From an uncultured Clostridia bacterium (GTDB lineage: Bacteria; Bacillota_I; Bacilli_A; RF39; UBA660): DNA of 64,000 nt. The position numbers were made by a program, and so were the translations under genes. Location: positions 4,194 through 68,193 of the forward strand of contig CAMJWT010000009.1 in NCBI GenBank assembly GCA_946409545.1, in the 5' to 3' direction. The notes beneath the pieces are model-generated. The model saw only the letters and a list, made by a program, of their open reading frames with translations. It did no database searches and had not been told where the DNA came from. Positions 1 to 64,000 of this stretch are shown here, piece after piece (positions within the stretch are counted from its first letter, which is position 1; every line of letters starts with the position of its first letter).

Positions 1-57
1 AAGAAGATAATTAATACTGGTAATAAAAGAACGAAAAATACAAGTGATTGACCTTTA

Positions 58-396
58 TTATTCATCAATAATCCTTCTTTCAAGAGTAACTTTATAAGGA
101 TTTGATAATATTCTTTTCATACCAGGGGTCATTAGTTTAATTTTTGTTTCAAGTTTATAAGAATTAGTTGTTTCCTCTAAAGTTATCTTATATTCTTTAT
201 CACTATTAACATGGTTTCTAATTTCTGTTATATCTTTACCATTACTATGCATTTCCATACAATCACTCATAACATTTTCTAAGTGATTCTTTGCAAGAAT
301 GATATGACCAATATCAAATACAACAAATATTAGTAAAATGATTACAGGTAGAACAAGGATAAATTCAACTAAAGCTTGTCCTTTTTTGTTAATCAC
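58..396 (-). CDS. TadE-like protein (Flp/Tad pilus assembly family, N-terminal hydrophobic motif)
   Basis: The N-terminus GQALVEFILVLPVIILLIFVVFD matches the TadE/TadG-like motif (G-Q-A-x-V-E-F-A-L-V-L-P). 112 aa; last gene of the minus-strand run downstream of polA. Confidence 0.5.
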   Translation of the reverse strand: MINKKGQALVEFILVLPVIILLIFVVFDIGHIILAKNHLENVMSDCMEMHSNGKDITEIRNHVNSDKEYKITLEETTNSYKLETKIKLMTPGMKRILSNPYKVTLERRIIDE

Positions 397-487
397 AATA
401 CCACCCCTATTCTAATATTAATTATACAATATATACATTTTAATTACAATAAAAAAGGAATGATTATCATTCCTTGTTTTTTAATGA

Positions 488-877
488 TTAAAAACCAACT
501 TGAACTGTAGTAGGTTGTTGATTATTTTTGCTTCCATCTTCTTCGTCTAAATTATTTAATAAATCCATCATCTCATTACCAGCTTCAAGTGTTTCTTGTT
601 GTGATGCTAATTGTTCAAGTGAGTAATTTTGAACAGCACTATATAAAGCTCCAATTGAATTAGAGATTTCATCTTGTAATTGTTTTAATTTATTACCTAT
701 TTCGCTCCATACATTAGCTATTTCTCCATTAACTCTTCCGCTTACCATAGCATCTGCTGCTAATGCAGCTAAATTTCCTGCTGTTCCAAGGCCAGTCTCA
801 GTAGCATTATTAGCACCGTAACCATCACCTAATATTTGAATAGCATTTTGTAATTGCTCTGCTAAACCTTTATCCAT
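488..877 (-). CDS. hypothetical small alpha-helical protein
   Basis: 129-aa ORF with an Ala/Gly-rich N-half and an acidic C-terminus. It sits in the same orientation as polA and the other small ORFs. No recognisable motif. Confidence 0.35.
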   Translation of the reverse strand: MDKGLAEQLQNAIQILGDGYGANNATETGLGTAGNLAALAADAMVSGRVNGEIANVWSEIGNKLKQLQDEISNSIGALYSAVQNYSLEQLASQQETLEAGNEMMDLLNNLDEEDGSKNNQQPTTVQVGF

Positions 878-901
878 TATATAATCCTCCTATTTCTTAT
901 T

Positions 902-1270
902 TTATTGACCATTAGCATCATTAAGTTCCATTTGATAATTAATTGTACTAATTGTCTTTGGAACATAAGTATCTAATGCATTAGTAATCTTTGTTAATTT
1001 TGTCAAAATTTTATCTAATTCTTGTTCTTCTTTTACACCAAAACCAGTCTTAGCAAATAACTCTTGAACATATCCGTCGCTTGAAAAAGCATTTAAAAAT
1101 GCTTTAAGTGCTGCAACAACTTCATTTGTCTTTTTTTGACATTCAGTAACTTCTCTCTTAGCTTCTTCTAAACTATTATTTAACATACTACTTAATCCTC
1201 CTATCCTAATAGTAGCACAAACTATTTTACCTATCAATAAACTCTCTTTTATTTTTAATTTAGTTGACAC
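902..1270 (-). CDS. hypothetical protein
   Basis: 122-aa ORF preceded by the RBS-like GGAGG (revcomp at 1198-1202). No recognisable domain. Confidence 0.35.
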   Translation of the reverse strand: MSTKLKIKESLLIGKIVCATIRIGGLSSMLNNSLEEAKREVTECQKKTNEVVAALKAFLNAFSSDGYVQELFAKTGFGVKEEQELDKILTKLTKITNALDTYVPKTISTINYQMELNDANGQ

Positions 1271-1298
1271 AAAAAAAAACAGTATACTTGATATACTG

Positions 1299-1520
1299 TT
1301 ATTTTTTTATAACATCACTCATTTGAGCTACGTTATTTTCAATCATTTTAATATTCAATTCATCTCTTGAAATAGATTCTTTTAAAGACGCTAAAATAGT
1401 AGCTTTAGTCTCAGAATCTAATCCATCAAGTTTGGTTGCAGCATCTTGATATTTTCTAATTCTATCACGTATTCTTCCAATTTCTGCTTTAGTATAATCT
1501 GACATATTATTATAATCCAT
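1299..1520 (-). CDS. hypothetical small helical protein
   Basis: 73-aa ORF 9 nt downstream of the polA stop, preceded by GGAGGG. Predicted coiled or helical. Confidence 0.3.
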   Translation of the reverse strand: MDYNNMSDYTKAEIGRIRDRIRKYQDAATKLDGLDSETKATILASLKESISRDELNIKMIENNVAQMSDVIKK

Positions 1521-1529
1521 TTTTCCCTC

Positions 1530-4118
1530 CTATTTGGCTTCATACCACGTACGACCATATTCTATATCAACTTTAAGTGGTACGTCAAGTTTATAAATAT
1601 TTTCCATTACATCACGAATTAATGTTTTCATTATTTCTACTTCATTCTCAGGTACATCGAAGACAAGTTCATCATGTACTTGTACTAACATTTTACTATT
1701 TAAGTTTTCTTCATCAATTCTTCTTTGCATTTCAACCATTGCCATTTTAATAATATCAGCAGCGGTTCCTTGAATTGGTGTATTCATAGCCATTCTCTCA
1801 CCACTACTTCTAATTAAATAGTTTTTATTATTAAGTTCTTCAATAACCCTTTTACGATTAAAAAGCGTTTTAACATAACCATTTTTATGAGCGTCTTCAA
1901 CAATCTTTTTCATATATGTTGATATTTCTGGAAATGTTTCTAGGTAATTATCAATAAAGTCTTTAGCTTCATATAAGTTAATACCTAAATCTTCTGATAA
2001 TCCAAAGCCACTTATTCCATAAATAATTCCAAAGTTAACAGCTTTAGCTTGTCTTCGCATATTTTTATCAACATTTTCAATTGGTACATGAAAAATATCA
2101 CTAGCGGTTTTTGCATGAATATCAAGATCATTTGTAAAAGCATGAATCATATTTGTAGCATGAGACATATGAGCAAAAACACGTAATTCAATTTGCGAAT
2201 AATCACTTGAGATAATAATACTATTTTCTCTTGGAATAAATGCTTTTCTTATTAATCTACCTTCTTCAAGACGAATTGGAATATTTTGTAAATTGGGTCT
2301 TTCACTTGATAATCTTCCTGTTCTTGTTAAAGTTTGATTATAAATAGTATGTATTTTACCATCACTTTTAATTTCTTCCATCAAACCAACTATATAATTA
2401 CTTAATAATTTAGATAAAGTTCTAAACTTTAATATTTTTTCAATTATTGGATAATCAGCAAGCTTATCAAGAATATCTTTACTTGTTGAATAATTACCGT
2501 CTTTTACTCTCTTTGGATATGGTAACATCATTTTATTAAATAAAACATCACTTAATTGTTTAGGAGATGCAATATTAAATTCTACTCCTGCTAGTTCATA
2601 GATTTCTTTTTCTAAATTATTTATTTCTTTTTCAAGATCTTCTTTCATATTAAGTAAATAATTTTTATCTACTCTAAATCCAGTTTCTTCCATTTTAGCA
2701 AGAACATAAACAAGTGGAAGTTCTATATCAAAATATAACTTTTCCATCTCTTCAGACTTTACTTCTTCTAAAAGTTCATTACGTTTTTCATAAATAAATG
2801 AACTTTTTTTACAAGTATCTTTAACATAAATATCTAATTCTTTTTCTTTAATCGTTATTTCACTTCCAAAGATTTTATCATAGAAGTTAATATCATAATC
2901 ATAAGTATTAGCAAGATACGCAATATCATTTTTTACATTTTTATTTAATAAATAAGCTTCTATCATTAAATCACGAACATTCTTATCAATACTTACATTA
3001 TATTTATCAAATATTACTAATACTTTCTTTAAATCATATGTTGTCTTACTTGCTCCATCATTAAAAATATCACTATTTTCTATCAATTCAAAAGGAACAT
3101 AATAATTATTTTTACTTGTAGAAATACTAACACCAAGTGGCTTCGCATCATGATAGTTATATCCAAGAACTTCAAGATAAAAACTATATTCTTTTTCAAG
3201 AATAAGTTCAGACAAATCATTAACTACTTTGTAAGAAAATTCTTTTTCAACTTTTTTCGTTTCTACTTTTTTTAACATTGAATAAAACTCAAGTTCATTT
3301 AAAATATTTACATAATCATCATTATTACCCAAATATTTAATATTATCTATGTTAGTATCAATAGGTACTTCACGATAGATGGTGGCAATTTCATAACTTA
3401 GATATGCATTATCTTTATCATTTTCTAACTTCTCTTTAGTTTTACCACTAATATCATTTATATTTTCATAAACGCCATCTAAAGAACCATATTTTTGTAG
3501 AAGTGATAGAGCAGTCTTCTCACCTATTCCTTTAACACCAGGGATATTATCACTAGCATCTCCCATAAGCGATTTTATATCAACCATCTTCTTTGGATCA
3601 TCAAGTCCATATGTGTTTTTAAACTCTACTTTATCCATCATGATATAATCTTTAGTTTTTAATAATTTAACTTTGTTTTTATCACTTATTAATTGTAATA
3701 AATCTTTATCACTACTTATAATTAATCCTTCATAGTCATTACTTTTATCAATGACACTTGCAAAAGTACCTATAATATCATCGGCTTCATAATTATCAAT
3801 TTCAAAATACTTTATTCCCATCGCATCACATAGTCTACGTGATACTGGAAACTGTAATTTTAATTCATTAGGTGTCTCATCTCTTTTACCTTTATAAACA
3901 TCATATTTTTCATGTCTAAAAGTTTTTCCTTTATCAAAAGCTACCATTAAATATTCTGGTTTTTCTTCATCAATTATTTTATGTAACATATTGATGAAAC
4001 CAAAAATAGCATTTGTTGGAAAACCTTTACTATTACGCATTAAATTACCATTATAAGCGGTTGCAAAAAAACTTCTAAATAATAAGTTATTACCATCAAT
4101 TAGAACTACTTTCTTCAT
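1530..4118 (-). CDS. polA: DNA polymerase I
   Basis: 862 aa. It has an N-terminal 5'-3' exonuclease (VLIDGNNLLFRSFFA) and polymerase motif A (DYSQIELR), motif B (RRQAKAVNFGIIYG) and motif C (QVHDE). Confidence 0.95.
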   Translation of the reverse strand: MKKVVLIDGNNLLFRSFFATAYNGNLMRNSKGFPTNAIFGFINMLHKIIDEEKPEYLMVAFDKGKTFRHEKYDVYKGKRDETPNELKLQFPVSRRLCDAMGIKYFEIDNYEADDIIGTFASVIDKSNDYEGLIISSDKDLLQLISDKNKVKLLKTKDYIMMDKVEFKNTYGLDDPKKMVDIKSLMGDASDNIPGVKGIGEKTALSLLQKYGSLDGVYENINDISGKTKEKLENDKDNAYLSYEIATIYREVPIDTNIDNIKYLGNNDDYVNILNELEFYSMLKKVETKKVEKEFSYKVVNDLSELILEKEYSFYLEVLGYNYHDAKPLGVSISTSKNNYYVPFELIENSDIFNDGASKTTYDLKKVLVIFDKYNVSIDKNVRDLMIEAYLLNKNVKNDIAYLANTYDYDINFYDKIFGSEITIKEKELDIYVKDTCKKSSFIYEKRNELLEEVKSEEMEKLYFDIELPLVYVLAKMEETGFRVDKNYLLNMKEDLEKEINNLEKEIYELAGVEFNIASPKQLSDVLFNKMMLPYPKRVKDGNYSTSKDILDKLADYPIIEKILKFRTLSKLLSNYIVGLMEEIKSDGKIHTIYNQTLTRTGRLSSERPNLQNIPIRLEEGRLIRKAFIPRENSIIISSDYSQIELRVFAHMSHATNMIHAFTNDLDIHAKTASDIFHVPIENVDKNMRRQAKAVNFGIIYGISGFGLSEDLGINLYEAKDFIDNYLETFPEISTYMKKIVEDAHKNGYVKTLFNRKRVIEELNNKNYLIRSSGERMAMNTPIQGTAADIIKMAMVEMQRRIDEENLNSKMLVQVHDELVFDVPENEVEIMKTLIRDVMENIYKLDVPLKVDIEYGRTWYEAK

Positions 4119-4719
4119 TATTTGTTACTCCATATTTTACTGTTAATTTATAACTATCAAATTCTCCAGTTGCTTTCATATAATTTGAATAATCAAAATC
4201 AATTTGATAAATATTTTTATCTTTATCAACAAAGATTATTATTGGATTGGTACCATCTTCAAGATTTTCTTTATAATTTAATATTTTAGCAAGATCTTTA
4301 TTAGTTATTTCATATTTATAACTTATTAAGTCTGATCCATTTTCAACTTTTAATAAATATTTTGCATTTTTAATTATTTGTTTAATTGTATAAATATTAA
4401 CTAATTCTTTATATTTATATTCAGATAATTCATAGTTTTCATCATCTCTAACACCAGAAAAAGTATAAGTGTTATCATTCTCTTCAATATAATAAGAATA
4501 TTGATAATTATTATTTTCAATCATATCTGTTTTATAAATAATATCTTCTTCTTTAACAGGAGGTACTTTAACTTGTTCTCTTGTTGTTCGTATAAAATAT
4601 ATTAATAAAGCAAAAAAGACAAAATAGAAACCAAAGAATAAAATCATTCTTCTTTTTTTAACATCTGGTTGTTCTTTCCAATCATTATAATTTTTAAACA
4701 TTTCTTTTAATTTCTTCAT
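4096..4719 (-). CDS. hypothetical membrane-anchored protein
   Basis: 207 aa with a single N-terminal TM (ILFFGFYFVFFALLIYFI). It overlaps the polA start by 23 nt and follows the fmt stop by 2 nt, so it is probably operonic. Confidence 0.45.
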   Translation of the reverse strand: MKKLKEMFKNYNDWKEQPDVKKRRMILFFGFYFVFFALLIYFIRTTREQVKVPPVKEEDIIYKTDMIENNNYQYSYYIEENDNTYTFSGVRDDENYELSEYKYKELVNIYTIKQIIKNAKYLLKVENGSDLISYKYEITNKDLAKILNYKENLEDGTNPIIIFVDKDKNIYQIDFDYSNYMKATGEFDSYKLTVKYGVTNNEESSSN

Positions 4720-4721
4720 AC

Positions 4722-5672
4722 TTACTCCTTATTAACAACCATTCCTGTTTTAAGATCTTTTTCACCATTTAAGAAATCAATAATATGCATTTTCTTTTTA
4801 CCTTCTTTTTTTAGTTCATCAATATATATTATTCCATCACTACATTTTATTCCTAAAGTCTTTTTATCAAGAATAACTAATTCTCCATTAACTTTATTAT
4901 TAAATTTATTATTAATTTCATAATGTGTTTGATATATTTTATAAACTTTATTATCTAATGTGAAATATGCAACAGGAAAAGGATTCATTCCACGTATCTT
5001 ATTAAAGATATTACGAGCTTTATCATTAAAATCAATTAATTCTTCTTCATGACTAATATTATGACATATTGTTACTTCATCCTCATTTTGTTTAATACGA
5101 TCATTTGTTCCATCAAGAATTTTAGGAATAGTTTGAAGTAATAAATCTCGTCCTATTACTTTTAATTTATCATGAATAGAACCAACAGTATCCGACTCAC
5201 TAATGGGAATTTCTTGTTGACTAATAATATCACCTGTATCCATTCCAACATCCATATACATAATAGTAACACCTGTTTTATCATAACCATCAATAACAGC
5301 ATGATGAAGAGGTGAACCACCACGTAACTTTGGAAGAAGTGATGCATGAACATTAATGCATCCATATTTTGGACAATCAAGTATTACTTTAGGTATTATT
5401 TGTCCATAAGCACAAGTTACAATCATATCAGGATTTAAATCAATAACACTTTGAAATTCTTTTCTTATTTTTATTGGTTGGATGACCGGAATATTATATT
5501 TTAAAGCAAGTTCTTTAACTGGTGAAAAACTAAGTTTATTTCCCCTTCCAACTTCTTTATCAGGTTGTGTAACAACCGCAATTACATTTGTCTTTTCAAT
5601 TAATCCTTCTAATACATCTAAACTAAATTCAGGAGTACCCATAAATATTACTTTTAAATCTTTCATATTCAT
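4722..5672 (-). CDS. fmt: methionyl-tRNA formyltransferase
   Basis: The motif IFMGTPEFS(L)DVLEGL is typical of Fmt, and a C-terminal Fmt domain is present. The start is set at the internal ATG (MNMKDLKVIF) preceded by GGTGA. The ORF track extends to 5711. Confidence 0.88.
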   Translation of the reverse strand: MNMKDLKVIFMGTPEFSLDVLEGLIEKTNVIAVVTQPDKEVGRGNKLSFSPVKELALKYNIPVIQPIKIRKEFQSVIDLNPDMIVTCAYGQIIPKVILDCPKYGCINVHASLLPKLRGGSPLHHAVIDGYDKTGVTIMYMDVGMDTGDIISQQEIPISESDTVGSIHDKLKVIGRDLLLQTIPKILDGTNDRIKQNEDEVTICHNISHEEELIDFNDKARNIFNKIRGMNPFPVAYFTLDNKVYKIYQTHYEINNKFNNKVNGELVILDKKTLGIKCSDGIIYIDELKKEGKKKMHIIDFLNGEKDLKTGMVVNKE

Positions 5673-5712
5673 ATAAATCACCAATTTAATTTTATCAAAT
5701 TTATGTAACAAA

Positions 5713-5735
5713 AAAAAGAGTTAAAAACTCTTTTT
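5713..5735 (-). terminator. rho-independent terminator hairpin after the 982-aa surface protein gene
   Basis: AAAGAGTT-AAA-AACTCTTT flanked by A- and T-runs overlaps the stop codon. Confidence 0.5.
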
Positions 5736-8682
5736 ATTGTTCGCCAAAATATAAAATATCAACAACTGCACGATATGTTGTTTCATTTGGTCTTTTATAT
5801 TGATAGATAGAATAAACAGAAGACATTGTATTGGTTTTATAATACATTCCTGTTGATCCACCACCATCAAGATTAACAACAATATTACATCCAAAGGTAT
5901 CATGCATATCTTTATGATGAGTATCCATAGCACTAAAGTATCCTGTAGCTAAGACGAAATTATTTTCATCAATTTGACATAGAGTTGTACGTGGATCACT
6001 TCCACCACCAGTTTGCCAATTACCAGTTACAAAATGAGTAACACCCCAGGCATTTCTTGCCCCATTACTTTTTAGCCATTCCATCATCGTATTAGCATCA
6101 CTTGATGTTTTATTTATTAGTTTACCATTTTTGTCTATTGATAAAGTACCATAAACAACACTTCTTCCATCAGCCAATTGCGTCTTATAGTGATCATTTA
6201 CTACTAAATTACCTCTTGTAGCAAGAACGGGAATATTATCTCTTCCATTAATTGCGAAACCACCATTAGTACCAATCATACCTTTATTTTGATAGCCATA
6301 ATTTTTTATTTCATAATCAAAGTGACTTGGTTTCGTTCTTGTATTAAATCCACTATTACCACAATTTAATTGTTTATAAGCATCTTTTACCCATATTAAG
6401 GAATAAAATTTATTATCTTTAGAAATCGTTTTATATTTTAAAGTTGCACTACTATAACTCTTATTTTCTAGTACGTTATATCCACTTGGAACATGTTGTG
6501 TTATATCATAACCACTTGATTCTTTTTTCCACATTGCATATAAAGTTAAGGTATTATTTTTAATTCCCCACTCGCCATTAGTATATTTCCAAGTTCCACT
6601 CCAACCTGTCCAATTATAACCATCATCACTTCCAGAGCTATTAGTTGTCCAACCACTAAATTTATAACCAGTTTTAACAAAACCATTATTCTTAATTGAA
6701 CAACTTTCATTCATCTTACAAACATGACTAGATACACTTCCACTTGTTGCCCCATTGCCTTTATAATTAATCGTATATTCATTAGAAGTATCTTTTGCCC
6801 AATGTGCATATAAAGTTATATCACTATTTATATTAACGATTGTTGATGAAATGATTTTTGTTCCACCACTCTTTTCCGTGTACCATCCTTTATATGTATA
6901 ATTACTTCTTGTTGGTGTTGGCAATTCACCATATTTATTACCAACCGTAACTGTCTTACTAGTTGGTGTTACACTACCACCATTTGGATTAAAAGTGACT
7001 TTATAAGTTGTCACTGGAGTTTCACTTTTTTTAACTGTAATTTTACAAGTTGCGGATTTGTTATTACTTGTCGTTACCGTAATGGTAGCTGTTCCACTAG
7101 ATACTGCTGTTACAACACCACTACCACTCACGGTAGCAACACTTTTATTACTACTCTTCCATGTAATTTCTTTATTAGTAGCATTACTTGGTTTTATCGT
7201 TTTAACAAGAGATATTGTATCTGATATATTTAGAGTTGCACTTGTTTTATTTAAACTTATACTTTCAACTGGTACTTCATTTACAACAACTCTAATCTTT
7301 TTCGTAACATGTTTACTTTTAACAATTATTTCAGTTGTTCCTTTACCTTTACCTGTTATTAAACCATCTTTTACAGTCGCAACACTTTTATTTGAACTTT
7401 CCCAAGTAATAGTCTTATATGTTGCATTTTCCGGTAATACTTTAGCTTCTATTTTCTTTGTTCCATTAACATTAATTGAAACATCTTTTTGTGATAATTC
7501 AATATCAGTATCAAGAGTTTCAGTATCAACTTTTTTTACTTTTACAGATGCGGTATCTTTATGAGAACCATCATTTGTTTCAATTGTTAATGTAGCATTT
7601 CCTGCTCCTACTGCTTTAATCTTAGTACCCGTAATAGTAATAACATTTGTATCACTACTTTTTAGTTTTACACCTTGATTCGTAGCATCACTTGGAATAA
7701 TATCATATTCAATATTTTTAACTTCACCAATTGCTAGTTCAATATTATGTTCTAGAAGTTTTACTTCTTTCACCTTAACCGTCGTACTAGAACTATTTAC
7801 AGTAACATTAACATAACCCTCTAGTCCATTAATCGTTGTACCAACAATTTGTGTTGTTCCAACACTTTTTCCAGTTACAACACCATCTTTAGATACAACC
7901 GCAACACTGTTATCTAAACTTTCCCATGTAACAGTATTATTAGCATTACTTGGAGTTATGGTAGCTTTAATTTTTTGACTACCACCAACATTTATTTTAA
8001 TATCTTTTGGTGATAATTCTATTTTCTTTGGTTCAACTACTTCTTCGCGATCATGAACTGTTACTTCAACATCTTCATGAATTCCCGTTATTTTTTCACT
8101 AACAATAATATTACAATTACCAATACCTTTTGCTTCTATTTTTCCATTACTATCAACAATGGCAACATTAGGGTCACTTGTCATATATTCTATTTCATGC
8201 AAAGTTGATTCTTTTGGTGTAAGTTTAAAATTCAATTGGAATGTTCCACCAACAATTAAATCTACTTTTTTCGTATTTAAAGTTATACCTGTTATTTCAA
8301 TATTGTTATCAGATACAATAACCAAACATTCTGCACTAATATTATTATATTTATCTAAGTAAGCCGTTATTGTTGCTACACCATTTTTCTTAGCTTCAAT
8401 AAATCCTGTTAACTCATTAACTGTAACAATATCTGGTTTATCACTTTTAAATAATATTTTTCGACTACGAGTATTATCTGGTAAAACTTTAGCATTTAAT
8501 TGAAAACTATTATTTCTTTTTAATCTTATTTCACTTTGAGACAAATTTATTATTTCCGGTTTATTTTCATACGGATTATCAATTATGCCAAATGTTGTAA
8601 GAGCAAATAAAACAACAAAAGCTATTAAAGCAAGCATTAATCCATAAGCAATTAATCTCAAAAAAAATCTTATTACTTTCAT
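5734..8682 (-). CDS. surface-anchored protein: N-terminal signal-anchor, multiple Big_2 (bacterial Ig-like) domains, Listeria-Bacteroides repeats, C-terminal phosphodiester-glycosidase-like domain
   Basis: 982 aa. It has an N-terminal TM (LIAYGLMLALIAFVVLFALTTF) and repeated about 85-aa units with a VTW(E/T)SS(N/D)...A(T/S)V...G signature (Big_2). Two internalin-like Listeria-Bacteroides repeats (YKVTFNPNGG...GWYTEKSGGTKI...LYAHW) are present. The C-terminal domain ends in a VVNLDGGGSTGMYYK motif shared with two paralogs. Confidence 0.7.
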   Translation of the reverse strand: MKVIRFFLRLIAYGLMLALIAFVVLFALTTFGIIDNPYENKPEIINLSQSEIRLKRNNSFQLNAKVLPDNTRSRKILFKSDKPDIVTVNELTGFIEAKKNGVATITAYLDKYNNISAECLVIVSDNNIEITGITLNTKKVDLIVGGTFQLNFKLTPKESTLHEIEYMTSDPNVAIVDSNGKIEAKGIGNCNIIVSEKITGIHEDVEVTVHDREEVVEPKKIELSPKDIKINVGGSQKIKATITPSNANNTVTWESLDNSVAVVSKDGVVTGKSVGTTQIVGTTINGLEGYVNVTVNSSSTTVKVKEVKLLEHNIELAIGEVKNIEYDIIPSDATNQGVKLKSSDTNVITITGTKIKAVGAGNATLTIETNDGSHKDTASVKVKKVDTETLDTDIELSQKDVSINVNGTKKIEAKVLPENATYKTITWESSNKSVATVKDGLITGKGKGTTEIIVKSKHVTKKIRVVVNEVPVESISLNKTSATLNISDTISLVKTIKPSNATNKEITWKSSNKSVATVSGSGVVTAVSSGTATITVTTSNNKSATCKITVKKSETPVTTYKVTFNPNGGSVTPTSKTVTVGNKYGELPTPTRSNYTYKGWYTEKSGGTKIISSTIVNINSDITLYAHWAKDTSNEYTINYKGNGATSGSVSSHVCKMNESCSIKNNGFVKTGYKFSGWTTNSSGSDDGYNWTGWSGTWKYTNGEWGIKNNTLTLYAMWKKESSGYDITQHVPSGYNVLENKSYSSATLKYKTISKDNKFYSLIWVKDAYKQLNCGNSGFNTRTKPSHFDYEIKNYGYQNKGMIGTNGGFAINGRDNIPVLATRGNLVVNDHYKTQLADGRSVVYGTLSIDKNGKLINKTSSDANTMMEWLKSNGARNAWGVTHFVTGNWQTGGGSDPRTTLCQIDENNFVLATGYFSAMDTHHKDMHDTFGCNIVVNLDGGGSTGMYYKTNTMSSVYSIYQYKRPNETTYRAVVDILYFGEQ

Positions 8683-8712
8683 ATAATCTCCTATTTTAAT
8701 TATAACATGATT

Positions 8713-10371
8713 CTAATCTTCTACAATATAGAACATATCAGCAATGGCTCTTCCACCACCAAAACGCTTTTTAGCACTAGACATTGAACCTGTTTTATAA
8801 TATAGTTTTCTACTTCCGCCCCCATCTAAGTTAGCAGCTCTAACACATCCATATCGACTTTTTAATTCTTTACCAATACCATATAGACTTAAACCGCCAC
8901 CTGAATAAATAACAAAATTATTTTTATTAACCTGACATATAACCGTTCTATTCGTACTATCACGTCCTGAATCAGGATTTAAAAGACTTCCATCATTACC
9001 AATTGGTGAAACGGCATAAGCAAAGTTATTTCTAATACCATCTTTTTGCATTTCATTTTTTACTTTCATATTAGCATTATAATTAGTTGATGAAAAACCA
9101 GAATACATTTTTAAAATACCATCTTTTGTAATACCAACGGTTCCATAAATATTATTTGAATACTTTTTATTTTCAACATCACGTAATACTTTTCCTTTAT
9201 TAATAACATAAGGAATACCTGGGGAGCCTCCCCACCCAGCCCAAAAGAAACTTCCATTAGTAGCAACTAAACCTTTCTTTTGATATCCATATGTACTTAT
9301 TTCGTGACTTAATATAACTTCGGCCGTCTTTTCATTACCAAATGATGGAATAGCCGAATTAATTTGTTTATAAGGATCAGCTACCCATACAAGGACATAA
9401 TCAGCACTTCCTACATTTTGAATACGATATTTAAGAGTTTTACTTTTATATGAAGCTATTTCTTTACCAATTTTATATTTACTATCATCAGTAATAGCAG
9501 GTAATGTATCTGCTTTAACGGTAATATTACAAGTTACAGCCTTATTATTAGATGTTTTAGCTGTAATTACACAACTACCTTCTTTAAGACCTTTAACAAC
9601 ACCATCCAAAACTTGACATATACTTGTATCAGAACTTTCCCAAGTAACGGTTTTATCAGTTGTATCCGATGGCGTTATTGTTGCCTTTAAGGTTACCGTT
9701 TCATTAACTTTAATTGTTTCTTTTTCTTTGTTTAAAGTTATTTTTTCAGCTTCAATTATTTTTTTATTAATATGAACTGATACACTTGCTTCAATACCAT
9801 TTTTACTTTTGATTGTAACTGTTGCATCACCATCTTTAATTGCTACAATATTTCCTTCATTATCAAAAGCTAAAATACTAGTATCACTACTTGTCATTGA
9901 TACATTTTTATCAGTTGCATCATCAGGAACAATTTCATATTCTATTTTTTTAGTATCACCAACATCCATTATAATATTATTATTAATTATTCTTATTTCT
10001 GTAACTTCGACTATTTTATTCATGACGTTAACTTGAATAATTTTATTAACTAATTGATTTTCTGATGTTACTCTAACAATTGTATTACCTTCACTAATAC
10101 CTTCTAGTTCACCATTTTTAACACTCGCAATAGAAGGATTAACACTATACCATGTAACAGATTTATATTTAGTATCTTCTGGTAAAACTTTATAAGTAAT
10201 GATATATTTATCACCTACGTATAGACTGATATTATTACTAGATAACTCTATATCTTTTTCATATATTTCATTGGTTTTACTATCACTTGATACTAAACCA
10301 CTAATGATCATATAGATACTTATAAGTAATATGACAATGAATAATACCTTTATGCCAATATCCTTTTTCAT
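8713..10371 (-). CDS. surface protein with Big_2 repeats and C-terminal phosphodiester-glycosidase-like domain
   Basis: 552 aa. It has an N-terminal TM, three Big_2-like units and a C-terminal domain homologous to the neighbours (AANLDGGGSRKLYYKTGSMSSAKKRFGGGR). Confidence 0.65.
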   Translation of the reverse strand: MKKDIGIKVLFIVILLISIYMIISGLVSSDSKTNEIYEKDIELSSNNISLYVGDKYIITYKVLPEDTKYKSVTWYSVNPSIASVKNGELEGISEGNTIVRVTSENQLVNKIIQVNVMNKIVEVTEIRIINNNIIMDVGDTKKIEYEIVPDDATDKNVSMTSSDTSILAFDNEGNIVAIKDGDATVTIKSKNGIEASVSVHINKKIIEAEKITLNKEKETIKVNETVTLKATITPSDTTDKTVTWESSDTSICQVLDGVVKGLKEGSCVITAKTSNNKAVTCNITVKADTLPAITDDSKYKIGKEIASYKSKTLKYRIQNVGSADYVLVWVADPYKQINSAIPSFGNEKTAEVILSHEISTYGYQKKGLVATNGSFFWAGWGGSPGIPYVINKGKVLRDVENKKYSNNIYGTVGITKDGILKMYSGFSSTNYNANMKVKNEMQKDGIRNNFAYAVSPIGNDGSLLNPDSGRDSTNRTVICQVNKNNFVIYSGGGLSLYGIGKELKSRYGCVRAANLDGGGSRKLYYKTGSMSSAKKRFGGGRAIADMFYIVED

Positions 10372-10421
10372 AGCACTCCTACTATATTTATTTTAACTTT
10401 TTTTAGCAAATTAATAAAGAA

Positions 10422-10449
10422 AAAAGTAGACATTTTTTTGTCTACTTTT
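10422..10449 (-). terminator. terminator hairpin after the 1314-aa gene
   Basis: AAAAGTAGACA-TTTTTT-TGTCTACTTTT. Confidence 0.55.
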
Positions 10450-10460
10450 ACTTATTTTTA

Positions 10461-13400
10461 TTAATCATGAAAATATAACATATCAGGTAATTGACGATCT
10501 CCACCAAAGACTTTTTTTGGTTCTGACATATCCTTGGTTTTATAGTATAATTTTCTACTACCTCCACCATCTAAATTATATGGTTCTTTACATCCAGTTA
10601 AACTAATAATAATATTTCCACATCCAGAAACAGTACCACTTCCTGATAGTAATACAAAGTTATTAGTGTCATACTGACATATTTGTGTTCTATTAGCATT
10701 ATTGGTGCTATGATCAATCGAAGTTGGACTACTTATTGCAAAGGTACTATGAACACCATCATCACTAAATGTTGATGCTGGTTTATCAACATATAATTTT
10801 AAATTACCTTTACTATTAACACCAACAACTGCCGCACTTGTACTACCATTATTCTTAGCAAATTTACCATGACTTCGAACGATACCACCTTTTGGTGTTC
10901 CATTAGCAAAGAAACTTGCATTTACAGCTACTAAACCTTTATTTTGTAAACTATAATTTTTTATCTCATTCTTTAAGATTGTTTCAGCAGGTAAAACACC
11001 TTGAGCATTTGAATAAGCAAGGGCACTTTCAAGTTGCGTCTTTGGATCAGCTACCCAAATAAGGATAATATCTTGAGACTTATATGAGAAAATACGATAT
11101 TTAAATGTTGAACTACTATAAGATACTTTATTAGAATAACTACTATATTTACTATCTTCCGTAATAACATATCCTGTAGTTGCTGCTTTTTCAACAGTAA
11201 CTTTACAAGTTGCCGTTTTTCCATTACTTGTTTTAGCCGTAATGGTAGCTGTTCCCGCCTTTTTACCAGTTACTTTTCCACTACTTGATACTGTAGCAAC
11301 TCCCGTATCACTACTTGACCATGTTACGGTTTTATCGGTTGCATTATCTGGATAAACAGTTGCTGTTAATGTTTTAGAAGCATTAACTTTAACCGTTATT
11401 GATGTGTTATCTAAACTAATACTTGTTACTGCTACTGTTGCTTTTTCAACGGTTACTTTACAAGTTGCGGTCTTTCCATTATTGGATTTTGCTGTTATCG
11501 TTGCTGTTCCTGCTTTCTTACCAGTTACTTTTCCACTACTTGATACTGTAGCAACTCCTGTATTAGAACTTTCCCATGTTACTGTTTGATTTGTCGCATT
11601 ACTTGGTGTTATCGTTGCAACAAGTGTTTTCGTTCCTTCTTCTTTTATTGTAATAGATGTTTTATCTAAACTAATTCCCGTTACTGCTACGGTTGTTGTA
11701 GCTTTTTCAACAGTAACCTTACAAGTTGCTGTTTTACCATTATTGGATTTTGCTGTTATCGTTGCTGTTCCTGCTTTCTTACCAGTTACTTTTCCCGAGC
11801 TTGTTACTGTAGCAACTTCTGTATTAGAACTTTCCCATGTTACAGTTTGATTTGTAGCATTACTTGGTGTTATCGTTGCAACAAGTGTTTTCGTTCCTTC
11901 TTCTTTTATCGTAATAGATGTTTTATCTAAACTAATTCCGGTTACTGCTACTGTTGCTTTTTCAACAGTTACTTTACAAGTCGCTGTTTTTCCATTATTA
12001 CTAGTAGCTGTTATGGTTGTAGTACCTTCTTTCATTGCTGTTACAACACCTGTATTTGATATCGTTGCAACACTTTGATCACTACTCGTCCAAGTAATTG
12101 TTTTATTAGTTGCATTACTTGGACTAACTGTAGCTACTAAAGTTTTTGTTCCTCCTACTTTTAAAGTAATTGCTGTATTATCTAAACTAACACCTGTTAC
12201 CGAAACTGTTGTTGTGCTTGATTCAACAGTTACTTTACAAGTTGCTGTTTTTCCATTATTAGATTTTGCTGTTATTGTTGCAGAACCTGTTTTAATTCCT
12301 TTAATTTTTCCACTACTTGATACAGTTACTATACTATTGTCACTACTTGTCCAAGTAACTGTTTTATTAGTTGCATTACTTGGATAAACAGTCGCTGTTA
12401 AAGATACTTCTTCTCCAACTTTTGTTTTTATACTATTTGTATTTAATGTAACACTTTGAACATCAATAATACTTGAGTTAACTGTCACTTTACAAGTGTC
12501 TTTCTTACCATTTACAGTAGTCACTGTTATGGTTGCTGTTCCTACTCCTTTAGTTTTAACAACACCATCTGATACTGTAGCAACAGTCGTATTAGAGCTT
12601 TCCCATGTAACTTTCTTATTTGTTGCATTACTTGGATTAATTGTTGCAATTAAATGAATTTCATCATCAACTGTTGTATTAATAGCATTAATATTTAAAG
12701 ATACTGATTGTACTGGTACATTATCTGCTTTAACATTAACTGTACAAGTTGCTGTTTTGCCATTACTTGATTTTGCTGTTATCGTTGCTGTTCCTACTCC
12801 TTTAGCTACTACTAATCCATCTTTTACAGTTGCAACACCAGTATTAGAACTTGTCCATGTAATAGTTTTATTTGATGTATTAGTTGGAGTGAACGTAACT
12901 GTTAAAGCATCTTTTGAACCAACGATTAAATCTAATGTTTTCTTATTTAAAGATATACTTTGTGCTTCTACATTAGAAACTGTTACTTTTATTTTTTTAG
13001 AAATATTCTTATGTACTGTTGTTACTGTTACCTCAGTTGTTCCAGCACTCTTTCCTTCAATTAAACCATTATTGACAGAAGCAATATTAGGATTACTACT
13101 AGACCACATAACACTTTGATAAGTTGCATTTGAAGGTACAACACTTGCTTCAACTTTCGTTGTTCCACCAATTGTTAGATTAACATTTGTTTTTGATAAA
13201 TTAATATCGGTTTCATCAATGATACTACTTACATTATTAACTATGACATTAATAGTTGCTTTATAACCACCATCATTAGTTCTAATTGTTACTTTAGCCG
13301 TACCACTTTCCATTGCGATAATCTTATTACCATCAACTTTAACAATACCATTATCGCTACTTGTAATAGTTACTCCTTGGTTAGTTGCATTACTTGGTTT

Positions 13401-14405
13401 AATTGTATATTCAATTTCAGCACTCTTACCTACATCTAAAGTAATATTACTATTTTTAACACTTATTCCAGTTACACCAACTACTTTATCAGTTACCGTA
13501 ACATCTATTAATTTTTCAATACCATTAACTGTTGTTGCAGCAATCTTAGTACTTCCAACTTGTTTACCAGTTACTACACCTTTACTATTAACTGTTGCAA
13601 TACTTGTATCAATACTTTCCCAAGTTACACTTTGATTAGCTTTTGCTGGCTTAACTTTGGCACTTATTTGTTTACTACCATCAACATTAATAGTTACTTT
13701 TTGTGGACTTACTTCAAGACCGGTTGGATCTACAACATCATCATGTATATCATCTCCAGGGTTATCTTCACTACTAAAGACTTTTACTAGAGCCGAGTCT
13801 TGAATTCCTGTTACTTTATCAGATACTGTAATATAGGCTTGTCCTTCTGCTTTTGCTTCAATCATACCTAAATTATCTATTATTGCAACTTCTGGATCAC
13901 TAGTCATATATTCAAATTCATGAAGAGTTGCTTCATGAGGAGTATATTTAAAACTAATTTGATATTTCTTTCCAATTTGTAAATTAATATTTTTAGGATT
14001 TACGATTATTTTTTCAATTCGAATATTATTTTCAGAAACAACTACTAAACATTCTGCTTTAATTTTTTCGTTTGATTCTAAATAAGCGGTGATTGTAGCA
14101 ATACCATTCTTTTTGGCTTCAACATAACCCGTTACCTCATTTATAGAAACAATATCTGGTTTATCACTTTTATATTTTACTTTACCACTACGTGTATTTT
14201 CTGGATAAACTTTACTTGTTAATTGAAAACTCTTATTCTTTTTCAATCTTATCTCGCTTTGCGATAAACTTATTAATTCAGCTTTTTTATCATAGGGACT
14301 ATCAATAACACCATATGTTACTAATCCAAAATAAACAACAAAGCCTAAGATACCAATTAATAATAATATTGATATCAATCTTAAAAATCCTCTTATTATT
14401 TTCAT
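10461..14405 (-). CDS. large surface protein with about 12 Big_2 repeats and C-terminal phosphodiester-glycosidase-like domain
   Basis: 1314 aa. Its N-terminus is homologous to the 5734 and 14539 paralogs. It carries an internal array of near-identical about 87-aa Big_2 units (KATVAVTGISLDKTSITIKEEGTKTLVATITPSNATNQTVTWESSNT...). The C-terminal domain reads YNLDGGGSRKLYYKTKDMSEPKKVFGGDR. Confidence 0.7.
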   Translation of the reverse strand: MKIIRGFLRLISILLLIGILGFVVYFGLVTYGVIDSPYDKKAELISLSQSEIRLKKNKSFQLTSKVYPENTRSGKVKYKSDKPDIVSINEVTGYVEAKKNGIATITAYLESNEKIKAECLVVVSENNIRIEKIIVNPKNINLQIGKKYQISFKYTPHEATLHEFEYMTSDPEVAIIDNLGMIEAKAEGQAYITVSDKVTGIQDSALVKVFSSEDNPGDDIHDDVVDPTGLEVSPQKVTINVDGSKQISAKVKPAKANQSVTWESIDTSIATVNSKGVVTGKQVGSTKIAATTVNGIEKLIDVTVTDKVVGVTGISVKNSNITLDVGKSAEIEYTIKPSNATNQGVTITSSDNGIVKVDGNKIIAMESGTAKVTIRTNDGGYKATINVIVNNVSSIIDETDINLSKTNVNLTIGGTTKVEASVVPSNATYQSVMWSSSNPNIASVNNGLIEGKSAGTTEVTVTTVHKNISKKIKVTVSNVEAQSISLNKKTLDLIVGSKDALTVTFTPTNTSNKTITWTSSNTGVATVKDGLVVAKGVGTATITAKSSNGKTATCTVNVKADNVPVQSVSLNINAINTTVDDEIHLIATINPSNATNKKVTWESSNTTVATVSDGVVKTKGVGTATITVTTVNGKKDTCKVTVNSSIIDVQSVTLNTNSIKTKVGEEVSLTATVYPSNATNKTVTWTSSDNSIVTVSSSGKIKGIKTGSATITAKSNNGKTATCKVTVESSTTTVSVTGVSLDNTAITLKVGGTKTLVATVSPSNATNKTITWTSSDQSVATISNTGVVTAMKEGTTTITATSNNGKTATCKVTVEKATVAVTGISLDKTSITIKEEGTKTLVATITPSNATNQTVTWESSNTEVATVTSSGKVTGKKAGTATITAKSNNGKTATCKVTVEKATTTVAVTGISLDKTSITIKEEGTKTLVATITPSNATNQTVTWESSNTGVATVSSSGKVTGKKAGTATITAKSNNGKTATCKVTVEKATVAVTSISLDNTSITVKVNASKTLTATVYPDNATDKTVTWSSSDTGVATVSSSGKVTGKKAGTATITAKTSNGKTATCKVTVEKAATTGYVITEDSKYSSYSNKVSYSSSTFKYRIFSYKSQDIILIWVADPKTQLESALAYSNAQGVLPAETILKNEIKNYSLQNKGLVAVNASFFANGTPKGGIVRSHGKFAKNNGSTSAAVVGVNSKGNLKLYVDKPASTFSDDGVHSTFAISSPTSIDHSTNNANRTQICQYDTNNFVLLSGSGTVSGCGNIIISLTGCKEPYNLDGGGSRKLYYKTKDMSEPKKVFGGDRQLPDMLYFHD

Positions 14406-14486
14406 ACACTACTCCTATTTTAATTATATCATCGATTATAATATCTACAATTATTTTAAAAATTTTATTTATATGTTTACATAATA

Positions 14487-14511
14487 AAAAAGTGATAAAA
14501 TATCACTTTTT
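14487..14511 (-). terminator. terminator hairpin after the 735-aa gene
   Basis: AAAGTGATA-AAA-TATCACTTT followed by a T-run. Confidence 0.55.
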
Positions 14512-14538
14512 TTATTTATTAAGGTATTAATAATTTTA

Positions 14539-16746
14539 TCAATTATCTTCAATAATATCATCAGAAGATGTTGAAACTTCTTCTTTAACTGTTACATTAC
14601 AAGTATCTATTTTTCCATTATATGCTTTTACCGTTATAATAGCAGTTCCTTCACTAACACCTTTTACAATACCATTGGCATTAACTTTTGCAATACTAGT
14701 ATCACTACTTTCCCATGTTACATTTTGATTTGTTGCATTAAATGGATTAAAGGTTACATGTAATTCTTTTTTTTCACCAACTTTCAACAATAGCTCGTTG
14801 TTATCTAAAGATATACTATCTAGTTCTACAACTTTATTATTTCCACTTACTATAACTTCACAAGTTGCAGATAGTCCATTAACTGTTGAAGCTTTAATTG
14901 TAGTTTTTCCTACACCTATAGTTTCTACTACACCATCTGATACCGTTGCAACACTCGGATTAGAACTTTCCCATATAACTTTTTTATTTGTAGCATTATC
15001 TGGGTTTATTGTTGCTGTAATATAAATTCGATCATTAACTTCAGTATTAATTACTTGTTTATCTAATGTAATTTCTGAAACAGGAACTCTATTTTCTATA
15101 ACATTAATAGTACACAACGCCGTTTTATTATTATTTGTTTTTACAGTAATATTTGTTGTACCTACACTTAATGCTTTTACTAGACCATTATCAACAGTAG
15201 CAACATTAGGATTAGAACTAGTCCAAGTTACATTTTTATTAGTAGCGTTACTTGGAGTAACTGTTTTAACTAATACGAGTTCATCACCTACAGTAATATT
15301 AGCATTTTTCTTATCTAAACTAATACTTTGAACTTCTTGTTCACGAACTGTTACATTTATTTTTTTTGAAATACTTTTATATACACTTGTAACGATAACA
15401 TCCGTTTTACCGATTCCTTTTCCTACGATTAAACCATCTGATACTGTTGCAATAGATGAATCTTTACTATTCCATAATAAACTTGTATAAGTTGCATTAG
15501 ATGGAATAACATTAGCATTTATTTTATCAGTTCCACCAACAATAATATCTACATTATTTTTAGATAAATTAATATCTTTTTCTTCAATAATTCGAGATAC
15601 TTTATTAACTATTACTTTAGAAGTATCTTTATATCCACCATCAAGGGTTTCAACTGTTACTTTAGCTTCACCACTTTTTATAGCGATTATTCTATTTCCA
15701 TCTATTCTTATTATTTCACCATTATTTGTTGATATTTTAACACCTTGATTGGTAGCGTTTGATGGATTTATTTTATAAGTTAACTTTTTACTATCACCAA
15801 CATTCATTGTTATATTCTTATTCGTAATATTAATACCTTTAACTTTAACTATATCGCTAGTTACTTTAACTGTAATGAAATCTTCTATCCCATTAATCGT
15901 TGTAGCTAATATTTTAGTTGTTCCTTCTTTTATTCCTGTTACTACTCCTAAATCAGATACCATTGCAATATTACTATCCATACTTTCATATGTAATATCA
16001 CTATTAGCTCCTTCTGGAGAAATAATTGTTTCAATTTGATTACTACCACCAATACTTACAGTCATATTTTTAGGTTTTAATTCAAGTTTCGTTGGAACAT
16101 CTTCTTCTAATTTTTCATAAACATTTACTTCTACTTCTTGATATACACCAGATACTTTATCACTAACAACAACCAATGTTGTTCCACTATTAATTGCTTT
16201 GATATTACCATTACTATCAACTGTTGCTACTTTAGGATCTCCTGTCATATATTCTATTTCATGTAAAGCTGCTTCTTTTGGTAATATTTTATAATTAATT
16301 TTGTATTGATTACCAACTTGTAAATATACTCTTTTAGTACTTAAAATTATTTCTTCAATACGAATATCATTATCAGATACAATTACAAGACACTGAGCTT
16401 TAATATCTTTATATTTATCCAAATATGCAGTAATTGTTGCAACACCATTATTTTTAGCTTCTAAATATCCTGTTATTTCATTAACACTAACAATATTAGG
16501 TTTATCACTTTCAAAAATAATTTTTTTATTTTTCATATCACCTGGAAGAATCTTGGCATTTAATTGAAATGATTTAAACTTTTTTAATCTAATTTCACTT
16601 TGTGATAAAGATAAATCTTCTGGTTTCTTTTCAAAAGGATTACTTATTACTCCAAAAGACAATAATGAAAAACCTATGATAAATACTACGATAAATATCA
16701 TAAAATACACTGATATCTTTTTAACTAATACATTATCAAATTTCAT
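14539..16746 (-). CDS. surface-anchored Big_2 repeat protein (no catalytic C-terminal domain)
   Basis: 735 aa. The N-terminal signal-anchor plus first two domains are homologous to the 5734 and 10461 paralogs. About seven Big_2 units follow, and the protein ends in an acidic tail. Confidence 0.65.
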   Translation of the reverse strand: MKFDNVLVKKISVYFMIFIVVFIIGFSLLSFGVISNPFEKKPEDLSLSQSEIRLKKFKSFQLNAKILPGDMKNKKIIFESDKPNIVSVNEITGYLEAKNNGVATITAYLDKYKDIKAQCLVIVSDNDIRIEEIILSTKRVYLQVGNQYKINYKILPKEAALHEIEYMTGDPKVATVDSNGNIKAINSGTTLVVVSDKVSGVYQEVEVNVYEKLEEDVPTKLELKPKNMTVSIGGSNQIETIISPEGANSDITYESMDSNIAMVSDLGVVTGIKEGTTKILATTINGIEDFITVKVTSDIVKVKGINITNKNITMNVGDSKKLTYKINPSNATNQGVKISTNNGEIIRIDGNRIIAIKSGEAKVTVETLDGGYKDTSKVIVNKVSRIIEEKDINLSKNNVDIIVGGTDKINANVIPSNATYTSLLWNSKDSSIATVSDGLIVGKGIGKTDVIVTSVYKSISKKINVTVREQEVQSISLDKKNANITVGDELVLVKTVTPSNATNKNVTWTSSNPNVATVDNGLVKALSVGTTNITVKTNNNKTALCTINVIENRVPVSEITLDKQVINTEVNDRIYITATINPDNATNKKVIWESSNPSVATVSDGVVETIGVGKTTIKASTVNGLSATCEVIVSGNNKVVELDSISLDNNELLLKVGEKKELHVTFNPFNATNQNVTWESSDTSIAKVNANGIVKGVSEGTAIITVKAYNGKIDTCNVTVKEEVSTSSDDIIEDN

Positions 16747-16787
16747 AATTAACTCCTACATTTTTATTATAACATTTATACTTATTA

Positions 16788-16815
16788 AAAAGTGAACAAA
16801 TTATTGTTCACTTTT
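16788..16815 (-). terminator. terminator hairpin after the NlpC/P60 surface protein gene
   Basis: AAAAGTGAACAA-ATTA-TTGTTCACTTTT. Confidence 0.55.
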
Positions 16816-16816
16816 T

Positions 16817-18340
16817 TTACCATTTAATCCACATATTAGTTAGTTTTCCATCACCATTTGCATATATTACATTTCGATAATATGCATCTTGATGTTCAGG
16901 ATCAGTACAGTCACCATTACGACAATTTGTTGAAGGATTAGGAGGATTCTTTTTAGAAATTTTGTTTAAACCATTACTTAATGTATAAATATAATCATCA
17001 TCTATTCCGATAATTAATTCATCATGGCCAAAAGGAATACCTACAATATTTTTCTTATCACGATCATAAGAAAGTAAAACGTCACCTACTCTTATTTTAT
17101 CTAGATTACCTCTTACAGGCGTTGGACTATTAGAATAAGCTCTTCTAATGCCATTAGTATTAAATGGCCAATTCATAAATCCCGTACAATCCATACCATT
17201 TATATATCCATTTTTTCGACAACCCCAAGAGTTAGTTTTAGTTCCAAAATGTAATCCTGCCGTATAAATATTATTTCCACCAGTTCCTTGATAAGCAATA
17301 ACATATGGAATATTACCCATTAAGAATCTACCAGCTTCGACAACCCCTGCTCTAGTTCCTCTTCCTACTTTATTAATAATACTATTCAATTGATTATTTA
17401 GTTTATCATTTTCAGCATCACTTATTTTTCCACAATAACCTGATGAATATAATGGAGTTCCATTATTTGGTTTAAAATGATATGGCAATTTATCTGTTAT
17501 AGAACATTTAACAGTCTTCGTTCTTCCATCATCAAGAGTTAAAGTAACTTTTATATTAGTATATCCTCTTGTAGCATTCTTATAAGCATTTTTACCATCT
17601 ACTTCTTTACCATTTAAATCCCATCTATATTTTTTTACGACATCTAAATTGTCACCAGTTACTTTTGCTGATGTACCATCAGTATCTACTTTTCCACTAC
17701 ATTTGAAATTATAATTAATTGGTTTAACAACAACAGTGCATGTTGCATATTTGTTGTTATTAGCTTTAGCAATGATTGCAACTGTTCCTGCTTTAACACC
17801 TGTTATAACACCATTATCTACTGTAGCAATACTATTATCACCACTTATCCATTCAATACTTTTATCAGTGGCATCACTTGGATTAATCGTAGCTGTTAAA
17901 GTTTCTTTTGCTCCAACTTTAATTGAAAGTGATTCTTTATCTAAGATAACTTCACTTACTTCAATAATAGGTTTTTTTACAATAACTTCACATGTTGCTG
18001 TTTTACCATTATTTGATTTAGCAGTTATTATAGCATTACCTGCCGTTAACCCTGTAACATTTCCATTATCAACTGTAGCAATATTACTATCACTACTTTC
18101 CCAAGTAACAGTTTTATTAGTTGCATTAACCGGTAATATTGTTTCTCTAATAGTTGCACTGTCACCTTCTATTAATACAAGAGATATCGTATCTAGAGCT
18201 ATACTATTTACTTCAACAGTATTATCATCACTACCTGTATTATCACCAGTATTACTTGGAGTATTATCAAGGAATAATAATAGTACACATAAAGCTATTA
18301 AAACTATAAAGATAATTATCGCTATAGAATATTTCTTCAT
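16817..18340 (-). CDS. surface-anchored Big_2 protein with C-terminal NlpC/P60-family (papain-fold) peptidase domain
   Basis: 507 aa with an N-terminal TM and two Big_2 units. The C-terminus has the motifs GMDCTGF ... VGDVLLSY ... GHDELIIG, which is the canonical NlpC/P60 Cys-His arrangement. Confidence 0.62.
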   Translation of the reverse strand: MKKYSIAIIIFIVLIALCVLLLFLDNTPSNTGDNTGSDDNTVEVNSIALDTISLVLIEGDSATIRETILPVNATNKTVTWESSDSNIATVDNGNVTGLTAGNAIITAKSNNGKTATCEVIVKKPIIEVSEVILDKESLSIKVGAKETLTATINPSDATDKSIEWISGDNSIATVDNGVITGVKAGTVAIIAKANNNKYATCTVVVKPINYNFKCSGKVDTDGTSAKVTGDNLDVVKKYRWDLNGKEVDGKNAYKNATRGYTNIKVTLTLDDGRTKTVKCSITDKLPYHFKPNNGTPLYSSGYCGKISDAENDKLNNQLNSIINKVGRGTRAGVVEAGRFLMGNIPYVIAYQGTGGNNIYTAGLHFGTKTNSWGCRKNGYINGMDCTGFMNWPFNTNGIRRAYSNSPTPVRGNLDKIRVGDVLLSYDRDKKNIVGIPFGHDELIIGIDDDYIYTLSNGLNKISKKNPPNPSTNCRNGDCTDPEHQDAYYRNVIYANGDGKLTNMWIKW

Positions 18341-18474
18341 ACACTTCTCCTATTATAATAATAACATTCTTTATAAATTTTAATAACAAAAAACAAATAT
18401 AATTTATTGTTATTTACAATATTTATTAATACAACTTTTTAAAGAATATTGTATAATTAAAATATGGAGGATAA

Positions 18475-19299
18475 ATGGAAAAGATAAATGAAGCTATTAT
18501 ACTCTTAGGAGGTATGGGAACAAGAATGTTACCATATACCAAAACAGTTAGTAAAGAAATGATTCCTATATATGATGTACCTAATATTCATCTAATTGTT
18601 AAAGAATGTCTTAATAGTGGTATCAATAGAATAATCTTTGTTATAACTAAATATAATCGAAAACTTATTGAAAATTATTTCACTACTAATAATTATTTAA
18701 ATAATTTTATTAAAGGTAATAAAGAAAAAGAAAAGTTATTAGATGATATCAACGAAATAATAAAAAAGATTAAATTCAGTTATGTTTATCAACAAGAAAG
18801 AGGCACATATGGAGCATTATATTCAGCAAGAAAATATATTAAAGGAGAAGCTTTCGCTCTTTTATATGGAGATGATTTATTTGATAGTAAAACCCCAGCT
18901 ATTAAACAATTAATAGATAAATACAATAGTGAACAAATAATGAGTATGGGAACAATTGATACCAATAAAGATAAAGTTGGTATTGTAAAAAAAGATAATA
19001 AAAATTATTTAGTTGATCTAATAAGAAGTGATAAAGATATAAATGAAATAATAATTGGTAGAATGATTCTTTCTAAAGAAGTATTTAAAATTCATAAAGA
19101 TTTAAAATATTCAAGTACTAATGAATTATATTTACCACAAGCCCTACTTCATCACCTAAAAGGTAAAGTAAAATGTTATCCAATTGATGGAAAATATTTT
19201 AATATTGGTGATAAAATAGGATATATTAAAGCAAGCATTAATTATGCATTAAAATCAAGTTATAAAGATGAACTAATTGATTATATAAAAAATATTTAG
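18475..19299 (+). CDS. galU: UTP--glucose-1-phosphate uridylyltransferase-like sugar nucleotidyltransferase
   Basis: The N-terminus LLGGMGTRMLPYTKTVSKEMIPI matches the GalU signature (GxGTRxLPxTK..PKEMLP). 274 aa, with an RBS GGAGG 6 nt upstream. Confidence 0.62.
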   Translation: MEKINEAIILLGGMGTRMLPYTKTVSKEMIPIYDVPNIHLIVKECLNSGINRIIFVITKYNRKLIENYFTTNNYLNNFIKGNKEKEKLLDDINEIIKKIKFSYVYQQERGTYGALYSARKYIKGEAFALLYGDDLFDSKTPAIKQLIDKYNSEQIMSMGTIDTNKDKVGIVKKDNKNYLVDLIRSDKDINEIIIGRMILSKEVFKIHKDLKYSSTNELYLPQALLHHLKGKVKCYPIDGKYFNIGDKIGYIKASINYALKSSYKDELIDYIKNI

Positions 19300-19307
19300 G
19301 AGGAACG

Positions 19308-19709
19308 ATGGAAGATTGTATTTTTTGTAAAATTATTAAAGGAGATATCCCAAGTAAAAAAGTATATGAAGATGATTTAGTTTATTGTTTTCTAGATATT
19401 AATCCTCATACTGATGGTGATTGTTTAATTGTACCAAAGGAACATATTTTAGATTTTCACGATGCATCTGATGAATTATTAATTCACATTAATAATGTTA
19501 TTAAAGATTTAGAAATCAAATATCACTTAGCATTAAAAAGTGATGGATTAACAATTATTCATAATAGTGGTGTTGGACAAGAAGTAAAACATTTTCATAT
19601 TCACTTAATACCAAGATATGAATTAAATGATGTTGCTTTATCTGCAAAACGTGAATTAAAGAGTGTTGATGAAGTTTATGAAACAATAGAAAAAGAGTTT
19701 TTTAATTAA
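19308..19709 (+). CDS. HIT-family (histidine triad) nucleotide hydrolase/transferase
   Basis: The histidine triad motif HFHIHLIP is present. 133 aa. It lies 8 nt after the galU-like gene with its own GGAGG RBS. Confidence 0.8.
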   Translation: MEDCIFCKIIKGDIPSKKVYEDDLVYCFLDINPHTDGDCLIVPKEHILDFHDASDELLIHINNVIKDLEIKYHLALKSDGLTIIHNSGVGQEVKHFHIHLIPRYELNDVALSAKRELKSVDEVYETIEKEFFN

Positions 19710-19717
19710 AACTCTTT
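19692..19717. terminator. bidirectional terminator between HIT gene (+) and 19719 gene (-)
   Basis: AAAGAGTTTT-TTAATT-AAAACTCTTT with flanking A- and T-runs. Confidence 0.55.
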
Positions 19718-19718
19718 T

Positions 19719-20486
19719 TTATTTTACTTTATGAAATTCTCTTAAATAATAATTATTATCAACTTTTTGAAAAACATATTGATACTTTTTAACGTTTTTA
19801 AAATCATCTAAATGTTCTTTAAAATATTTTTGATACATTTTTTCAAGTTCATCCATATCATCACTAGATGAAACAATATTATTAGTTATATCTTTATCAT
19901 TAATACTATATCCATCAATTGGACTTCCTAATAAGAATAAGACATCAATGGTATATAAATCTTTTTCTTTTTTATATGAAGTAATATAGTAATCAATATA
20001 ACCACTACCATAATACCCATGACCAGGATGATTATCATTATAAGTAAACTTTTTGGTATCTTTGTTGTAATAAACTAATACTTCATTATCTACTTTACAA
20101 ATAATATTTTTATATTCTTTAGGAACAAAGCCATAAGCATGGCTAAAGTAATCATCAAACTTACTCTTATCTATTTCCCATTTTTTAGAATCTTCAAAAT
20201 GGTTGATATCACTATCATCATTTTTAGATATATAGTTAAAAGCAAGATATAGAATACCATTCGATAGTTTATTACTAAACTTAACATTATCATATTCATA
20301 TGATAAGGCATCAAGGCCATATTCATTGATAACATTTATCAAGAATTTTTTATTATTTTCTTCTGTTTCATTAATAACATTTTCGGTATCAGCTTTAATC
20401 TTTTTATCATAGATATAATAACAAGATAAGCACAATACTGTTAATGCTATAATAAATATAATTGTATTTTTAACTTTTGATTTCAT
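19719..20486 (-). CDS. hypothetical signal-anchored / lipoprotein-like protein
   Basis: 255 aa with an N-terminal hydrophobic segment IIFIIALTVLCLSC followed by Cys. It is Tyr/Asp/Lys-rich with no recognisable domain. Confidence 0.4.
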   Translation of the reverse strand: MKSKVKNTIIFIIALTVLCLSCYYIYDKKIKADTENVINETEENNKKFLINVINEYGLDALSYEYDNVKFSNKLSNGILYLAFNYISKNDDSDINHFEDSKKWEIDKSKFDDYFSHAYGFVPKEYKNIICKVDNEVLVYYNKDTKKFTYNDNHPGHGYYGSGYIDYYITSYKKEKDLYTIDVLFLLGSPIDGYSINDKDITNNIVSSSDDMDELEKMYQKYFKEHLDDFKNVKKYQYVFQKVDNNYYLREFHKVK

Positions 20487-20498
20487 TATTCACTCGTA

Positions 20499-21680
20499 TT
20501 ATTTTCTTTTTTTTCTTTTATTTACTAGAAGAATTGTTATAAAAACGGTTAAAGAGATTAAGATACCTACTCCAACACAAATTAAAATTAATCCTTCATT
20601 TGATTGAACTTTATTATCATCAACATTGTCTTTTTTCGGATTATCAGAATCCGGTTCTTTTTCTTTTATTGTATGATCAATAATACTACCATCTTGATCA
20701 GTTTCAACTATAAATGGATCATCATTCCGTTCAATAACCCATCCTTTAAGTGTAGGAATATAGTAGATATTCTCAGGAATAACTCCACAATATTTAACTT
20801 CATAATCTTTATTTGCTTCAATCGTTCCAATAGATTCAGATGATATATCACTATCATTAAACTCAACGGTTCTATATATTTTAGCAACTTTCTTAGCTTT
20901 AATTTTATAATTATCACAATTATGAGCAAATGAATCAAATTTACTACTTATTGGCAAAAATCCTGATATGCCATTATATTTTACATAATAATAATTAGAT
21001 GATTCTCCACCTTTATCAGTAGATAACCAATAATTAGTAATCTCCGTATTCGAAGGAATATAACCTAGTATATTACTATCTTTAAAATTACCATCAGATG
21101 TTTTATAGATAGGTGCATTATTAATTGTAACAATCGTAATATCTTCATTATCTACTGGAGCCATTTCAAGAACAACTCTATCTTTATAACGACTAATATA
21201 ACCTTTAATGCCCTTATATGATACATATAACCAATAATGATTATACTCATATTCTGGTTTTAATTTAACACCTTTAGGAATAGTACCAACTTTATTAAAA
21301 ATTGTTGCTGGCCCAGAATATACTGTAATATTATCAAGCATTAAAGCTTGACCATAAACTTTATTTTTTTCTTCTTCATCAATTTTAAAGTCTTTAGTTT
21401 TAACTATTACATCTCTTGCATTAACATGACATGCGTCATATTCATCGTTAATTGTAACTAAATAAAATGTTTCCTCTTGAATATCTTGTCTAGCGTAATA
21501 TGTTTCACCATATGGTAACAATTCTTTATGGTTATAATCATTATCTAAACACATTGCACCTTCAACATTTGATATCTCAATTTGAATTTCAGGAAAAGTA
21601 GGAGGGCCAGTATCAGCTTTAACATTTAATACTAATAATAAACTTAAAAACAATAATATATTAAATATTTTTTTCATCAA
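20499..21680 (-). CDS. type I membrane protein with SH3b-like domains (paralog 1 of 3)
   Basis: 393 aa with a signal peptide MKKIFNILLFLSLLLVLNVKA and SH3b-like segments (VYSGPATIFNKVGTIPKGVKLKPEYEYNHYWLYVSYKGIKGYIS). A C-terminal TM is followed by a KRKKRK stop-transfer sequence. Confidence 0.5.
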   Translation of the reverse strand: MMKKIFNILLFLSLLLVLNVKADTGPPTFPEIQIEISNVEGAMCLDNDYNHKELLPYGETYYARQDIQEETFYLVTINDEYDACHVNARDVIVKTKDFKIDEEEKNKVYGQALMLDNITVYSGPATIFNKVGTIPKGVKLKPEYEYNHYWLYVSYKGIKGYISRYKDRVVLEMAPVDNEDITIVTINNAPIYKTSDGNFKDSNILGYIPSNTEITNYWLSTDKGGESSNYYYVKYNGISGFLPISSKFDSFAHNCDNYKIKAKKVAKIYRTVEFNDSDISSESIGTIEANKDYEVKYCGVIPENIYYIPTLKGWVIERNDDPFIVETDQDGSIIDHTIKEKEPDSDNPKKDNVDDNKVQSNEGLILICVGVGILISLTVFITILLVNKRKKRK

Positions 21681-21692
21681 CTGACCTCCTTT

Positions 21693-23159
21693 CTATTCTA
21701 AATTGGAATTATCATTATTATTTTGAATAGGTTCTACTTCTTCTTTTTTCTTTTTATTAACTAACTTAATAACAACAAGTATTGTTACTGCTATTAAGAT
21801 ACCTGCACCAACACAAATCATAATTAATTCTTCATTTGTTAATCCTTTTTTATCATCTGGTGTTGGTTCTTCCTTTGGAGTTGGTGGTTGTACATCACCA
21901 GGTTTTTCTGCTTTTACAATTTTAAAAGTATAAGTATGTGTTCCATCTTCATCCTTAGCTTTTAATGTAACAACACTATTATTTTTTAAATCTTCATTAT
22001 TTAATACATCTACTTCAACTTCATTTGGAGTAACAACAAATTCTAGTTTTGTTTCTTCTTCACTTAACTCAACAGTATAAGAATACTGTGTTTTTGAAAA
22101 ATCAATACTATGTCCTTTTATTTCTATTTTTTCTAAAGAAATTTCTTCTTTAGTATGATCAAATACTTCTCCTTTAGAATCTGTTTCGATGATATATCTA
22201 TCCTCATGATCTTCAGTGATCCAACCATTTTTTGATGTAATATAATACGCATTCCATCCTTGACCACCACCACAATATTTGACATCATAATCTTTATTTG
22301 AGTCTATTGTTCCAAGCTCCTTGGAAATAAGTTTACCATTATCATCGTAATCAAGTGATTCATATACTTTAACAGATTTTTTAGCTTTTATTTTTGTACC
22401 ATCACACTTTTCTGCAAAAGAATAATGATTATACACAAAACCATATTTACCATTATATTCAATGTAATTATTTCGACTATAATCTGTACCCCATTCAACT
22501 TTTAATTCTTTATTAGCTGGTATTGTATCAATTATTTTGGAATCTTTAGTAGTACTATAATCGAATTCATGATCAAAAATAGGTGTTTTATCATATGTTA
22601 CAACTATTTCTGGTTCTATATGAACAACAATGGCACCACCTTCACTACTTATATATCCTTTTATGCCATTATATTCAACATAATACCAATAATCACCTAA
22701 TTTGTAACTAGATTCTAATTTAGAATCTTTAGGAATAGTTCCTATTTCTTTATAGAAATTTTTAGATGGACCAGAATAAATTTTCATATCTTTAAGAGCC
22801 CATAATGCAAAAGGTCCCTCTTCTTTATCATCTTCTGCTGGTTTAAAGTTATCTTGTTTTACAACTACATCTGTCTTTTTAACATAACAAGATAAAACCT
22901 CTTTTTCATTAAAAGATAATTTATAATAATCTTTTATAAAGTTATCATCATATATATCAGTATTTTCAATATAACCGTAAGCAAGTTCACCATATTTAAG
23001 AGTTCTATTAACTTTAGATTCACTATCATAACATTTAGCTCCATCAGGATTAGAAACTTCCATTTCTAATTGAGGCAATACTGGTGGTCCCATATCAGCT
23101 TTAACATTTAAAACTAATAATAAACTTAAAAACAATAATATATTAAATATTTTTTTCAT
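21693..23159 (-). CDS. type I membrane protein with SH3b-like domains and cadherin-like beta-sandwich domain (paralog 2)
   Basis: 488 aa with the same signal peptide and SH3b-like motifs (DYWYYVEYNGIKGYISS). The cadherin-like pattern LEKIEIKGHSIDFSKTQYSYTVEL...THTYTFKIV is followed by a Pro-rich linker, a TM and KKKK. Confidence 0.5.
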   Translation of the reverse strand: MKKIFNILLFLSLLLVLNVKADMGPPVLPQLEMEVSNPDGAKCYDSESKVNRTLKYGELAYGYIENTDIYDDNFIKDYYKLSFNEKEVLSCYVKKTDVVVKQDNFKPAEDDKEEGPFALWALKDMKIYSGPSKNFYKEIGTIPKDSKLESSYKLGDYWYYVEYNGIKGYISSEGGAIVVHIEPEIVVTYDKTPIFDHEFDYSTTKDSKIIDTIPANKELKVEWGTDYSRNNYIEYNGKYGFVYNHYSFAEKCDGTKIKAKKSVKVYESLDYDDNGKLISKELGTIDSNKDYDVKYCGGGQGWNAYYITSKNGWITEDHEDRYIIETDSKGEVFDHTKEEISLEKIEIKGHSIDFSKTQYSYTVELSEEETKLEFVVTPNEVEVDVLNNEDLKNNSVVTLKAKDEDGTHTYTFKIVKAEKPGDVQPPTPKEEPTPDDKKGLTNEELIMICVGAGILIAVTILVVIKLVNKKKKEEVEPIQNNNDNSNLE

Positions 23160-23170
23160 CTACTGACCTC

Positions 23171-24631
23171 CTATTCTAAATTGGAATTATCATTATTATT
23201 TTGAATAGGTTCTACTTCACTATTTTTCTTTTTATTAACTAACTTAATAATAACAAGTATTGTTACTGCTATTAAGATACCTGCTCCAACACAAATCATA
23301 ATTAATTCTTCATTTGTTAATCCTTTTTTATCATCTGGTGTTGGTTCTGGTTTTGGAGTTGGTGGTTGTACATCACCTGGTTTTTCTGCTTTTACAATTT
23401 TAAAAGTATAAGTATGTGTACCATCTTCATCCTTAACTTTTAAGGTAACAACACTATTATTTTTTAAATCTTCATTATTTAATACTTTTACGTCAACCTC
23501 ATCTGGAGTAACAACAAACTCTAGTTTTGTTTCTTCTTCAGCTAACTCAACAGTGTATTCTGTTTTGTTCTTGGCAAATCCGATATCATGTCCTTTTATT
23601 TCAAGTTTTTCCAAAACAACTGATCCCTCATATGGATCTTCACCTTTAGAGTTAGTATATTTTACGAAGTCAACATGAGGAAGATAATTTGATTCAGATA
23701 CCCTATTATAAATCCATCCTTTTAATTCTGTTATATAATAGCCTTCTTCATCATAAAAATCATAACAATAAGATACAGCATATTCTTTTCCTTTGGATAC
23801 TGTTCCAATCTTTGCTCTTTTACTACCTAGATTATCATATACATCTAAATCACGTTTAGCTACAATTTTACCACCAGAACAACCTTCTGCAAATCCATCC
23901 ATTTTTCCAATTAATCCTGATGTTCCATTATAATCAATATAATAATATCTATCATAATCCGTAGACCAATTAACTTCTATCAAAGTATTTGCTGGTATTT
24001 CACCAATGACATTTATTTTTTCGTTGTTTTCATCATTTTGACGTTCAGAGCCAATTTTTTGAATATTTATGGCATACACTGTAAAATATTTTTGTCCTTG
24101 AATTTCGTTGTTGACAATAGCAGTTTTTTCACTTGATATATATCCACTTACACCATCATATGTTACATAATACCAAAAATCTCCCATACGATATTGCGTT
24201 TTAAGTTTTGTTCCTTTTGGTATTACCTTATTTAATTTTTCAAAATAAGTTGATGGTCCTTTGTACATCTCAACACCTTTTGATTCAATTACCATCAAAT
24301 CAATTTCTTTTTCTAATTTATCTTCATTAGATAATTCATATTTTTGATTAAAAAAGTTTAAATCTTCAAGATGAATATAACAATATGCCTCTTCATTAGT
24401 TAAATCATAGTGATATGAATATTCACCTGCACCATAATTTTCTACTTCAATGACTGTTCCTTTAGCAAGTACTCTTTCTACTTCTTTAAAGTCCATATCT
24501 TTATAACATTTTGTGTTATCATTCTTAACTTCACCTTTTAATTTAGGGAAAGCAGGTGGTCCCATATCTGCTTTAACATTTAAAACTAATAATAAACTTA
24601 ATAATAATAAACTATTTAATATCTTTCTCAT
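23171..24631 (-). CDS. type I membrane protein with SH3b-like domains and cadherin-like beta-sandwich domain (paralog 3)
   Basis: 486 aa. The C-terminal about 150 aa are about 95% identical to paralog 2 at nucleotide level. SH3b-like motif: DFWYYVTYDGVSGYISS. Confidence 0.5.
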   Translation of the reverse strand: MRKILNSLLLLSLLLVLNVKADMGPPAFPKLKGEVKNDNTKCYKDMDFKEVERVLAKGTVIEVENYGAGEYSYHYDLTNEEAYCYIHLEDLNFFNQKYELSNEDKLEKEIDLMVIESKGVEMYKGPSTYFEKLNKVIPKGTKLKTQYRMGDFWYYVTYDGVSGYISSEKTAIVNNEIQGQKYFTVYAINIQKIGSERQNDENNEKINVIGEIPANTLIEVNWSTDYDRYYYIDYNGTSGLIGKMDGFAEGCSGGKIVAKRDLDVYDNLGSKRAKIGTVSKGKEYAVSYCYDFYDEEGYYITELKGWIYNRVSESNYLPHVDFVKYTNSKGEDPYEGSVVLEKLEIKGHDIGFAKNKTEYTVELAEEETKLEFVVTPDEVDVKVLNNEDLKNNSVVTLKVKDEDGTHTYTFKIVKAEKPGDVQPPTPKPEPTPDDKKGLTNEELIMICVGAGILIAVTILVIIKLVNKKKNSEVEPIQNNNDNSNLE

Positions 24632-24797
24632 TTTCTTTCTCCTCTTTCTTTTCTTTTGTATTTGTATTTTTATTTTTATTTACTACTACAATAATAACTA
24701 TAACAATAATAATAACTGCTAAAATAGCTAGTGTAATCCATGTTCCATCCCCTTCTGTTTCGGGATAATATGGGGCAGCTACATCTAAAAATCTCAT
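24612..24797 (-). CDS. small membrane protein
   Basis: 61 aa with a single TM (ITLAILAVIIIVIVIIVVV) and a Lys/Glu-rich tail. It overlaps the start of the 23171 gene by 20 nt. Coding status is uncertain. Confidence 0.3.
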   Translation of the reverse strand: MRFLDVAAPYYPETEGDGTWITLAILAVIIIVIVIIVVVNKNKNTNTKEKKEEKENEKDIK

Positions 24798-24808
24798 AAT
24801 TCACCTCC

Positions 24809-25165
24809 TTAATAAACAATTTCATTTATTAATAACCCTAATAAATATGAACTAGCATTTAATATTAGTGATAATAAAAATCCATTTATTTTTCTTCTCT
24901 TTAAATATTTATGATATATTAATCCTTCCACAAATAATGTTAATATTTCTAAAATTAGTAAACTTATATTTCGAGTTTTTAATCCATGATAATAATTAAA
25001 ATATACTGGTATACTAGATACTATTGGATTTGTTAAACAATTTGCAAGAAAAATGTTTAATAAATCTTTTTTTCGATAACCAATAATAATAGCAATACCG
25101 CACTCAATAATAAGTGTTGAAACTAAGCATATCACCATTACTTTAGGAAACTCAGCTATTGTCAT
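24809..25165 (-). CDS. hypothetical membrane protein (3-4 TM)
   Basis: 118 aa and hydrophobic. It sits in an operon-like arrangement with the 24612 and 25282 ORFs. Confidence 0.35.
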   Translation of the reverse strand: MTIAEFPKVMVICLVSTLIIECGIAIIIGYRKKDLLNIFLANCLTNPIVSSIPVYFNYYHGLKTRNISLLILEILTLFVEGLIYHKYLKRRKINGFLLSLILNASSYLLGLLINEIVY

Positions 25166-25281
25166 TTTTTAATTCCTTACATACTAGATAAATAGTAATA
25201 ATAATTATTAGTAAAATAATACCAACGCCTACGTAGAATAATAATTCTTTATTTTCTAAAAAATAATTTTGAAAATACCAC

Positions 25282-26343
25282 TTAACCATTACTACTACCT
25301 TCTTTCTTTAAGACATAAGATAATGCTAATGAACATGCAATAGATAATATAGCAATCATACCAATATTTACATACATACTAGGTATCTTTATAAAGAAGA
25401 TTGGTGCTGTTCCTAAAAATAAACCTATTGTTGTAAGTCCAAAAGCAAGTCCTGGCGATTTCTTTAATTCCGATACTAAGATGGCAAGCGTAATCGACAT
25501 TGTCATCGAAAAGAACATAACACCTATTAGTGATACAATCATTAATTTATCACCGATTGCTAAGAAAGGTATTGCAAGTAAGGTACTCCATATACCAACT
25601 TTTCTTATACCATACAAATCAGATAAAATTCCGCCTAAAGCTTTTCCTAAACCCATAATACAGAACAAATAAACCGTTTGTAATGTTGATTTGTTCCATG
25701 ATGTTGGAATTCCATATCCCATATAACCTCTTATTATTACAACAAGAACTGCAATGATAATAACAATTCCAGGGGAAATACTTTTTTTAACATAATCAAA
25801 TTTATTACAATTACTATTTTTTGCTGTATATGAATCAGCCAATAATATAAATGGTATCATCGTAAGAATAATTGGTAATAAATAGAATGCTTTTAAACTA
25901 GTTTTAGCAAGTAATCGACCTGTTATTACACCAAAGGATCCACCAGATACAAAGATAGCACTATGAGATAGTTTTCCTTTAGAATTACGAAGAGTATTCT
26001 CAGCACCTCCAACATGTAAACAACAATTACCAATACATATTATAAATAAAGGAATAAACTTGGATAGGTCAAAGATACTATATAAAAGAATTCCTATAAA
26101 TAGTAATCCAACACCTATCATACTTACATTTACTTTTGGATGTTTATCATTAAATCTACCAATAAGACTTTGTGGTACAAAAGCAAAAGCATCATATAAA
26201 AATGGTACTAACCACGCAAGTGGTGAGTTCGTTATTCTTGATAAGTGAAAGAAACATACAACTTCGACAATAAAATGAATATAAAAATATAAATATCCAC
26301 AAGCAATATTATCTTCACACAAAACACTTTTTAATTTTTTCAC
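25282..26343 (-). CDS. polytopic membrane protein, possibly MFS-type transporter
   Basis: 353 aa with about 10 predicted TMs. The loop LIGRFNDKHPKV resembles MFS motif A (GxLaDrxGrk). Confidence 0.4.
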   Translation of the reverse strand: MKKLKSVLCEDNIACGYLYFYIHFIVEVVCFFHLSRITNSPLAWLVPFLYDAFAFVPQSLIGRFNDKHPKVNVSMIGVGLLFIGILLYSIFDLSKFIPLFIICIGNCCLHVGGAENTLRNSKGKLSHSAIFVSGGSFGVITGRLLAKTSLKAFYLLPIILTMIPFILLADSYTAKNSNCNKFDYVKKSISPGIVIIIAVLVVIIRGYMGYGIPTSWNKSTLQTVYLFCIMGLGKALGGILSDLYGIRKVGIWSTLLAIPFLAIGDKLMIVSLIGVMFFSMTMSITLAILVSELKKSPGLAFGLTTIGLFLGTAPIFFIKIPSMYVNIGMIAILSIACSLALSYVLKKEGSSNG

Positions 26344-26378
26344 TCTAACCTCCTTATTAAATATATCATAATATTTAA

Positions 26379-28193
26379 TTATTTACATTCACTATTAGCA
26401 ATATTTTTTAATTTTTTTGCAATTGTTTTATCAGTTACATATAAATTTGTTGTAACTTTTGTTGCATCTTCATTATAAACTTTAACATACATACAAAGAG
26501 CTGATAAATAAGCTCCATTAATATTTTGATGATTATTATCAGGAACATATACTTCAATTTTATTATTTAAAGCTTTTTTAAAAGCATTACCATCATGAAT
26601 AACATAAGTCTTGATTCCGTAATCTTTATTAATTTTACTAGCAACTTTTTCAGTATTACTATTCATTGCTTTTAAATCTTTTTCAAAATCAGAAGATTTT
26701 AAAGGCCAACTTGTTCTAAAATAAAGACGACCTTTATAATTCTTACCACCAATTAATTCTACGAATTTTTTGGTATCATCATAATATTTATTAAAATCAG
26801 TTCCTGCTGCTATAGCTGTTTTTTCTTGAAGAATAATAACATCAAAATTTCTAGCAAGAATATATTCTTTAAATGGTGATACTGTTCTTGTTGCAAAATA
26901 AGATCCATTTTTAGCCGTTATCGTTACATTTTTATGAACACCGATAAAAATTGATTTATCTTTGGCTTTAGTTTCAATTTTAGAACTTGAATTACTTAAA
27001 TATTTACCTTTATAAGCAATATCGACAAAGTTAAAAGATGGTCTTTTATCTTTATCATTTGTTCTAAATGTTTTGCTATTTCCAACAATTAAAATTGTTA
27101 ATGGATTTACTTTAATTTTAGCAGATGCTTTTTTACCATTATTACTTGTCGCTGTAATTGTTGCTTCACCAATTTTAAGTCCTGTTACTTTACCTTCTTT
27201 ATCAACTTTAGCAATACTTGTATCAGAACTTGTCCATGTAACAGTTTTATTACTAGCATTAGAAGGTGTTATTGTTGCAACAAGTTTAATTGATCTTTTC
27301 GTTTTAACATTAACACTTGTCTTATTTAAACTAATACCTGTTACAGGTACATCTTTATTTTTATCCCAATGAGCGTAAATTATTACATTACTATTAATTA
27401 TGGTATTTGAACTTACTTTTGTTCCACCATTCTTCTCTGTATACCATCCACTAAAGGTATAACCACTTCTTGTTGGTGTTGGTAATGTTCCATACTTATC
27501 TCCTCTATTTAATGTTTTACTAGTAGGACTTACACTACCACCATTAGCATTATAAGTTAAAGTATATTTAGTAGTTACTTGATTTTTAGAAACACTAACA
27601 AAACAAGTGGCATAAAGATTATTTGATGTTTTAACAGTTATAGTTGCACTTCCTTCACCAACTGCTTTTACTAAACCATTATTAACAGTAGCAACTTTAT
27701 TATTACTTGTTTCCCATTTGATATTAGTGTTGGCATCAGATGGTTCTATCTTATAAGATAATGTTTCACTACCCCCAACCTTTAAGTTAATACTTGTTTT
27801 ATTTAAACTAATATTTTGTGGATAAATGATTGTTTGTTCAGTATAAACTGTAACATTACAAGTATCATTTATATCTTCCTTACCTTCGATATATGCTGTA
27901 ACAGTAGCGTATCCATTATTCTTTCCTGTGATATAACCATTATCATTAACTAGTACTATATTTTCATCACTACTTTTAAATTTAACGTTTTTAACATTTT
28001 CGTTTAATTCTAAAGTATAACTAGAACCTTTTTCTATGGTAATACTTTTTTCTTTAAAAGATATTTTATCTACTGTATTATTACCACATCCGACTAAAAA
28101 AAATAATGATAGTATTCCGATAATTCCAATCAATAAAGACTTTTTCATACTCTCACCTATTTTAATTATATAATTAAAAGAAATTATAAACAA
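26379..28193 (-). CDS. lipoprotein with Big_2 domains, a Listeria-Bacteroides repeat and a C-terminal SGNH/GDSL-like hydrolase domain
   Basis: 604 aa. The lipobox LFFLVGC and three Big_2 units are present, plus the repeat YTLTYNANGGSVSPTSKTL...GWYTEKNGGTKV...IYAHW. C-terminal SGNH blocks are ILIVGNS (block I), DVIILQE and DNNHQN (DxxH block V). Confidence 0.55.
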   Translation of the reverse strand: MFIISFNYIIKIGESMKKSLLIGIIGILSLFFLVGCGNNTVDKISFKEKSITIEKGSSYTLELNENVKNVKFKSSDENIVLVNDNGYITGKNNGYATVTAYIEGKEDINDTCNVTVYTEQTIIYPQNISLNKTSINLKVGGSETLSYKIEPSDANTNIKWETSNNKVATVNNGLVKAVGEGSATITVKTSNNLYATCFVSVSKNQVTTKYTLTYNANGGSVSPTSKTLNRGDKYGTLPTPTRSGYTFSGWYTEKNGGTKVSSNTIINSNVIIYAHWDKNKDVPVTGISLNKTSVNVKTKRSIKLVATITPSNASNKTVTWTSSDTSIAKVDKEGKVTGLKIGEATITATSNNGKKASAKIKVNPLTILIVGNSKTFRTNDKDKRPSFNFVDIAYKGKYLSNSSSKIETKAKDKSIFIGVHKNVTITAKNGSYFATRTVSPFKEYILARNFDVIILQEKTAIAAGTDFNKYYDDTKKFVELIGGKNYKGRLYFRTSWPLKSSDFEKDLKAMNSNTEKVASKINKDYGIKTYVIHDGNAFKKALNNKIEVYVPDNNHQNINGAYLSALCMYVKVYNEDATKVTTNLYVTDKTIAKKLKNIANSECK

Positions 28194-28199
28194 TAAAAA

Positions 28200-28223
28200 A
28201 ACTAGTTAATTACTTAACTAGTT
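28200..28223 (-). terminator. terminator of the alpha (rpoA-rplQ) operon
   Basis: AACTAGTTAA-TTAC-TTAACTAGTT perfect inverted repeat overlaps the rplQ stop. An A-run lies on the plus strand, giving a U-run on the transcript. Confidence 0.6.
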
Positions 28224-28554
28224 CAATTATTGACATTAATGCACCGTCTCCACGACGTTCATCTACTTTAAGAATTCTTGTATATCCACCATCACGTTTT
28301 TCATAACGTTTTGCTAGATCTTCAAATATTTTCTTAACTACTTCAGAATCATTATGAAGGAAGGCAAGTGCTGATCTACGTGAAACTAAATCTCCACGTT
28401 TACCTAATGTAATCATTTTATCAACTGATTTACGAACTTCTTTAGCTCTTGTATCAGTAGTTGTAATTCTTTCATTCATGATAACTTGTTTAGTTAAAGT
28501 AGCTAACATACTTCTTCTATGTTTGTTATCACGACCTAATTTTCTATAAGCCAT
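28210..28554 (-). CDS. rplQ: 50S ribosomal protein L17
   Basis: [20 protein letters not shown]... is a typical L17. It is the last gene of the alpha operon. Confidence 0.9.
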
Positions 28555-28565
28555 TATTTTCCCTC

Positions 28566-29543
28566 CTAATCATTTTCTTTTAAATCAAGACCCATTTCTT
28601 TAATCTTATCAAGAACTTCTTTTAATGATTTCTTTCCAAGATTTCTGATCTTCATTATTTCGCTTTCATCTTTATTAACTAAATCTTGTAAAGTATGAAT
28701 ATTAGCTCTCTTTAAGCAATTATATGCTCTTACAGAGAAATCTAAATCATCGATACTAGTCTCTAATGCTTTAGTCTTAGAATCTTCTGTTTTTTCAATC
28801 ATTGTTACTGTATCTTTAGCAGAATGTTCTAGTACTTCGAAATGTTTCTTAAGTACTTTAGCAGCATCTCCTAAAGCTTCATCTGGTTTAATTGCTCCAT
28901 TAGTCCAAATATTTAATACTAATTTATCATAGTTTTCATTTTGTCCAACACGAGCATTTAATACTTCGTAAGATACTCTTTCAATTGGTGAATAAAGTGA
29001 ATCAATTGCAATAACACCAATCTTATTAGTATTTAATAATTTCTTATTTTCTTCACTTCTTACATATCCACGTCCATTAGATACAGTCATTTCCATGTAT
29101 AAGTGTCCACCTTTAGTTACAGTGGCAATTTCAAGATTAGGGTTAACGATTTCTAAATCACCATCATGAATGATATCAGATGCTAATACTTTTCTTTCAC
29201 CTTCATCACAAGTAACATCAATATGAATTACTTTATCTTCAGTAGAATTATTTTTAAGTACAACACTCTTTAAATTAAGAATAATTGTTGTAACATCTTC
29301 ATAAACTCCATCTAAAGTTTGGAATTCATGTTGAACTCCTTCGATCTTTACACTTGTAATAGCAGTTCCTGGTAAACTTGAAAGTAATACTCTTCTTAGA
29401 GCGTTACCAATAGTATTACCGAAACCTCTTTCTAATGGTTCAATTTCAAATTTTCCATAGAAATTATTTTCAATGTATTCAGCTACATTGTAATTAGGTT
29501 TTTCAAAGTCAATTCTTTGAGATACTTTTTCTTCTTCTTTCAT
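28566..29543 (-). CDS. rpoA: DNA-directed RNA polymerase subunit alpha
   Basis: IDFEKPNY...[18 protein letters not shown] and the C-terminal CTD helix-hairpin-helix are present. The start is set at the internal ATG (MKEEEK) with AAGGAG 5 nt upstream. The longer ORF overlaps rpsK. Confidence 0.9.
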
Positions 29544-29556
29544 GAAAACTCCTTTT

Positions 29557-29940
29557 CTATCCACGTGGGCGTTTTGGTGGACGACATCCATTATGTGGAA
29601 TTGGTGTTACATCATCAATTGATGTAATTTCTAAACCAGCAGTTTGTAATGATCTAATAGCAGTTTCTCTTCCTGGTCCTAATCCTTTAACATATACTTC
29701 AACCTTACGCATTCCAAGGTCATAAGCTTTCTTTCCAGCAGCATCACTTGATACACCTGCAGCAAATGGAGTAGATTTTTTACTTCCTTTGAAGCCATTA
29801 GCTCCAGCGCTTGACCAAGCAATAGCATTACCTTCTTTATCTGAAATAGTTACGATTGTGTTATTGAAAGTTGCATGAATATGAGCAATACCTTCAGGAA
29901 CATTCTTCTTAACTTTTCTTTTTCTTTGTTTGTAAGCCAT
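29557..29940 (-). CDS. rpsK: 30S ribosomal protein S11
   Basis: [16 protein letters not shown](S)[11 protein letters not shown] is the canonical S11. Confidence 0.92.
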
Positions 29941-29958
29941 TTTAATTTCCTCCTTTAA

Positions 29959-30333
29959 CTATTTTGTTGCAGTTTTCTTGTTAGCAACTGTTTTACCTCT
30001 ACCCTTACGAGTATGAGCATTTCTATTTGTTCTTTGTCCACGAACTGGTAGACCTTTTTTATGACGAACACCTTGATATGAATTTATTTCCATTTTAGTC
30101 TTAATATTCATATTAACTTCACGACGTAAATCACCTTCAACTAAATGTTCATTAATTTGATCACGAAGTGCATTTTGTTCATCAACAGTTAATTCTCCTG
30201 CTTTTTTAGTTGGATCAACTTTTGCTTTTTCACAAATAGTCTTAGCAAGATTTCTACCAATACCATAGATATAAGTTAAAGATATACAAATATGTTTATC
30301 ATTAGGTATATCTACACCTTTAATACGTGCCAT
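29959..30333 (-). CDS. rpsM: 30S ribosomal protein S13
   Basis: [26 protein letters not shown] is the canonical S13. Confidence 0.92.
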
Positions 30334-30346
30334 AATTCCTCCTCAA

Positions 30347-30460
30347 TTACCCTTGTGTTTGTTTATGTTTAGGGTTTTCACAAATTACCATAACTTTACC
30401 TTTACGTTTGATTACTTTGCATTTTGCACAAATAGGTTTTACAGATGGTTTAACTTTCAT
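30347..30460 (-). CDS. rpmJ: 50S ribosomal protein L36
   Basis: Hand-translated 38-aa ORF, below the ORF-track cutoff: [37 protein letters not shown]. It is a Zn-ribbon L36 sitting between infA and rpsM, as expected. Confidence 0.8.
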
Positions 30461-30473
30461 TATAATCCCTCCA

Positions 30474-30686
30474 TTACTTTCTATATATTATACGCCCACG
30501 TGTTAAATCGTATGGTGATAATTCGATTGTGACATTATCGCCTTCTACGATACGAATGGAATACATTCGCATTTTACCAGAAACGTAGGCTTCGATGATA
30601 TGTCCATTAGACAATTCAACTTTAAATTTACCTGGTAAAACTTCTAATACTTTTCCTTCAACAACTATCGTATCATTCTTCGCCAT
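30474..30686 (-). CDS. infA: translation initiation factor IF-1
   Basis: 70 aa. The S1-like fold sequence [21 protein letters not shown] is present. Confidence 0.9.
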
Positions 30687-31434
30687 TTAATTCTCCTGTC
30701 AGGATTTCATATCCATCCTTTGTTACTACTACGGTATGTTCAAAATGCGCACTTGATGAATTATCAACTGTTTCAATTGTCCATTCATCATCTAATATAC
30801 ATATTTCTCTACTACCATAAGTTAGCATTGGTTCAACTGCAATAACCATTCCTTCTTTAAGAACAGGTCCCGTATGAGGAAGACCATAGTTTGGAACATC
30901 TGGTTCTTCATGAACATCCGTTCCTACACCATGACCAACAAGTTCACGGACAACACCTAAATTATGCGCTTCCGCATAAGTTTGAATAGCATGACCGATA
31001 TCACCAATTCTTGCTCCTGGTTTTATTACACTTAAACCTTCAAATAAACTTTTTTCTGTATGTTCCATTAAATATTTACGTTCTTCTGATATTTCTCCTA
31101 CAGCATATGTCCAAGCTGAGTCTCCATGGTAACCCTTGTAGCAAGCTCCAATATCTAGTGTTATGATATCACCATTACGAAGTTTTCTATCACTTGGTAT
31201 TCCATGAACTACTTCTTGATTAATACTTGTACAAATACTAGCTGGATAATCATTGTAACCTTTAAAGGAAGGAGTACAACCTTTAGAACGAATAAATTCT
31301 TCTCCTAAACGATCAATCTCTTTAGTAGTAATTCCTTCCTTTATAAATGGTCGTAAATATTTATGAGTTTGATAGACAATATTACCAGCAACACGCAAAA
31401 GTTCAATTTCACGTTTACTTTTAATACTAATCAT
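30673..31434 (-). CDS. map: methionine aminopeptidase type I
   Basis: 253 aa. The metal ligands D..D..H..E..E sit in a conserved context (ITLDIGA...HGVG...EPM). Confidence 0.9.
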
Positions 31435-32077
31435 TTATTACACCCTCTATCGCTTTAATTGTTTCAGTAGGATCTACTGAATCGATACTAACTAGCGCAT
31501 TATTCTTTTTATAATATTCAACTAATGGATAAGTTTTATCAATAAATTCTTGATAGCGAACAGCAAATGATTCACTATTGTCATCACTTCTTTGATAAAG
31601 CTTTCCTCCACATTTATCGCACTTACCATCAACTTTTGGTGTATTAACACCAGTTAAAACATTGTAAGTTGCGCCACAGTTTTCGCATAAACGACGGCCT
31701 GTGATACGTTTTTCTAAGATATCTTTTGGAGTATCTAAATAAATGACAACTCCAAGATCTCTATTAACTTCTTTTAATATCTTGTCGTATTCTTCTGCTT
31801 GATTAAGATTTCTTGGAAAACCATCTAAGATATAACCATTATCTAAGTCTGGCATTCTAAGTCTTTCCCTTACAGCATCATATACAATATCATCAGAAAT
31901 AAGTTTGCCACCTTCTAAAAGTGTTGCAATTTTATTTCCAAGTTCTGTACCGCTTTTAGCAATACCTCTTAAAATATCACCTGTAGAAATATGAATGTAT
32001 CCATACTTTTCAATTAATAGCTCACTCATTGTGCCTTTACCAGCAGCAGGTGGCGCTATAAAAATGATATTTTTCAT
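31427..32077 (-). CDS. adk: adenylate kinase (Zn-lid type)
   Basis: The P-loop APPAAGKGT and the lid cysteines C..C...C..C are present. Confidence 0.92.
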   Translation of the reverse strand: MKNIIFIAPPAAGKGTMSELLIEKYGYIHISTGDILRGIAKSGTELGNKIATLLEGGKLISDDIVYDAVRERLRMPDLDNGYILDGFPRNLNQAEEYDKILKEVNRDLGVVIYLDTPKDILEKRITGRRLCENCGATYNVLTGVNTPKVDGKCDKCGGKLYQRSDDNSESFAVRYQEFIDKTYPLVEYYKKNNALVSIDSVDPTETIKAIEGVIND

Positions 32078-33345
32078 TAACGTCTACTCCTTGCTTTTTT
32101 GTAGTTTCTAGTTGCTAAACTTCCTTCTAATTGTTTATAAGTTTCAAGTGCAACACCTACAACGATTAGGATTCCTGTACCACCAATAGCACCACTGGCA
32201 GTCATTCCTGTTAACTTTTGAAGTACAATTGGAATTATTGCTAATAATATTAGTAACAATGTACCTGTTACAGTAATTCTTGATAGTACAAAACTAATAT
32301 ATTTTGATGTATCTTTTCCTGGACGAATACCAGGGATATATCCACCATTCTTTTGTAAATTATCAGCAACATCATCTGGTTTTAATTGTAAGAATGTGTA
32401 AAAATATCCAAACAAGAATATTAATACAATATAAATTACAAAACCAATTGGTTCACTATAATTTAAATATTTATTAACAAATGCTGTTAAATTTGGTTTG
32501 TTTGCAAAACTTGCTATCGTAGATGGAATACTCATTAAACTTGAAGCAAAAATTACTGGCATAACTGATGCTGTATTAAGTTTAATTGGTAAGAATGATT
32601 GTTCTCCACCATAACTTCCTGTTGTACGATTAGCATATTGTAAAGGAATTCTTCTTTCCGCTTCTTGAACATATATAACACCGATAATAATGATGAAATA
32701 CGCAAGAACAAATCCTACGAATTTTGTAATTCCTAGAGCAATTTGACCTGCTGTTCCTGAAAATACGATAAGTTCTTTAAATGCTGTAATAAAAGTTGCT
32801 GGAAGTGATGCAATAATACCAGCCATAATCATTAAGCTGACACCATTTCCAATACCTTTTTGTGTTATTTGATCACCTAGCCATAAACAGAACGCAGTAC
32901 CTGCTGTTAAGACTATAGCAACGTATAAATAACTTAAACTACTAGCATTTCCTAAGAACGCATAACTAAATGCATAACCTTGTAAGAATGAGAAACCAAT
33001 ACCTACATATCTTGTTATTTTATTTAGTTTTTGACGTCCTACTGGGCCTTCTTTTGAAAGCTCAGAAAAATATGGAACAATATCCATTTGTAATAATTGA
33101 ACAATAATGCTTGCGGTGATATATGGTGAAACACCAAGAGCTAAAATACTAAAGTTCTTTAAAGCTCCACCACCCATTGCATTAAGTAACTCTAAGAATC
33201 CTAAATTTTTAGTGATATCTTGAGTACCAGGAACTCTTAAATTAGTTCCAACAATAAAAATTAATAATGCACCTAGGGTAAAATAAATTCTTTTACGTAA
33301 GTCTTTATTAGTAGGTGCAGTTATTTGCTTTAATGTAGCAAACAT
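32077..33345 (-). CDS. secY: preprotein translocase subunit SecY
   Basis: 422 aa with 10 TMs. The plug and conserved LGVSPYITASIIVQLL are present. Confidence 0.92.
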   Translation of the reverse strand: MFATLKQITAPTNKDLRKRIYFTLGALLIFIVGTNLRVPGTQDITKNLGFLELLNAMGGGALKNFSILALGVSPYITASIIVQLLQMDIVPYFSELSKEGPVGRQKLNKITRYVGIGFSFLQGYAFSYAFLGNASSLSYLYVAIVLTAGTAFCLWLGDQITQKGIGNGVSLMIMAGIIASLPATFITAFKELIVFSGTAGQIALGITKFVGFVLAYFIIIIGVIYVQEAERRIPLQYANRTTGSYGGEQSFLPIKLNTASVMPVIFASSLMSIPSTIASFANKPNLTAFVNKYLNYSEPIGFVIYIVLIFLFGYFYTFLQLKPDDVADNLQKNGGYIPGIRPGKDTSKYISFVLSRITVTGTLLLILLAIIPIVLQKLTGMTASGAIGGTGILIVVGVALETYKQLEGSLATRNYKKARSRR

Positions 33346-33346
33346 C

Positions 33347-33790
33347 TTAGATCACCTCTAATGTACTTCCTGACTTTTCTATTTTATTAACTGCTTCTTT
33401 ACTAAATTTATTAGCTTTGATTGTTAATTTCTTTTCTAAAGTACCATTTCCTAGTACTTTTACTCCATCTAATTGATTTTTAAGTAATCCAGCTTCGTGT
33501 AAAATTTCTGGAGTTACTACTGCTCCGTCATCAAACTTATTTAAATCAGATACGTTGATAACTGCATATTTAATTTTAAATTGGGCATTAGAGAAACCTC
33601 TTTTAGGTAATCTTCTATATAATGGTAATTGTCCACCTTCGAAAGTAGCTGGAATAGATACACCACTACGAGCTTTTTGACCTTTTTCTCCTTTACCACT
33701 TGTTTTTCCTAAACCAGATCCAGGTCCACGTCCAACACGACGTCTTTCTGTTCTAGCTCCATTATTTTGCATTAATTCATTTAATTTCAT
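33347..33790 (-). CDS. rplO: 50S ribosomal protein L15
   Basis: [18 protein letters not shown] is the canonical L15. It directly abuts rpsE with no L30 gene between them. Confidence 0.9.
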
Positions 33791-34299
33791 TAGCCTAAAA
33801 TCTCCTCTTTAGTTTTTCCACGTAATTCACATACATGATTTAAATCTTTAAGTGATTTAAGAGCATTCATTGTAGCAGTAGCTACATTTAATTTTGTATG
33901 TGCGCCAAGTGATTTACTTGATACATCCTTAATACCAGCAAGATCAAGTACAGCACGACAAGCACCACCAGAAATTAATCCAGCACCGGCAGGAGCAGGT
34001 TTAATAATTACACGACTTGCACTACTCTTACCTGTTGCTTCATGAGCAATTGTACGATTATCAATTAGATTTACTTTAATTAAGTTCTTGTTTGCAGATT
34101 GAATAGCTTTCTTAACTGCATCTTGAACTTCAGCTGCTTTACCAATTCCTAAGCCAACTGTTCCTTTTCTATCTCCAACAACAACACATGCTGAGAATCT
34201 TCTTTGACGTCCACCTTGTGTTACTTTAACAACACTTTTAACTTCAATTACTAATTCTTCAAGTGTTTTCTTGTTATTATCTCTTTCTCTTTTTTGCAT
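33790..34299 (-). CDS. rpsE: 30S ribosomal protein S5
   Basis: [21 protein letters not shown] is present. Confidence 0.92.
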
Positions 34300-34308
34300 A
34301 AGTGCCTC

Positions 34309-34662
34309 CTAGAATTCTAACCCGTTTTCACGAGCTGCGTCAGCTAATGCTTTAACGCGTCCATGGTATAAGTATCCACCTCTATCGAAAACAACTTTCT
34401 TAATTCCAGCTTTAGTTGCTTTCTTAGCAATACTTTCACCAACTTTTGTAGCTGCTTCAATGTTAACGTTTTTAAGCTTTAACTCTAGAGAACTAGCACT
34501 TACAAGGGTTACACCTTTACTATCATCAATTATTTGTGCATAAATGTTAGTATTTGAACGAAATACACAAAGTCTTGGACATTCAGTTGTTCCACAAACT
34601 TTATTAGTTACACGTTCATGTCTAATTTTACGAACATCATTTCTTGATTCTTTCTTAATCAT
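34309..34662 (-). CDS. rplR: 50S ribosomal protein L18
   Basis: [18 protein letters not shown] is present. Confidence 0.9.
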
Positions 34663-34680
34663 CTTAATTCTCCTTATCTA

Positions 34681-35220
34681 CTATTTAGCAGCTTTCTTTC
34701 CTTCTTTACGACGTACATGTTCATCTTTATATCTAATACCTTTTCCTTTATAAGGTTCTGGCATTCTTACTTTACGAACATTAGCCGCAAATTCACCAAC
34801 TAATACTTTATCACAACCAGAGATTGTAATTTCTGTATTAGATGCTGCTTCTACTTTTAATCCATTAGGAACTTCCAAAATTACTGGATGACTATAACCT
34901 GCATTAATAGTTAATTTATTACCACTAACAGCAAATTTATAACCTACACCAATTATTTCAAGTTCTTTTTTGAATCCTTCTTTAACACCTTTAATTAAGT
35001 TTGTTAAATTAGCATTCATTGTACCATGAAGCATATTTACTTCATCAGTTTCAGATGTCTTAGTAAGTGTGATCTTACCATCTTTAACATCCATTTTAAT
35101 TTGTTTTGCTAACTTCATTGATAGTTCGCCTTTAGGACCTTTAACAGTTACTAAACCATTTTCTTCCTTAACTTCAACACCATCAAGAATAGTTATTACT
35201 CTGTTTCCTATACGACTCAT
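34681..35220 (-). CDS. rplF: 50S ribosomal protein L6
   Basis: MSRIGNRVITI...VKGPKGEL is present. Confidence 0.92.
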   Translation of the reverse strand: MSRIGNRVITILDGVEVKEENGLVTVKGPKGELSMKLAKQIKMDVKDGKITLTKTSETDEVNMLHGTMNANLTNLIKGVKEGFKKELEIIGVGYKFAVSGNKLTINAGYSHPVILEVPNGLKVEAASNTEITISGCDKVLVGEFAANVRKVRMPEPYKGKGIRYKDEHVRRKEGKKAAK

Positions 35221-35232
35221 GTTAAACTCCCC

Positions 35233-35631
35233 TTACCAAATATAGCAAAGAACTTCACCACCAAGGTTTTGTTTACGAGCTTCTTTATCAGTCATAACAC
35301 CATGACTTGTAGAAATAACAGCAATACCTAAACCGTTTAATACTTTAGGAATTTCTGTACTCTTAGCGTATACTCTTAAACCTGGTTTAGAGATACGTTT
35401 TAGACCTGTGATAACTCTTTCCTTATTTTTTCCATATTTTAATGTAATATCAATTGTTCCTTGAACATTGTCGTCATTTACTTTGTAATCCTCAATAAAA
35501 CCCTCATCTTTTAAGATTTTTGCAAGACTTACTTTCAAATTCGAAGCAGGTACGCTAACTTCTTGATAGCGCATTTGGTTAGCATTACGAATTCTTGTAA
35601 GCATATCTGCGATTGTATCAGTTACTACCAT
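35233..35631 (-). CDS. rpsH: 30S ribosomal protein S8
   Basis: [13 protein letters not shown] is present. Confidence 0.92.
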
Positions 35632-35648
35632 AAATATTTATCCTCCTT

Positions 35649-35834
35649 CTACCAGCTTGATTTTTTTACACCTGGTATTTGTCCTTTATAAGCAAGTTCA
35701 CGGAAACAAATTCTACAAATACCGAATTTACTTAATACTCCATGTGGTCTTCCACAACGAGAACATCTTGTATATTCACGAACTTTATATTTTTGTTTTC
35801 TATTTGCTTTAACAATCATACTTTTTTTAGCCAT
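35649..35834 (-). CDS. rpsZ: 30S ribosomal protein S14 (Zn-binding type Z, 61 aa)
   Basis: The zinc ribbon [10 protein letters not shown]...CRIC is present. The start is set at the ATG (MAKKSMIV) downstream of GGAGG. The ORF-track start is a TTG. Confidence 0.85.
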
Positions 35835-35852
35835 AATTTTCTTTTCCTCCAA

Positions 35853-36392
35853 TTACTTTCTGAATGGAATTCCAAGTAATGATAGAAGTTCTTGTGCTTC
35901 TTCATTAGTTTTAGCTGTTGTTACAAATACAATATCCATACCACGTACTTTAACAACATTATCAAATTCGATTTCTGAGAAAATTAATTGTTCTTTTAAA
36001 CCTAATGTATAATTTCCTCTTCCATCAAATCCTTTTGAACTAACACCACGGAAATCTCTTACACGAGGAAGACCAATAGCAATTAACTTATCTAAGAATG
36101 TATACATATTTTCACTTCTTAGAGTTACTTTACATCCAATAGCTTGTCCTTCACGTAATTTGAATCCTGCTATTGATTTATGAGCTTTAGTTATAACTGG
36201 TTTTTGACCAGTAATAAGTTCAAGTTCTGCTACTGCTGCATCTAATAATTTACTATTAGTTGTAGCATCTCCAACACCAATGTTAACAACAATTTTTTCT
36301 AACTTTGGTACTTCCATGATACTTTTATAATTATATTTTTCTTTTAAACTTGGAACTACTTCTTTTAAGTATTTTTCTTTTAGGCGGTTCAT
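35853..36392 (-). CDS. rplE: 50S ribosomal protein L5
   Basis: [17 protein letters not shown] is present. Confidence 0.92.
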
Positions 36393-36410
36393 AGATTACC
36401 CTCCTTCCGA

Positions 36411-36716
36411 TTAATCAAGCTTTTCGCCTGATTTTTTTGAAATTCTAACTTTTTTATTATTCTCTATAGAATGCCCGATTCTAGTAGGTTTCTTTTCCTT
36501 TGGATCAATAATCATAACATTAGAACGATGAATTGGTGCTTCGCGTTCAACGATACCACCAGATTCTTGACCGTTACCCTTTTGATGTTTTTTAACCATA
36601 TTAACACCTTCAATGATTACACGGTTTTCATCCTTAAGTACTTTCTTAACCTTTCCTTCAGAACCTTTACAAGAACCAGCAATTACTACAACTTTATCTC
36701 CTACTTTAATTGACAT
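36411..36716 (-). CDS. rplX: 50S ribosomal protein L24
   Basis: [16 protein letters not shown] is a KOW motif. Confidence 0.9.
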
Positions 36717-36728
36717 AATTCATTCTCC

Positions 36729-37097
36729 TTATAGTACTTCTTTAGCAAGGGATACGATTTTCATGAAATCTTTTTCACGAAGTTCTCTTGCAACTGGTCC
36801 AAAAATACGTGTTCCGACTGGACTCTTATCATCTCTTATAATAACGCATGCATTGTCATCAAAACGAATTGTACTACCATCTGGTCTTCTAATTCCAAAT
36901 TTTGATCTAACAACTACAGCCTTAACAACTTTTCCTTTTTTAATGGTTCCATTTGGAGTAGCATCTTTAACAGTACCTACTACAATGTCACCAACATTTC
37001 CGAATTTAACTTTGCTTCCACCCATAACACGAATAACTAATAATTCACGTGCTCCAGAGTTATCAGCAACTTTTAAACGGCTTTCTTGTTGAATCAT
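36729..37097 (-). CDS. rplN: 50S ribosomal protein L14
   Basis: [16 protein letters not shown] is present. Confidence 0.92.
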
Positions 37098-37121
37098 ATT
37101 TTTTCCTCCTTCATATTAGAG

Positions 37122-37379
37122 TTATAAAATAACTGCTTCTTTTACTATTTCTTTTAAATAGAAATGTTTTGTTTTTGATAATGGACGAGTTTCTACAATT
37201 CTAACTGTATCGCCCTCTTTTGCTTTGTTAGTCTCATCATGAACAGCATATTTCTTTGATGATTTAACACGTTTTCCATATAATGGATCTTTTTTATAAG
37301 TTTCAACTAAAACAGTAATAGTCTTATTGTTTTTTGCACTAACAACTTTTCCTGTTAATTCTTTGATTCTTGCTTCCAT
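37122..37379 (-). CDS. rpsQ: 30S ribosomal protein S17
   Basis: [17 protein letters not shown] is present. Confidence 0.9.
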
Positions 37380-37582
37380 TATTTACTAGCCTCCTCTATC
37401 TCACGTTCACGTAAGACTGTTTTAAGTCTTGCTACTTCGTGTCTTAATTCTCTAATTCTTGAAGGTTTTTCTAATGAACCAGTAGCTTGTTGAAAACGTA
37501 AATTAAATAACTCTTCTTTAGCACTAACGATTTTTTCATTAATGTCTTTAGTGGATAATTCTCTAATTTCTTTAACCTTCAT
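37379..37582 (-). CDS. rpmC: 50S ribosomal protein L29
   Basis: [10 protein letters not shown]...LFNLRFQ is present. The internal ATG start is chosen so the gene abuts the rplP stop. Confidence 0.85.
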
Positions 37583-37583
37583 T

Positions 37584-38006
37584 CTATTCACCACCATTTT
37601 CTTTCGTAACAAACTTAGTCTTTATTGGTAGTTTGTGACTAGCTAGACGGAATGCTTCACGTGCTGTAGCTTCATCAACTTCTCCAATTTCAAACATAAT
37701 TTTGCCTTCTTTAACTACGGCTACCCATTCATCTACGTCTCCTTTACCTTTTCCTTGACGTACACCAATAGGTTTTGCAGTTCTTGGCATGTGTGGAAAA
37801 ATATTAATCCATACTCTTCCACCACGTTTCATATATCTTGTCATAGCAACACGGGCAGCTTCGATTTGATTTGCATTAATCCAAGCTCCTTCTTTTGCCA
37901 TAAGACCATATTCACCAAAATGTAATTCTAGATTTCCTTTTGCTTTTCCATCATAAGGTAATCTATGTACACGTCTATACTTTACTCTTGCAGGAATTAA
38001 AGCCAT
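37584..38006 (-). CDS. rplP: 50S ribosomal protein L16
   Basis: RVKYRRVHR...GRVWINIFP is present. Confidence 0.92.
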
Positions 38007-38008
38007 AA

Positions 38009-38659
38009 TTACTTACCTCCTTCAGATTTTGTAGGAAGTATTTCACCTTTGTAAATCCAAACCTTAACTCCAATCTTACCAAATGTTGTATCTGCTTCAC
38101 TTTGTGCATAATCAACATCAGCTCTAATTGTATGAAGAGGAATAGTTCCTTCAGTGTATCCTTCACTACGTGCCATATCAGCACCACCAAGACGACCTGA
38201 TACTGAAGTTTTAATACCTTTAGCTCCAGCTTTCATTGCATTCTTAATAGCACGTTTTTGTACCATACGGAATGAAGCACGATTAGTAATTTGTTTTGCA
38301 ATACTATCTGCAACTAATTGTGCATCTAAGTCAGGTTTCTTGATATCAACGATTGAAACGAAAACATTTTCATCAACAATCTTTGATAATTCTTTCTTTA
38401 ATTTTTCGATTTCTTCTCCACCTTTACCGATTAATACACCAGGTTTAGAAGAATGAATAATTACTTCAAAACGATTTTTATTCTTTTCAATTTCGACTTT
38501 TGATATACCCTTGTCTACTAATTTCTTATTAACATATTCACGGATCTTAATATCTTTATTAAGACTATCAGCGAATTTAGAGTTAGGAGCATACCATTTA
38601 GATTCCCAGTCTTTATTGATTCCAATTCTAAGTCCTATTGGACTAACTTTTTGTCCCAT
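38009..38659 (-). CDS. rpsC: 30S ribosomal protein S3
   Basis: [14 protein letters not shown] and a KH domain are present. Confidence 0.92.
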
Positions 38660-38670
38660 ATAATATCCTC

Positions 38671-39006
38671 CTATCTATTAGTTACAGTCACTACAATGTG
38701 ACTTGTTCTTTTATCTTTACGACCTACATGTCCACGAGAATCAAACATCATTCTCTTCATTACAGGTCCCATATCTACTCTAGCTTCTGAAACATATAAT
38801 GTCTTTTCATCCATTTTGTTGTTATTAACAGCATTAGCTATAGCAGAATCTAAAACTTTTTTAATAAGACGACTAGCCTTATTATTATAATTATTTAAAA
38901 TGATTTGTGCTTCACTAGCATCTTTTCCACGAATTAAATCAACAACAAGTCTTGCTTTAATTGGGGAAATACGAACCATTTTTGCAGTTGCTTTAGCTTC
39001 CATCAT
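38671..39006 (-). CDS. rplV: 50S ribosomal protein L22
   Basis: [16 protein letters not shown] is present. Confidence 0.9.
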
Positions 39007-39014
39007 TTATCCTC

Positions 39015-39284
39015 CTACTTCTCTTGACTATTACCGTGGCCACCGAATTTACGAGTAAGTGAGAACTCACCTAATTTATGACCAACCATGTCTTCTGTTA
39101 CATATACAGGAATAAATTCTTTTCCATTATGAACAGCAAATGTATGTCCAATAAAGTCAGGATAAATTGTAGAACGGCGTGACCAAGTTTTAATAACTTC
39201 TTTTTTACCTGTTTCATTTAATGATTGAACCTTTTTAAGTAATCTTTCGAATACATAAGGTCCCTTTTTTAAACTTCTTGCCAT
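39015..39284 (-). CDS. rpsS: 30S ribosomal protein S19
   Basis: [19 protein letters not shown] is present. Confidence 0.92.
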
Positions 39285-39301
39285 ATTAATTATTCCTTTC
39301 C

Positions 39302-40132
39302 TTATTTACTATTACGACGACGAACGATTAATTTGTCGCTTGCTTTCTTAGTTCTTGTCTTATATCCAAGAGCTGGTTTACCCCAAGGTGTAACTGGTCC
39401 CTTACGTCCAACTGGAGCACGACCTTCACCACCACCATGTGGGTGATCATTAGGGTTCATAACAGAACCACGAACTGTAGGACGAATTCCCATATGACGA
39501 GTACGTCCAGCTTTTCCTAAAGAAACAAGTTCATGATCAGCATTTCCTACTTCACCAACTGTTGCATAACATTTTCCTAATACTTTTCTTTGTTCACCAC
39601 TTGATAAACGAACCATAACATAGTTATCTTCACGTCCTAAGATTTGTGCAGATGAACCAGCACTTCTTGCAAGTTCTCCACCTTTTAATGGACGAAGTTC
39701 AATATTATGAATTACCGTACCAACGGGAATATTCATAATTGGTAATGCATTACCAATTTTAATATCAGCGTTTTCACCACTAACAATTTCCATACCAACT
39801 TGTAAGTCTTTTGGAGCAATAATATATCTTTTTTCACCATCACGGTAATTAATTAATGCAATGTTAGCAGTTCTATTTGGATCGTATTCAATACTAGCAA
39901 CACGTCCAGGAACATCATATTTATTTCTTTTGAAATCAATAATACGATATTTTCTTTTTTCGCCACCACCTTGATGTCTTACAGTGATATGTCCTTGATT
40001 GTTACGACCACCATTTTTCTTCTTAATTACAACTAAACTTTTTTCAGGAGTAGACTTTGTAATTTCTTCATTAACTAGTGAACTCATTTGACGTCTAGCT
40101 GCAGTAACTGGTCTAAAGCTTCTAATTGCCAT
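39302..40132 (-). CDS. rplB: 50S ribosomal protein L2
   Basis: GNALPI..IPVGT..HNIE and [13 protein letters not shown] are present. Confidence 0.95.
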
Positions 40133-40146
40133 CTTTAGTCCCTCCT

Positions 40147-40428
40147 CTACTTAATTTCGATAGTCATACCTTCGGCTAATTTAACCATAGCTTTTTTATA
40201 TTTGTTAGCTAATCCAGTATAACGACCTACTCTTTTTTTCTTTGGTTTTGTATTTAATGTAGATATTTCTACAACTTTTACTTTAAATATTTTTTCAATT
40301 GCATCTTTAATTTCTGTTTTAGTAGCACGTGGATCACATAAGAATGTATAAACTCCATTTTGTTCATCAGTTCTACTTTTTTCAGTAATTAAAGGTGCTT
40401 TAATAATTTCTAAATACTTAGTATCCAT
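40147..40428 (-). CDS. rplW: 50S ribosomal protein L23
   Basis: [11 protein letters not shown] is present. Confidence 0.9.
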
Positions 40429-41024
40429 TATTTATAAGCCTCCTCAGTCTCTTTAAGAGCCTCACGAGAGAATAGAAGAACATCTGCATTAACAATATCA
40501 AGTACATTTAATTCAGCTGGTTCCATTAATAAAACATTGCCTAAGTTACTTGATGCTAAAATAACGTTTTCAGAAAGTTCATCAAGAACGATTAATACTT
40601 TCTTATCATTTAATTCTAATTTTGTTAAAGCATTAACAAAATCTTTTGTTTTATTGCTTTCAAGTTCAAAGTTATCAACAACAACAATGTTCTTTTCCAT
40701 AGCTTTGTAACTTAAAGCACTCTTCATTGCAATTCTTCTTTCTTTACGATTTGTCTTAATTTCATAATTTCTAGGTTTTGGTCCTAATGCGATACCTCCA
40801 CCTCTCCATTGTGGAGCACGAATAGATCCTTGTCTTGCACGACCAGTACCTTTTTGTCTCCAAGGTTTACGTCCACCACCAGCAACTTCACTTCTAGTCT
40901 TAGTTGAATAAGTACCTTGACGAAGTCCAGCACGGCAAACGATAATTGCATCTGTTAATACCTTATCGTTAGGTTCAATCCCAAATACTTCTTTATTTAA
41001 TTTTAAGTCCTTAATCTTTTCCAT
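40428..41024 (-). CDS. rplD: 50S ribosomal protein L4
   Basis: KPWRQKGTGRARQGS is present. Confidence 0.92.
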   Translation of the reverse strand: MEKIKDLKLNKEVFGIEPNDKVLTDAIIVCRAGLRQGTYSTKTRSEVAGGGRKPWRQKGTGRARQGSIRAPQWRGGGIALGPKPRNYEIKTNRKERRIAMKSALSYKAMEKNIVVVDNFELESNKTKDFVNALTKLELNDKKVLIVLDELSENVILASSNLGNVLLMEPAELNVLDIVNADVLLFSREALKETEEAYK

Positions 41025-41047
41025 AACTATTTCTCCTCACAATCCTT

Positions 41048-41803
41048 TTAGTTTTGTGATTCCAAAGAAGTTTCTTCATTAGTTTCTTCTTTAACTTCTT
41101 CTACAGTTTCATTAACTTCTTCTGTAACTGGAGCTATTTCTTCATAAGAAACTAATTCCATAGGAGTATTTGATTTGCCATTAGCTTTAACTCCTGATTT
41201 AATAATAACTAAAGATTTCTTTGGACCTGGGACATTACCCTTAACTAAGATAACATTATCTTCATTCATAACTTTAACTATTTCAAGATTTTGAATAGTT
41301 ACTTGTTCGTTACCCATATGACCTGGTAACTTCTTTCCTTTTAATACATGCATTGGTAAAAGTGTTCCAAGTGAACCAACACCACGATGATATTGAGAAC
41401 CATGTCCCATAGGACCTCTTGTTTGGTTATATCTTTTAATAACACCTTGATATCCTTTACCTTTACTAATACCTGTTACGTCAACGATTTCTCCTTCAGT
41501 AAATACAGTAGCATCAAGAACTTGTCCTAATGTGTAATCGTTAACATTTACCCCTCTAAACTCTTTTAAGAAGCGCTTAGGTTCTGTATTTGCTTTTTTA
41601 GTGTGACCAATATTTGCTTTTGAAGCATTCTTTTCTTTAACTGTATGAGTAGCAACTTGAATTGCATCATAACCATCTTTTTCAGTTGTCTTAATTTGTG
41701 TAACAACATTAGGTTCAACTTCAATTACAGTTACAGGAACTAAATTACCTTCAGTAGTAAATACTTGAGTCATTCCAATCTTTCTACCTAAGATTCCTTT
41801 CAT
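41048..41803 (-). CDS. rplC: 50S ribosomal protein L3 (with about 40-aa acidic C-terminal extension)
   Basis: [15 protein letters not shown] is present. At 251 aa it is longer than the typical roughly 210 aa, and it ends in the tail [24 protein letters not shown]. Confidence 0.92.
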
Positions 41804-41829
41804 AATTAATTTCTCCTTTTCTTATTTTC

Positions 41830-42141
41830 TTAATTTAATGTTTGGATATTGATATCAACACCACTTGGTAAATCTAAATGAGCTAAAGCATCAATGATTT
41901 CCTTACTAGGGTTCTTAATATCAATTAGTCTCTTATGAGTTCTCATTTCAAATTGCTCACGAGAGTCTTTGTATTTAAATACTGCTCTTAAGATTGTAAT
42001 CTTTTCAACTTCAGTTGGAAGTGGTACTGGACCACTAACTTCACCACCAGAACGTTTTACAGTTTCAACAATTTTAGTACAAGCTGTATCTAAAATACGA
42101 TGATCGTATGCTTTTAATTTAATACGAACTTTCTTTGCCAT
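41830..42141 (-). CDS. rpsJ: 30S ribosomal protein S10
   Basis: [14 protein letters not shown] is present. It is the first gene of the S10 operon. Confidence 0.95.
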
Positions 42142-42300
42142 TTTGTGTCACTCCCTTCGTCTATATCTTGTATAGGCATGCTCCGCACAAATAACCCGAT
42201 AACCATTTAGCAACTCAACCTGGCGTATCGACAACCTTGCACATCTATGCACAACACACGTTTATCATTTTAACACGATTTTTTTGTTAAAGCAAGAACT
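42142..42300 (-). promoter_or_regulatory. S10 operon promoter and about 115-nt structured leader
   Basis: On the minus strand a -35 TTGCTT (revcomp 42290-42295) lies 17 nt from a -10 TAAAAT (revcomp 42267-42272). A locally GC-rich leader runs from 42142 to about 42260 in an otherwise AT-rich genome. Confidence 0.4.
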
Positions 42301-42335
42301 TTTTTATAAAAATTTCAATTATTTTTACGTAAAGA

Positions 42336-42362
42336 AAAAACTACTTCAAAGTAGTCTTTTTT
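42336..42362. terminator. terminator hairpin at the ispH 3' end, insulating the S10 operon promoter
   Basis: CTACT-TCAA-AGTAG flanked by AAAAAA and TCTTTTTT overlaps the ispH stop and last codons. Confidence 0.45.
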
Positions 42363-43192
42363 ATCTCCTCTATTACCTCTAAAACAATATCATTAGATGT
42401 TGATGCTCCAGCCATAATTCCTACCTTATCAGATTCATTGAAACGAAAATTAATATCATCTTTATTTTCTATTAAATATGTCTCACAATGATCTATTGAT
42501 AAATTATATAGTTCTTTAGTGTTAGAGCTATTCTTTCCCCCTATTATAACCATTTTATCAACATTTTTTGACAATTCTACAACTTCTTTTTGCCGTAGGT
42601 TTGTCGCATTACAGATTGATTTATTAACTATAATATCAATGTTATTAAACTTGTTTTTTATTTTATCAACTAAAATATCAAAATCTTTATTATTAAAAGT
42701 CGTTTGCGAAATAATATATATATCCTTTCTTTTACTATTAATAAACTCTTTATAACAGCCATCAATATCATTTTCATTTGATATAACATAAGCATATTTA
42801 CAATGACCTTTAGTACCAATTACTTCAGGATGATCATGTTTACCAATAATTATAATAAAAGAATCATTATGTTTTAAAACATCTTTATGAATTATTTTAA
42901 TCTTGCCACAAGTTAAATCAATAATATCTAAATTCTTTTCTTTAGCTTTTTCATAAATATCTAGACTTTCTCCATGAGCTCTAATTATAACTTTAGAATT
43001 ATCTGGTATTTCAAGAATATCATTCACTGTTATCATACCTTTTTCTTCTAATGACGCTACTACATCTTTATTATGAACAATCTCTCCTAAACAATAAATA
43101 GGATGAAATTTAGATAGTTCTTCAATAGCCTTATCAATAGTATATTTAACACCGTTACAAAATCCAGAGTTTTTACCAATAATTATTTCCAT
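42341..43192 (-). CDS. ispH: 4-hydroxy-3-methylbut-2-enyl diphosphate reductase (LytB/IspH)
   Basis: MEIIIGKNSGFCNGVKYTI, conserved Cys residues and a HNK motif are present. 283 aa. Confidence 0.85.
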   Translation of the reverse strand: MEIIIGKNSGFCNGVKYTIDKAIEELSKFHPIYCLGEIVHNKDVVASLEEKGMITVNDILEIPDNSKVIIRAHGESLDIYEKAKEKNLDIIDLTCGKIKIIHKDVLKHNDSFIIIIGKHDHPEVIGTKGHCKYAYVISNENDIDGCYKEFINSKRKDIYIISQTTFNNKDFDILVDKIKNKFNNIDIIVNKSICNATNLRQKEVVELSKNVDKMVIIGGKNSSNTKELYNLSIDHCETYLIENKDDINFRFNESDKVGIMAGASTSNDIVLEVIEEIKKTTLK

Positions 43193-43252
43193 AATATCAC
43201 CAACGTAATTATCATATATAATATATAATAAAAAAACAAGACTAAGTCTTGT

Positions 43253-44050
43253 TTATTTTGTTGGTACAATTTTTACTTCTGGTTCTTCTTCTATAATTTC
43301 ACGAATAGATTCAATAACTGGACGTTTACCTTCTTCAAGTAATTCATCTTCTTCTGTTGCATATTTCTTCATTACTTTATCAAGAATATCCATACCTTCA
43401 ACAACTTTACCAAATGCTGCATAATTACCATCTAAATAAGTAGAATCAGTTGTTACAATAAAGAATTGGGTTGAAGCACTATTAGGATCGTCACCACGAG
43501 CCATTGATATTGTTCCTCTTACGTGACTTATATCATTCTTATGACCATTTGTTTCAAACTCACCTTCAATATAATTACCGTTATCACCAGTACCATTTCC
43601 AAGAGGATCTCCACCTTGCATCATGAAATCTTTTAAAATACGATGGAATGATAAATTATCATAAAAACCACTATTAGCTAAATCAATGAAGTTAGTTACG
43701 GTGATAGGAGCTTTATCAGCATCAAGTTCTAATTTAACACTACCAAAATCCTTAATTGTTAATTGAGCATAAACTTTACCATTACGTAAATTAGAATGAT
43801 CAACACCTTTAATTAAGTTAACAACAACACCAAGGATTACAACAACAGCTATACCAATAATAGCAAAGACTATTTTATGATCCTTCTTTTCTTTAACTTC
43901 TTTAACTTTTATTTCTTCTTTCTTCTCTATTTTCTTAATTTCTTTTTTCTTTGTTTCTACTTTCTTTTCTTCTTTAACTGGTTTTTTAGCTACTGTCTTT
44001 TTTGTTTCTTTTTTAGCAGTTGTTTTACCAGTTTCTTTTTTTGTTGCCAT
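43253..44050 (-). CDS. membrane-anchored cyclophilin-type peptidyl-prolyl cis-trans isomerase
   Basis: The cyclophilin core FHRILKDFMMQGGDP...QFFIV is present. The N-terminus has about 55 aa of Lys/Glu-rich low-complexity sequence followed by a TM (IVFAIIGIAVVVILGVVV). Confidence 0.85.
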   Translation of the reverse strand: MATKKETGKTTAKKETKKTVAKKPVKEEKKVETKKKEIKKIEKKEEIKVKEVKEKKDHKIVFAIIGIAVVVILGVVVNLIKGVDHSNLRNGKVYAQLTIKDFGSVKLELDADKAPITVTNFIDLANSGFYDNLSFHRILKDFMMQGGDPLGNGTGDNGNYIEGEFETNGHKNDISHVRGTISMARGDDPNSASTQFFIVTTDSTYLDGNYAAFGKVVEGMDILDKVMKKYATEEDELLEEGKRPVIESIREIIEEEPEVKIVPTK

Positions 44051-44139
44051 ATATTCCTCCTATGTAAATTATATCATTGATAAAAATAAAAATTATCTTT
44101 TTGACACAATTAAACAAACAAAAAAGTGGATAAATCCAC

Positions 44140-45216
44140 TTATTTTGTATAAACATTATAAATACTAGGTATATATAATACTGTTCCTTCTTTAATATCT
44201 TTTTTATTAATACCATTTACTTCTAATAACATATTAGCGTAATTTTCATCTTCATAAACTAATAATGCTATTTTTTTAATGGTATCATTTCTTTTAACCA
44301 CATAATAGCCATCATTATTTGCAAATGTATTATTTTCAAAATACATTCTCATATCATCAGCACTTGGAAAGAACATGGTACTTGGATTATACACACCATA
44401 ATTAAGAATATTATTAACACCCGCTAAAATAGAAGCATATTTACTTGTTCCATAATACTTTTTAGACATTGTATATAAATCCATTGAGTAATTACCAACT
44501 CTTATTTCATTTAAAGTATCAATACTTGGTAAATAAATAATAAGTCCATTAGCAATCTTCTTTGGATCATCAATATTATTATATATGGCAAGAGCTTCCC
44601 AATAATTACCACTACCATAATTATCTTTAGCTATTTTCCATAAGGTATCAGGATCATTAAAGACATGTTGGTTTTCAACAAATTCTTCTTTCTTATCATC
44701 TTCTCCTTCAAATGTCATATTCATAGCACGTAAATCAAGATAAGAGAATGGTGGAATCATAATTTCTCTTCCGGTTCTAATCTTTCTTGGATTAGTAATA
44801 CCATTAAAATATGCAAGAGGTTTCCAATATTCACCATTTCCATAATAGTCTCTTGCTAGTCTCCATAAAGTATCAGTATCTGTAAACGTATGATAAATAA
44901 TATTATCAACATATCCATAATCATCCTGTCCACAAAAATCTAGTTCACGAATATCATCAGGTAGATATAATACTTGGCCTGCTCTTATATAATTTTCATT
45001 TTCAATACTATTTAAATACGCAAGTTCATCAGAATACGAAATAGTTCCATATTTTCTTTGTGAAATACCTGTTAATGTATCACCAGGTTGTACAACATAG
45101 CTTTCAGCCACTGCCGCCATTGGACTTAATAACATTCCTCCTACTAAAGCATAACTTGCTATCTTCTTTAATTTTCCTTTGTTAATAAAGTTAATTTTCA
45201 TAACACACCTCCCCAA
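44140..45216 (-). CDS. secreted LysM-domain protein (4 LysM-like repeats)
   Basis: A signal peptide is followed by YVVQPGDTLTGIS, then DTLWRLARDYYGNGEYW, DTLWKIAKDNYGSGNYW and YVVKRNDTIKKIA LysM-like repeats. Confidence 0.72.
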   Translation of the reverse strand: MGRCVMKINFINKGKLKKIASYALVGGMLLSPMAAVAESYVVQPGDTLTGISQRKYGTISYSDELAYLNSIENENYIRAGQVLYLPDDIRELDFCGQDDYGYVDNIIYHTFTDTDTLWRLARDYYGNGEYWKPLAYFNGITNPRKIRTGREIMIPPFSYLDLRAMNMTFEGEDDKKEEFVENQHVFNDPDTLWKIAKDNYGSGNYWEALAIYNNIDDPKKIANGLIIYLPSIDTLNEIRVGNYSMDLYTMSKKYYGTSKYASILAGVNNILNYGVYNPSTMFFPSADDMRMYFENNTFANNDGYYVVKRNDTIKKIALLVYEDENYANMLLEVNGINKKDIKEGTVLYIPSIYNVYTK

Positions 45217-45281
45217 TTAAGAAAAATATCGTATGCATTGGACAAAATCAAAATTCATAATTCTTTAATAATAAAATACCC

Positions 45282-45749
45282 TTGGTGATAAGGATGTATA
45301 ACAATAAATTTAGGATTATTAGAGAAAAAAATGAATTAACAACAAGAATGGTTGCTGACATTTTAGGTATTAGTAAATCAACATATAATTATCTAGAAAA
45401 CAAAAATCAATTTACGATTTCTAATTTAGTAAATTTTTGTAACTACTTTCATGTGTCTAGTGATTATGCTTTAGGATTAACAGATATAAATCAATTTAAT
45501 TCTAAAACTAATTATAAATTTGATTCTAAACTATTTGGTAATAGATTAAAAGAAATACGACTTAAGAACAATTTAACGCAAGCTAAATTAGCAAAACTTT
45601 TAGATATTAATCAATCAATGATTAGTGCTTACGAAAATAATCGTTCTAAAATGCAAGGATATTATCTTTATCCATTATCCAAAACTCTTAAAGTATCATC
45701 AGACTATCTTGTTGGACTATCAAATGTATATAATAGGATCCCTAATTAA
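45282..45749 (+). CDS. XRE-family transcriptional regulator with two helix-turn-helix domains
   Basis: Two Cro/C1-type HTH units are present: LTTRMVADILGISKSTYNYLEN and LTQAKLAKLLDINQSMISAYEN. Confidence 0.7.
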   Translation: MVIRMYNNKFRIIREKNELTTRMVADILGISKSTYNYLENKNQFTISNLVNFCNYFHVSSDYALGLTDINQFNSKTNYKFDSKLFGNRLKEIRLKNNLTQAKLAKLLDINQSMISAYENNRSKMQGYYLYPLSKTLKVSSDYLVGLSNVYNRIPN

Positions 45750-45822
45750 TACACGTATATATTACCACAAAACGTCTTTTTTTTCAATTGATACATGGCT
45801 ATTTTTAAGATATAATTAAATC

Positions 45823-46128
45823 ATGAAATTGATTGTTAATAATAAAGAATTTAATTTAGTGGAAGCAAATACTTTTTTTAAAAAATTAAAAGGATTAATG
45901 TTTAAAAAAGAAATAAAAGAAATTATAGTATTTAAACATTGTTCTAGTATTCATACTTTCTTTATGAAAAGAAATATTGATATCATCTTTTTTGATAAAA
46001 ACAAAAAATTATTAGAAATTCATAAAGATATTAAAAAGAATAAAATAATTATTTGTAAACATGCTTATTACACAATTGAATTATTAAGTAATACTTTAGA
46101 TTTAAATAAAGAAATTAAATTAATATAA
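45823..46128 (+). CDS. DUF192-family protein
   Basis: 101 aa. The pattern KGLMF...IHTFFMKRNIDIIFFD resembles the DUF192 signature (GLMxR...FWMKNT..PLDIxFID). Confidence 0.45.
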   Translation: MKLIVNNKEFNLVEANTFFKKLKGLMFKKEIKEIIVFKHCSSIHTFFMKRNIDIIFFDKNKKLLEIHKDIKKNKIIICKHAYYTIELLSNTLDLNKEIKLI

Positions 46129-46130
46129 AA

Positions 46131-46153
46131 ACTACATATTGGAAATATGTAGT
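46131..46153. terminator. bidirectional terminator between DUF192 gene (+) and giant surface protein gene (-)
   Basis: ACTACATATT-GGA-AATATGTAGT flanked by A- and T-runs. Confidence 0.55.
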
Positions 46154-46161
46154 TTTTTATT

Positions 46162-49100
46162 TTAATTACATTGTAAATGAACTTTTGTATAAACATAACA
46201 GTCAAGACCGTCATCACTACCACAATTTGATGTTGATGTTGTTGAGCCTTTGTAGTAACAAATTGGATGACCTTCAGAACTAATATATGATGCTGATAAA
46301 TTATTACATAATCTATTATCATAGTCACCATCATATCCATATATTTTTTCTCTACTACCTTCACTACAAGAATAAGCTATAGTATCAATAGAACTTTTAG
46401 CCATTATCTTCATCTTTGTACTCATTTTATTACTATTATCAAATGAAACATTTCCACTTTTACGAGTCCAATTTGAGAAATAGTATCGATAGATAGATGA
46501 AGTAGTCTTAACATTTGCACTAATATCATGTTTATAATTACTACTACTTGAACCAGGTCCAAGTAAGATAACACTACTACTAACTTGTTTTCCATTAATC
46601 GTTAATGAGCTAATAGCATCTCGTACATTAACAGATAACGTATAATAATGAACATCACGTGATACTTCGCCATTTGTTGTTGTAACCATTATATTCGTAT
46701 TTTTAAGAGCTGTTTTATTATTATTATCAACACCAGCATATATATAATATGTACCACTTTCAACGTTTTCAAAATCAACTCTTGAAGATGATGCTGTTGC
46801 ACTATATTTTAAAGATCCATTTTTATATAATGCTATTTTTTGTCCACTTGAAGCGTATAAAACACCATCTTTATAAAGTCTTATAGAAATAACATTTTTA
46901 ACAACTTTTTCTTTTATTTCGATTTTTCCACTTCCACATTCTTTATCATTATGAAGGGAATCTCCTTTGATTCTTACATAAACATTTGTTGTACCAACTT
47001 CTGTTCTCGTTGGTTTTGTTGTTGACCATGTACCTGTTGATGAAGTACGGTATTCCAAAGTTCCTCCACTACTTGATGATAATGAAATAGTATGACTATT
47101 ACCATCATAAGTTTCACTATATGAAGTTATAGTTGGACAAACAGGATCTGTTTTTGGTTTCTTAATATAAACATATCTTGTTATTTTTGGACCTGCTGTT
47201 GTGTTGTAATATGGTTCAAAAACAAACATATGAATACCTTCTGTACTGAAATTACTTAATACTGTAATCTCACTAGAATTCATTGCTAATTCAGTTGATG
47301 GTGTACAAGTTGATGCTGTTGTACGACAATATTTTATTTTATTAACATTACCTGTTTTGGAAACTCTAATTGTTGTTGCAGAAACAGAACTTGAATTTAT
47401 TGTAGGTTTGGTTGTTGTTAATCCATTTCCTGTTACACTAATTGTTCCAACTGGCGAAGTAGTATTTGGTACTTCTAAATCAATAAATGTACTTTCACCG
47501 TTATAGTATGCAGTTATTCTTGCCTTACCAGCTCCAACGGCTTTAACTAATCCATTAGATACTGTTGCAACCGTTGTTTTAGAACTTGTCCATGTAACTC
47601 CTGATGTTTTCTTAGCACCATTTACATATAGGAATAGTTGTTCTTCTGTACCTTTAATCATTGATACTCCGGTTCCAACAACAATATTATTTTGATTTCT
47701 AAATTCAAGTCTTGATGGCCCACCAGTATCTGATGCTACGATATCAACATATGTACTCTTTCCATTATAAGTTGCAGTTATTCTTACAGTACCTGTAGAA
47801 ACAATTGTTATTAATCCATTTGATACAGTAGCGACACTTGTTTTGGAACTTGTCCATGTAACTCCTGATGTTTTCTTAGTTCCATTAACATATAAATATA
47901 TTTGTTTTGTATTACCTTTTAATAAATTAATACTAGTAGCAAGAGCTGTATTTGATGTATCTTTTAATACTAAGCTAGTAGGACATGAAGATGAAGTTGT
48001 ATAACTAGACATCAAGACATAATTACTTATACCTAGGAAACTTCCCCATTCATAGTTTGCAGTAGATCCAATTCTAAAGCATCCTTTATTTCCTCTATTA
48101 ATATAGGCCTTACAAGCAGTTTCACCAACAACACTTGTTACATCATTAGTATGGGTTGAATCTTTTTGACCCCATACACAATTACCACTACCATTACAAT
48201 AACATCTATCTGGTGTTGCCCCACCACAGTCACTTTGTTTTTCGATTGTTGATACATATGCATAATTTGTTGGATTATGTAAATAACTTCCCCAAGTATA
48301 ACTTCCATTATGTAAGAAGCATCCAACATTTCCTCGATCTATATATTTTTTACAAACAGTATAACTATTATCCGTAAGTATTGTATATCCATTACCACTT
48401 AATCCCCAACGACATGCTCCACTACTATTACAATAGCAGGCATTAGTATATGCTTCATCAGGAATATAGATATACCAATTATCAGGTCCTCTTACTAAAG
48501 CATTTGCCGCATTATATTCAGACACTCTTACGGTTATCATTCCTCTTGTTGTAATATTATAAACGCCATTATCTAATACTTTAGTTGATGGTGTACAATT
48601 ATCACCTAAACAAACTTTTAAATAACTTACTCCACCATTTACGATATCAAAGGAAACAGTTTGATCTCCTGTCTTAGCATAACTATTAGCAGTACCTGGA
48701 TTATTATATAAATTATTGGAAGTTACTTTATAACCAATTGTTGGTGTAGAACCTCCACCACTACCTTTAATTGTTACATATCTTGTTTCTTCCGTTCCTT
48801 CTTGTCCTTGATAATAAGGAATGGCTTTAATTACATAAACTGTTTTAGCTGTAACTGTTGATGGTGGTAAAGTAAATTCATCAGTATAAATACTATAACT
48901 ACAAGTTGAAGATGTTGCTTTATTATAGAAGCAGAATCTTATTTCATCAACATTACCACTTCCTTTTAAAGTAATCTTCGTACTATCAACTTCATTACCA
49001 TTAACATCTGTTGAAACAGCATTATTTGTTCCTGTAATAACAACACTACCAACTTTCTTGGTTGGTGATCCACCTCCTCCTGGATCCGTTGGATCATCTG

Positions 49101-50343
49101 GTGGATTATATGGTTCATTAACCGTTACATATATTAAACGTTTAATATCTAAATTTGAACTTGGAGATACAGTAATAATTGTACTACCACTTCCAAAGGC
49201 AGATATTGTTCCACTACTATCTACACTTAATACTGTTGGATTATCTACTAAATAAGTAATTACTTGATTTGTAGCATTACTTGGTTCAACAGTAGCAACT
49301 ATTTGCTTTTGTTCTCCAACTTCCATTGTAATATTTGTTTCACTCTCTAAATTTATACCTGTTACTGGTACTTCTCCAGCTAAAACATGAACAACCATTG
49401 TATCACGTAAATCTAAAGAAGAAATGGATATTTCAACATTACCTGCTTTTCTTGCAACTAATTCACCATTTAAGACCGTTGCAATTTCCTCATCAGAACT
49501 AGTCCACAAGATATAATCCGTACTTGCAGTTGCTGGTTCTTGACGATAAGTAAGCATCTTTGTTTCACCTTCAGTTAAAGTTATTTCTTTTTCATCAAAA
49601 GATAAACTAGTTGGTAAAACATATATTCCAGGAACAATTTGTCCATTAATAACACGTGCTTTGATATTTGTTTGAGCTTCGCCATCATTAACCGTAACTC
49701 TTATTGTTGTTTCTCCAATTGCGTTTGCAGTTAATACTCCTGTTTCCATATCAACACTTGCTACATTAGGTTCAGTCGATGAAAAGATTTTACTCTTTAC
49801 CAAAGCTTCACTTGGTGATACTTGTATAGGAACCTCATAAGTTGTACCAACAGGCATTAAGATAATGCCTTCATCCGATATTGTAACTTTTTCTACTTTT
49901 ATTGATGTATCACCTTCAGTAACGGTAACTTCACATTCATGCTTCCGTTTATTATATGTACCTGTTACTGTTGTTTTTCCAACCTTAACGCCTTTAACCA
50001 TACCATTTTTATCAACGGTGGCAATTGATGGATCTTTACTTTCCCATTGAACATTAGTTACATTTTTTCCATCTTTAAGTAAATTTAATTGGCCACTTGT
50101 TTCTGTTGTAATTGTTAAAGTTTTTGATGAAATAGTTACCCCATCATCACTACTACTTGAAAACAAAGACATCAAAATTAATAATACAATTACTAGAACG
50201 GCTATAATAACTAACTTTTTATTTTCTTTCAAAAAGTTTGTTATTTTATCCATAGTAGATACATCACCATCAGCATAATCTGTATCTTCTAATTCTTGCT
50301 CTTCTTCATCATCAATCTCGAATTCATCATCCATACACGACAC
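46162..50343 (-). CDS. giant type II membrane / surface protein with Big_2 domains, duplicated modules and a novel Cys-rich repeat pair
   Basis: 1393 aa. An acidic cytoplasmic N-terminus (DDEFEIDDEEEQELED) is followed by a TM. Big_2 units (VTWTSSKTSVATVSNG) include a recent internal duplicate. Two about 65-aa repeats have the pattern CYCN.SG.C.WG...C.KYI.RGN.GCF...WGS(Y/F)L. Confidence 0.65.
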   Translation of the reverse strand: MSCMDDEFEIDDEEEQELEDTDYADGDVSTMDKITNFLKENKKLVIIAVLVIVLLILMSLFSSSSDDGVTISSKTLTITTETSGQLNLLKDGKNVTNVQWESKDPSIATVDKNGMVKGVKVGKTTVTGTYNKRKHECEVTVTEGDTSIKVEKVTISDEGIILMPVGTTYEVPIQVSPSEALVKSKIFSSTEPNVASVDMETGVLTANAIGETTIRVTVNDGEAQTNIKARVINGQIVPGIYVLPTSLSFDEKEITLTEGETKMLTYRQEPATASTDYILWTSSDEEIATVLNGELVARKAGNVEISISSLDLRDTMVVHVLAGEVPVTGINLESETNITMEVGEQKQIVATVEPSNATNQVITYLVDNPTVLSVDSSGTISAFGSGSTIITVSPSSNLDIKRLIYVTVNEPYNPPDDPTDPGGGGSPTKKVGSVVITGTNNAVSTDVNGNEVDSTKITLKGSGNVDEIRFCFYNKATSSTCSYSIYTDEFTLPPSTVTAKTVYVIKAIPYYQGQEGTEETRYVTIKGSGGGSTPTIGYKVTSNNLYNNPGTANSYAKTGDQTVSFDIVNGGVSYLKVCLGDNCTPSTKVLDNGVYNITTRGMITVRVSEYNAANALVRGPDNWYIYIPDEAYTNACYCNSSGACRWGLSGNGYTILTDNSYTVCKKYIDRGNVGCFLHNGSYTWGSYLHNPTNYAYVSTIEKQSDCGGATPDRCYCNGSGNCVWGQKDSTHTNDVTSVVGETACKAYINRGNKGCFRIGSTANYEWGSFLGISNYVLMSSYTTSSSCPTSLVLKDTSNTALATSINLLKGNTKQIYLYVNGTKKTSGVTWTSSKTSVATVSNGLITIVSTGTVRITATYNGKSTYVDIVASDTGGPSRLEFRNQNNIVVGTGVSMIKGTEEQLFLYVNGAKKTSGVTWTSSKTTVATVSNGLVKAVGAGKARITAYYNGESTFIDLEVPNTTSPVGTISVTGNGLTTTKPTINSSSVSATTIRVSKTGNVNKIKYCRTTASTCTPSTELAMNSSEITVLSNFSTEGIHMFVFEPYYNTTAGPKITRYVYIKKPKTDPVCPTITSYSETYDGNSHTISLSSSSGGTLEYRTSSTGTWSTTKPTRTEVGTTNVYVRIKGDSLHNDKECGSGKIEIKEKVVKNVISIRLYKDGVLYASSGQKIALYKNGSLKYSATASSSRVDFENVESGTYYIYAGVDNNNKTALKNTNIMVTTTNGEVSRDVHYYTLSVNVRDAISSLTINGKQVSSSVILLGPGSSSSNYKHDISANVKTTSSIYRYYFSNWTRKSGNVSFDNSNKMSTKMKIMAKSSIDTIAYSCSEGSREKIYGYDGDYDNRLCNNLSASYISSEGHPICYYKGSTTSTSNCGSDDGLDCYVYTKVHLQCN

Positions 50344-50402
50344 CTCTATTATAATTTTAACATAATTAAATATTTTAACAATAAAAAAATAAAGAAATAT
50401 TT

Positions 50403-50996
50403 TTATTTCTTTATTTTGTTTTTTAAATTAATTAATTCATAAAAAGCAAGACGATTTCCCGCACCATTTATATAATGATTTTCAATCAATTCTTCAATTT
50501 CTTCTATCGTAAACAAATCAAAATTAATATATTCACTATCATCTAAGTTTTGATCTGATACTTTAATTGCATTATCAGCAATAACAATATTAATTGTCGA
50601 ACCATCAATACCTAATGAAGAATAATAACTATCTAAAAGAATAATATCATCTGATTTAAAACCCGTTTCTTCTTGAAGTTCTCTATTAGCAGCCGTTATA
50701 CTATCTTCACCTTCTTCAATATAACCTGATGGGAATTCAACTGATACAATACCATTTATTCTATTTTGAACAACTAGCAAATATTTTTCATCACTTGTTC
50801 TTGCAACAATGATTACCGCTTGTTTACCATTATTTTTCCTTATTCTTTCTCTTTTGATTATTTTTCCGTTAGGAAGTTTATAATCTTCTTCTAAAAGTGT
50901 TATAAAGTTTCCTTTATATAATTCTTTTATATTTATTTTTTCAGCTTTCGTATCATGGATTAAACCTTTAATTCTATTATCTAAATCTTTATTCAT
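50403..50996 (-). CDS. NUDIX hydrolase
   Basis: The Nudix box GYIEEGEDSITAANRELQEETGF is present. Confidence 0.8.
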   Translation of the reverse strand: MNKDLDNRIKGLIHDTKAEKINIKELYKGNFITLLEEDYKLPNGKIIKRERIRKNNGKQAVIIVARTSDEKYLLVVQNRINGIVSVEFPSGYIEEGEDSITAANRELQEETGFKSDDIILLDSYYSSLGIDGSTINIVIADNAIKVSDQNLDDSEYINFDLFTIEEIEELIENHYINGAGNRLAFYELINLKNKIKK

Positions 50997-51003
50997 ATTT
51001 CAC

Positions 51004-51927
51004 CTATAACTTTAGTTTTTTCGTTTTTACAAAACTATCATAATATTCATAATTATTAGTTACTGTTGTAACATCAATATCTCGATTAAAATATTTATCA
51101 AATGAACACATAAAATCTTTAGCAGTAGCAGGAATCTTTGTCCATCCACCATTATATATTAGATATGTTCCTGTAGGTAATTTAACAATCCCTCTAGCTT
51201 CCGCTGGAAAAACATTTCTTCTTGGAGTTAACAATCCTTTATTTTTAGGAAAAATACCTTCTAAGATATTAGGTACTACTCCATTATGATAATGACCTGT
51301 AATTACTAAATTATAATCTTTTAATAATTCTTGATTCATACTACTTTGAATTGGTTCTGGAGAATGATTTAGGAAGATTTTATATTTATCACTAGGTAAA
51401 TCTTTAACTAAAGACTCTTTACTTGATAAATCATTATAGAAAGCAAGATCATCTTCCATATTAGATCCATCTTTAAAATATGCACTTCCTTTTTGAAGAT
51501 AACCACCAACAAAGATATTATCATCAGTATAACTTTGATCTATAAGTATATGCGTATTAGCATCTTTATATTTATCCCAAATCGTTGATATCGTCATTAA
51601 ATCATTTGGTTTATCATAATAATAATCATGATTTCCAAGAATAATAAAAGTTTTACCAATATTATTACAATTCTTAATTAAGACATCAAGTTCAAGTAAT
51701 CTTTTGTCATAAGATAATTCCATTGGTGTATCAACAGTATCTCCCAAGATCATAATATAATCAGGATTAATACTATCAATTAATTTTAATAATTTATCAA
51801 CACTAAACAAGTCAACATTTTTAGATAAATGAATATCACCAACACTTAATATCTTAATATCTTTATTAACACAATCACTATAAAAGGTTGATTCTCTAAC
51901 TTTAACAAAATCACTTGGATAGTTCAT
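51004..51927 (-). CDS. calcineurin-like metallophosphoesterase
   Basis: The motifs VGDIHL, ILGDTVD, GNHD and GHYH are present. Confidence 0.75.
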   Translation of the reverse strand: MNYPSDFVKVRESTFYSDCVNKDIKILSVGDIHLSKNVDLFSVDKLLKLIDSINPDYIMILGDTVDTPMELSYDKRLLELDVLIKNCNNIGKTFIILGNHDYYYDKPNDLMTISTIWDKYKDANTHILIDQSYTDDNIFVGGYLQKGSAYFKDGSNMEDDLAFYNDLSSKESLVKDLPSDKYKIFLNHSPEPIQSSMNQELLKDYNLVITGHYHNGVVPNILEGIFPKNKGLLTPRRNVFPAEARGIVKLPTGTYLIYNGGWTKIPATAKDFMCSFDKYFNRDIDVTTVTNNYEYYDSFVKTKKLKL

Positions 51928-52009
51928 AAACTCCTCCAGTGAATTATTCTATTATATATAAGGCATTATGTCAAAAAATAATAAAAAAACTAAATATTAA
52001 ATTTAGTTT

Positions 52010-52936
52010 TTAAATAACAATAATCAAAATAGAAATAACTAAAATTGTTACAAGAGCAATAGGAACGCGTCCTTTATATTTTTTATACATTGCAACAATT
52101 TCTTTTCTCTTTTTTAAATTATTAACATTTTTACCAATTAGAACTTCTCCTGCTCCCTTATATGACTCAATATCTTCTTTATAAATAGAATTATAACTAG
52201 AATCATGTCCAGCATAAACAGTTTCCGGAATTAACGGATCATACAAACCTAATATTTTAGAACTTTTAAACATAAACCCAATTCCATACCCAAGTAAAAA
52301 TACGATTATTGGATAACCAACATAAGTTTCTTTTAATACTTTCAAAATATCAGGTACAAATAACAAAGCTGAAACAAGAATAATAGCTGGAATTAAGCCA
52401 AAGCCTAGATATACTTTTCTTATTACCATTGACCTTTTTTCAATAACTTTATCATATCTTGGTCGTGCATTAAGAACCTTATTCTTTATTAATTCATAAA
52501 CATCCTTAATATGATTGTCATCTTTCTTTATTGATACATCTACTTCCATTTTATATTCTCTAACATAAATAGATATACTTTGATAAATAACATCATAACT
52601 CCAACTACCATCTGTTTTTGCAGAATACGAATAACTAAAGTAAACAGAAAAGTCTTTGATGTCTTCTAATCGATTATGAAAAACTGTAATGAAATCAATA
52701 TAATTATCTAATTTAACACTTGAAGAATCATAAAAAGAAACATCAAAATTCAATTTGCTTCCTTCATCTTTTAAATCCCATCTTTGATATTGTCTTTCTA
52801 ATATTTCATTATTTTTTTCAACATTTTTTGTTACTTTTTCTATTTCGATAATCTTTTCATTCATTAAAGCAATTATATCTTCAATATCAGAAGCTTGAAT
52901 AATTTTATTAGAAATAGATAAAGAATCTTTATACAT
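52010..52936 (-). CDS. hypothetical membrane protein (cytoplasmic N-domain + 3 TM)
   Basis: 308 aa. A soluble N-terminal region of about 170 aa is followed by TMs at about residues 180-200, 210-232 and 290-308. Confidence 0.4.
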   Translation of the reverse strand: MYKDSLSISNKIIQASDIEDIIALMNEKIIEIEKVTKNVEKNNEILERQYQRWDLKDEGSKLNFDVSFYDSSSVKLDNYIDFITVFHNRLEDIKDFSVYFSYSYSAKTDGSWSYDVIYQSISIYVREYKMEVDVSIKKDDNHIKDVYELIKNKVLNARPRYDKVIEKRSMVIRKVYLGFGLIPAIILVSALLFVPDILKVLKETYVGYPIIVFLLGYGIGFMFKSSKILGLYDPLIPETVYAGHDSSYNSIYKEDIESYKGAGEVLIGKNVNNLKKRKEIVAMYKKYKGRVPIALVTILVISILIIVI

Positions 52937-52950
52937 AATCTACCTCCTTT

Positions 52951-53478
52951 TTATTTTGAACAGAAAATGGTATTACAAGTATCAAAAGAATTTAATAGTT
53001 CAATAATTCTTTTTTCAATTGCATCCATTTCACTATCTTCATAATTAGATTTTCTAGTAAACTTAATATTATATGGTTGAAAATCAACAACAAATTGATT
53101 TTCAAACTTTGTTAAATTTAAATAACCTTTACCACGAGAAAAATCTAAATTCATAACAATTTTCATATCTGATATATTATTTATTTTTCCTTCTCTATAT
53201 AAATTACTAAAAGACTCAAAATTTTTACAAGTTGTATAATCATGTGATAAAGAATTATCAATAGGTTTTCTTATAGTAATTTCAAAATTGGAATAATAAT
53301 TTTTATATTGATGTTCTTGAAATTCAGGTTTTAACTTTTCATTTCTTGCCTTTTCTTCTTCTGATATACTCATTAACCTATTAAAAACACCATCAAAGAA
53401 TTGAACAATAATGCCAATTTTATCAATAACAGGAACAATATTTGAATAATCATAAACATTATCAATTGCTTTTTCCAT
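52951..53478 (-). CDS. hypothetical cytoplasmic protein
   Basis: 175 aa with no recognisable motif. It lies 14 nt upstream of the 52010 gene, so the pair is probably a bicistronic unit. Confidence 0.35.
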   Translation of the reverse strand: MEKAIDNVYDYSNIVPVIDKIGIIVQFFDGVFNRLMSISEEEKARNEKLKPEFQEHQYKNYYSNFEITIRKPIDNSLSHDYTTCKNFESFSNLYREGKINNISDMKIVMNLDFSRGKGYLNLTKFENQFVVDFQPYNIKFTRKSNYEDSEMDAIEKRIIELLNSFDTCNTIFCSK

Positions 53479-53565
53479 ACACTCACCTACTATTTAAATA
53501 TATCATAATTTCAAACACCTTGTATACTTTATAATTATTTATAATATTTTTTATGTAAATAAAAA

Positions 53566-53586
53566 AACTAAGTTTTAAACTTAGTT
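53566..53586 (-). terminator. terminator after proS
   Basis: AACTAAGTTT-TA-AAACTTAGTT perfect inverted repeat lies 9 nt past the proS stop and is flanked by A- and T-runs. Confidence 0.55.
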
Positions 53587-53594
53587 CTTTTTTA

Positions 53595-55019
53595 TTAATA
53601 TTGGATGTCCCAATATACCATGTGTTTTGCAGGCTTACCACAACATACACAAACATCACTTATCCATTTTTCATTTTCAATAAGACAACGAGATTTACAT
53701 CCTCTTATTTCTTTTATCTTTTCTTCACAAGCAACATCACCACACCACATAGCTTTGGTAAATCCTGGATGATTTTCCATAATTTCTTTTAATTCATCCA
53801 TATTCTTGGCTGTAAAGGTAAGTTCATCACGTCTTTTTAGGGCACGATCATACATATCTTTTTGAATTGTTTCAAGTAATTCATTTACTTCTTTTACAAT
53901 ATCACTATCTTTTGATATATTTATTTTTTCACTTGTATCACGTCTTGTTAAAGTAATTTGATTAGCTTCAAAATCACGTTTACCAAATTCAATTCTAACT
54001 GGTATTCCATTTACTTCAGCTTCAGCGAATTTGAAACCTGGAGATTTTTCTGTTTTATCAACATAACAAGTAATATCATTCTTGTTTAATAATTCACATA
54101 AAGTATCCGCGTAATTTTTTATTTCTTCATCAGTTCCAATTGGAATTATAACAGCTTTACGTGGAGCAATTCTTGGTGGTAATACTAAACCTTTATCATC
54201 AGAATGAACCATAATTAATTCACCAATCATTCTTGTTGTTGTACCCCATGATGTTTGATAAACATAATCTAGTTTATTTTCTCTGTTTTGGAATTTAATA
54301 TCATATGCTTTACTAAATTTTTGACCAAAATAATGACTTGTTCCACATTGAAGAGCTACACCATTATACATTAAAGATTCATTAGTTAAAGTATACTCTG
54401 CTCCAGCGAATTTCTCTTTTTCGGTTTTTCTTCCTGTTATAGATGGTATTGCAAGTATTTCATGATGAAACCACTCATAAACATCCATCATCTTTTTTGT
54501 TTCTTCTTCGGCTTCTTCTTGTGTTTCATGAATTGTATGACCTTCTTGCCATAAGAATTCTCTACTTCTTAAGAATGGTCTTGTTTCTTTTTCCCAACGA
54601 AGAACGTTACACCATTGATTAAATAGCATAGGAAGATCTCTATATGTTTTAACGGCATCATGATAATAATCACTAAATAATGTTTCACTAGTTGGTCTTA
54701 TACATAATCTTTCCGTTAAATCTTTTTGACCACCTTGTGTAACCCAAGCTACTTCAGGAGCAAATCCTTCTACTAGTTCTCCTTCTTTTTTCATAAGATT
54801 CTCAGGAATTAGTACTGGCATTTGAACATTAACATGACCTAACTCCTTAAATTTCTTATCTAATACTTCTTGCATTTTTTCCCAAATCGCATAGCCATTC
54901 GGAAGGATAGCAATACACCCCTTTACATTTGTGTAACTAGCAAGCTTTGCAGCACTAACTACATCAGTGTACCATTGCGCGAAATCAACATCACGACTAG
55001 TTATTTTTTCATTTGCCAT
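53595..55019 (-). CDS. proS: proline--tRNA ligase, archaeal/eukaryotic-type (class II, C-terminal Zn-binding domain)
   Basis: MANEKITSRDVDFAQWYTDVV is present. The C-terminus carries Cys residues and ends in Tyr (WDIQY), which is typical of archaeal-type ProRS. The start is set at the internal ATG with AGGAGAGG 5 nt upstream. Confidence 0.88.
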   Translation of the reverse strand: MANEKITSRDVDFAQWYTDVVSAAKLASYTNVKGCIAILPNGYAIWEKMQEVLDKKFKELGHVNVQMPVLIPENLMKKEGELVEGFAPEVAWVTQGGQKDLTERLCIRPTSETLFSDYYHDAVKTYRDLPMLFNQWCNVLRWEKETRPFLRSREFLWQEGHTIHETQEEAEEETKKMMDVYEWFHHEILAIPSITGRKTEKEKFAGAEYTLTNESLMYNGVALQCGTSHYFGQKFSKAYDIKFQNRENKLDYVYQTSWGTTTRMIGELIMVHSDDKGLVLPPRIAPRKAVIIPIGTDEEIKNYADTLCELLNKNDITCYVDKTEKSPGFKFAEAEVNGIPVRIEFGKRDFEANQITLTRRDTSEKINISKDSDIVKEVNELLETIQKDMYDRALKRRDELTFTAKNMDELKEIMENHPGFTKAMWCGDVACEEKIKEIRGCKSRCLIENEKWISDVCVCCGKPAKHMVYWDIQY

Positions 55020-55260
55020 ATTTATCCTCTCCTTTCTGGCAATAAAAAAGAGATAGTAGGAGTCCAAAGACGTTACCATCCCTTATTTAACTTATTTTAT
55101 ATAACGGTTTCCCGGCCCTTTTCGAATTACTCTTAGAGGCTCTCAGAAGACAGGAGTTATAATTTTTGTTAACTTATTTTCACTATCCTAAGCTCACTAA
55201 TAACAAAACTTTTATAACATTTCTTCATCATTGATTTATACATATAATTTAACACTAATA
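55020..55260 (-). promoter_or_regulatory. putative T-box leader upstream of proS
   Basis: The minus-strand leader contains AAUAAGGGAUGGUAACG, which is close to the T-box consensus AAUUAGGGUGGUACCGCG. It is followed by a U-run and by a possible RBS-sequestering pairing UAUCUCUUUUUU/AAAGGAGAGG. A CCU (Pro) triplet lies in the upstream region. Length is about 245 nt. Confidence 0.5.
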
Positions 55261-55265
55261 TGTTA

Positions 55266-56546
55266 TTATTTCAAGTTTTTCTTTAAGAATTTAACTAATT
55301 CATCAGTAGTGAAAGTATATTCTTCTTTTTTAATCATATCTTTAATTTTATAATTACCACTACTTACTTCATCATTACCAATAATCATTACAAAGGGAAT
55401 ATTATTACGTTCTGCATATTCAAAACACTTACCTACTTTTCGTTTATTCATTTCGATAAGAACACGACATCCAATTTCACGAAGTGATGTTGCAAGACGT
55501 AATGTATCAATACTTGTATCAAGTGGTACCATATAAATATCACTTATTGGTTCATCTTTCATTTCTTCTTTTAAAATTACATAAATTGGTTCAAGACCAA
55601 AACTTAATCCTACTGCTGGATACTCTTGGCCATTATCCATAAAGTTTGTAATAATTTTATTGTATCTTCCACCAGCTCCGATAGCGCAAGTTAGTCTTTC
55701 TTTCTTATCATAGAATTCAAATACTAATCCCGTATAAATAGATAAACCACGAGCTAAAGTACTAGTGAATCTGCAATCATCTAAGATACCTAATTCTTTT
55801 AAATAAGTATTTAATTCAATAATTTCTTCTACACCTTCGCGAATTAAATCATTCTTCTCACCAAGTTTTTCATAATCACTTAGTTTCTTTTCAAATAGAT
55901 CTAATAATTTATCGATTTTTTCACCAGGAATTAAAGCTTCACTTAACATACTTATTAATTCTTCACGAGATACTTTTTCTTTTTTATCAATAATACCAAT
56001 AACCGTATTAATTTTATCTTCATCAATACCTGCTTCAACAATAAGTCCACTCATTAATTTACGATTATTATATTTGATATAAATATCGATTCCAAGAGCT
56101 TTATAAGTATTAACAGCCATAACCATTTGTTCTGCTTCAATATATCGATTATCAATACCTACAACATCAACATCACATTGATAAAATTCTCTTGTTCTTC
56201 CAAGTTTAACCGGACCATTTCTAAATACCCTTCCTATTTCATATCTTCTAAATGGCATTTGAAGGTCTTTATTTAATCCTACAACCTTACAGAATGGAAC
56301 AGTAAGATCATAACGAAGTCCAAGATTTCGATCTCCTTGATCCGTTAATTTATATATTTCATTTAATATTTCTGCATCATCATCATACTTATAACTTAAT
56401 AAGTCATAATAATTTAACATTGGTGTCTCAATTGGTAAATAACCATATTTTTCAAAATTTCGACGTAATACATCCGTAATCTTATTTCTAATCATCATGT
56501 CTTTTGGCATATAGTCAAAAGTACCTTTAACATTCATTAATTTCAT
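55266..56546 (-). CDS. hisS: histidine--tRNA ligase
   Basis: The class II motifs KGTFDYMP, FRYERPQ-like (FRNGPVKLGRTREFYQCDVD) and the anticodon-binding C-terminus are present. Confidence 0.9.
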   Translation of the reverse strand: MKLMNVKGTFDYMPKDMMIRNKITDVLRRNFEKYGYLPIETPMLNYYDLLSYKYDDDAEILNEIYKLTDQGDRNLGLRYDLTVPFCKVVGLNKDLQMPFRRYEIGRVFRNGPVKLGRTREFYQCDVDVVGIDNRYIEAEQMVMAVNTYKALGIDIYIKYNNRKLMSGLIVEAGIDEDKINTVIGIIDKKEKVSREELISMLSEALIPGEKIDKLLDLFEKKLSDYEKLGEKNDLIREGVEEIIELNTYLKELGILDDCRFTSTLARGLSIYTGLVFEFYDKKERLTCAIGAGGRYNKIITNFMDNGQEYPAVGLSFGLEPIYVILKEEMKDEPISDIYMVPLDTSIDTLRLATSLREIGCRVLIEMNKRKVGKCFEYAERNNIPFVMIIGNDEVSSGNYKIKDMIKKEEYTFTTDELVKFLKKNLK

Positions 56547-56656
56547 AATAATCCTCCTTTTAAATAAATGAATATACTATGAAATTTTGATGCCGAAAGA
56601 TTAATTTTTGCATATTCTCACCACATTTCAAAGTTATTTTAACACAACATAAAAAA

Positions 56657-56677
56657 AGAAGCAATTATCTTGCTTCT
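56657..56677 (-). terminator. terminator after rny
   Basis: AGAAGCAA-TTATC-TTGCTTCT overlaps the rny stop, with an A-run on the plus side. Confidence 0.5.
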
Positions 56678-58248
56678 TCTGTTGCACGAGTTTCACGAAC
56701 AACCGTGATTTTTATTGTACCTGGATATTGCATTGTACTTTCAATCTTCTCTTTAATTTCACGAGCAATTTGAATACTCTTTAAATCATCAATTTCTTCA
56801 GGTTTAACAATAACACGTAATTCACGACCTGCTTGAACAGCAAATGTTTTATCAATTCCATCAATATCATTAGCAACTTGTTCAAGTTGTTCAAGTCTCT
56901 TAATATAGTTTTCTAATGAATCATTTCTTGCACCAGGGCGAGATGCAGATAAAGCATCCGCAATAGCAACAATAACGCTTATTACACTTGTTGCCTCTGT
57001 GTCACCATGATGAGATGCAATAGCATTCAAAACAACTGGATGTTCATGATATTTTTTAGCAATATCTAAACCAATCTCAACATGACTTCCTTCAATTTCA
57101 TGATCAATAGCTTTACCAATATCATGTAATAAACCAGCTCTTTTAGCTAAGTTAACATTTTCACCAAGTTCACCAGCAATAATACCTGATAAATGACCTA
57201 CTTCAATCGAATGTTCTAAAGCATTTTGGCCATAACTTGTTCTAAAATGTAATTTACCAACTAATTCAATTAAGGCTGGATCCATTTTTGTAATACCAAG
57301 TTCAAATAAGGCATTATTACCATATTCGATAATCTTTTCATTAATTTCTTTACTTGTCTTATCATATAACTCTTCAATCTTTGTTGGATGAATACGTCCA
57401 TCTTTAACTAATGCTTCAAGAGTTACTCTTGCGATTTCACGACGTAGAGGATCAAAACTAGATAGTACGACTGCTTCTGGAGTATCATCAATAATTAAAT
57501 CAACACCAGTTACGGCTTCAATTGTTCTAATATTACGTCCCTCTCGACCAATTAATCTTCCTTTCATTTCATCATTTGGAAGGTTAACTACCGTTACCGT
57601 TTCTTGAGATGCAATATCACTAGAGAATTTTTGCATAGATGAAACTAACAATTCACGAGCTTTTTTATCACACTCTAATTTAGCTTCATTTTCCCTATCT
57701 TTAATATAACTTGCAATCTCTTTAGTCATGGTTTCTTTAACTTTATCCATAACCATTTTTTGTGCTTCTTCTTTGCTAATTCCTGAAATTTCATTCAAGA
57801 CTTTAATTTGTTCTTGTTTAATCTCCTCAACTTTTGCTTTTTCTTCTTGTAATTGTGTTTGTTTATCAATTATTTTAGATTCACGTTCATCAAGAGCTTC
57901 TTCTCTCTTTTGAAATAATAAATCACGTTTATCAATATTATCCTCTCTTTGAGATAATCTTGATTCTAAATCTTTAATTTCTTGTTTTCTTTCGCGATTT
58001 TCTTTTTCTGATTCCATTTTTAATTTGTGAATTTCTTCTTTGGCTTCAAGGATCATTTCTCTTTTAGCTTTTTCGCCATCTTTTCTTGCCTTTTCAAGAA
58101 TAGATTCACTTTTTTTATTAGCTCTTGCGCCACGAATTACATTAATAATTAGCATTACTACAATACCAACTACTAATCCAATGACTAAAAACAAAATAGG
58201 AGGTAGTCCAGATCCACTAGGATTTGGCCCTGTTTCTAATACAAACAT
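56665..58248 (-). CDS. rny: ribonuclease Y
   Basis: An N-terminal TM, a coiled-coil, a KH domain ([18 protein letters not shown]) and an HD domain (HSIEVGHL...LHDIGK) are present. Confidence 0.9.
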
Positions 58249-58489
58249 TTTATCTCCTTCTGGTATTTTTCTTAAATTTAATAAGCTATCCCCATAATAC
58301 CATGGTTAAGTACTATGAATTATTAACATCTATTTAAATTATATTAAAACTATTAAAAATACATACAACACTTTAATTGTAGATTTTAATTAATTCCTTG
58401 TCAATTACTTTAACAAAAATATAGCCCAATTTTGACATTTTAGTAGATTTTTATTTTCCTATATATTATAATTTAATATAGGTGATTTT

Positions 58490-59056
58490 ATGAATTACCC
58501 TCAGGGAATAAAAAAAGGTAACAGGATACCGACAGTTAAAAATATCGACTATAAAAATCGAGGTATGAATTTAGAAGAAGATTTAAATAATACCAACAAT
58601 TATTATATCGAGAAAGGTATCGCTTATATTTATAAAAAACCTACTCCTATTAAATTAGTTAAAGTTGATTATAAAATAGCTAAAATAACAGAAGCATATT
58701 TTGAAAGTCCATCAACAACTGATTATAATGGAATATATAAAGGATATTATATTGATTTTGAAGCAAAAGAAACCAATAATAGTAAAGGATTCCCTTTAAT
58801 CAATATTCATAGTCATCAAATTAAACATATAAGAAATATTGATAAAGAGAAAGGTATATGTTTTTTAATAGTTAGATTTAATAAATTAAATGAGACTTAT
58901 TTATTAATGTCTAACGATTTTATTAATTTTATTGATAATAATGATAAAAAAGTTATTCCTATAACCTACTTTAAAGAAAAAGGATATTTAATTAAAGATA
59001 AATTTATCCCAAGAGTAGATTATTTAGAAATAATCAAGAAGTTATTGGAGGTATAA
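58490..59056 (+). CDS. recU: Holliday junction resolvase RecU
   Basis: NRGMNLEEDLNNTNNYY...IYKKPTPIKLVKVDY...DYNGIYKGYYIDFEAKET closely resembles B. subtilis RecU. The gene sits in the classic recU-ponA arrangement. Confidence 0.88.
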   Translation: MNYPQGIKKGNRIPTVKNIDYKNRGMNLEEDLNNTNNYYIEKGIAYIYKKPTPIKLVKVDYKIAKITEAYFESPSTTDYNGIYKGYYIDFEAKETNNSKGFPLINIHSHQIKHIRNIDKEKGICFLIVRFNKLNETYLLMSNDFINFIDNNDKKVIPITYFKEKGYLIKDKFIPRVDYLEIIKKLLEV

Positions 59057-59057
59057 A

Positions 59058-61991
59058 ATGGAAAAGAAAAAAATAATAAAGAAAAAGCCTAACAATCAAG
59101 AGATTAAAAAAATTGAAACCAAACCAAATATTACTATTCCTAAAAGACCTAAAGAATCTAGAGGAATAAAAACAAGTACAATAGTTACAATTGTAATTGA
59201 TATTATATTATTAGTTGGTACATTTGTTGGTTTCTATCATTTCTTTGATAAAGTAACAGCCTTAATTATAACAGGACTATTATTCTTTATTTTATTAATA
59301 GGAGCTTATCTAGATAAGCCAAAGAAAACATCAAAAGTAAGAAGAGTTTTTAAAGTATTATTCACAATCTTCTTAACAATATGTTTAATAGGAGTCCTCG
59401 CCGTCTGTGCATTCTTTGGATACATTGTTAAAAATGCTCCATCTTTTGAAAAAGAGTTACTTAAAGAAAAAGAAGCAACGATTATTTATGATAAAGATGG
59501 TAATGAATATGCCAAAATTGGTACAGATATAAGAGAAAATATTGAATATCCACAATTAAGTGAACAATTTGTTGATGCTTTAATAGCTACTGAAGATTCT
59601 CGTTTCTTCCAACACAACGGATTTGACTTAATGCGTTTCGTTAAAGCGGCTGGTGGTCAATTAGTTAAAAAACTATTAGGTGGCTCTGATAATGCTGGTG
59701 GTGGTTCAACATTAACAATGCAAGTTGTTAAAAATACCTTCACTAGTTCAGAAGATGAAGGTATCAAAGGTATTATCCGTAAGTTTACTGATATTTATAT
59801 ATCTATTTTCCAACTTGAAAAAAATTATACTAAAGAACAAATTATTGAATTTTATGTTAATAACCATGAATTAATTGGTAATATTGGTGGTATCCAAGAA
59901 GGAAGTCGTTTCTTATTTAACAAAGATGCTAAAGACTTAACACTTCCAGAAGCAGCTCTTGTTGCAGGACTTTATCAAGCACCAACTTACTATAATCCAT
60001 ATAATAATCCAGAACGTGCAGAAAAACGTCGTGAAACGGTATTAAACTTAATGGTAAGACACCATTATATTACAAAAGAAGAACGTGAACTAGCAATGTC
60101 TGTTCCCGTTGAAAGTTTATTAAATCAAAATCATGCTAATACAAACGTATATCAAGGATTTATTGATTTAGTTTGTGAAGAAGTTAAAAAACGTTGGGGA
60201 GTTGATCCTTATCAAGTTCCTCTACTAATTAATACGACAATGGATCGTAAGGTTCAAGATGGTATTAATGATATTATGAGTGGTAAAACATATAAATGGA
60301 AAGATGATAAGATTCAAGGTGGTATCGCTGTTATTAATTCTACTAATGGTCAAATTAAAGCTGTTGGTACAGGACGTAACAGAAATGGTGCTAAGAGTTA
60401 CTCTTATGCAACATTTGATAAAGATACTTTAAGACAAATTGGATCTACCGCAAAACCATTATTCGATTATGGACCAGGTATCGAATATAATAACTGGTCA
60501 ACGGCAAAGATTTTTGATGATTCTGCTTACACTTATTCTGGTGGTCGAGCAATCCATAACTATGATGGAGTATATAAAGGAAAAATAACATTAAGATATG
60601 CTTTACTTGATTCAAGAAATATTCCTGCTCTTAAAGCATTCCAACAAGTTGATAATAAAAAGATTGTTGAATTAGTTACAACCGTAGGAATTACTCCTGA
60701 AATAGATAAAAATGGATATATCCATGAAGCTCATGCAATTGGAGCCTTCACAGGTTCAAGTCCACTTGTTATGGCAGGAGCATATCAAATATTTAGTAAT
60801 GGTGGATATTTCTTTGAACCATTCTCTGTTACAAAGATAACATTTAGAGATACTGGTGAATCTGATGAATATACATCAAAGAAAATAAAAGTAATTAGTG
60901 ATTCTACAGCATGGATGATAACAGACGTTCTAAAAGATGTTACAAATAGTAGTAGTCGATTTAGACCAAAATTATCAGATGATATTGTGGCAATCAAAAC
61001 CGGAACAACAAACTTCGATTCAGCTACTAAGAAGAAATTCAAATTAAAAGATTATGCTATCCGTGATTATTGGGTAGATGGTTATACCAAAGATACCGTT
61101 ATTAGTGTATGGATGGGATACGATAAAATAAGTAATAAGAATTATTTAAACTTTAATAGTGATGGTTGGAGACGTGATGGCTTGTTTGTTGCCGCTGCTA
61201 AAGTTTCATTTAGTCATAAAAAGAGTGATTGGTCACGCCCAAAAGCTGTCGTTCCCGTCACTGTTGAAAAAGGAAGCGACCCTCCAAAGTTACCATCTAA
61301 TAACACACCTGGAGATCAAAAAATAACCGAGTACTTTAAAGCAGGAACTGAACCAACAGAGGTATCAACGAAATATCTATCTTCGCTTAATCCTACTGGC
61401 CTAACGGGAACAATGAGAAGTGACAATTCTGTTCTATTGTCTTGGAACCCTGTTGCAAACCCTGGATATCAAGAAGATTTAACATTTGGATATTTAATCT
61501 TCTATAATGGAACGCAAATAGACTTTACAACAAATACAACATATATTGTTACGAATGGTTCAGTTGGTACATATACTGTTAAATCAGGATATAAATCAAA
61601 AGATGGAAAATCTTATAAAAATACAAGTACTGGTACAAGCGTTAAAGTTGAAACAAGTATTACAGCTAAACTTACTGGAAGTAGTTATTCTTCTTATAAT
61701 GTTGGTGATTATATACCATCATCCCTATATGATGGATCAATGGTATATGTATCCAATAATATTACTGGAGAAAATGTTACAAGCCAGGCTAAGATAACAA
61801 AATCGATTACAGATAAAAATGGTAATACCGTATCAACGGTAACATCTAGTGCAGCAAATACATATAAGGTTACTTACAAAATTGAATATAATGGTAAAAC
61901 AGAATATCTATCGAACACAATTGAAATTAAGGGAAATACACCTCCACCTCAAGAGGAGCCAGAAGAAGAACCCCCTGAAAATACAGATTAA
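59058..61991 (+). CDS. ponA: penicillin-binding protein 1A (bifunctional glycosyltransferase/transpeptidase) with C-terminal FnIII-like domain
   Basis: The GT51 motifs ATEDSRFFQHNGFD and RKF are present, plus transpeptidase motifs STAKP (SxxK), SRN-like and KTGT. The C-terminus reads SWNPVANPG...TYTV (Fn3-like) with a PPPQEEPEEEPPE tail. Confidence 0.9.
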   Translation: MEKKKIIKKKPNNQEIKKIETKPNITIPKRPKESRGIKTSTIVTIVIDIILLVGTFVGFYHFFDKVTALIITGLLFFILLIGAYLDKPKKTSKVRRVFKVLFTIFLTICLIGVLAVCAFFGYIVKNAPSFEKELLKEKEATIIYDKDGNEYAKIGTDIRENIEYPQLSEQFVDALIATEDSRFFQHNGFDLMRFVKAAGGQLVKKLLGGSDNAGGGSTLTMQVVKNTFTSSEDEGIKGIIRKFTDIYISIFQLEKNYTKEQIIEFYVNNHELIGNIGGIQEGSRFLFNKDAKDLTLPEAALVAGLYQAPTYYNPYNNPERAEKRRETVLNLMVRHHYITKEERELAMSVPVESLLNQNHANTNVYQGFIDLVCEEVKKRWGVDPYQVPLLINTTMDRKVQDGINDIMSGKTYKWKDDKIQGGIAVINSTNGQIKAVGTGRNRNGAKSYSYATFDKDTLRQIGSTAKPLFDYGPGIEYNNWSTAKIFDDSAYTYSGGRAIHNYDGVYKGKITLRYALLDSRNIPALKAFQQVDNKKIVELVTTVGITPEIDKNGYIHEAHAIGAFTGSSPLVMAGAYQIFSNGGYFFEPFSVTKITFRDTGESDEYTSKKIKVISDSTAWMITDVLKDVTNSSSRFRPKLSDDIVAIKTGTTNFDSATKKKFKLKDYAIRDYWVDGYTKDTVISVWMGYDKISNKNYLNFNSDGWRRDGLFVAAAKVSFSHKKSDWSRPKAVVPVTVEKGSDPPKLPSNNTPGDQKITEYFKAGTEPTEVSTKYLSSLNPTGLTGTMRSDNSVLLSWNPVANPGYQEDLTFGYLIFYNGTQIDFTTNTTYIVTNGSVGTYTVKSGYKSKDGKSYKNTSTGTSVKVETSITAKLTGSSYSSYNVGDYIPSSLYDGSMVYVSNNITGENVTSQAKITKSITDKNGNTVSTVTSSAANTYKVTYKIEYNGKTEYLSNTIEIKGNTPPPQEEPEEEPPENTD

Positions 61992-61995
61992 AAAA

Positions 61996-62017
61996 AAAGG
62001 AAATTTATATTTCCTTT
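61996..62017. terminator. bidirectional terminator after ponA (+) / 62019 gene (-)
   Basis: AAAGGAAAT-TTAT-ATTTCCTTT flanked by A8 and T6. Confidence 0.55.
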
Positions 62018-62018
62018 T

Positions 62019-62591
62019 TTATTTGTGATTTTTTTTAAGATAAATAATATCTTTAATTAATCTACACATCATTTTAATTGAAGTAACTGATATTAAGGGA
62101 AAATTAATATCAAATAAAGCAATATCACGAGGAGCAAAATAATCATGAATAGTAACCATTCTTTTACGAATTCCCATAACTTGTAATAATTTAAAGTCTT
62201 TATAAGTTGGCACTTTTCTTTTTTCATATACACGATGACAAAAATATAATTTGCAAGCAACGTTATGCGAAGGACATCCATTACTTCTTACATGAGGGCA
62301 AATACGGCAACAACCATTTTTTAGACCAGCCATACAATAACCATTAGAATCAAACTCACAAATATTCTCATAATTAAAATATTCATCTATCTCTTTACAA
62401 ACTTCATCAAAAATATATGTATTACGTTTACTCTTTCTTTTAATATTTAAAGCATGAATCTCTTTTTCAATACGTTTATCATCAGATTTAAACTTTACAA
62501 AAGAAAAAAAGTAAGAACGGTATATAAATAATCTTCGATAGAATTTCTTTAAATCTTTATCATTTTTAATAACTATATTCATAGACATCAC
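62019..62591 (-). CDS. Cys-rich hypothetical protein (possible YkgJ-like Zn/Fe-chelating cluster)
   Basis: 190 aa. The motif CEFDSNGYCMAGLKNGCCRICPHVRSNGCPSHNVACKLYFCHRV contains nine Cys and a CC pair. Confidence 0.35.
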   Translation of the reverse strand: MMSMNIVIKNDKDLKKFYRRLFIYRSYFFSFVKFKSDDKRIEKEIHALNIKRKSKRNTYIFDEVCKEIDEYFNYENICEFDSNGYCMAGLKNGCCRICPHVRSNGCPSHNVACKLYFCHRVYEKRKVPTYKDFKLLQVMGIRKRMVTIHDYFAPRDIALFDINFPLISVTSIKMMCRLIKDIIYLKKNHK

Positions 62592-62661
62592 TTCCCTATT
62601 ATAACAAATTTATAATTAAAGATAAACTTTAGATAAAATCATGTTATAATAAAATACGAGG

Positions 62662-63744
62662 ATGGTGAAAATGAGTAATACTAAAGGCGAAGCAATGGGA
62701 ACGAAATGTCCTGCTTGTGGAGCATCAATCGATTTTGATCCTAAAGCTAGTAAATGGAAATGTAAATATTGTTTTAGTGAATTCACACTAGAAGAAATGG
62801 AAAAAGTTACTAGTGGATCAGCATCAGAAGAAAAAAACAAGAAAAAAGAAGTAACAAAAGAAAATGTTGATTATTACACATATAATTGCCAAAGTTGTGG
62901 AGCAGAAATCATCGCTGATAATGAAACTGCAGCAACATTCTGTGTATATTGTGGTAATACAACAATTTTAAGAAATAAATTAGATGGTGATTTTAAACCA
63001 GATTATGTTATACCATTTAAGACGGAAAAGAAAGAAGCTGAAGAGGCCTTTAAATCACTTTCTAAAGGACGAATGTTTGTTCCAAAGGATTTTACTAAAC
63101 AAGAAAATATTGAAAAGATAAGAGGTATTTATATACCATTCTGGCTATATGATTTTGATGCCTTTGGTGATATCTCAGGAACCGCTACTAAAATACAATC
63201 ATGGACAACAGGAAATACCCAATATACTAAGACTGATTATTATAATGTTGAAAGAGCAGCAAGTATGAGTTTTAGTAAAGTACCGGTTGATGGATCAACA
63301 AGATTTGATAATGATATTATGGATACTATTCAACCATATAATTACAACGAATTACAAAAATATAATCATGCTTATCTATCAGGCTTTTATGCAGAACGAT
63401 ATGATCAAGATAAAGATGAATTACAAAACATTTCAGAAGGACGCGTAAAAAAATCAGTTGAAATGGAACTTGAAAATGATATTAAAGGTTATGCCACTAA
63501 AAATATTAAACAAAAAAATATTAATTCGAAGTTAACAAATGTTAAATACGCTCTACTTCCAGTATGGATGGTAAATGTTAAATATAAAGATAAACAATAT
63601 TTATTCGCAATGAATGGACAAAATGGTAAATTTATAGGAGACATTCCATTAGATAAAACAAAAGTAACCATTTATACTATTTTATGTTTTGTTATTATTG
63701 CATTAATTGTATTAGGAATAAGTTACCTAATATTTAAGTTATAG
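62662..63744 (+). CDS. double zinc-ribbon protein with C-terminal transmembrane anchor
   Basis: Two ribbons (CPACG...CKYC and CQSCG...CVYCG) are followed by a globular domain of about 230 aa and a terminal TM (IYTILCFVIIALIVLGISYLIF). Confidence 0.5.
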   Translation: MVKMSNTKGEAMGTKCPACGASIDFDPKASKWKCKYCFSEFTLEEMEKVTSGSASEEKNKKKEVTKENVDYYTYNCQSCGAEIIADNETAATFCVYCGNTTILRNKLDGDFKPDYVIPFKTEKKEAEEAFKSLSKGRMFVPKDFTKQENIEKIRGIYIPFWLYDFDAFGDISGTATKIQSWTTGNTQYTKTDYYNVERAASMSFSKVPVDGSTRFDNDIMDTIQPYNYNELQKYNHAYLSGFYAERYDQDKDELQNISEGRVKKSVEMELENDIKGYATKNIKQKNINSKLTNVKYALLPVWMVNVKYKDKQYLFAMNGQNGKFIGDIPLDKTKVTIYTILCFVIIALIVLGISYLIFKL

Positions 63745-63752
63745 GAGGACAC

Positions 63753-64000
63753 ATGAAAAAGATATTATATTGTTTATTAACACTACTCCTATTCTTCTCT
63801 TTTAATGTTAATGCAAGTACAAATACATATGAAAGAACTGAAGAAAATAATTATGGAGTAAAAAAAGAAACAGATTATCATAATAGATTAAATTCAATCA
63901 TGAAAACAAAATATGTTGATGCATCTGAAAAAATATATGACTTCTCTGATATCTTAACAGAAAGTGAAGAACAAGAATTAAAGCTTTTAATTGATGCATA
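63753..64000 (+). CDS. TPM-domain-like secreted protein (5' partial, continues beyond window)
   Basis: An ATG at 63753 follows AGGAGG. A signal peptide MKKILYCLLTLLLFFSFNVNA is followed by YDFSDILTESEEQELKLLIDA, which is characteristic of the TPM/TLP18.3 N-terminus. Confidence 0.4.
   Translation, partial: MKKILYCLLTLLLFFSFNVNASTNTYERTEENNYGVKKETDYHNRLNSIMKTKYVDASEKIYDFSDILTESEEQELKLLIDA

Follow-up and report, generated by a model that had tools for sequence, protein, structure and literature searches.

An expanded array of Ig-stalked surface proteins with NAGPA and NlpC/P60 tips in an uncultured Bacilli bacterium

An uncultured Bacilli bacterium of the gut or rumen encodes an array of five surface-protein paralogs within the 64,000-nucleotide stretch of DNA analyzed here (the window). 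In each of the five proteins, a rod of Big_2 domains directly follows a single N-terminal hydrophobic segment, a putative anchor, and the tip carries a phosphodiester glycosidase (NAGPA) domain (A, B, and C, each of an old paralog type of its own), a divergent NlpC/P60 domain (E), or nothing (D). Between a nucleotidyl-transferase/HIT pair and fmt lies a conserved slot for one gene, which has expanded in place into the array in a lineage-specific manner. Its function would be the processing of wall polymers by tethered, stalk-held enzymes, directed either at the wall of the cell itself or at foreign material, and we regard that explanation, mechanism included, as evenly poised between right and wrong.

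The five genes are consecutive on one strand, and their coordinates are exactly those given in a preliminary description of the window. Open reading frames and profile searches define the following features.

5734 to 8682, minus strand: gene A, 982 aa; putative TM anchor, 6 Big_2 domains, 2 Flg_new repeats, A-type NAGPA
5734 to 7017, minus strand: replaceable C-terminal cassette of A; similarity to sister-species DNA ends at window position 7018
5737 to 6525, minus strand: NAGPA domain of A, within the replaceable cassette
6535 to 7017, minus strand: the two Flg_new repeats of A, within the replaceable cassette
8713 to 10371, minus strand: gene B, 552 aa; putative TM anchor, 3 Big_2 domains, B-type NAGPA; the conserved member
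8716 to 9480, minus strand: NAGPA domain of B, aa 298 to 552 (PF09992, AF2, Foldseek)
10461 to 14405, minus strand: gene C, 1314 aa; putative TM anchor, 12 Big_2 domains, C-type NAGPA
10464 to 11192, minus strand: NAGPA domain of C, aa 1072 to 1314 (PF09992, domain scanned alone)
11179 to 12383, minus strand: tandem repeat inside C, 255-bp unit, 4.7 copies (TRF)
14539 to 16746, minus strand: gene D, 735 aa; putative TM anchor, 8 Big_2 domains, no catalytic module
16817 to 18340, minus strand: gene E, 507 aa; putative TM anchor, 2 Big_2 domains, an unassigned beta domain of ~75 aa, divergent C-terminal NlpC/P60
16820 to 17494, minus strand: NlpC/P60-like catalytic domain of E, aa 283 to 507, with invariant Cys (GMDCTGF) and His (GHDELIIG)

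Big_2 stalks are present in all five proteins, as had been claimed (E values of 1e-25 to 5e-161; 2.5e-27 in E). The domain counts come from a locally built Big_2 HMM, by which tiling begins near residue 41. None of the five has a second hydrophobic segment, and the N-terminal one could either stay on the protein as an anchor or be removed as a signal peptide. The TM segment, Big_2, Flg_new, and NAGPA together cover A to D almost wholly, and the TM segment, Big_2, and NlpC/P60 cover all of E save the ~75-aa beta domain. Protein C was found in a representative library as P0028. D stops right after its eighth Big_2 domain, in agreement with the claim that one member is enzyme-free. The N termini of A, C, and D, however, are not nearly identical over ~200 aa as had been described but share just 51 to 59% identity across residues 1 to 210, and their collinear homology runs on to about residue 560 at 45 to 52%.

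The tips of A, B, and C are NAGPA domains, as previously assigned. PF09992, with a gathering cut-off of 25 bits, scores 36.9 bits in A, 55.7 in B, and 49.9 in C. An AlphaFold model of the B domain (AF2; pLDDT, 88.4) matches the vertebrate NAGPA fold (Foldseek E, 4e-12; TM, 0.64), the best matches being NAGPA of zebrafish, frog, and guinea pig, and the family profile finds 6pkg in the PDB at an E value of 5.4e-8. The motif NLDGGGS(T/R)(G/K)(M/L)YYKT is present in all three but lies 25 to 40 residues before the C terminus, not at the very end as had been stated. Its DGGGS loop is intact in A, B, and C, and the loop and a downstream Arg are invariant across 13 family members. In NAGPA the loop is reported to be strictly invariant and catalytically essential, as are residues D286 and R316 to be essential (PMC13474241). 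In the literature searched, no bacterial NAGPA-family protein had a demonstrated physiological substrate. By analogy with the vertebrate enzyme, A, B, and C would act on alpha-HexNAc-1-phosphate diesters, hydrolyzing the glycosidic C-O bond so that a phosphomonoester remains; likely substrates would be wall glycopolymers with phosphodiester links, or their linkage units.

The tip of E is divergent. Both of the motifs on which the NlpC/P60 claim was made, GMDCTGF and GHDELIIG, are present, but the NlpC_P60 score of 18.7 bits is under the Pfam curated cut-off, and Foldseek gave no significant match for the domain. The subfamily is rare, with 13 homologs among 5.8 billion proteins.

How the array arose is told by its relatives. 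L093, L098, L099, and L102 have, in this order, HIT and NTP-transferase genes, a single B-like gene (553 aa), fmt, hyp207, and polA. An independent assembly (L089) matches the C-B-A order at 97.5% identity over 10.4 kb, and thus the repeat-rich structure is not an assembly artefact. Comparative genomics, rather than comparison of paralogs alone, supports the claim that the C-terminal modules are swappable: the single B-like gene is kept, and cassettes, repeat number, and gene content vary. The stalk of A is 81.5% identical in a sister species (aa 1 to 584) but the C-terminal domain just 37%; the sister protein (A6) lacks Flg_new, and the position at which DNA homology stops is the stalk/Flg_new boundary. 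Moreover, a contig with fmt DNA 96% identical has a B-type NAGPA in place of the A cassette. C is 1314 aa here, 1229 aa in a same-species contig, and 971 aa in the sister species, with 12, 11, and 8 Ig repeats; the 1229-aa form is shorter by one 85-aa unit. Each 255-bp unit of the tandem repeat is one Big_2 domain, copies are up to 93% identical, and the repeat is the source of the variation. That the stalk length of C is not conserved argues against a precise molecular ruler. B and E are steady in length across strains and sister species (552/552 and 507/508 aa). The sister-species D (the L006 ortholog) is truncated to 218 aa, 71% identical across 203 aa, and the sister array has an extra gene whose product combines a PF03009 GDPD domain, 2 Big_2 domains, and a TM anchor. 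We conclude that the family evolves by gain and loss of Ig repeats, insertion and loss of Flg_new, truncation and gain of genes, and replacement of whole C-terminal cassettes at the stalk/enzyme junction.

Transcription of the array bears on whether it is a system at all. The preliminary description gave each gene its own terminator, and RNA folding found AT-rich hairpins with T-runs behind E, D, C, and A but none in the 30-nt gap between B and A; a consensus terminator scan matched only the one after C. An AGGAG ribosome-binding site precedes each array gene, and a -10-like/leader motif is common to several.

16787 to 16816, minus strand: terminator-like hairpin and T-run after E (RNA fold of the intergenic spacer)
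14480 to 14512, minus strand: terminator-like hairpin and T-run after D (RNA fold)
10422 to 10449, minus strand: terminator-like hairpin and T-run after C (RNA fold and consensus scan)
5708 to 5733, minus strand: terminator-like hairpin and T-run after A, directly ahead of fmt (RNA fold)
8688 to 8704, minus strand: 17-mer TATAATTAAAATAGGAG (-10-like/leader/RBS) upstream of A, a shared upstream motif
14412 to 14428: identical 17-mer upstream of C
28154 to 28170: 17-mer with 1 mismatch, gene F
18347 to 18363: 17-mer with 2 mismatches, gene E
44057 to 44073: 17-mer with 2 mismatches, cyclophilin gene

The separate terminators, like the promoter-like motifs, suggest that the genes are transcribed as independent units. 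Clustering could then reflect tandem duplication rather than shared function, and the array would be a locally amplified surface-protein family whose roles are independent or partly redundant and decaying. Tandem NAGPA paralogs are indeed found in many unrelated settings (L090, L091, L092, L096, L108, L115, L116, and L129), the neighbors are unrelated housekeeping genes, and D is both enzyme-free here and decaying in the sister species. We nonetheless think this account improbable. Several relatives maintain the old NAGPA lineages of types A, B, and C side by side, which suggests nonredundant roles, all five open reading frames are intact with strong ribosome-binding sites, and the shared 17-mer, found 5 times where chance predicts 0.17, hints at joint regulation. 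Against a toolkit or system, a census of 148 neighboring open reading frames found no conserved partner gene (e.g., LCP ligases or teichoic-acid genes).

Two further Big_2 genes of the window had been counted with the array.

26379 to 28148, minus strand: gene F, lipoprotein (lipobox LVGC); 3 Big_2 domains, 1 Flg_new, and a C-terminal domain of 243 aa without a family assignment
46162 to 50343, minus strand: gene G, 1393-aa TM protein; 6 Big_2 domains and duplicated Cys-rich modules

The claim of a Big_2 giant holds for G, in which domain searches recognized no catalytic domain. F was called an SGNH esterase, a call that found no support in Pfam, NCBIfam, or PDB sequence searches. The earlier observations therefore stand in part, less the N-terminal identity, a terminator for B, and the SGNH call. 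The earlier interpretation likewise stands in part: the domain assignments hold, the SGNH member lacks support, and that the array is a toolkit or system is what we infer.

How the array would work turns on its stalks. If the proteins remain tethered by their putative anchors, the stalk would set the height of the enzyme in or above a Gram-positive-type wall, roughly 2 to 3 domains in E and B but 8 in A and 12 in C; a membrane-tethered stalk improves the function of vertebrate NAGPA (PMC13474241). A peptidoglycan wall is predicted for most RF39, the ancestor of which lost most lyt/cwl endopeptidases (PMC10868615), a loss that would leave a role for a noncanonical endopeptidase. Such a wall is further supported by LysM and SH3_3 proteins encoded elsewhere in the window and by PBP5-like and VanY-like carboxypeptidase-like open reading frames in the nearest relative, judged by reading sequences alone. 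E may cleave peptidoglycan stem peptides, like other NlpC/P60 endopeptidases. B and E, short-stalked and steady in length, would most likely function in own-wall turnover; relatives have a single B-like gene in the slot. The long, fast-shuffling A, C, and D would face outward and may act on outer wall layers or foreign material. Standard wall- and lipoteichoic-acid pathways are predicted to be absent from these RF39-like orders (PMC10868615), which counts against a substrate in the own wall. The sister-species GDPD-Big_2 gene, to judge from its domains, would fit a theme of phosphodiester-linked polymers.

Foreign material might be the sole point of the array. In a foraging or antagonism apparatus, stalked enzymes would strip the walls of neighboring bacteria, or wall debris, beyond the cell's own wall; the targets would be peptidoglycan peptides and phosphodiester-linked GlcNAc, to which the sister species would add glycerophosphate, and the yield would feed a reduced-genome organism obliged to scavenge wall precursors. 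The same predicted absence of standard teichoic-acid synthesis points this way, as does the prediction that RF39-like orders make peptidoglycan precursors incompletely and need scavenged muropeptides (PMC10868615). Cassette replacement, repeat-number variation, and gene turnover between close relatives are typical of outward-facing or conflict proteins, and array genes have diverged faster in the sister species than most flanking genes (74 to 88% identity versus 88 to 99% for hyp255, NTP-transferase, HIT, hyp353, and RpoA; SH3_3 paralogs near the array and F are lower still, at 35 to 74%). Dockerins in 14 of 70 sampled relatives of the NAGPA subfamily indicate extracellular substrates for at least part of it, and the 12-domain stalk of C and 8-domain stalk of A could in principle pass through the wall. 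A Lipocone preprint (10.1101/2025.01.14.632903), moreover, sees systems of conflict or predation in Bacillota proteins that join NAGPA and NlpC/P60 to recombining Ig-like domains. We find this account possible but doubtful. The array proteins appear to be tethered to the membrane and not secreted, just 2 to 3 Ig domains make up the stalks of B and E, and the B-like single copy beside fmt behaves like a core gene in several relatives. Finally, no immunity-like, uptake, or catabolic genes were seen adjoining the array, and profile searches found no TelC or other toxin domain in its proteins.

The stalks might also be the working part. Big_2 and Flg_new (the Listeria-Bacteroides repeat) are classic adhesin and invasin blocks in the Pfam descriptions, adhesins commonly vary in repeat number, D is an Ig rod alone, and relatives were sampled from gut and rumen. 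The rods could thus attach to mucus, epithelium, or feed particles, with the enzymes trimming host or dietary glycans. We judge this very unlikely, as three of the five tips carry NAGPA with an intact catalytic loop and one an NlpC/P60 peptidase, a family whose known substrates, by its PDB matches, are bacterial peptidoglycan peptides. Moreover, the domains detected include no lectin or known host-binding module, and the sister species does with a truncated D, which makes this protein dispensable.

Tethered wall enzymes on Ig stalks, the reading we prefer, are not special to this organism in design. Among 70 sampled relatives of the NAGPA subfamily, Big_2 occurs in 29 and Flg_new in 18. Among the top 150 representatives, almost every protein has the NAGPA domain at its C terminus. 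An N-terminal hydrophobic segment is present in 123 of 145.

The closest known systems each share part of the array. The best sequence and structure matches of the E domain are NlpC/P60 peptidoglycan DL-endopeptidases (CwlO, LytE, SagA, RipA/B, MepS, and Trichomonas NlpC1 [6bim/6biq]), which share with it a papain-like core, the DC(S/T)GF-type motif that contains the catalytic Cys, and a downstream His. E differs in having an additional N-terminal two-helix extension and a Cys-rich C-terminal tail, and in its attachment, where a putative TM anchor with Big_2 domains takes the place of LysM, SH3, or coiled-coil modules; of its catalytic residues, just the Cys and His were recognized. The vertebrate "uncovering enzyme" NAGPA (PDB 6pki, 6pkg, 6pku, and 6u11; PMC13474241) has the catalytic fold and DGGGS loop of A, B, and C at ~17 to 20% sequence identity and is likewise membrane-tethered, small beta-rich domains forming a stalk that keeps it off the membrane. 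It is, however, a type I protein with its EGF-like stalk and TM helix C-terminal to the catalytic core and a propeptide cleaved by furin, whereas the array proteins have a putative N-terminal anchor, 3 to 12 Big_2 domains, and the enzyme at the C-terminal tip. Vertebrate NAGPA acts on GlcNAc-1-P-6-Man of N-glycans, and array substrates are predicted by analogy. The same Pfam family includes uncharacterized Ig-stalk NAGPA proteins of gut Firmicutes and bacterial DUF2233/NAGPA proteins, such as PDB 3ohg (Das et al. 2013), which matches weakly by sequence (E, 0.05 to 0.3). Relative to other bacterial NAGPA proteins, a five-gene array of three NAGPA paralog types and an NlpC/P60 member is lineage specific. 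GDPD/GlpQ-type glycerophosphodiester phosphodiesterases, a further phosphodiester-directed enzyme on an Ig stalk, occur in the sister-species array only; absent from this window, the GDPD-Big_2 gene lies on the opposite strand and has an inverted topology, with an N-terminal signal, the enzyme first, and the anchor C-terminal. GlpQ enzymes are linked to teichoic-acid degradation. Lastly, the TelC-NAGPA(-NlpC/P60) proteins of spore-forming Bacillota (10.1101/2025.01.14.632903), which carry recombining Ig-like, cell-wall-binding, or propeller domains, fuse their enzymes in one giant protein, whereas the array lacks a TelC/Lipocone domain and places its enzymes on separate paralogs. Both are from Bacillota, and both pair NAGPA with NlpC/P60, diversify Ig-like extracellular domains, and show recombinational diversity among close relatives.

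The preliminary description proposed five consecutive same-strand genes for stalk proteins, and ORFs A to E were found on the minus strand at exactly the coordinates claimed (lengths are from the ORF calls):

5734-8682, minus strand, gene A, 982 aa
8713-10371, minus strand, gene B, 552 aa
10461-14405, minus strand, gene C, 1314 aa
14539-16746, minus strand, gene D, 735 aa
16817-18340, minus strand, gene E, 507 aa

The window is low in G+C (0.23 to 0.34), and most of its genes lie on the minus strand. Pseudogenization had been named as grounds for rejecting the description, and none was seen: all five ORFs are intact and begin with ATG, each with an AGGAG ribosome-binding site 5 to 6 nt upstream. 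Moreover, an independent assembly (L089) reproduced the C-B-A order at 97.5% identity over 10.4 kb, and therefore the repeat-rich structure is real. Each protein has one hydrophobic segment, at the N terminus and nowhere else, and all five matched Big_2 (PF02368) in Pfam above the gathering cut-off of 22.8 bits (A, 205.7; B, 89.8; C, 523.5; D, 268.0; E, 95.0 bits; E values of 1e-25 to 5e-161). By a local HMM built from repeats of the window itself, the Big_2 domains are contiguous, start about 40 residues in, and number 6 in A, 3 in B, 12 in C, 8 in D, and 2 in E. In A, two Flg_new repeats (PF09479; 80.1 bits, cut-off 27 bits) lie between stalk and enzyme. D is the paralog said to lack a catalytic module, and indeed, its eighth Big_2 domain is the end of the protein, with no module beyond. 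None of the C termini of A to E shows the sortase-anchoring signature of an LPXTG motif, then a hydrophobic segment and a charged tail; they are enzyme domains where such domains are present.

The tips of A, B, and C had been assigned to the NAGPA (phosphodiester glycosidase) family, and the assignment is well supported by sequence and by a predicted structure. C-terminal matches to PF09992 exceeded the gathering cut-off of 25 bits (A, 33.3 to 36.9; B, 55.7; C, 49.9 bits), that of C being masked in the full-length scan and appearing only when its C terminus was scanned alone. The NLDGGGS motif is kept in all three, and in a 13-member family alignment the Asp, two of the three Gly residues, and the Ser of DGGGS are invariant and the third Gly is nearly so. 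An Arg that is invariant in the alignment follows the Asp at a distance of 25 residues in B and in most of the 13 sequences, and at a greater distance in A, which has an insertion; compared by alignment position, the spacing is 25 residues in B versus 30 (D286 to R316) in the human enzyme. A 2026 structural study reports that DGGGS (human D286 to S290) is strictly invariant from bacteria to humans and essential for catalysis, that D286 and R316, the latter the phosphate-binding Arg, are needed for human NAGPA activity, and that NAGPA breaks the glycosidic C-O bond of GlcNAc-1-P-Man (PMC13474241). The family profile matched vertebrate NAGPA structures at an E value of 5e-8. An AlphaFold model of the B domain, the one modelled, had a pLDDT of 88.4, and its top eight Foldseek matches were all vertebrate NAGPA (E values of 4e-12 to 1e-9, probability 1.00, TM scores of 0.62 to 0.65). 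The literature searched gave no physiological substrate for bacterial NAGPA domains and nothing experimental on their function.

The claim that E carries an NlpC/P60 peptidase stood in its motifs and fold but not in its Pfam score. The C-terminal 225 residues of E matched NlpC_P60 (PF00877) at 18.7 to 20.5 bits (E values of 5e-4 to 2e-3), below the gathering cut-off of 23 bits. The subfamily is rare (13 homologs among 5.8 billion proteins), and 8 of 11 members matched PF00877 at an E value of 0.01 or lower (best, 2.2e-9), with a CHAP match in 4. When the family profile was compared with the PDB, every match down to an E value of 0.08 was an NlpC/P60 protein (13 of the 16 matches listed). Cys103 (GMDCTGF) and His157 (GHDELIIG), invariant across the 11 sequences, align with the catalytic DCSG motif and the HVG of NlpC1 (6biq), and the domain has the papain-like NlpC/P60 fold. 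We file E as a putative divergent NlpC/P60-like peptidase that misses the curated HMM threshold. We note that a 445-aa protein on an ENA contig (P0007) joins an N-terminal dihydrofolate reductase (PF00186) to an E-like domain (41% identity), and the fusion is either genuine or an artefact of gene calling or assembly.

Two related Big_2 genes outside the array had been counted with it as part of an enzyme toolkit:

26379-28148 (from the likely ATG), minus strand, gene F, lipoprotein with lipobox LVGC, three Big_2 domains, and one Flg_new domain
46162-50343, minus strand, gene G, 1393 aa, one transmembrane helix, six Big_2 domains

F scored 70 bits for its single Flg_new repeat, and its C-terminal 243 aa (26379-27110) form a domain that is conserved in the sister species. 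The SGNH esterase reported there was not borne out: the domain had no match in Pfam (E value of 1 or lower), NCBIfam (0.1 or lower), or relevant PDB sequences (10 or lower), SGNH/GDSL models included, and just one weak homolog among 5.8 billion proteins. The short SGNH-like motifs IVGNS, DVIILQE, and DNNH are a motif-level resemblance only. G is a Big_2 giant as described, with an acidic cytoplasmic N terminus and a Cys-rich module (CYCN.SG.C.WG...) present twice; no catalytic domain was recognized in it.

How the array genes are related to one another differs from the original picture in two respects. Near-identical N termini of about 200 aa had been reported for three paralogs, yet A, C, and D are only 51 to 59% identical over their first 210 residues; their collinear homology runs on to about residue 560 at 45 to 52% identity. 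A terminator had been claimed for each gene, and an AT-rich hairpin with a T-run follows E, D, C, and A but not B, which is separated from A by 30 nt without a hairpin. A consensus terminator scan, which is G+C biased, picked up only the terminator after C. A 17-mer, TATAATTAAAATAGGAG, comprising a -10-like box, a short leader, and a ribosome-binding site on the minus strand, had five matches in the window versus 0.17 expected:

8688-8704, minus strand, before A, exact
14412-14428, minus strand, before C, exact
28154-28170, minus strand, before F, one mismatch
18347-18363, minus strand, before E, two mismatches
44057-44073, minus strand, before a membrane cyclophilin PPIase gene, two mismatches

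Thus, duplication seems to have carried the expression signals along with the paralogs. The 30-nt B-A gap probably contains a separate promoter for A, and the 17-mer may be a common promoter and leader of exported proteins. Inverted repeats flanking promoters, as in phase variation, were looked for and none was found. The 64-kb window yielded no tRNA and no Rfam match at the gathering score of any family. Despite a large ribosomal-protein operon at about 28.5 to 41.8 kb, the usual leader RNAs of ribosomal proteins did not turn up.

Comparison with relatives indicates that the array grew in place. In relatives whose fmt is 73 to 75% identical (L093, L098, L099, and L102), a slot that came to light in a metagenome scan holds a single B-like gene (553 aa; three Big_2 domains and NAGPA) between an HIT/NTP-transferase pair and fmt/hyp207/polA, and thus the five-gene array is an expansion of a conserved one-gene locus, of which B is the conserved core member. 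Among 80 more distant species genomes, with up to 10 kb upstream of fmt available, no Big_2 or NAGPA gene was found there, and the nearest relative has unrelated genes at that position. Exact lookup of protein B found it absent from public assemblies; protein E was present and led to same-species and sister-species contigs. The same-species contigs are 98% identical, and C differs by exactly one 85-aa Big_2 unit (1229 versus 1314 aa), which maps onto a 255-bp tandem repeat at 11179-12383. In the sister species (L006), flanking proteins (hyp255, NTP-transferase, HIT, hyp353, and RpoA) are 88 to 99% identical to those of the window, and the NAGPA domains of the B and C orthologs are 90% and 81% identical. 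The C ortholog has only eight Big_2 domains, the D ortholog is shortened to 218 aa, and most of D is replaced by an extra opposite-strand gene (11548-13266, minus strand in that locus) encoding GDPD (PF03009), two Big_2 domains, and a C-terminal transmembrane anchor, a topology inverted relative to the other members. Flg_new repeats are absent from the sister-species orthologs of A and F.

The swappable C-terminal modules proposed from one sequence are supported by comparisons at A. The sister-species A ortholog is 81.5% identical over a 584-residue stalk versus 37% in its C-terminal domain, and DNA homology ends at window position 7018, exactly the junction between stalk and C-terminal cassette. 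A third cassette, of B type (identity of 60% with B and 30% with A), lies beside fmt on a contig that matches the fmt DNA of the window at 96% identity. Tips thus swap between relatives, but the paralogs do not differ by tip alone, since the three NAGPA types are anciently diverged (30 to 42% identity among themselves). These types also occur side by side elsewhere (A-type with B-type on L090, C-type with B-type on L092), and tandem NAGPA arrays of two to four genes are common among the contigs. To us, the new result is the evolutionary picture read from sequence comparison, in which a one-gene slot grew to five, cassettes were replaced at a domain boundary, and repeat numbers varied. Recent horizontal transfer or prophage origin was ruled out, as the G+C of the array (0.27 to 0.31) matches that of its surroundings and it has housekeeping flanks (NTP-transferase, HIT, fmt, and polA), with no sign of a mobile element. 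Finally, in two more distant relatives whose fmt is about 51% identical (L071, 7033-8475; L080, 161-1609), a gene for an E-like NlpC/P60 protein that has no Big_2 domains and measures about 480 aa lies upstream of fmt, directly adjoining it in L080, and the fmt neighbourhood seems to draw wall-enzyme genes repeatedly.

Homologs of the adjacent fmt gene (best identity 67%) belong to MAGs of uncultured gut and rumen bacteria that carry the labels Bacilli, Erysipelotrichaceae, Tenericutes, or Mycoplasma sp. (CAG:877 and CAG:611), which we take to be RF39-type lineages from GTDB placement. Most RF39 are predicted to have a peptidoglycan wall, with incomplete precursor synthesis and ancestral loss of most lyt/cwl endopeptidases (PMC10868615). 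A walled cell would also fit the PBP5-like and VanY-like carboxypeptidase-like ORFs of the nearest relative, so named from reading their sequence alone, and the window encodes a LysM protein and three SH3_3 proteins. The latter are tandem paralogs (20499-24631, minus strand; 393, 488, and 486 aa) without a family match in the rest of their sequence. Between the sister species, these paralogs and F are more divergent (35 to 74% identity), the SH3_3 paralogs much more so than the flanking genes, and where the window has three SH3_3 genes, only two (416 and 392 aa) are present on a same-species contig (L002). The SH3_3 genes look like a second variable surface-protein array.

The preliminary description was largely right in what it observed, and its domain-level interpretation is supported; that the array works as a toolkit or system is something we infer. 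A, B, C, and E share an order of N-terminal hydrophobic segment, Ig rod, and C-terminal enzyme, with stalks of 2 to 3 domains in E and B, 8 in A, and 12 in C. The proteins would stay membrane-tethered through the putative N-terminal anchor, since A to E have no LPXTG, SLH, LysM, or choline-binding module to hold them otherwise, and stalks of differing length could set the enzymes at different distances from the membrane, within the wall or above it. E would cut peptidoglycan stem peptides, and A, B, and C would take alpha-HexNAc off HexNAc-1-phosphate diesters, either in glycopolymers linked to the wall or in linkage units; the sister-species GDPD on the same scaffold reinforces the theme of phosphodiester-linked polymers. 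For B and E, we consider turnover of the cell's own wall the most likely role, because neither varies in length and the slot is occupied by single B-like genes in relatives. A, C, and D probably face outward, as they are long, variable, and partly dispensable.

Several observations argue against this mechanism. No substrate in the own wall suggests itself, because RF39 are predicted to have no standard teichoic-acid pathway (PMC10868615). C varies in length, and conserved partner genes are lacking: among 148 neighbour ORFs around NAGPA genes, Pfam recognized 142 different families and no functional partner. Moreover, dockerin-bearing relatives point to external substrates. The main rival is that the array forages on, or antagonizes, the walls of neighbouring bacteria, which fits the rapid turnover of cassettes and the muropeptide scavenging that these lineages are predicted to need (PMC10868615). 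An own-wall role for B and E remains our reading. We think it improbable, and put it forward as speculation, that rapidly recombining membrane-tethered enzymes on graded stalks are a feeding apparatus by which small-genome RF39-like Bacilli attack Gram-positive walls of neighbours or debris, with distinct specificities for A, B, and C. The harvest would be peptidoglycan peptides, phosphodiester-linked GlcNAc, and, in the sister species, glycerophosphate. If true, a physiological role would be known for the bacterial NAGPA family for the first time, that of "teichoicase-like" HexNAc-1-phosphate glycosidases.

The locus is a compact natural experiment, with three old NAGPA types on 3, 8, and 12 Ig domains, an adjacent putative wall endopeptidase, lone B-like slot genes in relatives, and documented cassette swaps among close relatives. 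It is a reasonable start for biochemistry on NAGPA cutting in Gram-positive envelopes, and it could shed light on wall building or scavenging in uncultured gut Bacilli with reduced genomes. Bacterial NAGPA-family domains are widespread: an exhaustive profile search for the array's NAGPA subfamily alone returned 1,420 clusters at 50% identity, 137 of them with E values of 1e-30 or lower. Among the best 150 of the 1,420 clusters, the domain is C-terminal in nearly all; of 145 top representatives, 123 begin with a hydrophobic segment at the N terminus, and DGGGS is retained in 126. Sampled relatives (n = 70) carry Big_2 (29), Flg_new (18), another surface Ig-like domain (14), or dockerin (14). 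The dockerins are of type I (alignment A4), which would mean that cellulosome-tethered phosphodiester glycosidases exist and hints that part of the subfamily has extracellular substrates. A different build is seen in P0020 to P0026, homologs of about 400 aa in which NAGPA is accompanied by a transmembrane segment and a Lys/Glu-rich stretch, possibly a coiled coil; one also carries PF18895. Near one gene of this build (L087, 3003-4220) lie NlpC/P60, WXG100, and Phage_lysozyme2 genes, suggestive of a cluster that may be secretion or lysis related.

A known likeness is in a preprint on Lipocone proteins, in which Bacillota proteins that join NAGPA, and sometimes NlpC/P60, to recombining Ig-like domains are read as conflict systems (10.1101/2025.01.14.632903). 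Those TelC-NAGPA proteins centre on the TelC domain, whereas A, B, and C have no Prok-TelC/Lipocone domain and no stretch left for one, being tiled by transmembrane segment, Big_2, Flg_new, and NAGPA. The single-protein design is thus common among gut Firmicutes proteins, though uncharacterized, with the array as a lineage-specific elaboration of it. We conclude that the array is a typical modular surface-protein family rather than a new kind of system.

Follow-up and report, generated by a model that had tools for sequence, protein, structure and literature searches.

Three tandem genes on the reverse strand of a 64,000-nucleotide stretch of DNA from an uncultured Clostridia bacterium (hereafter, the window) encode type I membrane proteins with SH3b domains, which raises the question whether these are surface proteins acting on their own or parts of a larger machinery encoded beside them. 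The family appears to be undescribed, as a sequence-only reading of the locus had supposed: its search yields 45 homologs without an informative name (the only one named in its source, P0043, is a 'hypothetical protein'), no NCBIfam model corresponds to it, and a search of literature and libraries found no description of either the family or the gene cassette presented below.

Domain architecture of the three paralogs

The ORF list gives the same coordinates as had been proposed for the three tandem paralogous type I membrane proteins (393, 488 and 486 aa):

20499..21680, (-): SH3b paralog A, 393 aa, with the architecture of B and C minus the cadherin-like module; its tail stops directly past the basic cluster
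21693..23159, (-): SH3b paralog B, 488 aa
23097-23159, (-): signal peptide of paralog B
22848-23078, 22635-22838, 22422-22634 and 22200-22421, (-): SH3b-like repeats of paralog B
21900-22148, (-): cadherin-like module of paralog B
21753-21836, (-): TM helix of paralog B
23171..24631, (-): SH3b paralog C, 486 aa, with signal peptide, A-D-MGPP motif, four SH3b-like repeats, cadherin-like module, Pro-rich linker, TM helix and a K-rich and acidic tail

The intergenic gaps among them measure 11-12 nt and each contains GGAGG. The listed start of paralog A is a TTG; the ATG one codon later (21677) has a better ribosome-binding-site spacing and gives 392 aa, which is probably the true length. Identity to the 393-aa paralog is 46% for the 488-aa protein and 38% for the 486-aa protein. 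Sequence comparison bears out the common signal peptide, C-terminal TM helix and Lys cluster in all three, which share MKKIFNILLFLSLLLVLNVKA followed by D.GPP at the start and a TM helix ending in LVNK(K/R)K. The Pro-rich linker also ascribed to all three does not hold for paralog A, whose linker is not really Pro-rich.

Concerning the SH3b domains, SH3_3 (PF08239) scores above its gathering score of 27 bits in all three proteins (40.3, 42.1 and 38.3 bits; E 1e-9 to 1e-10), in agreement with the earlier assignment. The number of domains had to be revised: a Cys-containing N-terminal module plus two SH3b domains had been proposed, whereas profile-profile comparison with hhalign reveals four mutually homologous SH3b-like repeats (residues 28-104, 108-175, 176-246 and 247-320; 73-98% probability), and hence the Cys-containing module is a divergent SH3b repeat. 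When the repeats are searched in isolation, SH3_3 matches the second with 38.3 bits and the third with 16.6 bits, and does not match the first and fourth. The AlphaFold2 (AF2) model of the 488-aa paralog B (pLDDT 83.6), a structure prediction that had been suggested as a check, comprises all-beta domains and, after them, a TM helix (442-469); four of the beta domains form a tandem array of small beta-barrels, as expected for SH3_3, and Foldseek ranks YrvJ, T. vaginalis NlpC1/2 and phage endolysins, with their wall-binding tandem SH3b arrays, at the top. Residues 321-337 apart, nearly the whole chain is covered by the four repeats, the cadherin-like module, the linker and the TM helix. Neither Pfam nor NCBIfam shows a catalytic domain (amidase, NlpC/P60, M23, GH25 etc.) in any of the three, which speaks against their being peptidoglycan hydrolases themselves.

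The cadherin-like domain claimed for the two longer paralogs stays below the Pfam threshold in the window proteins, since PF12733 reaches 13.3 bits in both and 19.2 bits (E 0.0017) for the isolated module, with a gathering score of 24.2 bits. It is nevertheless backed by an ortholog, by neighbouring cadherin-like proteins and by the AF2 model: the equivalent module of family member P0010 passes PF12733 (26.7 bits), the module HMM matches the membrane-proximal domain of PF12733 proteins (domain E ~1e-10), which itself scores 25.5 bits, and paralog B is modelled with strands at 344-416. Being homologous to bona fide PF12733 members and of beta-sandwich fold, the 80-aa module, of Ig type and close to the membrane, can be counted as cadherin-like. 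The PF12733 proteins with the homologous membrane-proximal domain are type I membrane proteins whose genes directly follow the SH3b gene in related MAGs (L001, L002, L003, L008). There as in the window a TM helix and an acidic tail come next, but in those MAGs the domain belongs to a separate 3-4-domain protein, whereas in the window lineage it is fused to two SH3b paralogs.

A conserved cassette with two polytopic membrane proteins

The trio is surrounded by further elements on the same strand:

25282..26343, (-): m353, MFS-type membrane protein of 353 aa, short and divergent; the conserved cassette begins with it
25152..25289, (-): s45, 45-aa single-TM microprotein (MVKWYFQNYFLENKELLFYVGVGIILLIIIITIYLVCKELKNDNS), overlapping the m353 stop and the m118 start
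24809..25165, (-): m118, 118-aa four-helix (4-TM) membrane protein
24612..24797, (-): s61, 61-aa single-pass mini-protein, MRFL-D-VAAP ... TM ... VVVNKNKN, with its own GGAGG ribosome-binding site
19719..20486, (-): up255, 255-aa signal-anchored protein; accessory, last gene of the transcription unit
19680..19725, (-): AT-rich hairpin and T-run directly past up255 (RNAfold -11.2 kcal/mol)

In all related loci m353, s45, m118 and the SH3b gene or genes lie on the same strand with gaps of 11-120 nt, while the flanking genes vary. Among the loci counted (L001-L009, L012-L018, L099-L101 and the window) SH3b adjacency is seen in about 17 of 17 related loci, and in L006, L007 and L009 the SH3b gene is placed between the MFS gene and m118. 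The guess that the neighbouring small membrane proteins share the locus proved right, since all related loci examined have the 353-aa and 118-aa proteins encoded next to the SH3b gene. For the signal-anchored protein (19719) the same guess is true of close relatives only: up255, which has no Pfam family, follows the SH3b genes in L015-L018 (88% identical in L016, 45% in L018) and is absent from L001-L014. The hairpin behind it may serve as a terminator for up255 and the convergent HIT gene alike; too few G-C pairs kept the consensus terminator scan from calling it. Sensor and signalling genes are not among the conserved neighbours of the cassette in related loci. The region is rich in other surface proteins with Big_2 domains, the nearby interval 16817-18340 encodes an NlpC/P60-like Big_2 protein, and ftsE and ftsX are found directly upstream of the cassette in L012.

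The first gene product, m353, is 55-74% identical in L001-L009, where it adjoins the SH3b gene, and has at least 1543 homologs, with 'hypothetical protein' as the sole source name among the best 120. The window protein scores 13.8 bits with Pfam MFS_1 (PF07690; gathering score 33.4 bits) and has no match in NCBIfam or among PDB sequences; MFS_1 matches 20 of 22 of its homologs (best E 2.6e-8), one remote relative, P0240, reaching 34.3 bits. MFS motif A (GGxLxDxxGxRK; GKALGGxLADRFGARR-type) occurs in 60 relatives, and in its N-terminal half the window m353 has GRFNDKHPK, which answers to motif A (G-x-x-x-D-R/K-x-G-R-R/K, in a loop between TM helices).

The four helices of m118 (48-60% identical in L001-L009) are modelled by AF2 with a pLDDT of 91.3, and alignments show invariant intramembrane polar residues at E21, N42, T45-N46-P47, E73, E80, N103 and S106. 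It has no match in Pfam, NCBIfam, PDB sequences or Foldseek. A PACE/BTP (PF05232) identity was discarded, as it is reached by one of ten remote homologs and weakly (18 bits, cut-off 25.6, E 0.003), and an internal repeat, as two 2-TM BTP repeats would give, is not detected by hhalign (probability 2%). The microprotein s45 is a previously unlisted ORF, shorter than the ORF-list length cut-off; a homologous small ORF occupies its spacer in 12 of 12 loci checked, and in L016, L099 and L100 the counterparts, of 42-48 aa, are independent gene calls.

A small single-pass component of remote modules

The MFS/4-TM pair is widespread and uncharacterised. Remote MFS homologs, about 30% identical to m353 and from loci of 26-67% GC, have m118 adjoining in 53 of 80 metagenome loci, and among the genes beside them the SH3-family HMM detects no member. 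The remote pair is accompanied by 55-130-aa single-pass proteins, built of a leader ending in phi-D-phi-x-x-P, a TM helix and a basic cluster, in that order. With all sets combined, 62 of the 68 loci holding both genes also have such a bitopic mini-protein (phi-D-phi-x-x-P ... TM ... K/R) beside them; the pattern, which was written after the sequences had been inspected, matches 81 of 1241 neighbouring same-strand ORFs versus 4 of 3035 other ORFs.

The window's own s61 fits this pattern and resembles an SH3b protein stripped of its ectodomain; it is kept in L015 and L016 (83% identical), and L009 has a comparable mini-protein. Within the SH3b family, V-K-A-D, P26 and N468 (end of the TM helix) are invariant in 46 members, down to 22% identity. 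Since the mini-proteins of the remote pair carry the hallmark of the trio, the latter appears to be an enlarged, ectodomain-bearing form of the small module subunit, a link made by short motifs, topology and gene position, homology not being detectable. In L084, a single locus, an ALADLLPYP protein with PG_binding_1 (E 2.8e-14) and no C-terminal TM helix is encoded between the MFS gene and m118, and a second wall-binding fold is thus found in the same slot as the SH3b proteins.

The same hallmarks would also suit cargo of a sorting or processing system, in which A-D-phi-x-x-P is a recognition or cleavage site for a membrane enzyme, m118, possibly with the MFS-like protein, and motif-bearing clients, ranging from peptides of 55 aa up to SH3b proteins of 500 aa, undergo processing, modification or positioning as sortase or exosortase cargo does. 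Motif, TM helix and basic cluster do occur on varied passengers (none, PG_binding_1, a Por_Secre_tail protein, four SH3b repeats with or without cadherin-like module), in every case with genes for the same polytopic proteins next to them, and the motif region is predicted to be disordered yet is the most conserved part of the family. The candidate enzyme has invariant E21, E73, E80 and N42/N46 within its helices, but neither a conserved His, Cys or Ser-Lys catalytic set nor a match to any known peptidase or sortase family or fold. Moreover, in the SH3b proteins the motif lies about 420 residues from the TM helix, and hence is not part of a classical tripartite C-terminal sorting signal, and most genomes have a single client for each module instead of many scattered ones, which fits a subunit better than a cargo family. 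We therefore consider cargo unlikely, at perhaps one chance in a handful.

Evolution of the ectodomains and copy number

Between the paralogs the signal peptide and motif are 77-87% identical and the SH3b repeats 17-49%. Comparing the window with L016, m353 and m118 are 95-96% identical and the SH3b copies 39-76%, paralog A being the only one with a clear ortholog there (76%). The ectodomains evolve far faster than the partner proteins. The last ~300 nt of paralog B are 91-99% identical to paralog C, with 94% identity over linker, TM helix and tail, and the SH3b copy number (1-3) changes by unequal crossover. Substrate-binding and accessory subunits usually evolve with their transporter, and this counts against a subunit reading here.

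Very fast ectodomain change and a varying copy number recall adhesins or antigens of the variable kind, SH3b and cadherin-like domains are typical of surface proteins, and the surroundings are full of other Big_2 surface proteins. The trio could accordingly be independent wall-binding or adhesin proteins, attaching by themselves to the cell's own wall, to other cells or to host material, whose adjacency to the module reflects only shared transcription or an old insertion site. We find this improbable, because that adjacency (~17/17) is kept among otherwise unrelated flanks, with the SH3b gene between core genes in three loci, because an ectodomain-less copy, s61, belongs to the same operon, and because the terminal hallmarks recur on the mini-proteins of remote modules; hallmarks held in common suit a subunit or cargo of the module better than a stand-alone adhesin.

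Hypervariable ectodomains are also what would be seen if the trio were phage-receptor or decoy proteins, exposed to phage- or host-driven diversifying selection, or non-catalytic regulators or scaffolds whose SH3b array recruits or restrains a wall hydrolase; the arrays look like the binding modules that endolysins and autolysins carry, and the nearby NlpC/P60-like protein and the ftsE and ftsX of L012 would agree with the latter. Neither hydrolase nor ftsEX is kept beside the cassette in other loci, however, and both ideas leave the conserved MFS and 4-TM partners unexplained. In a PADLOC scan of seven cassette proteins (the 486-aa paralog left out), the MFS and 4-TM proteins, s45, up255 and two SH3b paralogs have no match, and s61 has a weak 12-bit match (PD-T4-6, E 0.021) over its TM region, so that a known anti-phage defence system was rejected. 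Both ideas taken together seem to us very improbable.

A possible wall-coupled transporter complex

Our best guess, to which we would give an even chance, is that the SH3b proteins are wall-tethered accessory subunits of a transporter complex. They would then be not stand-alone adhesins but the ectodomain-bearing small subunit encoded with the m353/s45/m118 module. Each may dock on the module via the A-D-M-G-P-P stretch left after signal-peptide removal and via the TM helix with its LVNKKK end, and the SH3b array may reach into the cell's own peptidoglycan. The SH3b-type fold binds peptidoglycan elsewhere, although SH3b domains can also bind other ligands, and the class A PBP, LysM protein and NlpC/P60-like protein encoded in the window indicate that the organism makes peptidoglycan. 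So placed, the proteins could hold the transporter in position, stabilise it or gate it, or could capture for it a ligand derived from the wall. The N-terminal motif stretch has low pLDDT in the paralog B model and could simply be a preferred signal-peptidase context, which counts against a docking role. If the subunit reading is true, the locus encodes a wall-coupled membrane complex around a widespread, unstudied transporter-like module.

Comparison with known systems

Like the SH3_3-positive trio, YrvJ of B. subtilis, Acp of C. perfringens, Psm of phage phiSM101 and T. vaginalis NlpC1/2 have repeated SH3b beta-barrels, ten in the case of Acp (PMC8470621). In contrast to these autolysin and endolysin arrays, the trio lacks a catalytic domain, is anchored by a C-terminal TM helix with cytoplasmic tail, starts with a conserved A-D-MGPP and is encoded in a cassette with MFS and 4-TM proteins.

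Sortase/LPXTG, exosortase/PEP-CTERM and rhombosortase/GlyGly-CTERM systems mark varied passengers with a short conserved motif, a TM helix and a cluster of basic residues. The likeness to the cassette lies in genes beside a conserved polytopic membrane protein. In the trio, however, the motif is N-terminal and the passenger separates it from the TM helix, tails often extend beyond the basic cluster by 10-40 residues, the TM helix has no conserved motif ahead of it, and m118 resembles none of the known sorting enzymes, sortase and exosortase included; C-terminal sorting-signal cargo of the sortase/exosortase type was dismissed on these grounds.

The proposed arrangement is comparable to that of MFS proteins with a partner. 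MCT1-basigin/embigin is an MFS transporter with a membrane-anchored accessory protein. MFSD1-GLMP combines an MFS transporter with an extracytoplasmic, membrane-anchored accessory protein (PMC11252000), and Rv1410-LprG is an MFS and accessory protein pair in a conserved mycobacterial operon (PMC6519032; bioRxiv 10.1101/2023.01.25.525346). As proposed here, the MFS protein in these pairs has a single-pass or lipid-anchored partner with a beta-rich domain outward. There is no sequence relationship, and the cassette adds a 4-TM protein and a microprotein; its ectodomain is a wall-binding fold that evolves very fast, and its complex is a putative one.

TRAP DctPQM and TTT TctABC combine a large polytopic subunit with a small one of four TM helices and an extracytoplasmic protein that binds the ligand. 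The cassette shares this overall three-part logic, with no detected homology to their Pfam families; its large subunit is MFS-type, and where those systems have a Venus-flytrap binding protein, the cassette has an SH3b array.

The SH3b trio and its domain architecture

Three tandem open reading frames (ORFs) were found exactly where the sequence-only reading had placed them, separated by gaps of 11-12 nt that each contain a GGAGG ribosome-binding site:

20499-21680, minus strand: paralog A, ORF of 393 aa
21693-23159, minus strand: paralog B, ORF of 488 aa
23171-24631, minus strand: paralog C, ORF of 486 aa

The first of these ORFs opens with TTG; an ATG one codon further on, better spaced from the ribosome-binding site, gives 392 aa, in agreement with the homologous protein P0013. 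The claimed paralogy is borne out by the identity of B (46%) and C (38%) to paralog A, as are the shared ends, since all three proteins have a signal peptide of the form ...LLLVLNVKA|D.GPP and a C-terminal transmembrane (TM) helix closing with LVNK(K/R)K.

The SH3_3 profile (PF08239) matches all three proteins above its gathering score (38-42 bits vs 27). In an AlphaFold2 model of paralog B, for which the input was 46 family sequences (pLDDT 83.6), all-beta domains are strung together and lead, through a disordered linker rich in Pro, to a TM helix spanning residues 442-469. Profile-profile comparison of sub-alignments identified residues 28-104, 108-175, 176-246 and 247-320 as four mutually homologous repeats, with probabilities of 97-98% among repeats 2-4 and 73-95% between repeat 1 and the others. 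Hence, the supposed Cys-containing N-terminal module is a divergent SH3b repeat, and the SH3b nature of the array stands with four units in place of the two first proposed. The best PDB matches of the model in Foldseek are the B. subtilis YrvJ multi-SH3b model, the Trichomonas NlpC1/2 tandem-SH3b and a Clostridium phage endolysin, and the best viral matches are endolysins bearing SH3b wall-binding modules. An identity of the trio as autolysins or endolysins was ruled out, as Pfam and NCBIfam reveal no catalytic domain.

The cadherin-like domain proposed for the two long paralogs is a weaker call. PF12733 yields 13.3 bits for the whole proteins and 19.2 for the isolated module, below the cut-off of 24.2, but the equivalent module of the ortholog P0010, 36% identical to paralog B, passes with 26.7 bits, and the model displays a beta-sandwich at residues 344-416. 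In four related loci from other assemblies (L001, L002, L003 and L008) a cadherin-like protein gene lies directly after the SH3b gene(s), and the module was probably captured from such a neighbour. The products of these genes (L001 4644-6512, L002 11139-13115, L003 12568-14445 and L008 7431-9308) are type I membrane proteins 622-658 aa long, and each contains 3-4 domains that are bona fide Cadherin-like (PF12733).

A conserved cassette around the SH3b genes

The SH3b family is small: the search yielded 45 matches, and the sole source name among them is 'hypothetical protein' (P0043, in a Bacilli MAG). Species-representative genomes contribute 11 loci, all from uncultured Erysipelotrichaceae, 'Tenericutes' or Bacilli MAGs of rumen or gut, two of which match the cadherin-like module only. 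In every locus with a true relative the SH3b gene(s) adjoin homologs of m353 and m118, which belong to the following set in the window:

25282-26343: m353, 353 aa, a putative divergent MFS protein
25152-25289: s45, a 45-aa microprotein overlapping both neighbouring genes
24809-25165: m118, a 118-aa protein with four TM helices
24612-24797: s61, a 61-aa single-pass mini-protein just before the first SH3b gene
after the last SH3b gene: up255, a 255-aa signal-anchored protein

Further loci, found through single proteins, show the same arrangement within wholly different flanks, and adjacency of SH3b, m353 and m118 genes holds in about 17 of 17 distinct loci. The common order is 353 - 118 - SH3b; in L006, L007 and L009 the SH3b gene sits between both membrane-protein genes, which is hard to square with accidental adjacency. 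The ~120-nt 'spacer' 3' of the 353-aa gene always codes for a small single-TM protein of ~40-50 aa, s45 in the window, and its counterparts are called as genes of 42-48 aa in other assemblies. Single-pass proteins of 61-70 aa at the s61 position, as well as up255, occur in the window and its closest relatives. The SH3b proteins diverge much faster than their partners: across the species-representative loci, identity to the window is 55-74% for m353 and 48-60% for m118, and just 23-32% for the SH3b proteins.

Given this context, we consider it about an even chance that the SH3b proteins serve a complex of the MFS protein, the microprotein and the 4-TM protein as accessory or receptor subunits tethered to the wall. 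A role as stand-alone adhesins is rather improbable, and one as hydrolase regulators or phage receptors very unlikely; both fit the gene context less well than accessory subunits do.

Two candidates for additional conserved partners were rejected. The ftsEX pair precedes the cassette in one locus only (L012, ftsE and ftsX at 6348-7938, immediately upstream), and an NlpC/P60-like neighbour is restricted to close relatives. A promoter scan of the AT-rich window was uninformative (99 sites vs 96 expected). Between the convergent up255 and HIT-family genes there is an AT-rich perfect hairpin (19680-19725, -11.2 kcal/mol), which overlaps the end of the HIT-family gene, was missed by a consensus terminator scan and is a possible bidirectional terminator.

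The window also encodes a class A penicillin-binding protein, a LysM protein and an NlpC/P60-like protein. The first (Transgly and Transpeptidase, 59058-61991, plus strand) and the second (44140-45216, minus strand) show that this low-GC (~27%) organism has a peptidoglycan wall, although some related MAGs carry the NCBI label 'Tenericutes'. A single Big_2 gene separates the cassette from the large ribosomal-protein / secY / adk / rpoA / rplQ cluster (28210-41803) directly upstream, and L016, a close relative, is arranged alike. The cassette is surrounded by a large set of secreted or anchored proteins with up to 11 Big_2 repeats each (5734-18340, 26379-28193 and 46162-50343, all minus strand), some of which add Flg_new, NAGPA phosphodiester-glycosidase or NlpC/P60-like domains.

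The membrane partners

By homology, m353 is predicted to be a short, divergent MFS protein. MFS_1 matches 20 of 22 homologs (best E 2.6e-8), motif A is obvious in its relatives, and one remote relative exceeds the Pfam cut-off; neither an NCBIfam model nor a solved relative among PDB sequences was found. Among the best 120 of at least 1543 homologs, the sole source name listed is 'hypothetical protein'. A full-library profile search returned 1170 clusters at 50% identity (E<=1e-10), nearly all of 330-370 aa.

The 4-TM protein m118 is confidently predicted as a four-helix bundle (pLDDT 91.3), with invariant polar residues within the helices (E21, N42, T45-N46-P47, E73, E80, N103 and S106). It matched nothing in Pfam, NCBIfam or PDB sequences, Foldseek of the model against the PDB gave no match (best E 2.1), and a test for internal repeats was negative. 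Among 10 remote homologs Pfam produced a single weak match, to BTP (PF05232; L049 1996-2340, 18 bits, E 0.003), absent from the other nine. In efflux proteins of the PACE family, BTP forms the 2-TM repeat. For the cassette proteins as a whole, NCBIfam, PADLOC and the PDB sequences yielded nothing useful.

A widespread module with a single-pass component

Metagenome contigs were scanned with MFS relatives ~30% identical to m353, giving 80 loci that range from 26% to 67% GC. In 53 of these the MFS gene has an m118 homolog as neighbour; many of the other contigs are truncated. None of the 80 loci contains an SH3-family gene. Almost all have a single-pass protein of 55-130 aa beside or between the MFS and m118 genes. 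These proteins start with a signal peptide ending in ...x-A-D-[VILM]-x-x-P or with a short basic leader, MKKxxKxxNNxxF-D-xxxP, and continue with a TM helix and a cluster of K/R residues. In the SH3b family (46 sequences, identity down to 22%) V-K-A-D, P26 (the Pro four positions past the Asp) and the Asn that closes the TM helix are invariant, and s61 bears the same hallmark (MRFL-D-VAAP ... VVVNKNKN). The architecture pattern, which was composed after the sequences had been viewed, occurs in 81/1241 same-strand neighbouring ORFs vs 4/3035 other ORFs of the same loci, and in 62 of 68 loci holding both core genes (all sets combined).

One remote slot protein starts with ALADLLPYP and carries PG_binding_1 (L084 1139-1615, E 2.8e-14), by prediction a second, unrelated peptidoglycan-binding fold in this position. 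From this fold and from the hallmark common to the trio, s61 and the remote mini-proteins, the trio is read as the small single-pass component of the module in a lineage-specific, elaborated form that bears an ectodomain. In other slots there is a Bacteroidota-style protein with Por_Secre_tail (L090 1039-1851) or a tandem of three mini-proteins bearing A-D motifs (L047 2379-3421). No further shared partner emerged, as neighbours in the remote loci are mutually unrelated. With Rfam, neither a riboswitch nor a leader was detected 5' of the MFS gene in the window and 15 remote loci; a c-di-GMP-I riboswitch adjoins the module in L029 (4381-4463, minus), on the opposite strand, and hence is no leader of the MFS gene.

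If the SH3b proteins are accessory subunits, they would dock on the complex through the conserved N-terminal motif and TM end, and the SH3b array would extend from the membrane into the wall. In the main rival reading, which we consider unlikely, m118 would have a dedicated activity in processing or sorting, with the motif marking its clients; a classical C-terminal sorting signal is rejected, the motif being at the opposite end of the protein.

More broadly, m353, the microprotein, m118 and the 'phi-D-phi-x-x-P' single-pass proteins may, as a tentative and somewhat doubtful proposal, represent an unrecognised, widespread modular membrane machine with the single-pass subunit as plug-in position. 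Lineages would equip this slot with nothing, with PG_binding_1 or with four SH3b repeats with or without the cadherin-like module, the window trio being the most elaborate form known. Such a machine could be a transporter coupled mechanically or chemically to the cell wall, or a new processing/sorting system in which the glutamate-rich 4-TM protein recognises the N-terminal Asp motif.

Evolution of the trio

Relative to L016, the housekeeping neighbours in the window show 92-99% identity; m353 has 96%, m118 95% and s45 93%, and other surface (Big_2) proteins have 73-75%. Paralog A has a 76% ortholog there; the best values for the other SH3b copies are 46-50%. Among the window paralogs the signal peptide and motif are 77-87% identical, the SH3b repeats just 17-49%. 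The two long paralogs have 94% identity over linker, TM helix and tail, and their genes share 91-99% DNA identity over the final ~300 nt. Copy number varies (one in L018, two in L015 and L016, three in the window), and the long gene of L015 joins the body of paralog C to the tail variant of paralog B, as expected from unequal crossover within the conserved 3' block. The trio is a clear case, in a gut or rumen commensal, of conserved putative docking ends, hypervariable ectodomains and copy-number change by recombination, and its variability bears on surface variation and phage or host pressure.

Significance and relation to known systems

Neither wall-binding SH3b arrays nor accessory subunits of MFS proteins are new as kinds. 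A description of the SH3b family or the cassette was not found in the published literature searched, and the combination of both appears undescribed in the libraries and literature searched, as does the underlying module of MFS, 4-TM and Asp-motif single-pass proteins. If our inference is true, it provides the first defined subunit composition for a module present in >1000 sequence clusters from 26% to 67% GC, whose 4-TM component has no family name and for which our searches found neither structure nor literature. The SH3b and PG_binding_1 versions are the sole functional handle to date, a peptidoglycan link, which opens the system to experiment (wall binding, co-purification, transport or metabolomic phenotypes).

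It would also add a bacterial example of an MFS protein whose single-pass accessory subunits can be exchanged, which to our knowledge has been described mainly for eukaryotes and mycobacteria. In its logic the accessory-subunit reading is comparable to MCT-basigin, to which it is unlike in sequence. Likewise, MFSD1-GLMP (PMC11252000) and Rv1410-LprG (PMC6519032) resemble it in logic, not in sequence.

Follow-up and report, generated by a model that had tools for sequence, protein, structure and literature searches.

The 64,000-nucleotide stretch of DNA analysed here, hereafter the window, derives from an uncultured Clostridia bacterium and carries a gene for a giant surface protein, the features of which are collected in Table 1. 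The ORF finder listed the gene as 46162..50343 (-), 1393 aa, with a GTG start; this GTG lies inside the Shine-Dalgarno-like sequence AGAGGTG, an ATG follows 6 nt downstream at 50334, and the syntenic ortholog P0001 begins MDDEF. As judged from the sequence, the true start is most likely the ATG at 50334, residue 4 of the listed ORF, whose numbering is kept below. The gene is surrounded by those for ProRS, NUDIX, cyclophilin, IspH and the S10 operon, in synteny with L001, and several further Big_2 proteins are encoded in the window. A phage or mobile-element origin was rejected because a viral contig scan and tblastn against plasmids and phages gave no match; the syntenic neighbourhood argues against such an origin too. 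Comparison of the gene neighbourhoods of paralogs revealed no common partner and no operon-based functional clue.

The first 27 residues contain 15 D/E and no K/R, bearing out the unusual acidic N-tail that an earlier note on this DNA had described ahead of the signal-anchor, and a tail of this kind was also present in every N-terminally anchored homolog examined. Since KENKK precedes the single helix and SSSSDDG comes after it, and since Big_2 domains flank the module pair, the part C-terminal to the helix probably lies outside the cell. Pfam Big_2 matched six stretches across the whole protein (E=2e-46) and PHROG Ig-domain matches spanned aa 68-474. No sortase (LPxTG) signal was found at the C-terminus of the protein, which ends in ...YTKVHLQCN without a hydrophobic helix. 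The same architecture of acidic N-tail, ENKKL-type patch, one helix, Big_2 domains and module(s) recurred in P0001-P0004, P0006, P0007, P0009-P0011, P0013 and metagenome paralogs.

Table 1. Features of the surface-protein gene (positions are those of the window; aa numbers follow the listed ORF).
Feature	Position	Strand	Basis
Surface-protein gene, ~1390 aa	46162..50334	(-)	ATG (residue 4 of the listed ORF) to stop codon inclusive
Acidic cytoplasmic N-tail, aa 4-38, with KENKK positive patch at its end	50230..50334	(-)	Composition
Single hydrophobic helix, aa 44-62, signal-anchor	50158..50214	(-)	Sole Kyte-Doolittle peak >1.6 in the protein
Membrane-proximal stalk of Big_2 Ig-like domains (four Big_2), aa 64-420	49084..50154	(-)	Pfam Big_2, PHROG
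Two beta-rich domains, both containing a single Cys pair (C471/C481; C578/C583)	48454..49071	(-)	Without Pfam assignment
Module 1 unit A, Cys636-Cys664, CYCNSSGACRWG...C, 4 Cys	48352..48438	(-)	Sequence and DSSP
Module 1 linker KKYIDRGNVG, unit-A helix end plus turn	48322..48351	(-)	Column statistics
Module 1 unit B, Cys675-Cys706, CFLHNGSYTWGSYL...C, 2 Cys	48226..48321	(-)	hhalign to simple units
Module 2 unit A, Cys714-Cys744, CYCNGSGNCVWG...C	48112..48204	(-)	
Module 2 linker KAYINRGNKG	48082..48111	(-)	
Module 2 unit B, Cys755-Cys787, CFRIGSTANYEWGSFL...C	47983..48081	(-)	
Two Big_2 domains directly after the module pair, aa 788-960	47464..47982	(-)	Pfam Big_2 E=2.4e-14, 2 stretches
Distal region, fast-evolving or replaced, aa 961-1393, with C-terminal 6-Cys stretch	46165..47463	(-)	dN/dS against the ortholog

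The cysteine-rich repeat pair that the earlier note had placed at 48030-48450 (aa 632-772) is real and consists of two adjacent modules, Cys636-Cys706 and Cys714-Cys787, which align by BLASTP with 40% identity over 80 residues (E=2e-15). The pair truly extends from Cys636 to Cys787 (nt 47983-48438), and a bound at 48030 truncates copy 2 by its final ~15 residues, among them its sixth Cys. Each module holds six cysteines (636, 638, 644, 664, 675 and 706; 714, 716, 722, 744, 755 and 787) rather than the four or five counted previously, and measures ~71-74 aa from Cys to Cys, or ~80 aa with flanks, rather than ~65 aa. The patterns reported before were recovered, with CYCNSSGACRWG at aa 636 and CYCNGSGNCVWG at aa 714, and likewise KKYIDRGNVGCF and KAYINRGNKGCF as well as YTWGSYL and YEWGSFL. 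The proposed location between Big_2 or Ig-like domains held downstream, where two Big_2 domains follow, whereas the upstream flank (aa 425-630) is beta-rich and without a Pfam match. The window protein carries what we term the CYCN compound module, with six Cys (C-x-C-x(5,6)-C...C...C...C), an invariant Trp in the second hairpin and a linker of the Y-x(2,3)-[RN]-G-N type; with the pair profile its two copies reached 144 and 151 bits, and with the profile built from 22 sequences 83-85 bits.

The module had been described as matching no recognised domain, and this was upheld in every collection searched. Whether hmmscan was given the pair or either copy by itself, Pfam-A (2025 copy) returned 0 families at E<=10, nothing consistent emerged over 22 instances, and the only Pfam families on the homologs were Big_2 and Ephrin_rec_like, both elsewhere in the protein. 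NCBIfam (rel. 20) and PHROGs gave only matches to the Big_2 part or sub-threshold N-terminal noise. Among solved structures, neither the PDB sequence-profile search nor Foldseek yielded significant similarity, and Foldseek against BFVD was likewise without a significant match. When 1.84 billion cluster representatives were searched with a profile, no more than 13 clusters matched, every one of them from metagenome bins of uncultured Bacilli, and the module family appears to be confined to giant surface proteins in a small number of rumen-type Bacilli that are uncultured. Word-indexed searches returned no homolog for either the 167-aa pair or the 22-sequence alignment, a limitation of the index, as the family was found in the larger library. 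Pattern scans of GTDB species representatives (A[YT][TP][ND][AR]CYCN, [NV][SG][YE]T[VA]CK[KA]Y and CYC[NK][TSA][SN]GxC[RDT]) revealed no relative, and the literature searched held no relevant description of a Cys-rich repeat from surface proteins of this type. We conclude that the module represents a new unnamed domain family with a 34-aa unit and a compound 80-aa form. The family could be added to domain databases, where it would annotate a blind spot in large surface proteins of ruminant-gut Bacilli that are abundant but uncultured; so far there is no sign of a new mechanism or a widely important function.

An abundance of S, T, N and G in the region would suit a resemblance due to chance or composition, or an artefact of assembly or reading frame. 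Such an origin has a negligible probability and is refuted by the E-value of the internal repeat (2e-15), the 13 related clusters, the invariance of Cys and Trp over 38 distinct instances, a dN/dS of ~0.2 against the syntenic ortholog, the independent metagenome contig L011, which carries a 99%-identical copy of the surface-protein gene, and the pLDDT of 91 obtained for the module model.

AlphaFold2 modelled module 1 with a pLDDT of 91.2 and a pTM of 0.74, and both modules jointly with a pLDDT of 88 and a pTM of 0.52, the latter value indicating that the modules are independent beads. DSSP of the module 1 model gave hairpin strands at residues 7-10 and 16-19 and then a helix at 33-41; residues 10 and 16 are cross-strand neighbours beside the loop. 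The model shows the bb(b)a pattern twice. The mini-domain is confidently predicted to be a beta-hairpin bearing the invariant Trp, followed by a third strand and a helix, each of them short, with Cys at both ends of the mini-domain.

Each module is a fusion of two such ~34-aa mini-domains, A and B, joined by the conserved K-x-Y-I-x-R-G-N linker. In P0008, the module profile matched the tandem simple repeats in registers staggered by ~37 aa, and hhalign of unit B against simple repeat units (ACYxDxxGxYxWGxY...C) gave a probability of 98.5% and E=1.8e-15, pointing clearly to homology between unit B and the simple repeat. Unit A matched the simple units at E=8e-4 in the same register. The homology of A to B is weak by sequence alone (hhalign E=0.012), and the simple-unit HMM gave unit A only 2-3 bits. 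In the column alignment, the positions of Cys10 and Cys16 in unit A are occupied by [IKLV] and [YF] in simple units; unit A is a simple unit plus an extra Cys pair. Tandem arrays of simple units lie in P0005, P0008 and P0012 directly ahead of VPKTA / PPTAA / VPATG, a hydrophobic helix and a KK tail, a placement that is classic for wall-proximal stalk repeats. The family offers an example of repeat evolution through duplication and fusion of a unit, together with the exchange of a hydrophobic cross-strand pair for a putative disulfide. This two-unit make-up had gone unnoticed in the earlier note.

Column statistics were derived from 38 distinct module instances collected by local HMM scans. Cys 8, 36 and 47 were invariant (38/38), as was Cys 78 in all 36 instances reaching that column. 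Cys10 and Cys16 were both present in 29 instances and both absent in nine, with neither found alone (nominal Fisher p=6e-9, counts inflated by shared ancestry of the instances). Four invariant cysteines and an extra pair gained or lost together in 38/38 instances make the disulfide-stabilised module that had been suggested before the best reading of the Cys pattern. On the strand boundaries assigned by DSSP to the predicted model and on the Cys co-occurrence, the clamp disulfides most likely join the first to the last Cys of each mini-domain (C636-C664, C675-C706, C714-C744 and C755-C787), and we infer a second disulfide in unit A across the predicted hairpin neck (C638-C644 and C716-C722), where the simple unit has a hydrophobic or aromatic cross-strand pair.

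Alternatively, the cysteines of unit A (CxC-x5-C-x19-29-C) might coordinate a metal as a Zn-Cys4 knuckle instead of forming two disulfides. Cys8, Cys10 and Cys16 should share one face of the modelled hairpin with Cys36 in the following helix, and a zinc site would be steadier in the anaerobic, reducing gut habitat inferred from sample names. However, unit B and all simple units share the predicted fold with only two terminal Cys and could not bind Zn alone, the joint exchange of Cys10 and Cys16 for a hydrophobic/aromatic pair is to be expected if the two form a cross-strand disulfide but not if they are two ligands of a four-ligand site, and CxxC knuckles and Zn-ribbon Pfam matches are both absent. 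With CxC-x5-C...C restricted to unit A in place of the two CxxC motifs of a zinc ribbon, or of a knuckle, membership in these classes was rejected, and metal coordination by unit A is very unlikely.

The sample names suggest the ruminant gut, a strongly reducing habitat. Cys tends to be kept out of the exported proteins of aerobic Firmicutes (PMC2823432), and with the reducing habitat this means that stable extracellular disulfides cannot be taken for granted. The window showed no identifiable thiol-disulfide oxidoreductase. Real disulfides would raise the question of how an anaerobic Firmicute oxidises its exported proteins.

Selection was compared along the protein by computing dN/dS against the syntenic ortholog P0001. 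The modules gave 0.23 and 0.19, within the range of the Ig-like domains (0.13-0.23), and the distal parts gave 0.54 and 0.66; the last ~250 aa are not homologous to the ortholog (25% identity). We favour the reading that the modules form a rigid, disulfide-clamped, independently folded stalk element of an N-terminally anchored Ig-like protein, to which we assign a probability of about one half. As beads in the conserved stalk, they would keep the variable distal C-terminal region at a distance from the cell, and the distal part (aa 961-1393) is more likely to be the ligand-facing end. A lectin or adhesin tip, the function proposed in the earlier note, did not hold up: with an N-terminal membrane anchor, the mid-protein position of the pair (aa 636-787 of 1393) does not correspond to the distal tip, the pair is under purifying selection like the stalk, and the lectin match is non-significant. 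Nearly all family members carry one to three module copies at the conserved/variable boundary. For P0007, a module at the very tip was considered and rejected, as an in-frame TAA is followed by a second module in that frame.

A ligand-binding lectin- or CBM-like module is the main alternative to the stalk element; here the conserved aromatic and polar residues on the disulfide scaffold would bind carbohydrate in the manner of CBM1 or hevein, with plant cell wall, peptidoglycan or host glycan as candidate ligands. Conservation indeed goes beyond Cys, including W56 (38/38), G57 (37/38), Y66 (36/38), Y9 (35/38) and N11 (26/38), and in the linker Y39 (29/38) and R42, G43 and N44 as the commonest residues (16, 19 and 17 of 38); in so small a domain, however, aromatics are required for the core anyway. 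The sole PDB sequence match of the profile was the mannose-binding bulb lectin 1kj1_D, but at a non-significant E=0.58. The hairpin motif D-x-x-G-x-x-x-W-x-S followed by Y-V-L-V resembles that garlic lectin (beta-prism II), which has three all-beta subdomains, whereas the module is modelled as two helix-bearing units. Three ~36-aa all-beta subdomains and the mannose-binding motif QxDxNxVxY, which is absent from the sequence, mark the bulb-type lectins (B_lectin), and this assignment was rejected. Every N-terminally anchored member keeps the module, at the junction to the variable region, and glycan adhesion is plausible in the rumen or ruminant gut suggested by the sample names. Against this, no CBM, lectin or chitin-binding Pfam family was found across the 22 instances even at E<=10, Foldseek against PDB returned no lectin or CBM, and the pair lies mid-protein and evolves like the stalk. 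Taken together, carbohydrate binding as the principal role of the module is doubtful. Secondary ligand contact by the stalk beads would be possible, though no test here points to it. The conserved polar N11 and R-G-N and the many aromatics, unneeded in a pure spacer, could instead form a binding surface, and the retention of one to three copies at the conserved/variable boundary could also fit a specific function.

The mini carbohydrate-binding modules CBM1, hevein/CBM18 and CBM10 are disulfide-stabilised domains of 30-45 aa whose small beta scaffold carries several conserved aromatics. The module units are comparable in size, disulfides and aromatics, but their Cys pattern differs and neither a Pfam match at E<=10 nor a Foldseek match was obtained; on the Cys framework and the profiles, membership in the CBM1, hevein or chitin-binding families was rejected. 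The stalk repeats of sortase-anchored Gram-positive surface proteins, such as Rib, SHIRT, G5-E and DUF1542, are small, Cys-free tandem domains that fold independently and separate the functional end from the anchor. In P0005, P0008 and P0012, simple 34-aa units directly before the sortase-like signals are placed alike, whereas the module has no sequence match to these repeats and is clamped by conserved Cys pairs. Like Big_2 (PF02368) proteins, namely those of the intimin/invasin type and Gram-positive Big_2 adhesins, the window protein has six Big_2 domains, a single anchor and an extracellular beads-on-string arrangement; in contrast, its anchor is an N-terminal helix behind an acidic tail, its Cys-rich pair matches neither Big_2 nor any other Ig-like Pfam domain, and each module is predicted as two hairpin-plus-helix units and not as a beta-sandwich. 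In outline, the module topology also resembles the MbtH-like fold (a three-stranded sheet plus helix with a conserved Trp), and MbtH-like chains recurred among the weak Foldseek matches (TM 0.32-0.38 normalised to target, E>=3.8, probability <=0.12). MbtH proteins, however, are cytoplasmic NRPS partners without disulfides, and the MbtH-like and ubiquitin-like leads were rejected as not significant.

A more far-reaching proposal is that the ~34-aa unit is a new extracellular fold without any relative among solved structures, that CYCN is a dedicated adhesion or lectin element of rumen Bacilli, and that three disulfides per module imply an unrecognised oxidative-folding system, a combination that we consider improbable. 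If true, extracytoplasmic oxidative folding would operate in strictly anaerobic, reduced-genome Bacillota, contrary to the Firmicute Cys-exclusion pattern. Small Cys-rich extracellular repeats of another kind, the Ephrin_rec_like / TNFR-type repeats (PF07699, PF23091), occur in the same protein family; they occupy other protein regions, and the module itself matches neither. Unlike the window protein, P0001 has an Ephrin_rec_like Cys-rich domain at its C-terminus, and PF07699 / PF23091 repeats were found both there and at the N-terminus of P0005.

The two adjacent Cys-rich copies in the ~1390-aa Big_2-rich surface protein are 40% identical across 80 residues (BLASTP E=2e-15), and the repeat pair described in the earlier note is thus genuine; its origin by chance or artefact is excluded. 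The stretch 48030-48450, where the pair had been placed, translates to aa 632-772, in which CYCNSSGACRWG begins at aa 636 and CYCNGSGNCVWG at aa 714. Each copy holds six Cys (636, 638, 644, 664, 675 and 706 in copy 1; 714, 716, 722, 744, 755 and 787 in copy 2) rather than the four or five counted before, so that the pair extends slightly past the former lower bound. Big_2 or Ig-like neighbors are indeed present downstream, where aa 788-960 form two Big_2 domains, whereas upstream (aa 425-630) lie two beta-rich domains without a Pfam match; four more Big_2 domains are found nearer the N-terminus. Of 27 extracellular Cys predicted in the protein, 26 fall in obvious local pairs. The exception, Cys137, lies in a ..Y..K..CEVTV.EG motif of the first Big_2 domain and is conserved in 7/7 aligned family members; it may exist as a free thiol or link two molecules.

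Feature coordinates (in the window unless a locus is named)
Feature	Coordinates	Strand	Remark
Surface-protein ORF	46162..50343	minus	1393 aa as listed
Listed GTG start within AGAGGTG	50334-50343	minus	Shine-Dalgarno-like
Likely true start (ATG)	50334	minus	1390 aa
Acidic cytoplasmic tail	50230-50334	minus	15 D/E, 0 K/R across first 27 aa
Cys137	49933-49935	minus	lone Cys
Module pair	47983-48438	minus	
Fast-diverging distal third	46165-47463	minus	compared with L001 about 8880-9870
Five-gene block	46162-53478		between ProRS and DUF192
Big_2-rich run	8713-18340	minus	
NAGPA phosphodiester glycosidase protein	8713-10371	minus	
Protein with 12 Big_2 domains	10461-14405	minus	
Protein with NlpC/P60 match	16817-18340	minus	sub-threshold
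Three tandem secreted paralogs	20499-24631	minus	
Paralog scanned for domains	20499-21680		SH3_3
ProRS/DUF192 junction, L008	11425-11440		five-gene block absent
P0007 gene, L006	2162-2266		in-frame TAA

The module had not been recognized as a named domain in the earlier note, and this was borne out. With the pair or with a single copy as query, Pfam-A gave zero matches at E<=10, and nothing consistent emerged across 22 instances; NCBIfam and a single-sequence search of PDB sequences gave no match, PHROGs matches were confined to the Big_2 part, and Foldseek against PDB and BFVD, a check proposed in the earlier note, returned nothing significant. The sole match of a profile search against PDB sequences was garlic lectin 1kj1_D (E=0.58). 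The module is a genuine domain family not named before. A lectin- or CBM-like binding module, the main rival reading, would fit the module's constant presence and its conservation at aromatic and polar positions, but it draws no support from these similarity tests and we regard it as possible yet rather unlikely.

The tandem repeats of the homolog P0008 were matched by the module profile in staggered registers ~37 aa apart, and each module consists of two units with six Cys in all, which corrects the size of about 65 aa proposed before. Unit A (CYCNxSGxCxWG...YT...C) is joined by a K-x-Y-I-x-R-G-N-x-G linker to unit B (CFxxxGxYxWGSY...Y-x-Y-V-S...C). By hhalign, unit B is an unambiguous homolog of ACYxDxxGxYxWGxY...Y-x-L-V...C, the simple ~34-aa repeat in P0005, P0008 and P0012 (probability 98.5%, E=1.8e-15); unit A matches the simple units weakly in the same register (E=8e-4) and unit B at E=0.012. 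Compound modules adjoin a simple-type pair in P0003 and several metagenome paralogs, which are intermediates between the two forms. Among 38 distinct instances, alignment columns Cys8, Cys36, Cys47 and Trp56 are invariant, as is Cys78 in all 36 reaching that column. Cys10 and Cys16 occur together in 29/38 and are both missing in 9/38, never singly (nominal p=6e-9, inflated by shared ancestry), and in the joint alignment this extra pair of unit A sits exactly on the [IKLV] and [YF] columns of the simple units. A Zn-Cys4 site is therefore improbable, since unit B and the simple units carry just two Cys, and Cys10 and Cys16 give way together to hydrophobic residues.

Module 1, modeled from a 22-sequence alignment (pLDDT 91.2, pTM 0.74), is predicted to form a hairpin (7-10, 16-19), a short strand, a helix (33-41), a second hairpin (46-50, 53-57), a short strand and a short helix. 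These strand limits would make residues 10 and 16 cross-strand neighbors at the first hairpin's neck, an arrangement that would suit a disulfide within a hairpin. Both modules folded confidently when modeled jointly (pLDDT 88, pTM 0.52) with their mutual orientation undefined, suggesting beads on a string. Our preferred reading, with a probability of about one half, is that the module is a mini-domain repeat, new and unnamed, clamped by disulfides and acting as a rigid part of the extracellular stalk. The pair is of the same general kind as the small repeat modules of Ig-rich bacterial surface proteins. Every disulfide reading has to be weighed against the reducing habitat, the tendency of aerobic Firmicutes to keep Cys out of the proteins they export (PMC2823432) and the failure to find an oxidoreductase in the window.

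Nei-Gojobori dN/dS between the gene and its ortholog in locus L001 was 0.16 for the N-terminal Big_2 stalk, 0.13 and 0.18 for the first and second unassigned beta domains, 0.23 and 0.19 for modules 1 and 2, 0.23 for the following Big_2 pair, and 0.54 and 0.66 for the two domains thereafter. The distal third is fast-diverging, and the final ~250 aa have no homology to the syntenic ortholog P0001 (76% identity overall, rising to about 80-92% over the N-terminal two-thirds, which are conserved), which carries unrelated Cys-rich domains there and Ephrin_rec_like at its C-terminus, revealing domain shuffling at the presumably ligand-facing C-terminal end. The module pair is therefore part of the conserved stalk, and the suggestion of an adhesin tip over-read its function. 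Stalk repeats are usually placed just before sortase sorting signals. In P0005, P0008 and P0012, tandem arrays of simple units immediately precede VPKTA, PPTAA or VPATG, after which come a hydrophobic helix and KK; these C-termini resemble sortase sorting signals whose first residue is non-canonical.

At the other end, the listed GTG lies in a ribosome-binding site and translation likely starts at the ATG 6 nt downstream; the syntenic ortholog begins with MDDEF. The acidic N-terminal tail reported earlier was confirmed, and is followed by KENKK and the sole hydrophobic helix (aa 44-62). Because a positive patch precedes this helix and an acidic/Ser-rich stretch comes after, the sequence implies a probable N-in, C-out topology. 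Tail, (F/Y)xxENKKL patch and single helix recur in all N-terminally anchored homologs examined (N-termini of P0001-P0013; ORFs of loci L012-L018), and the tail matched CD1108 family mobile element protein and SRP-less Sec models only below threshold.

Although genuine, the family is very rare: a two-copy HMMER profile found 13 proteins among 1.84 billion cluster representatives (7 at E<=1e-10, 2 at E<=1e-30). Where sources carry a name, it reads 'MAG: Ig-like domain-containing protein [Bacilli bacterium]' (MBP5684638.1 and MBP5684639.1, adjacent genes), and labels such as XIEF21 and WILK20 hint that the samples were metagenomes of ruminant gut. Scanning JGI/NCBI metagenomes added 18 loci, one a 99%-identical copy of the gene. 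Members often stand side by side as two or three tandem paralogs (L012, L013, L014, L015 and L018), in each of which the acidic tail and the Big_2 stalk accompany 1-3 modules; the first unit of some is a variant, C[YL]V.xSSQG[IV]GTN[FY].W. Across the paralogs of the family, gene neighborhoods have no partner in common. Pattern scans of 185,579 GTDB species representatives and searches of viral contigs, plasmids and phages yielded zero relatives, and only uncultured Bacilli from a narrow group carry the family. The lineage is common, the neighboring ProRS having thousands of matches at about 75% identity. The gene belongs to a five-gene block (two hypotheticals, Metallophos, NUDIX and the surface protein) missing from a relative with 78% ProRS identity, where ProRS directly abuts DUF192. 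The P0007 gene has an in-frame TAA right after the first module, and the frame then runs on to encode another CYCN module; a nonsense mutation, a pseudogene or an error of sequencing may account for this in the single metagenome contig.

The window also encodes a run of further Big_2-rich exported proteins, a heavy genomic investment in Ig-like surface proteins, and three tandem paralogous secreted proteins with near-identical signal peptides (MKKIFNILLFLSLLLVLNVKAD), of which the one scanned carries an SH3_3 domain.
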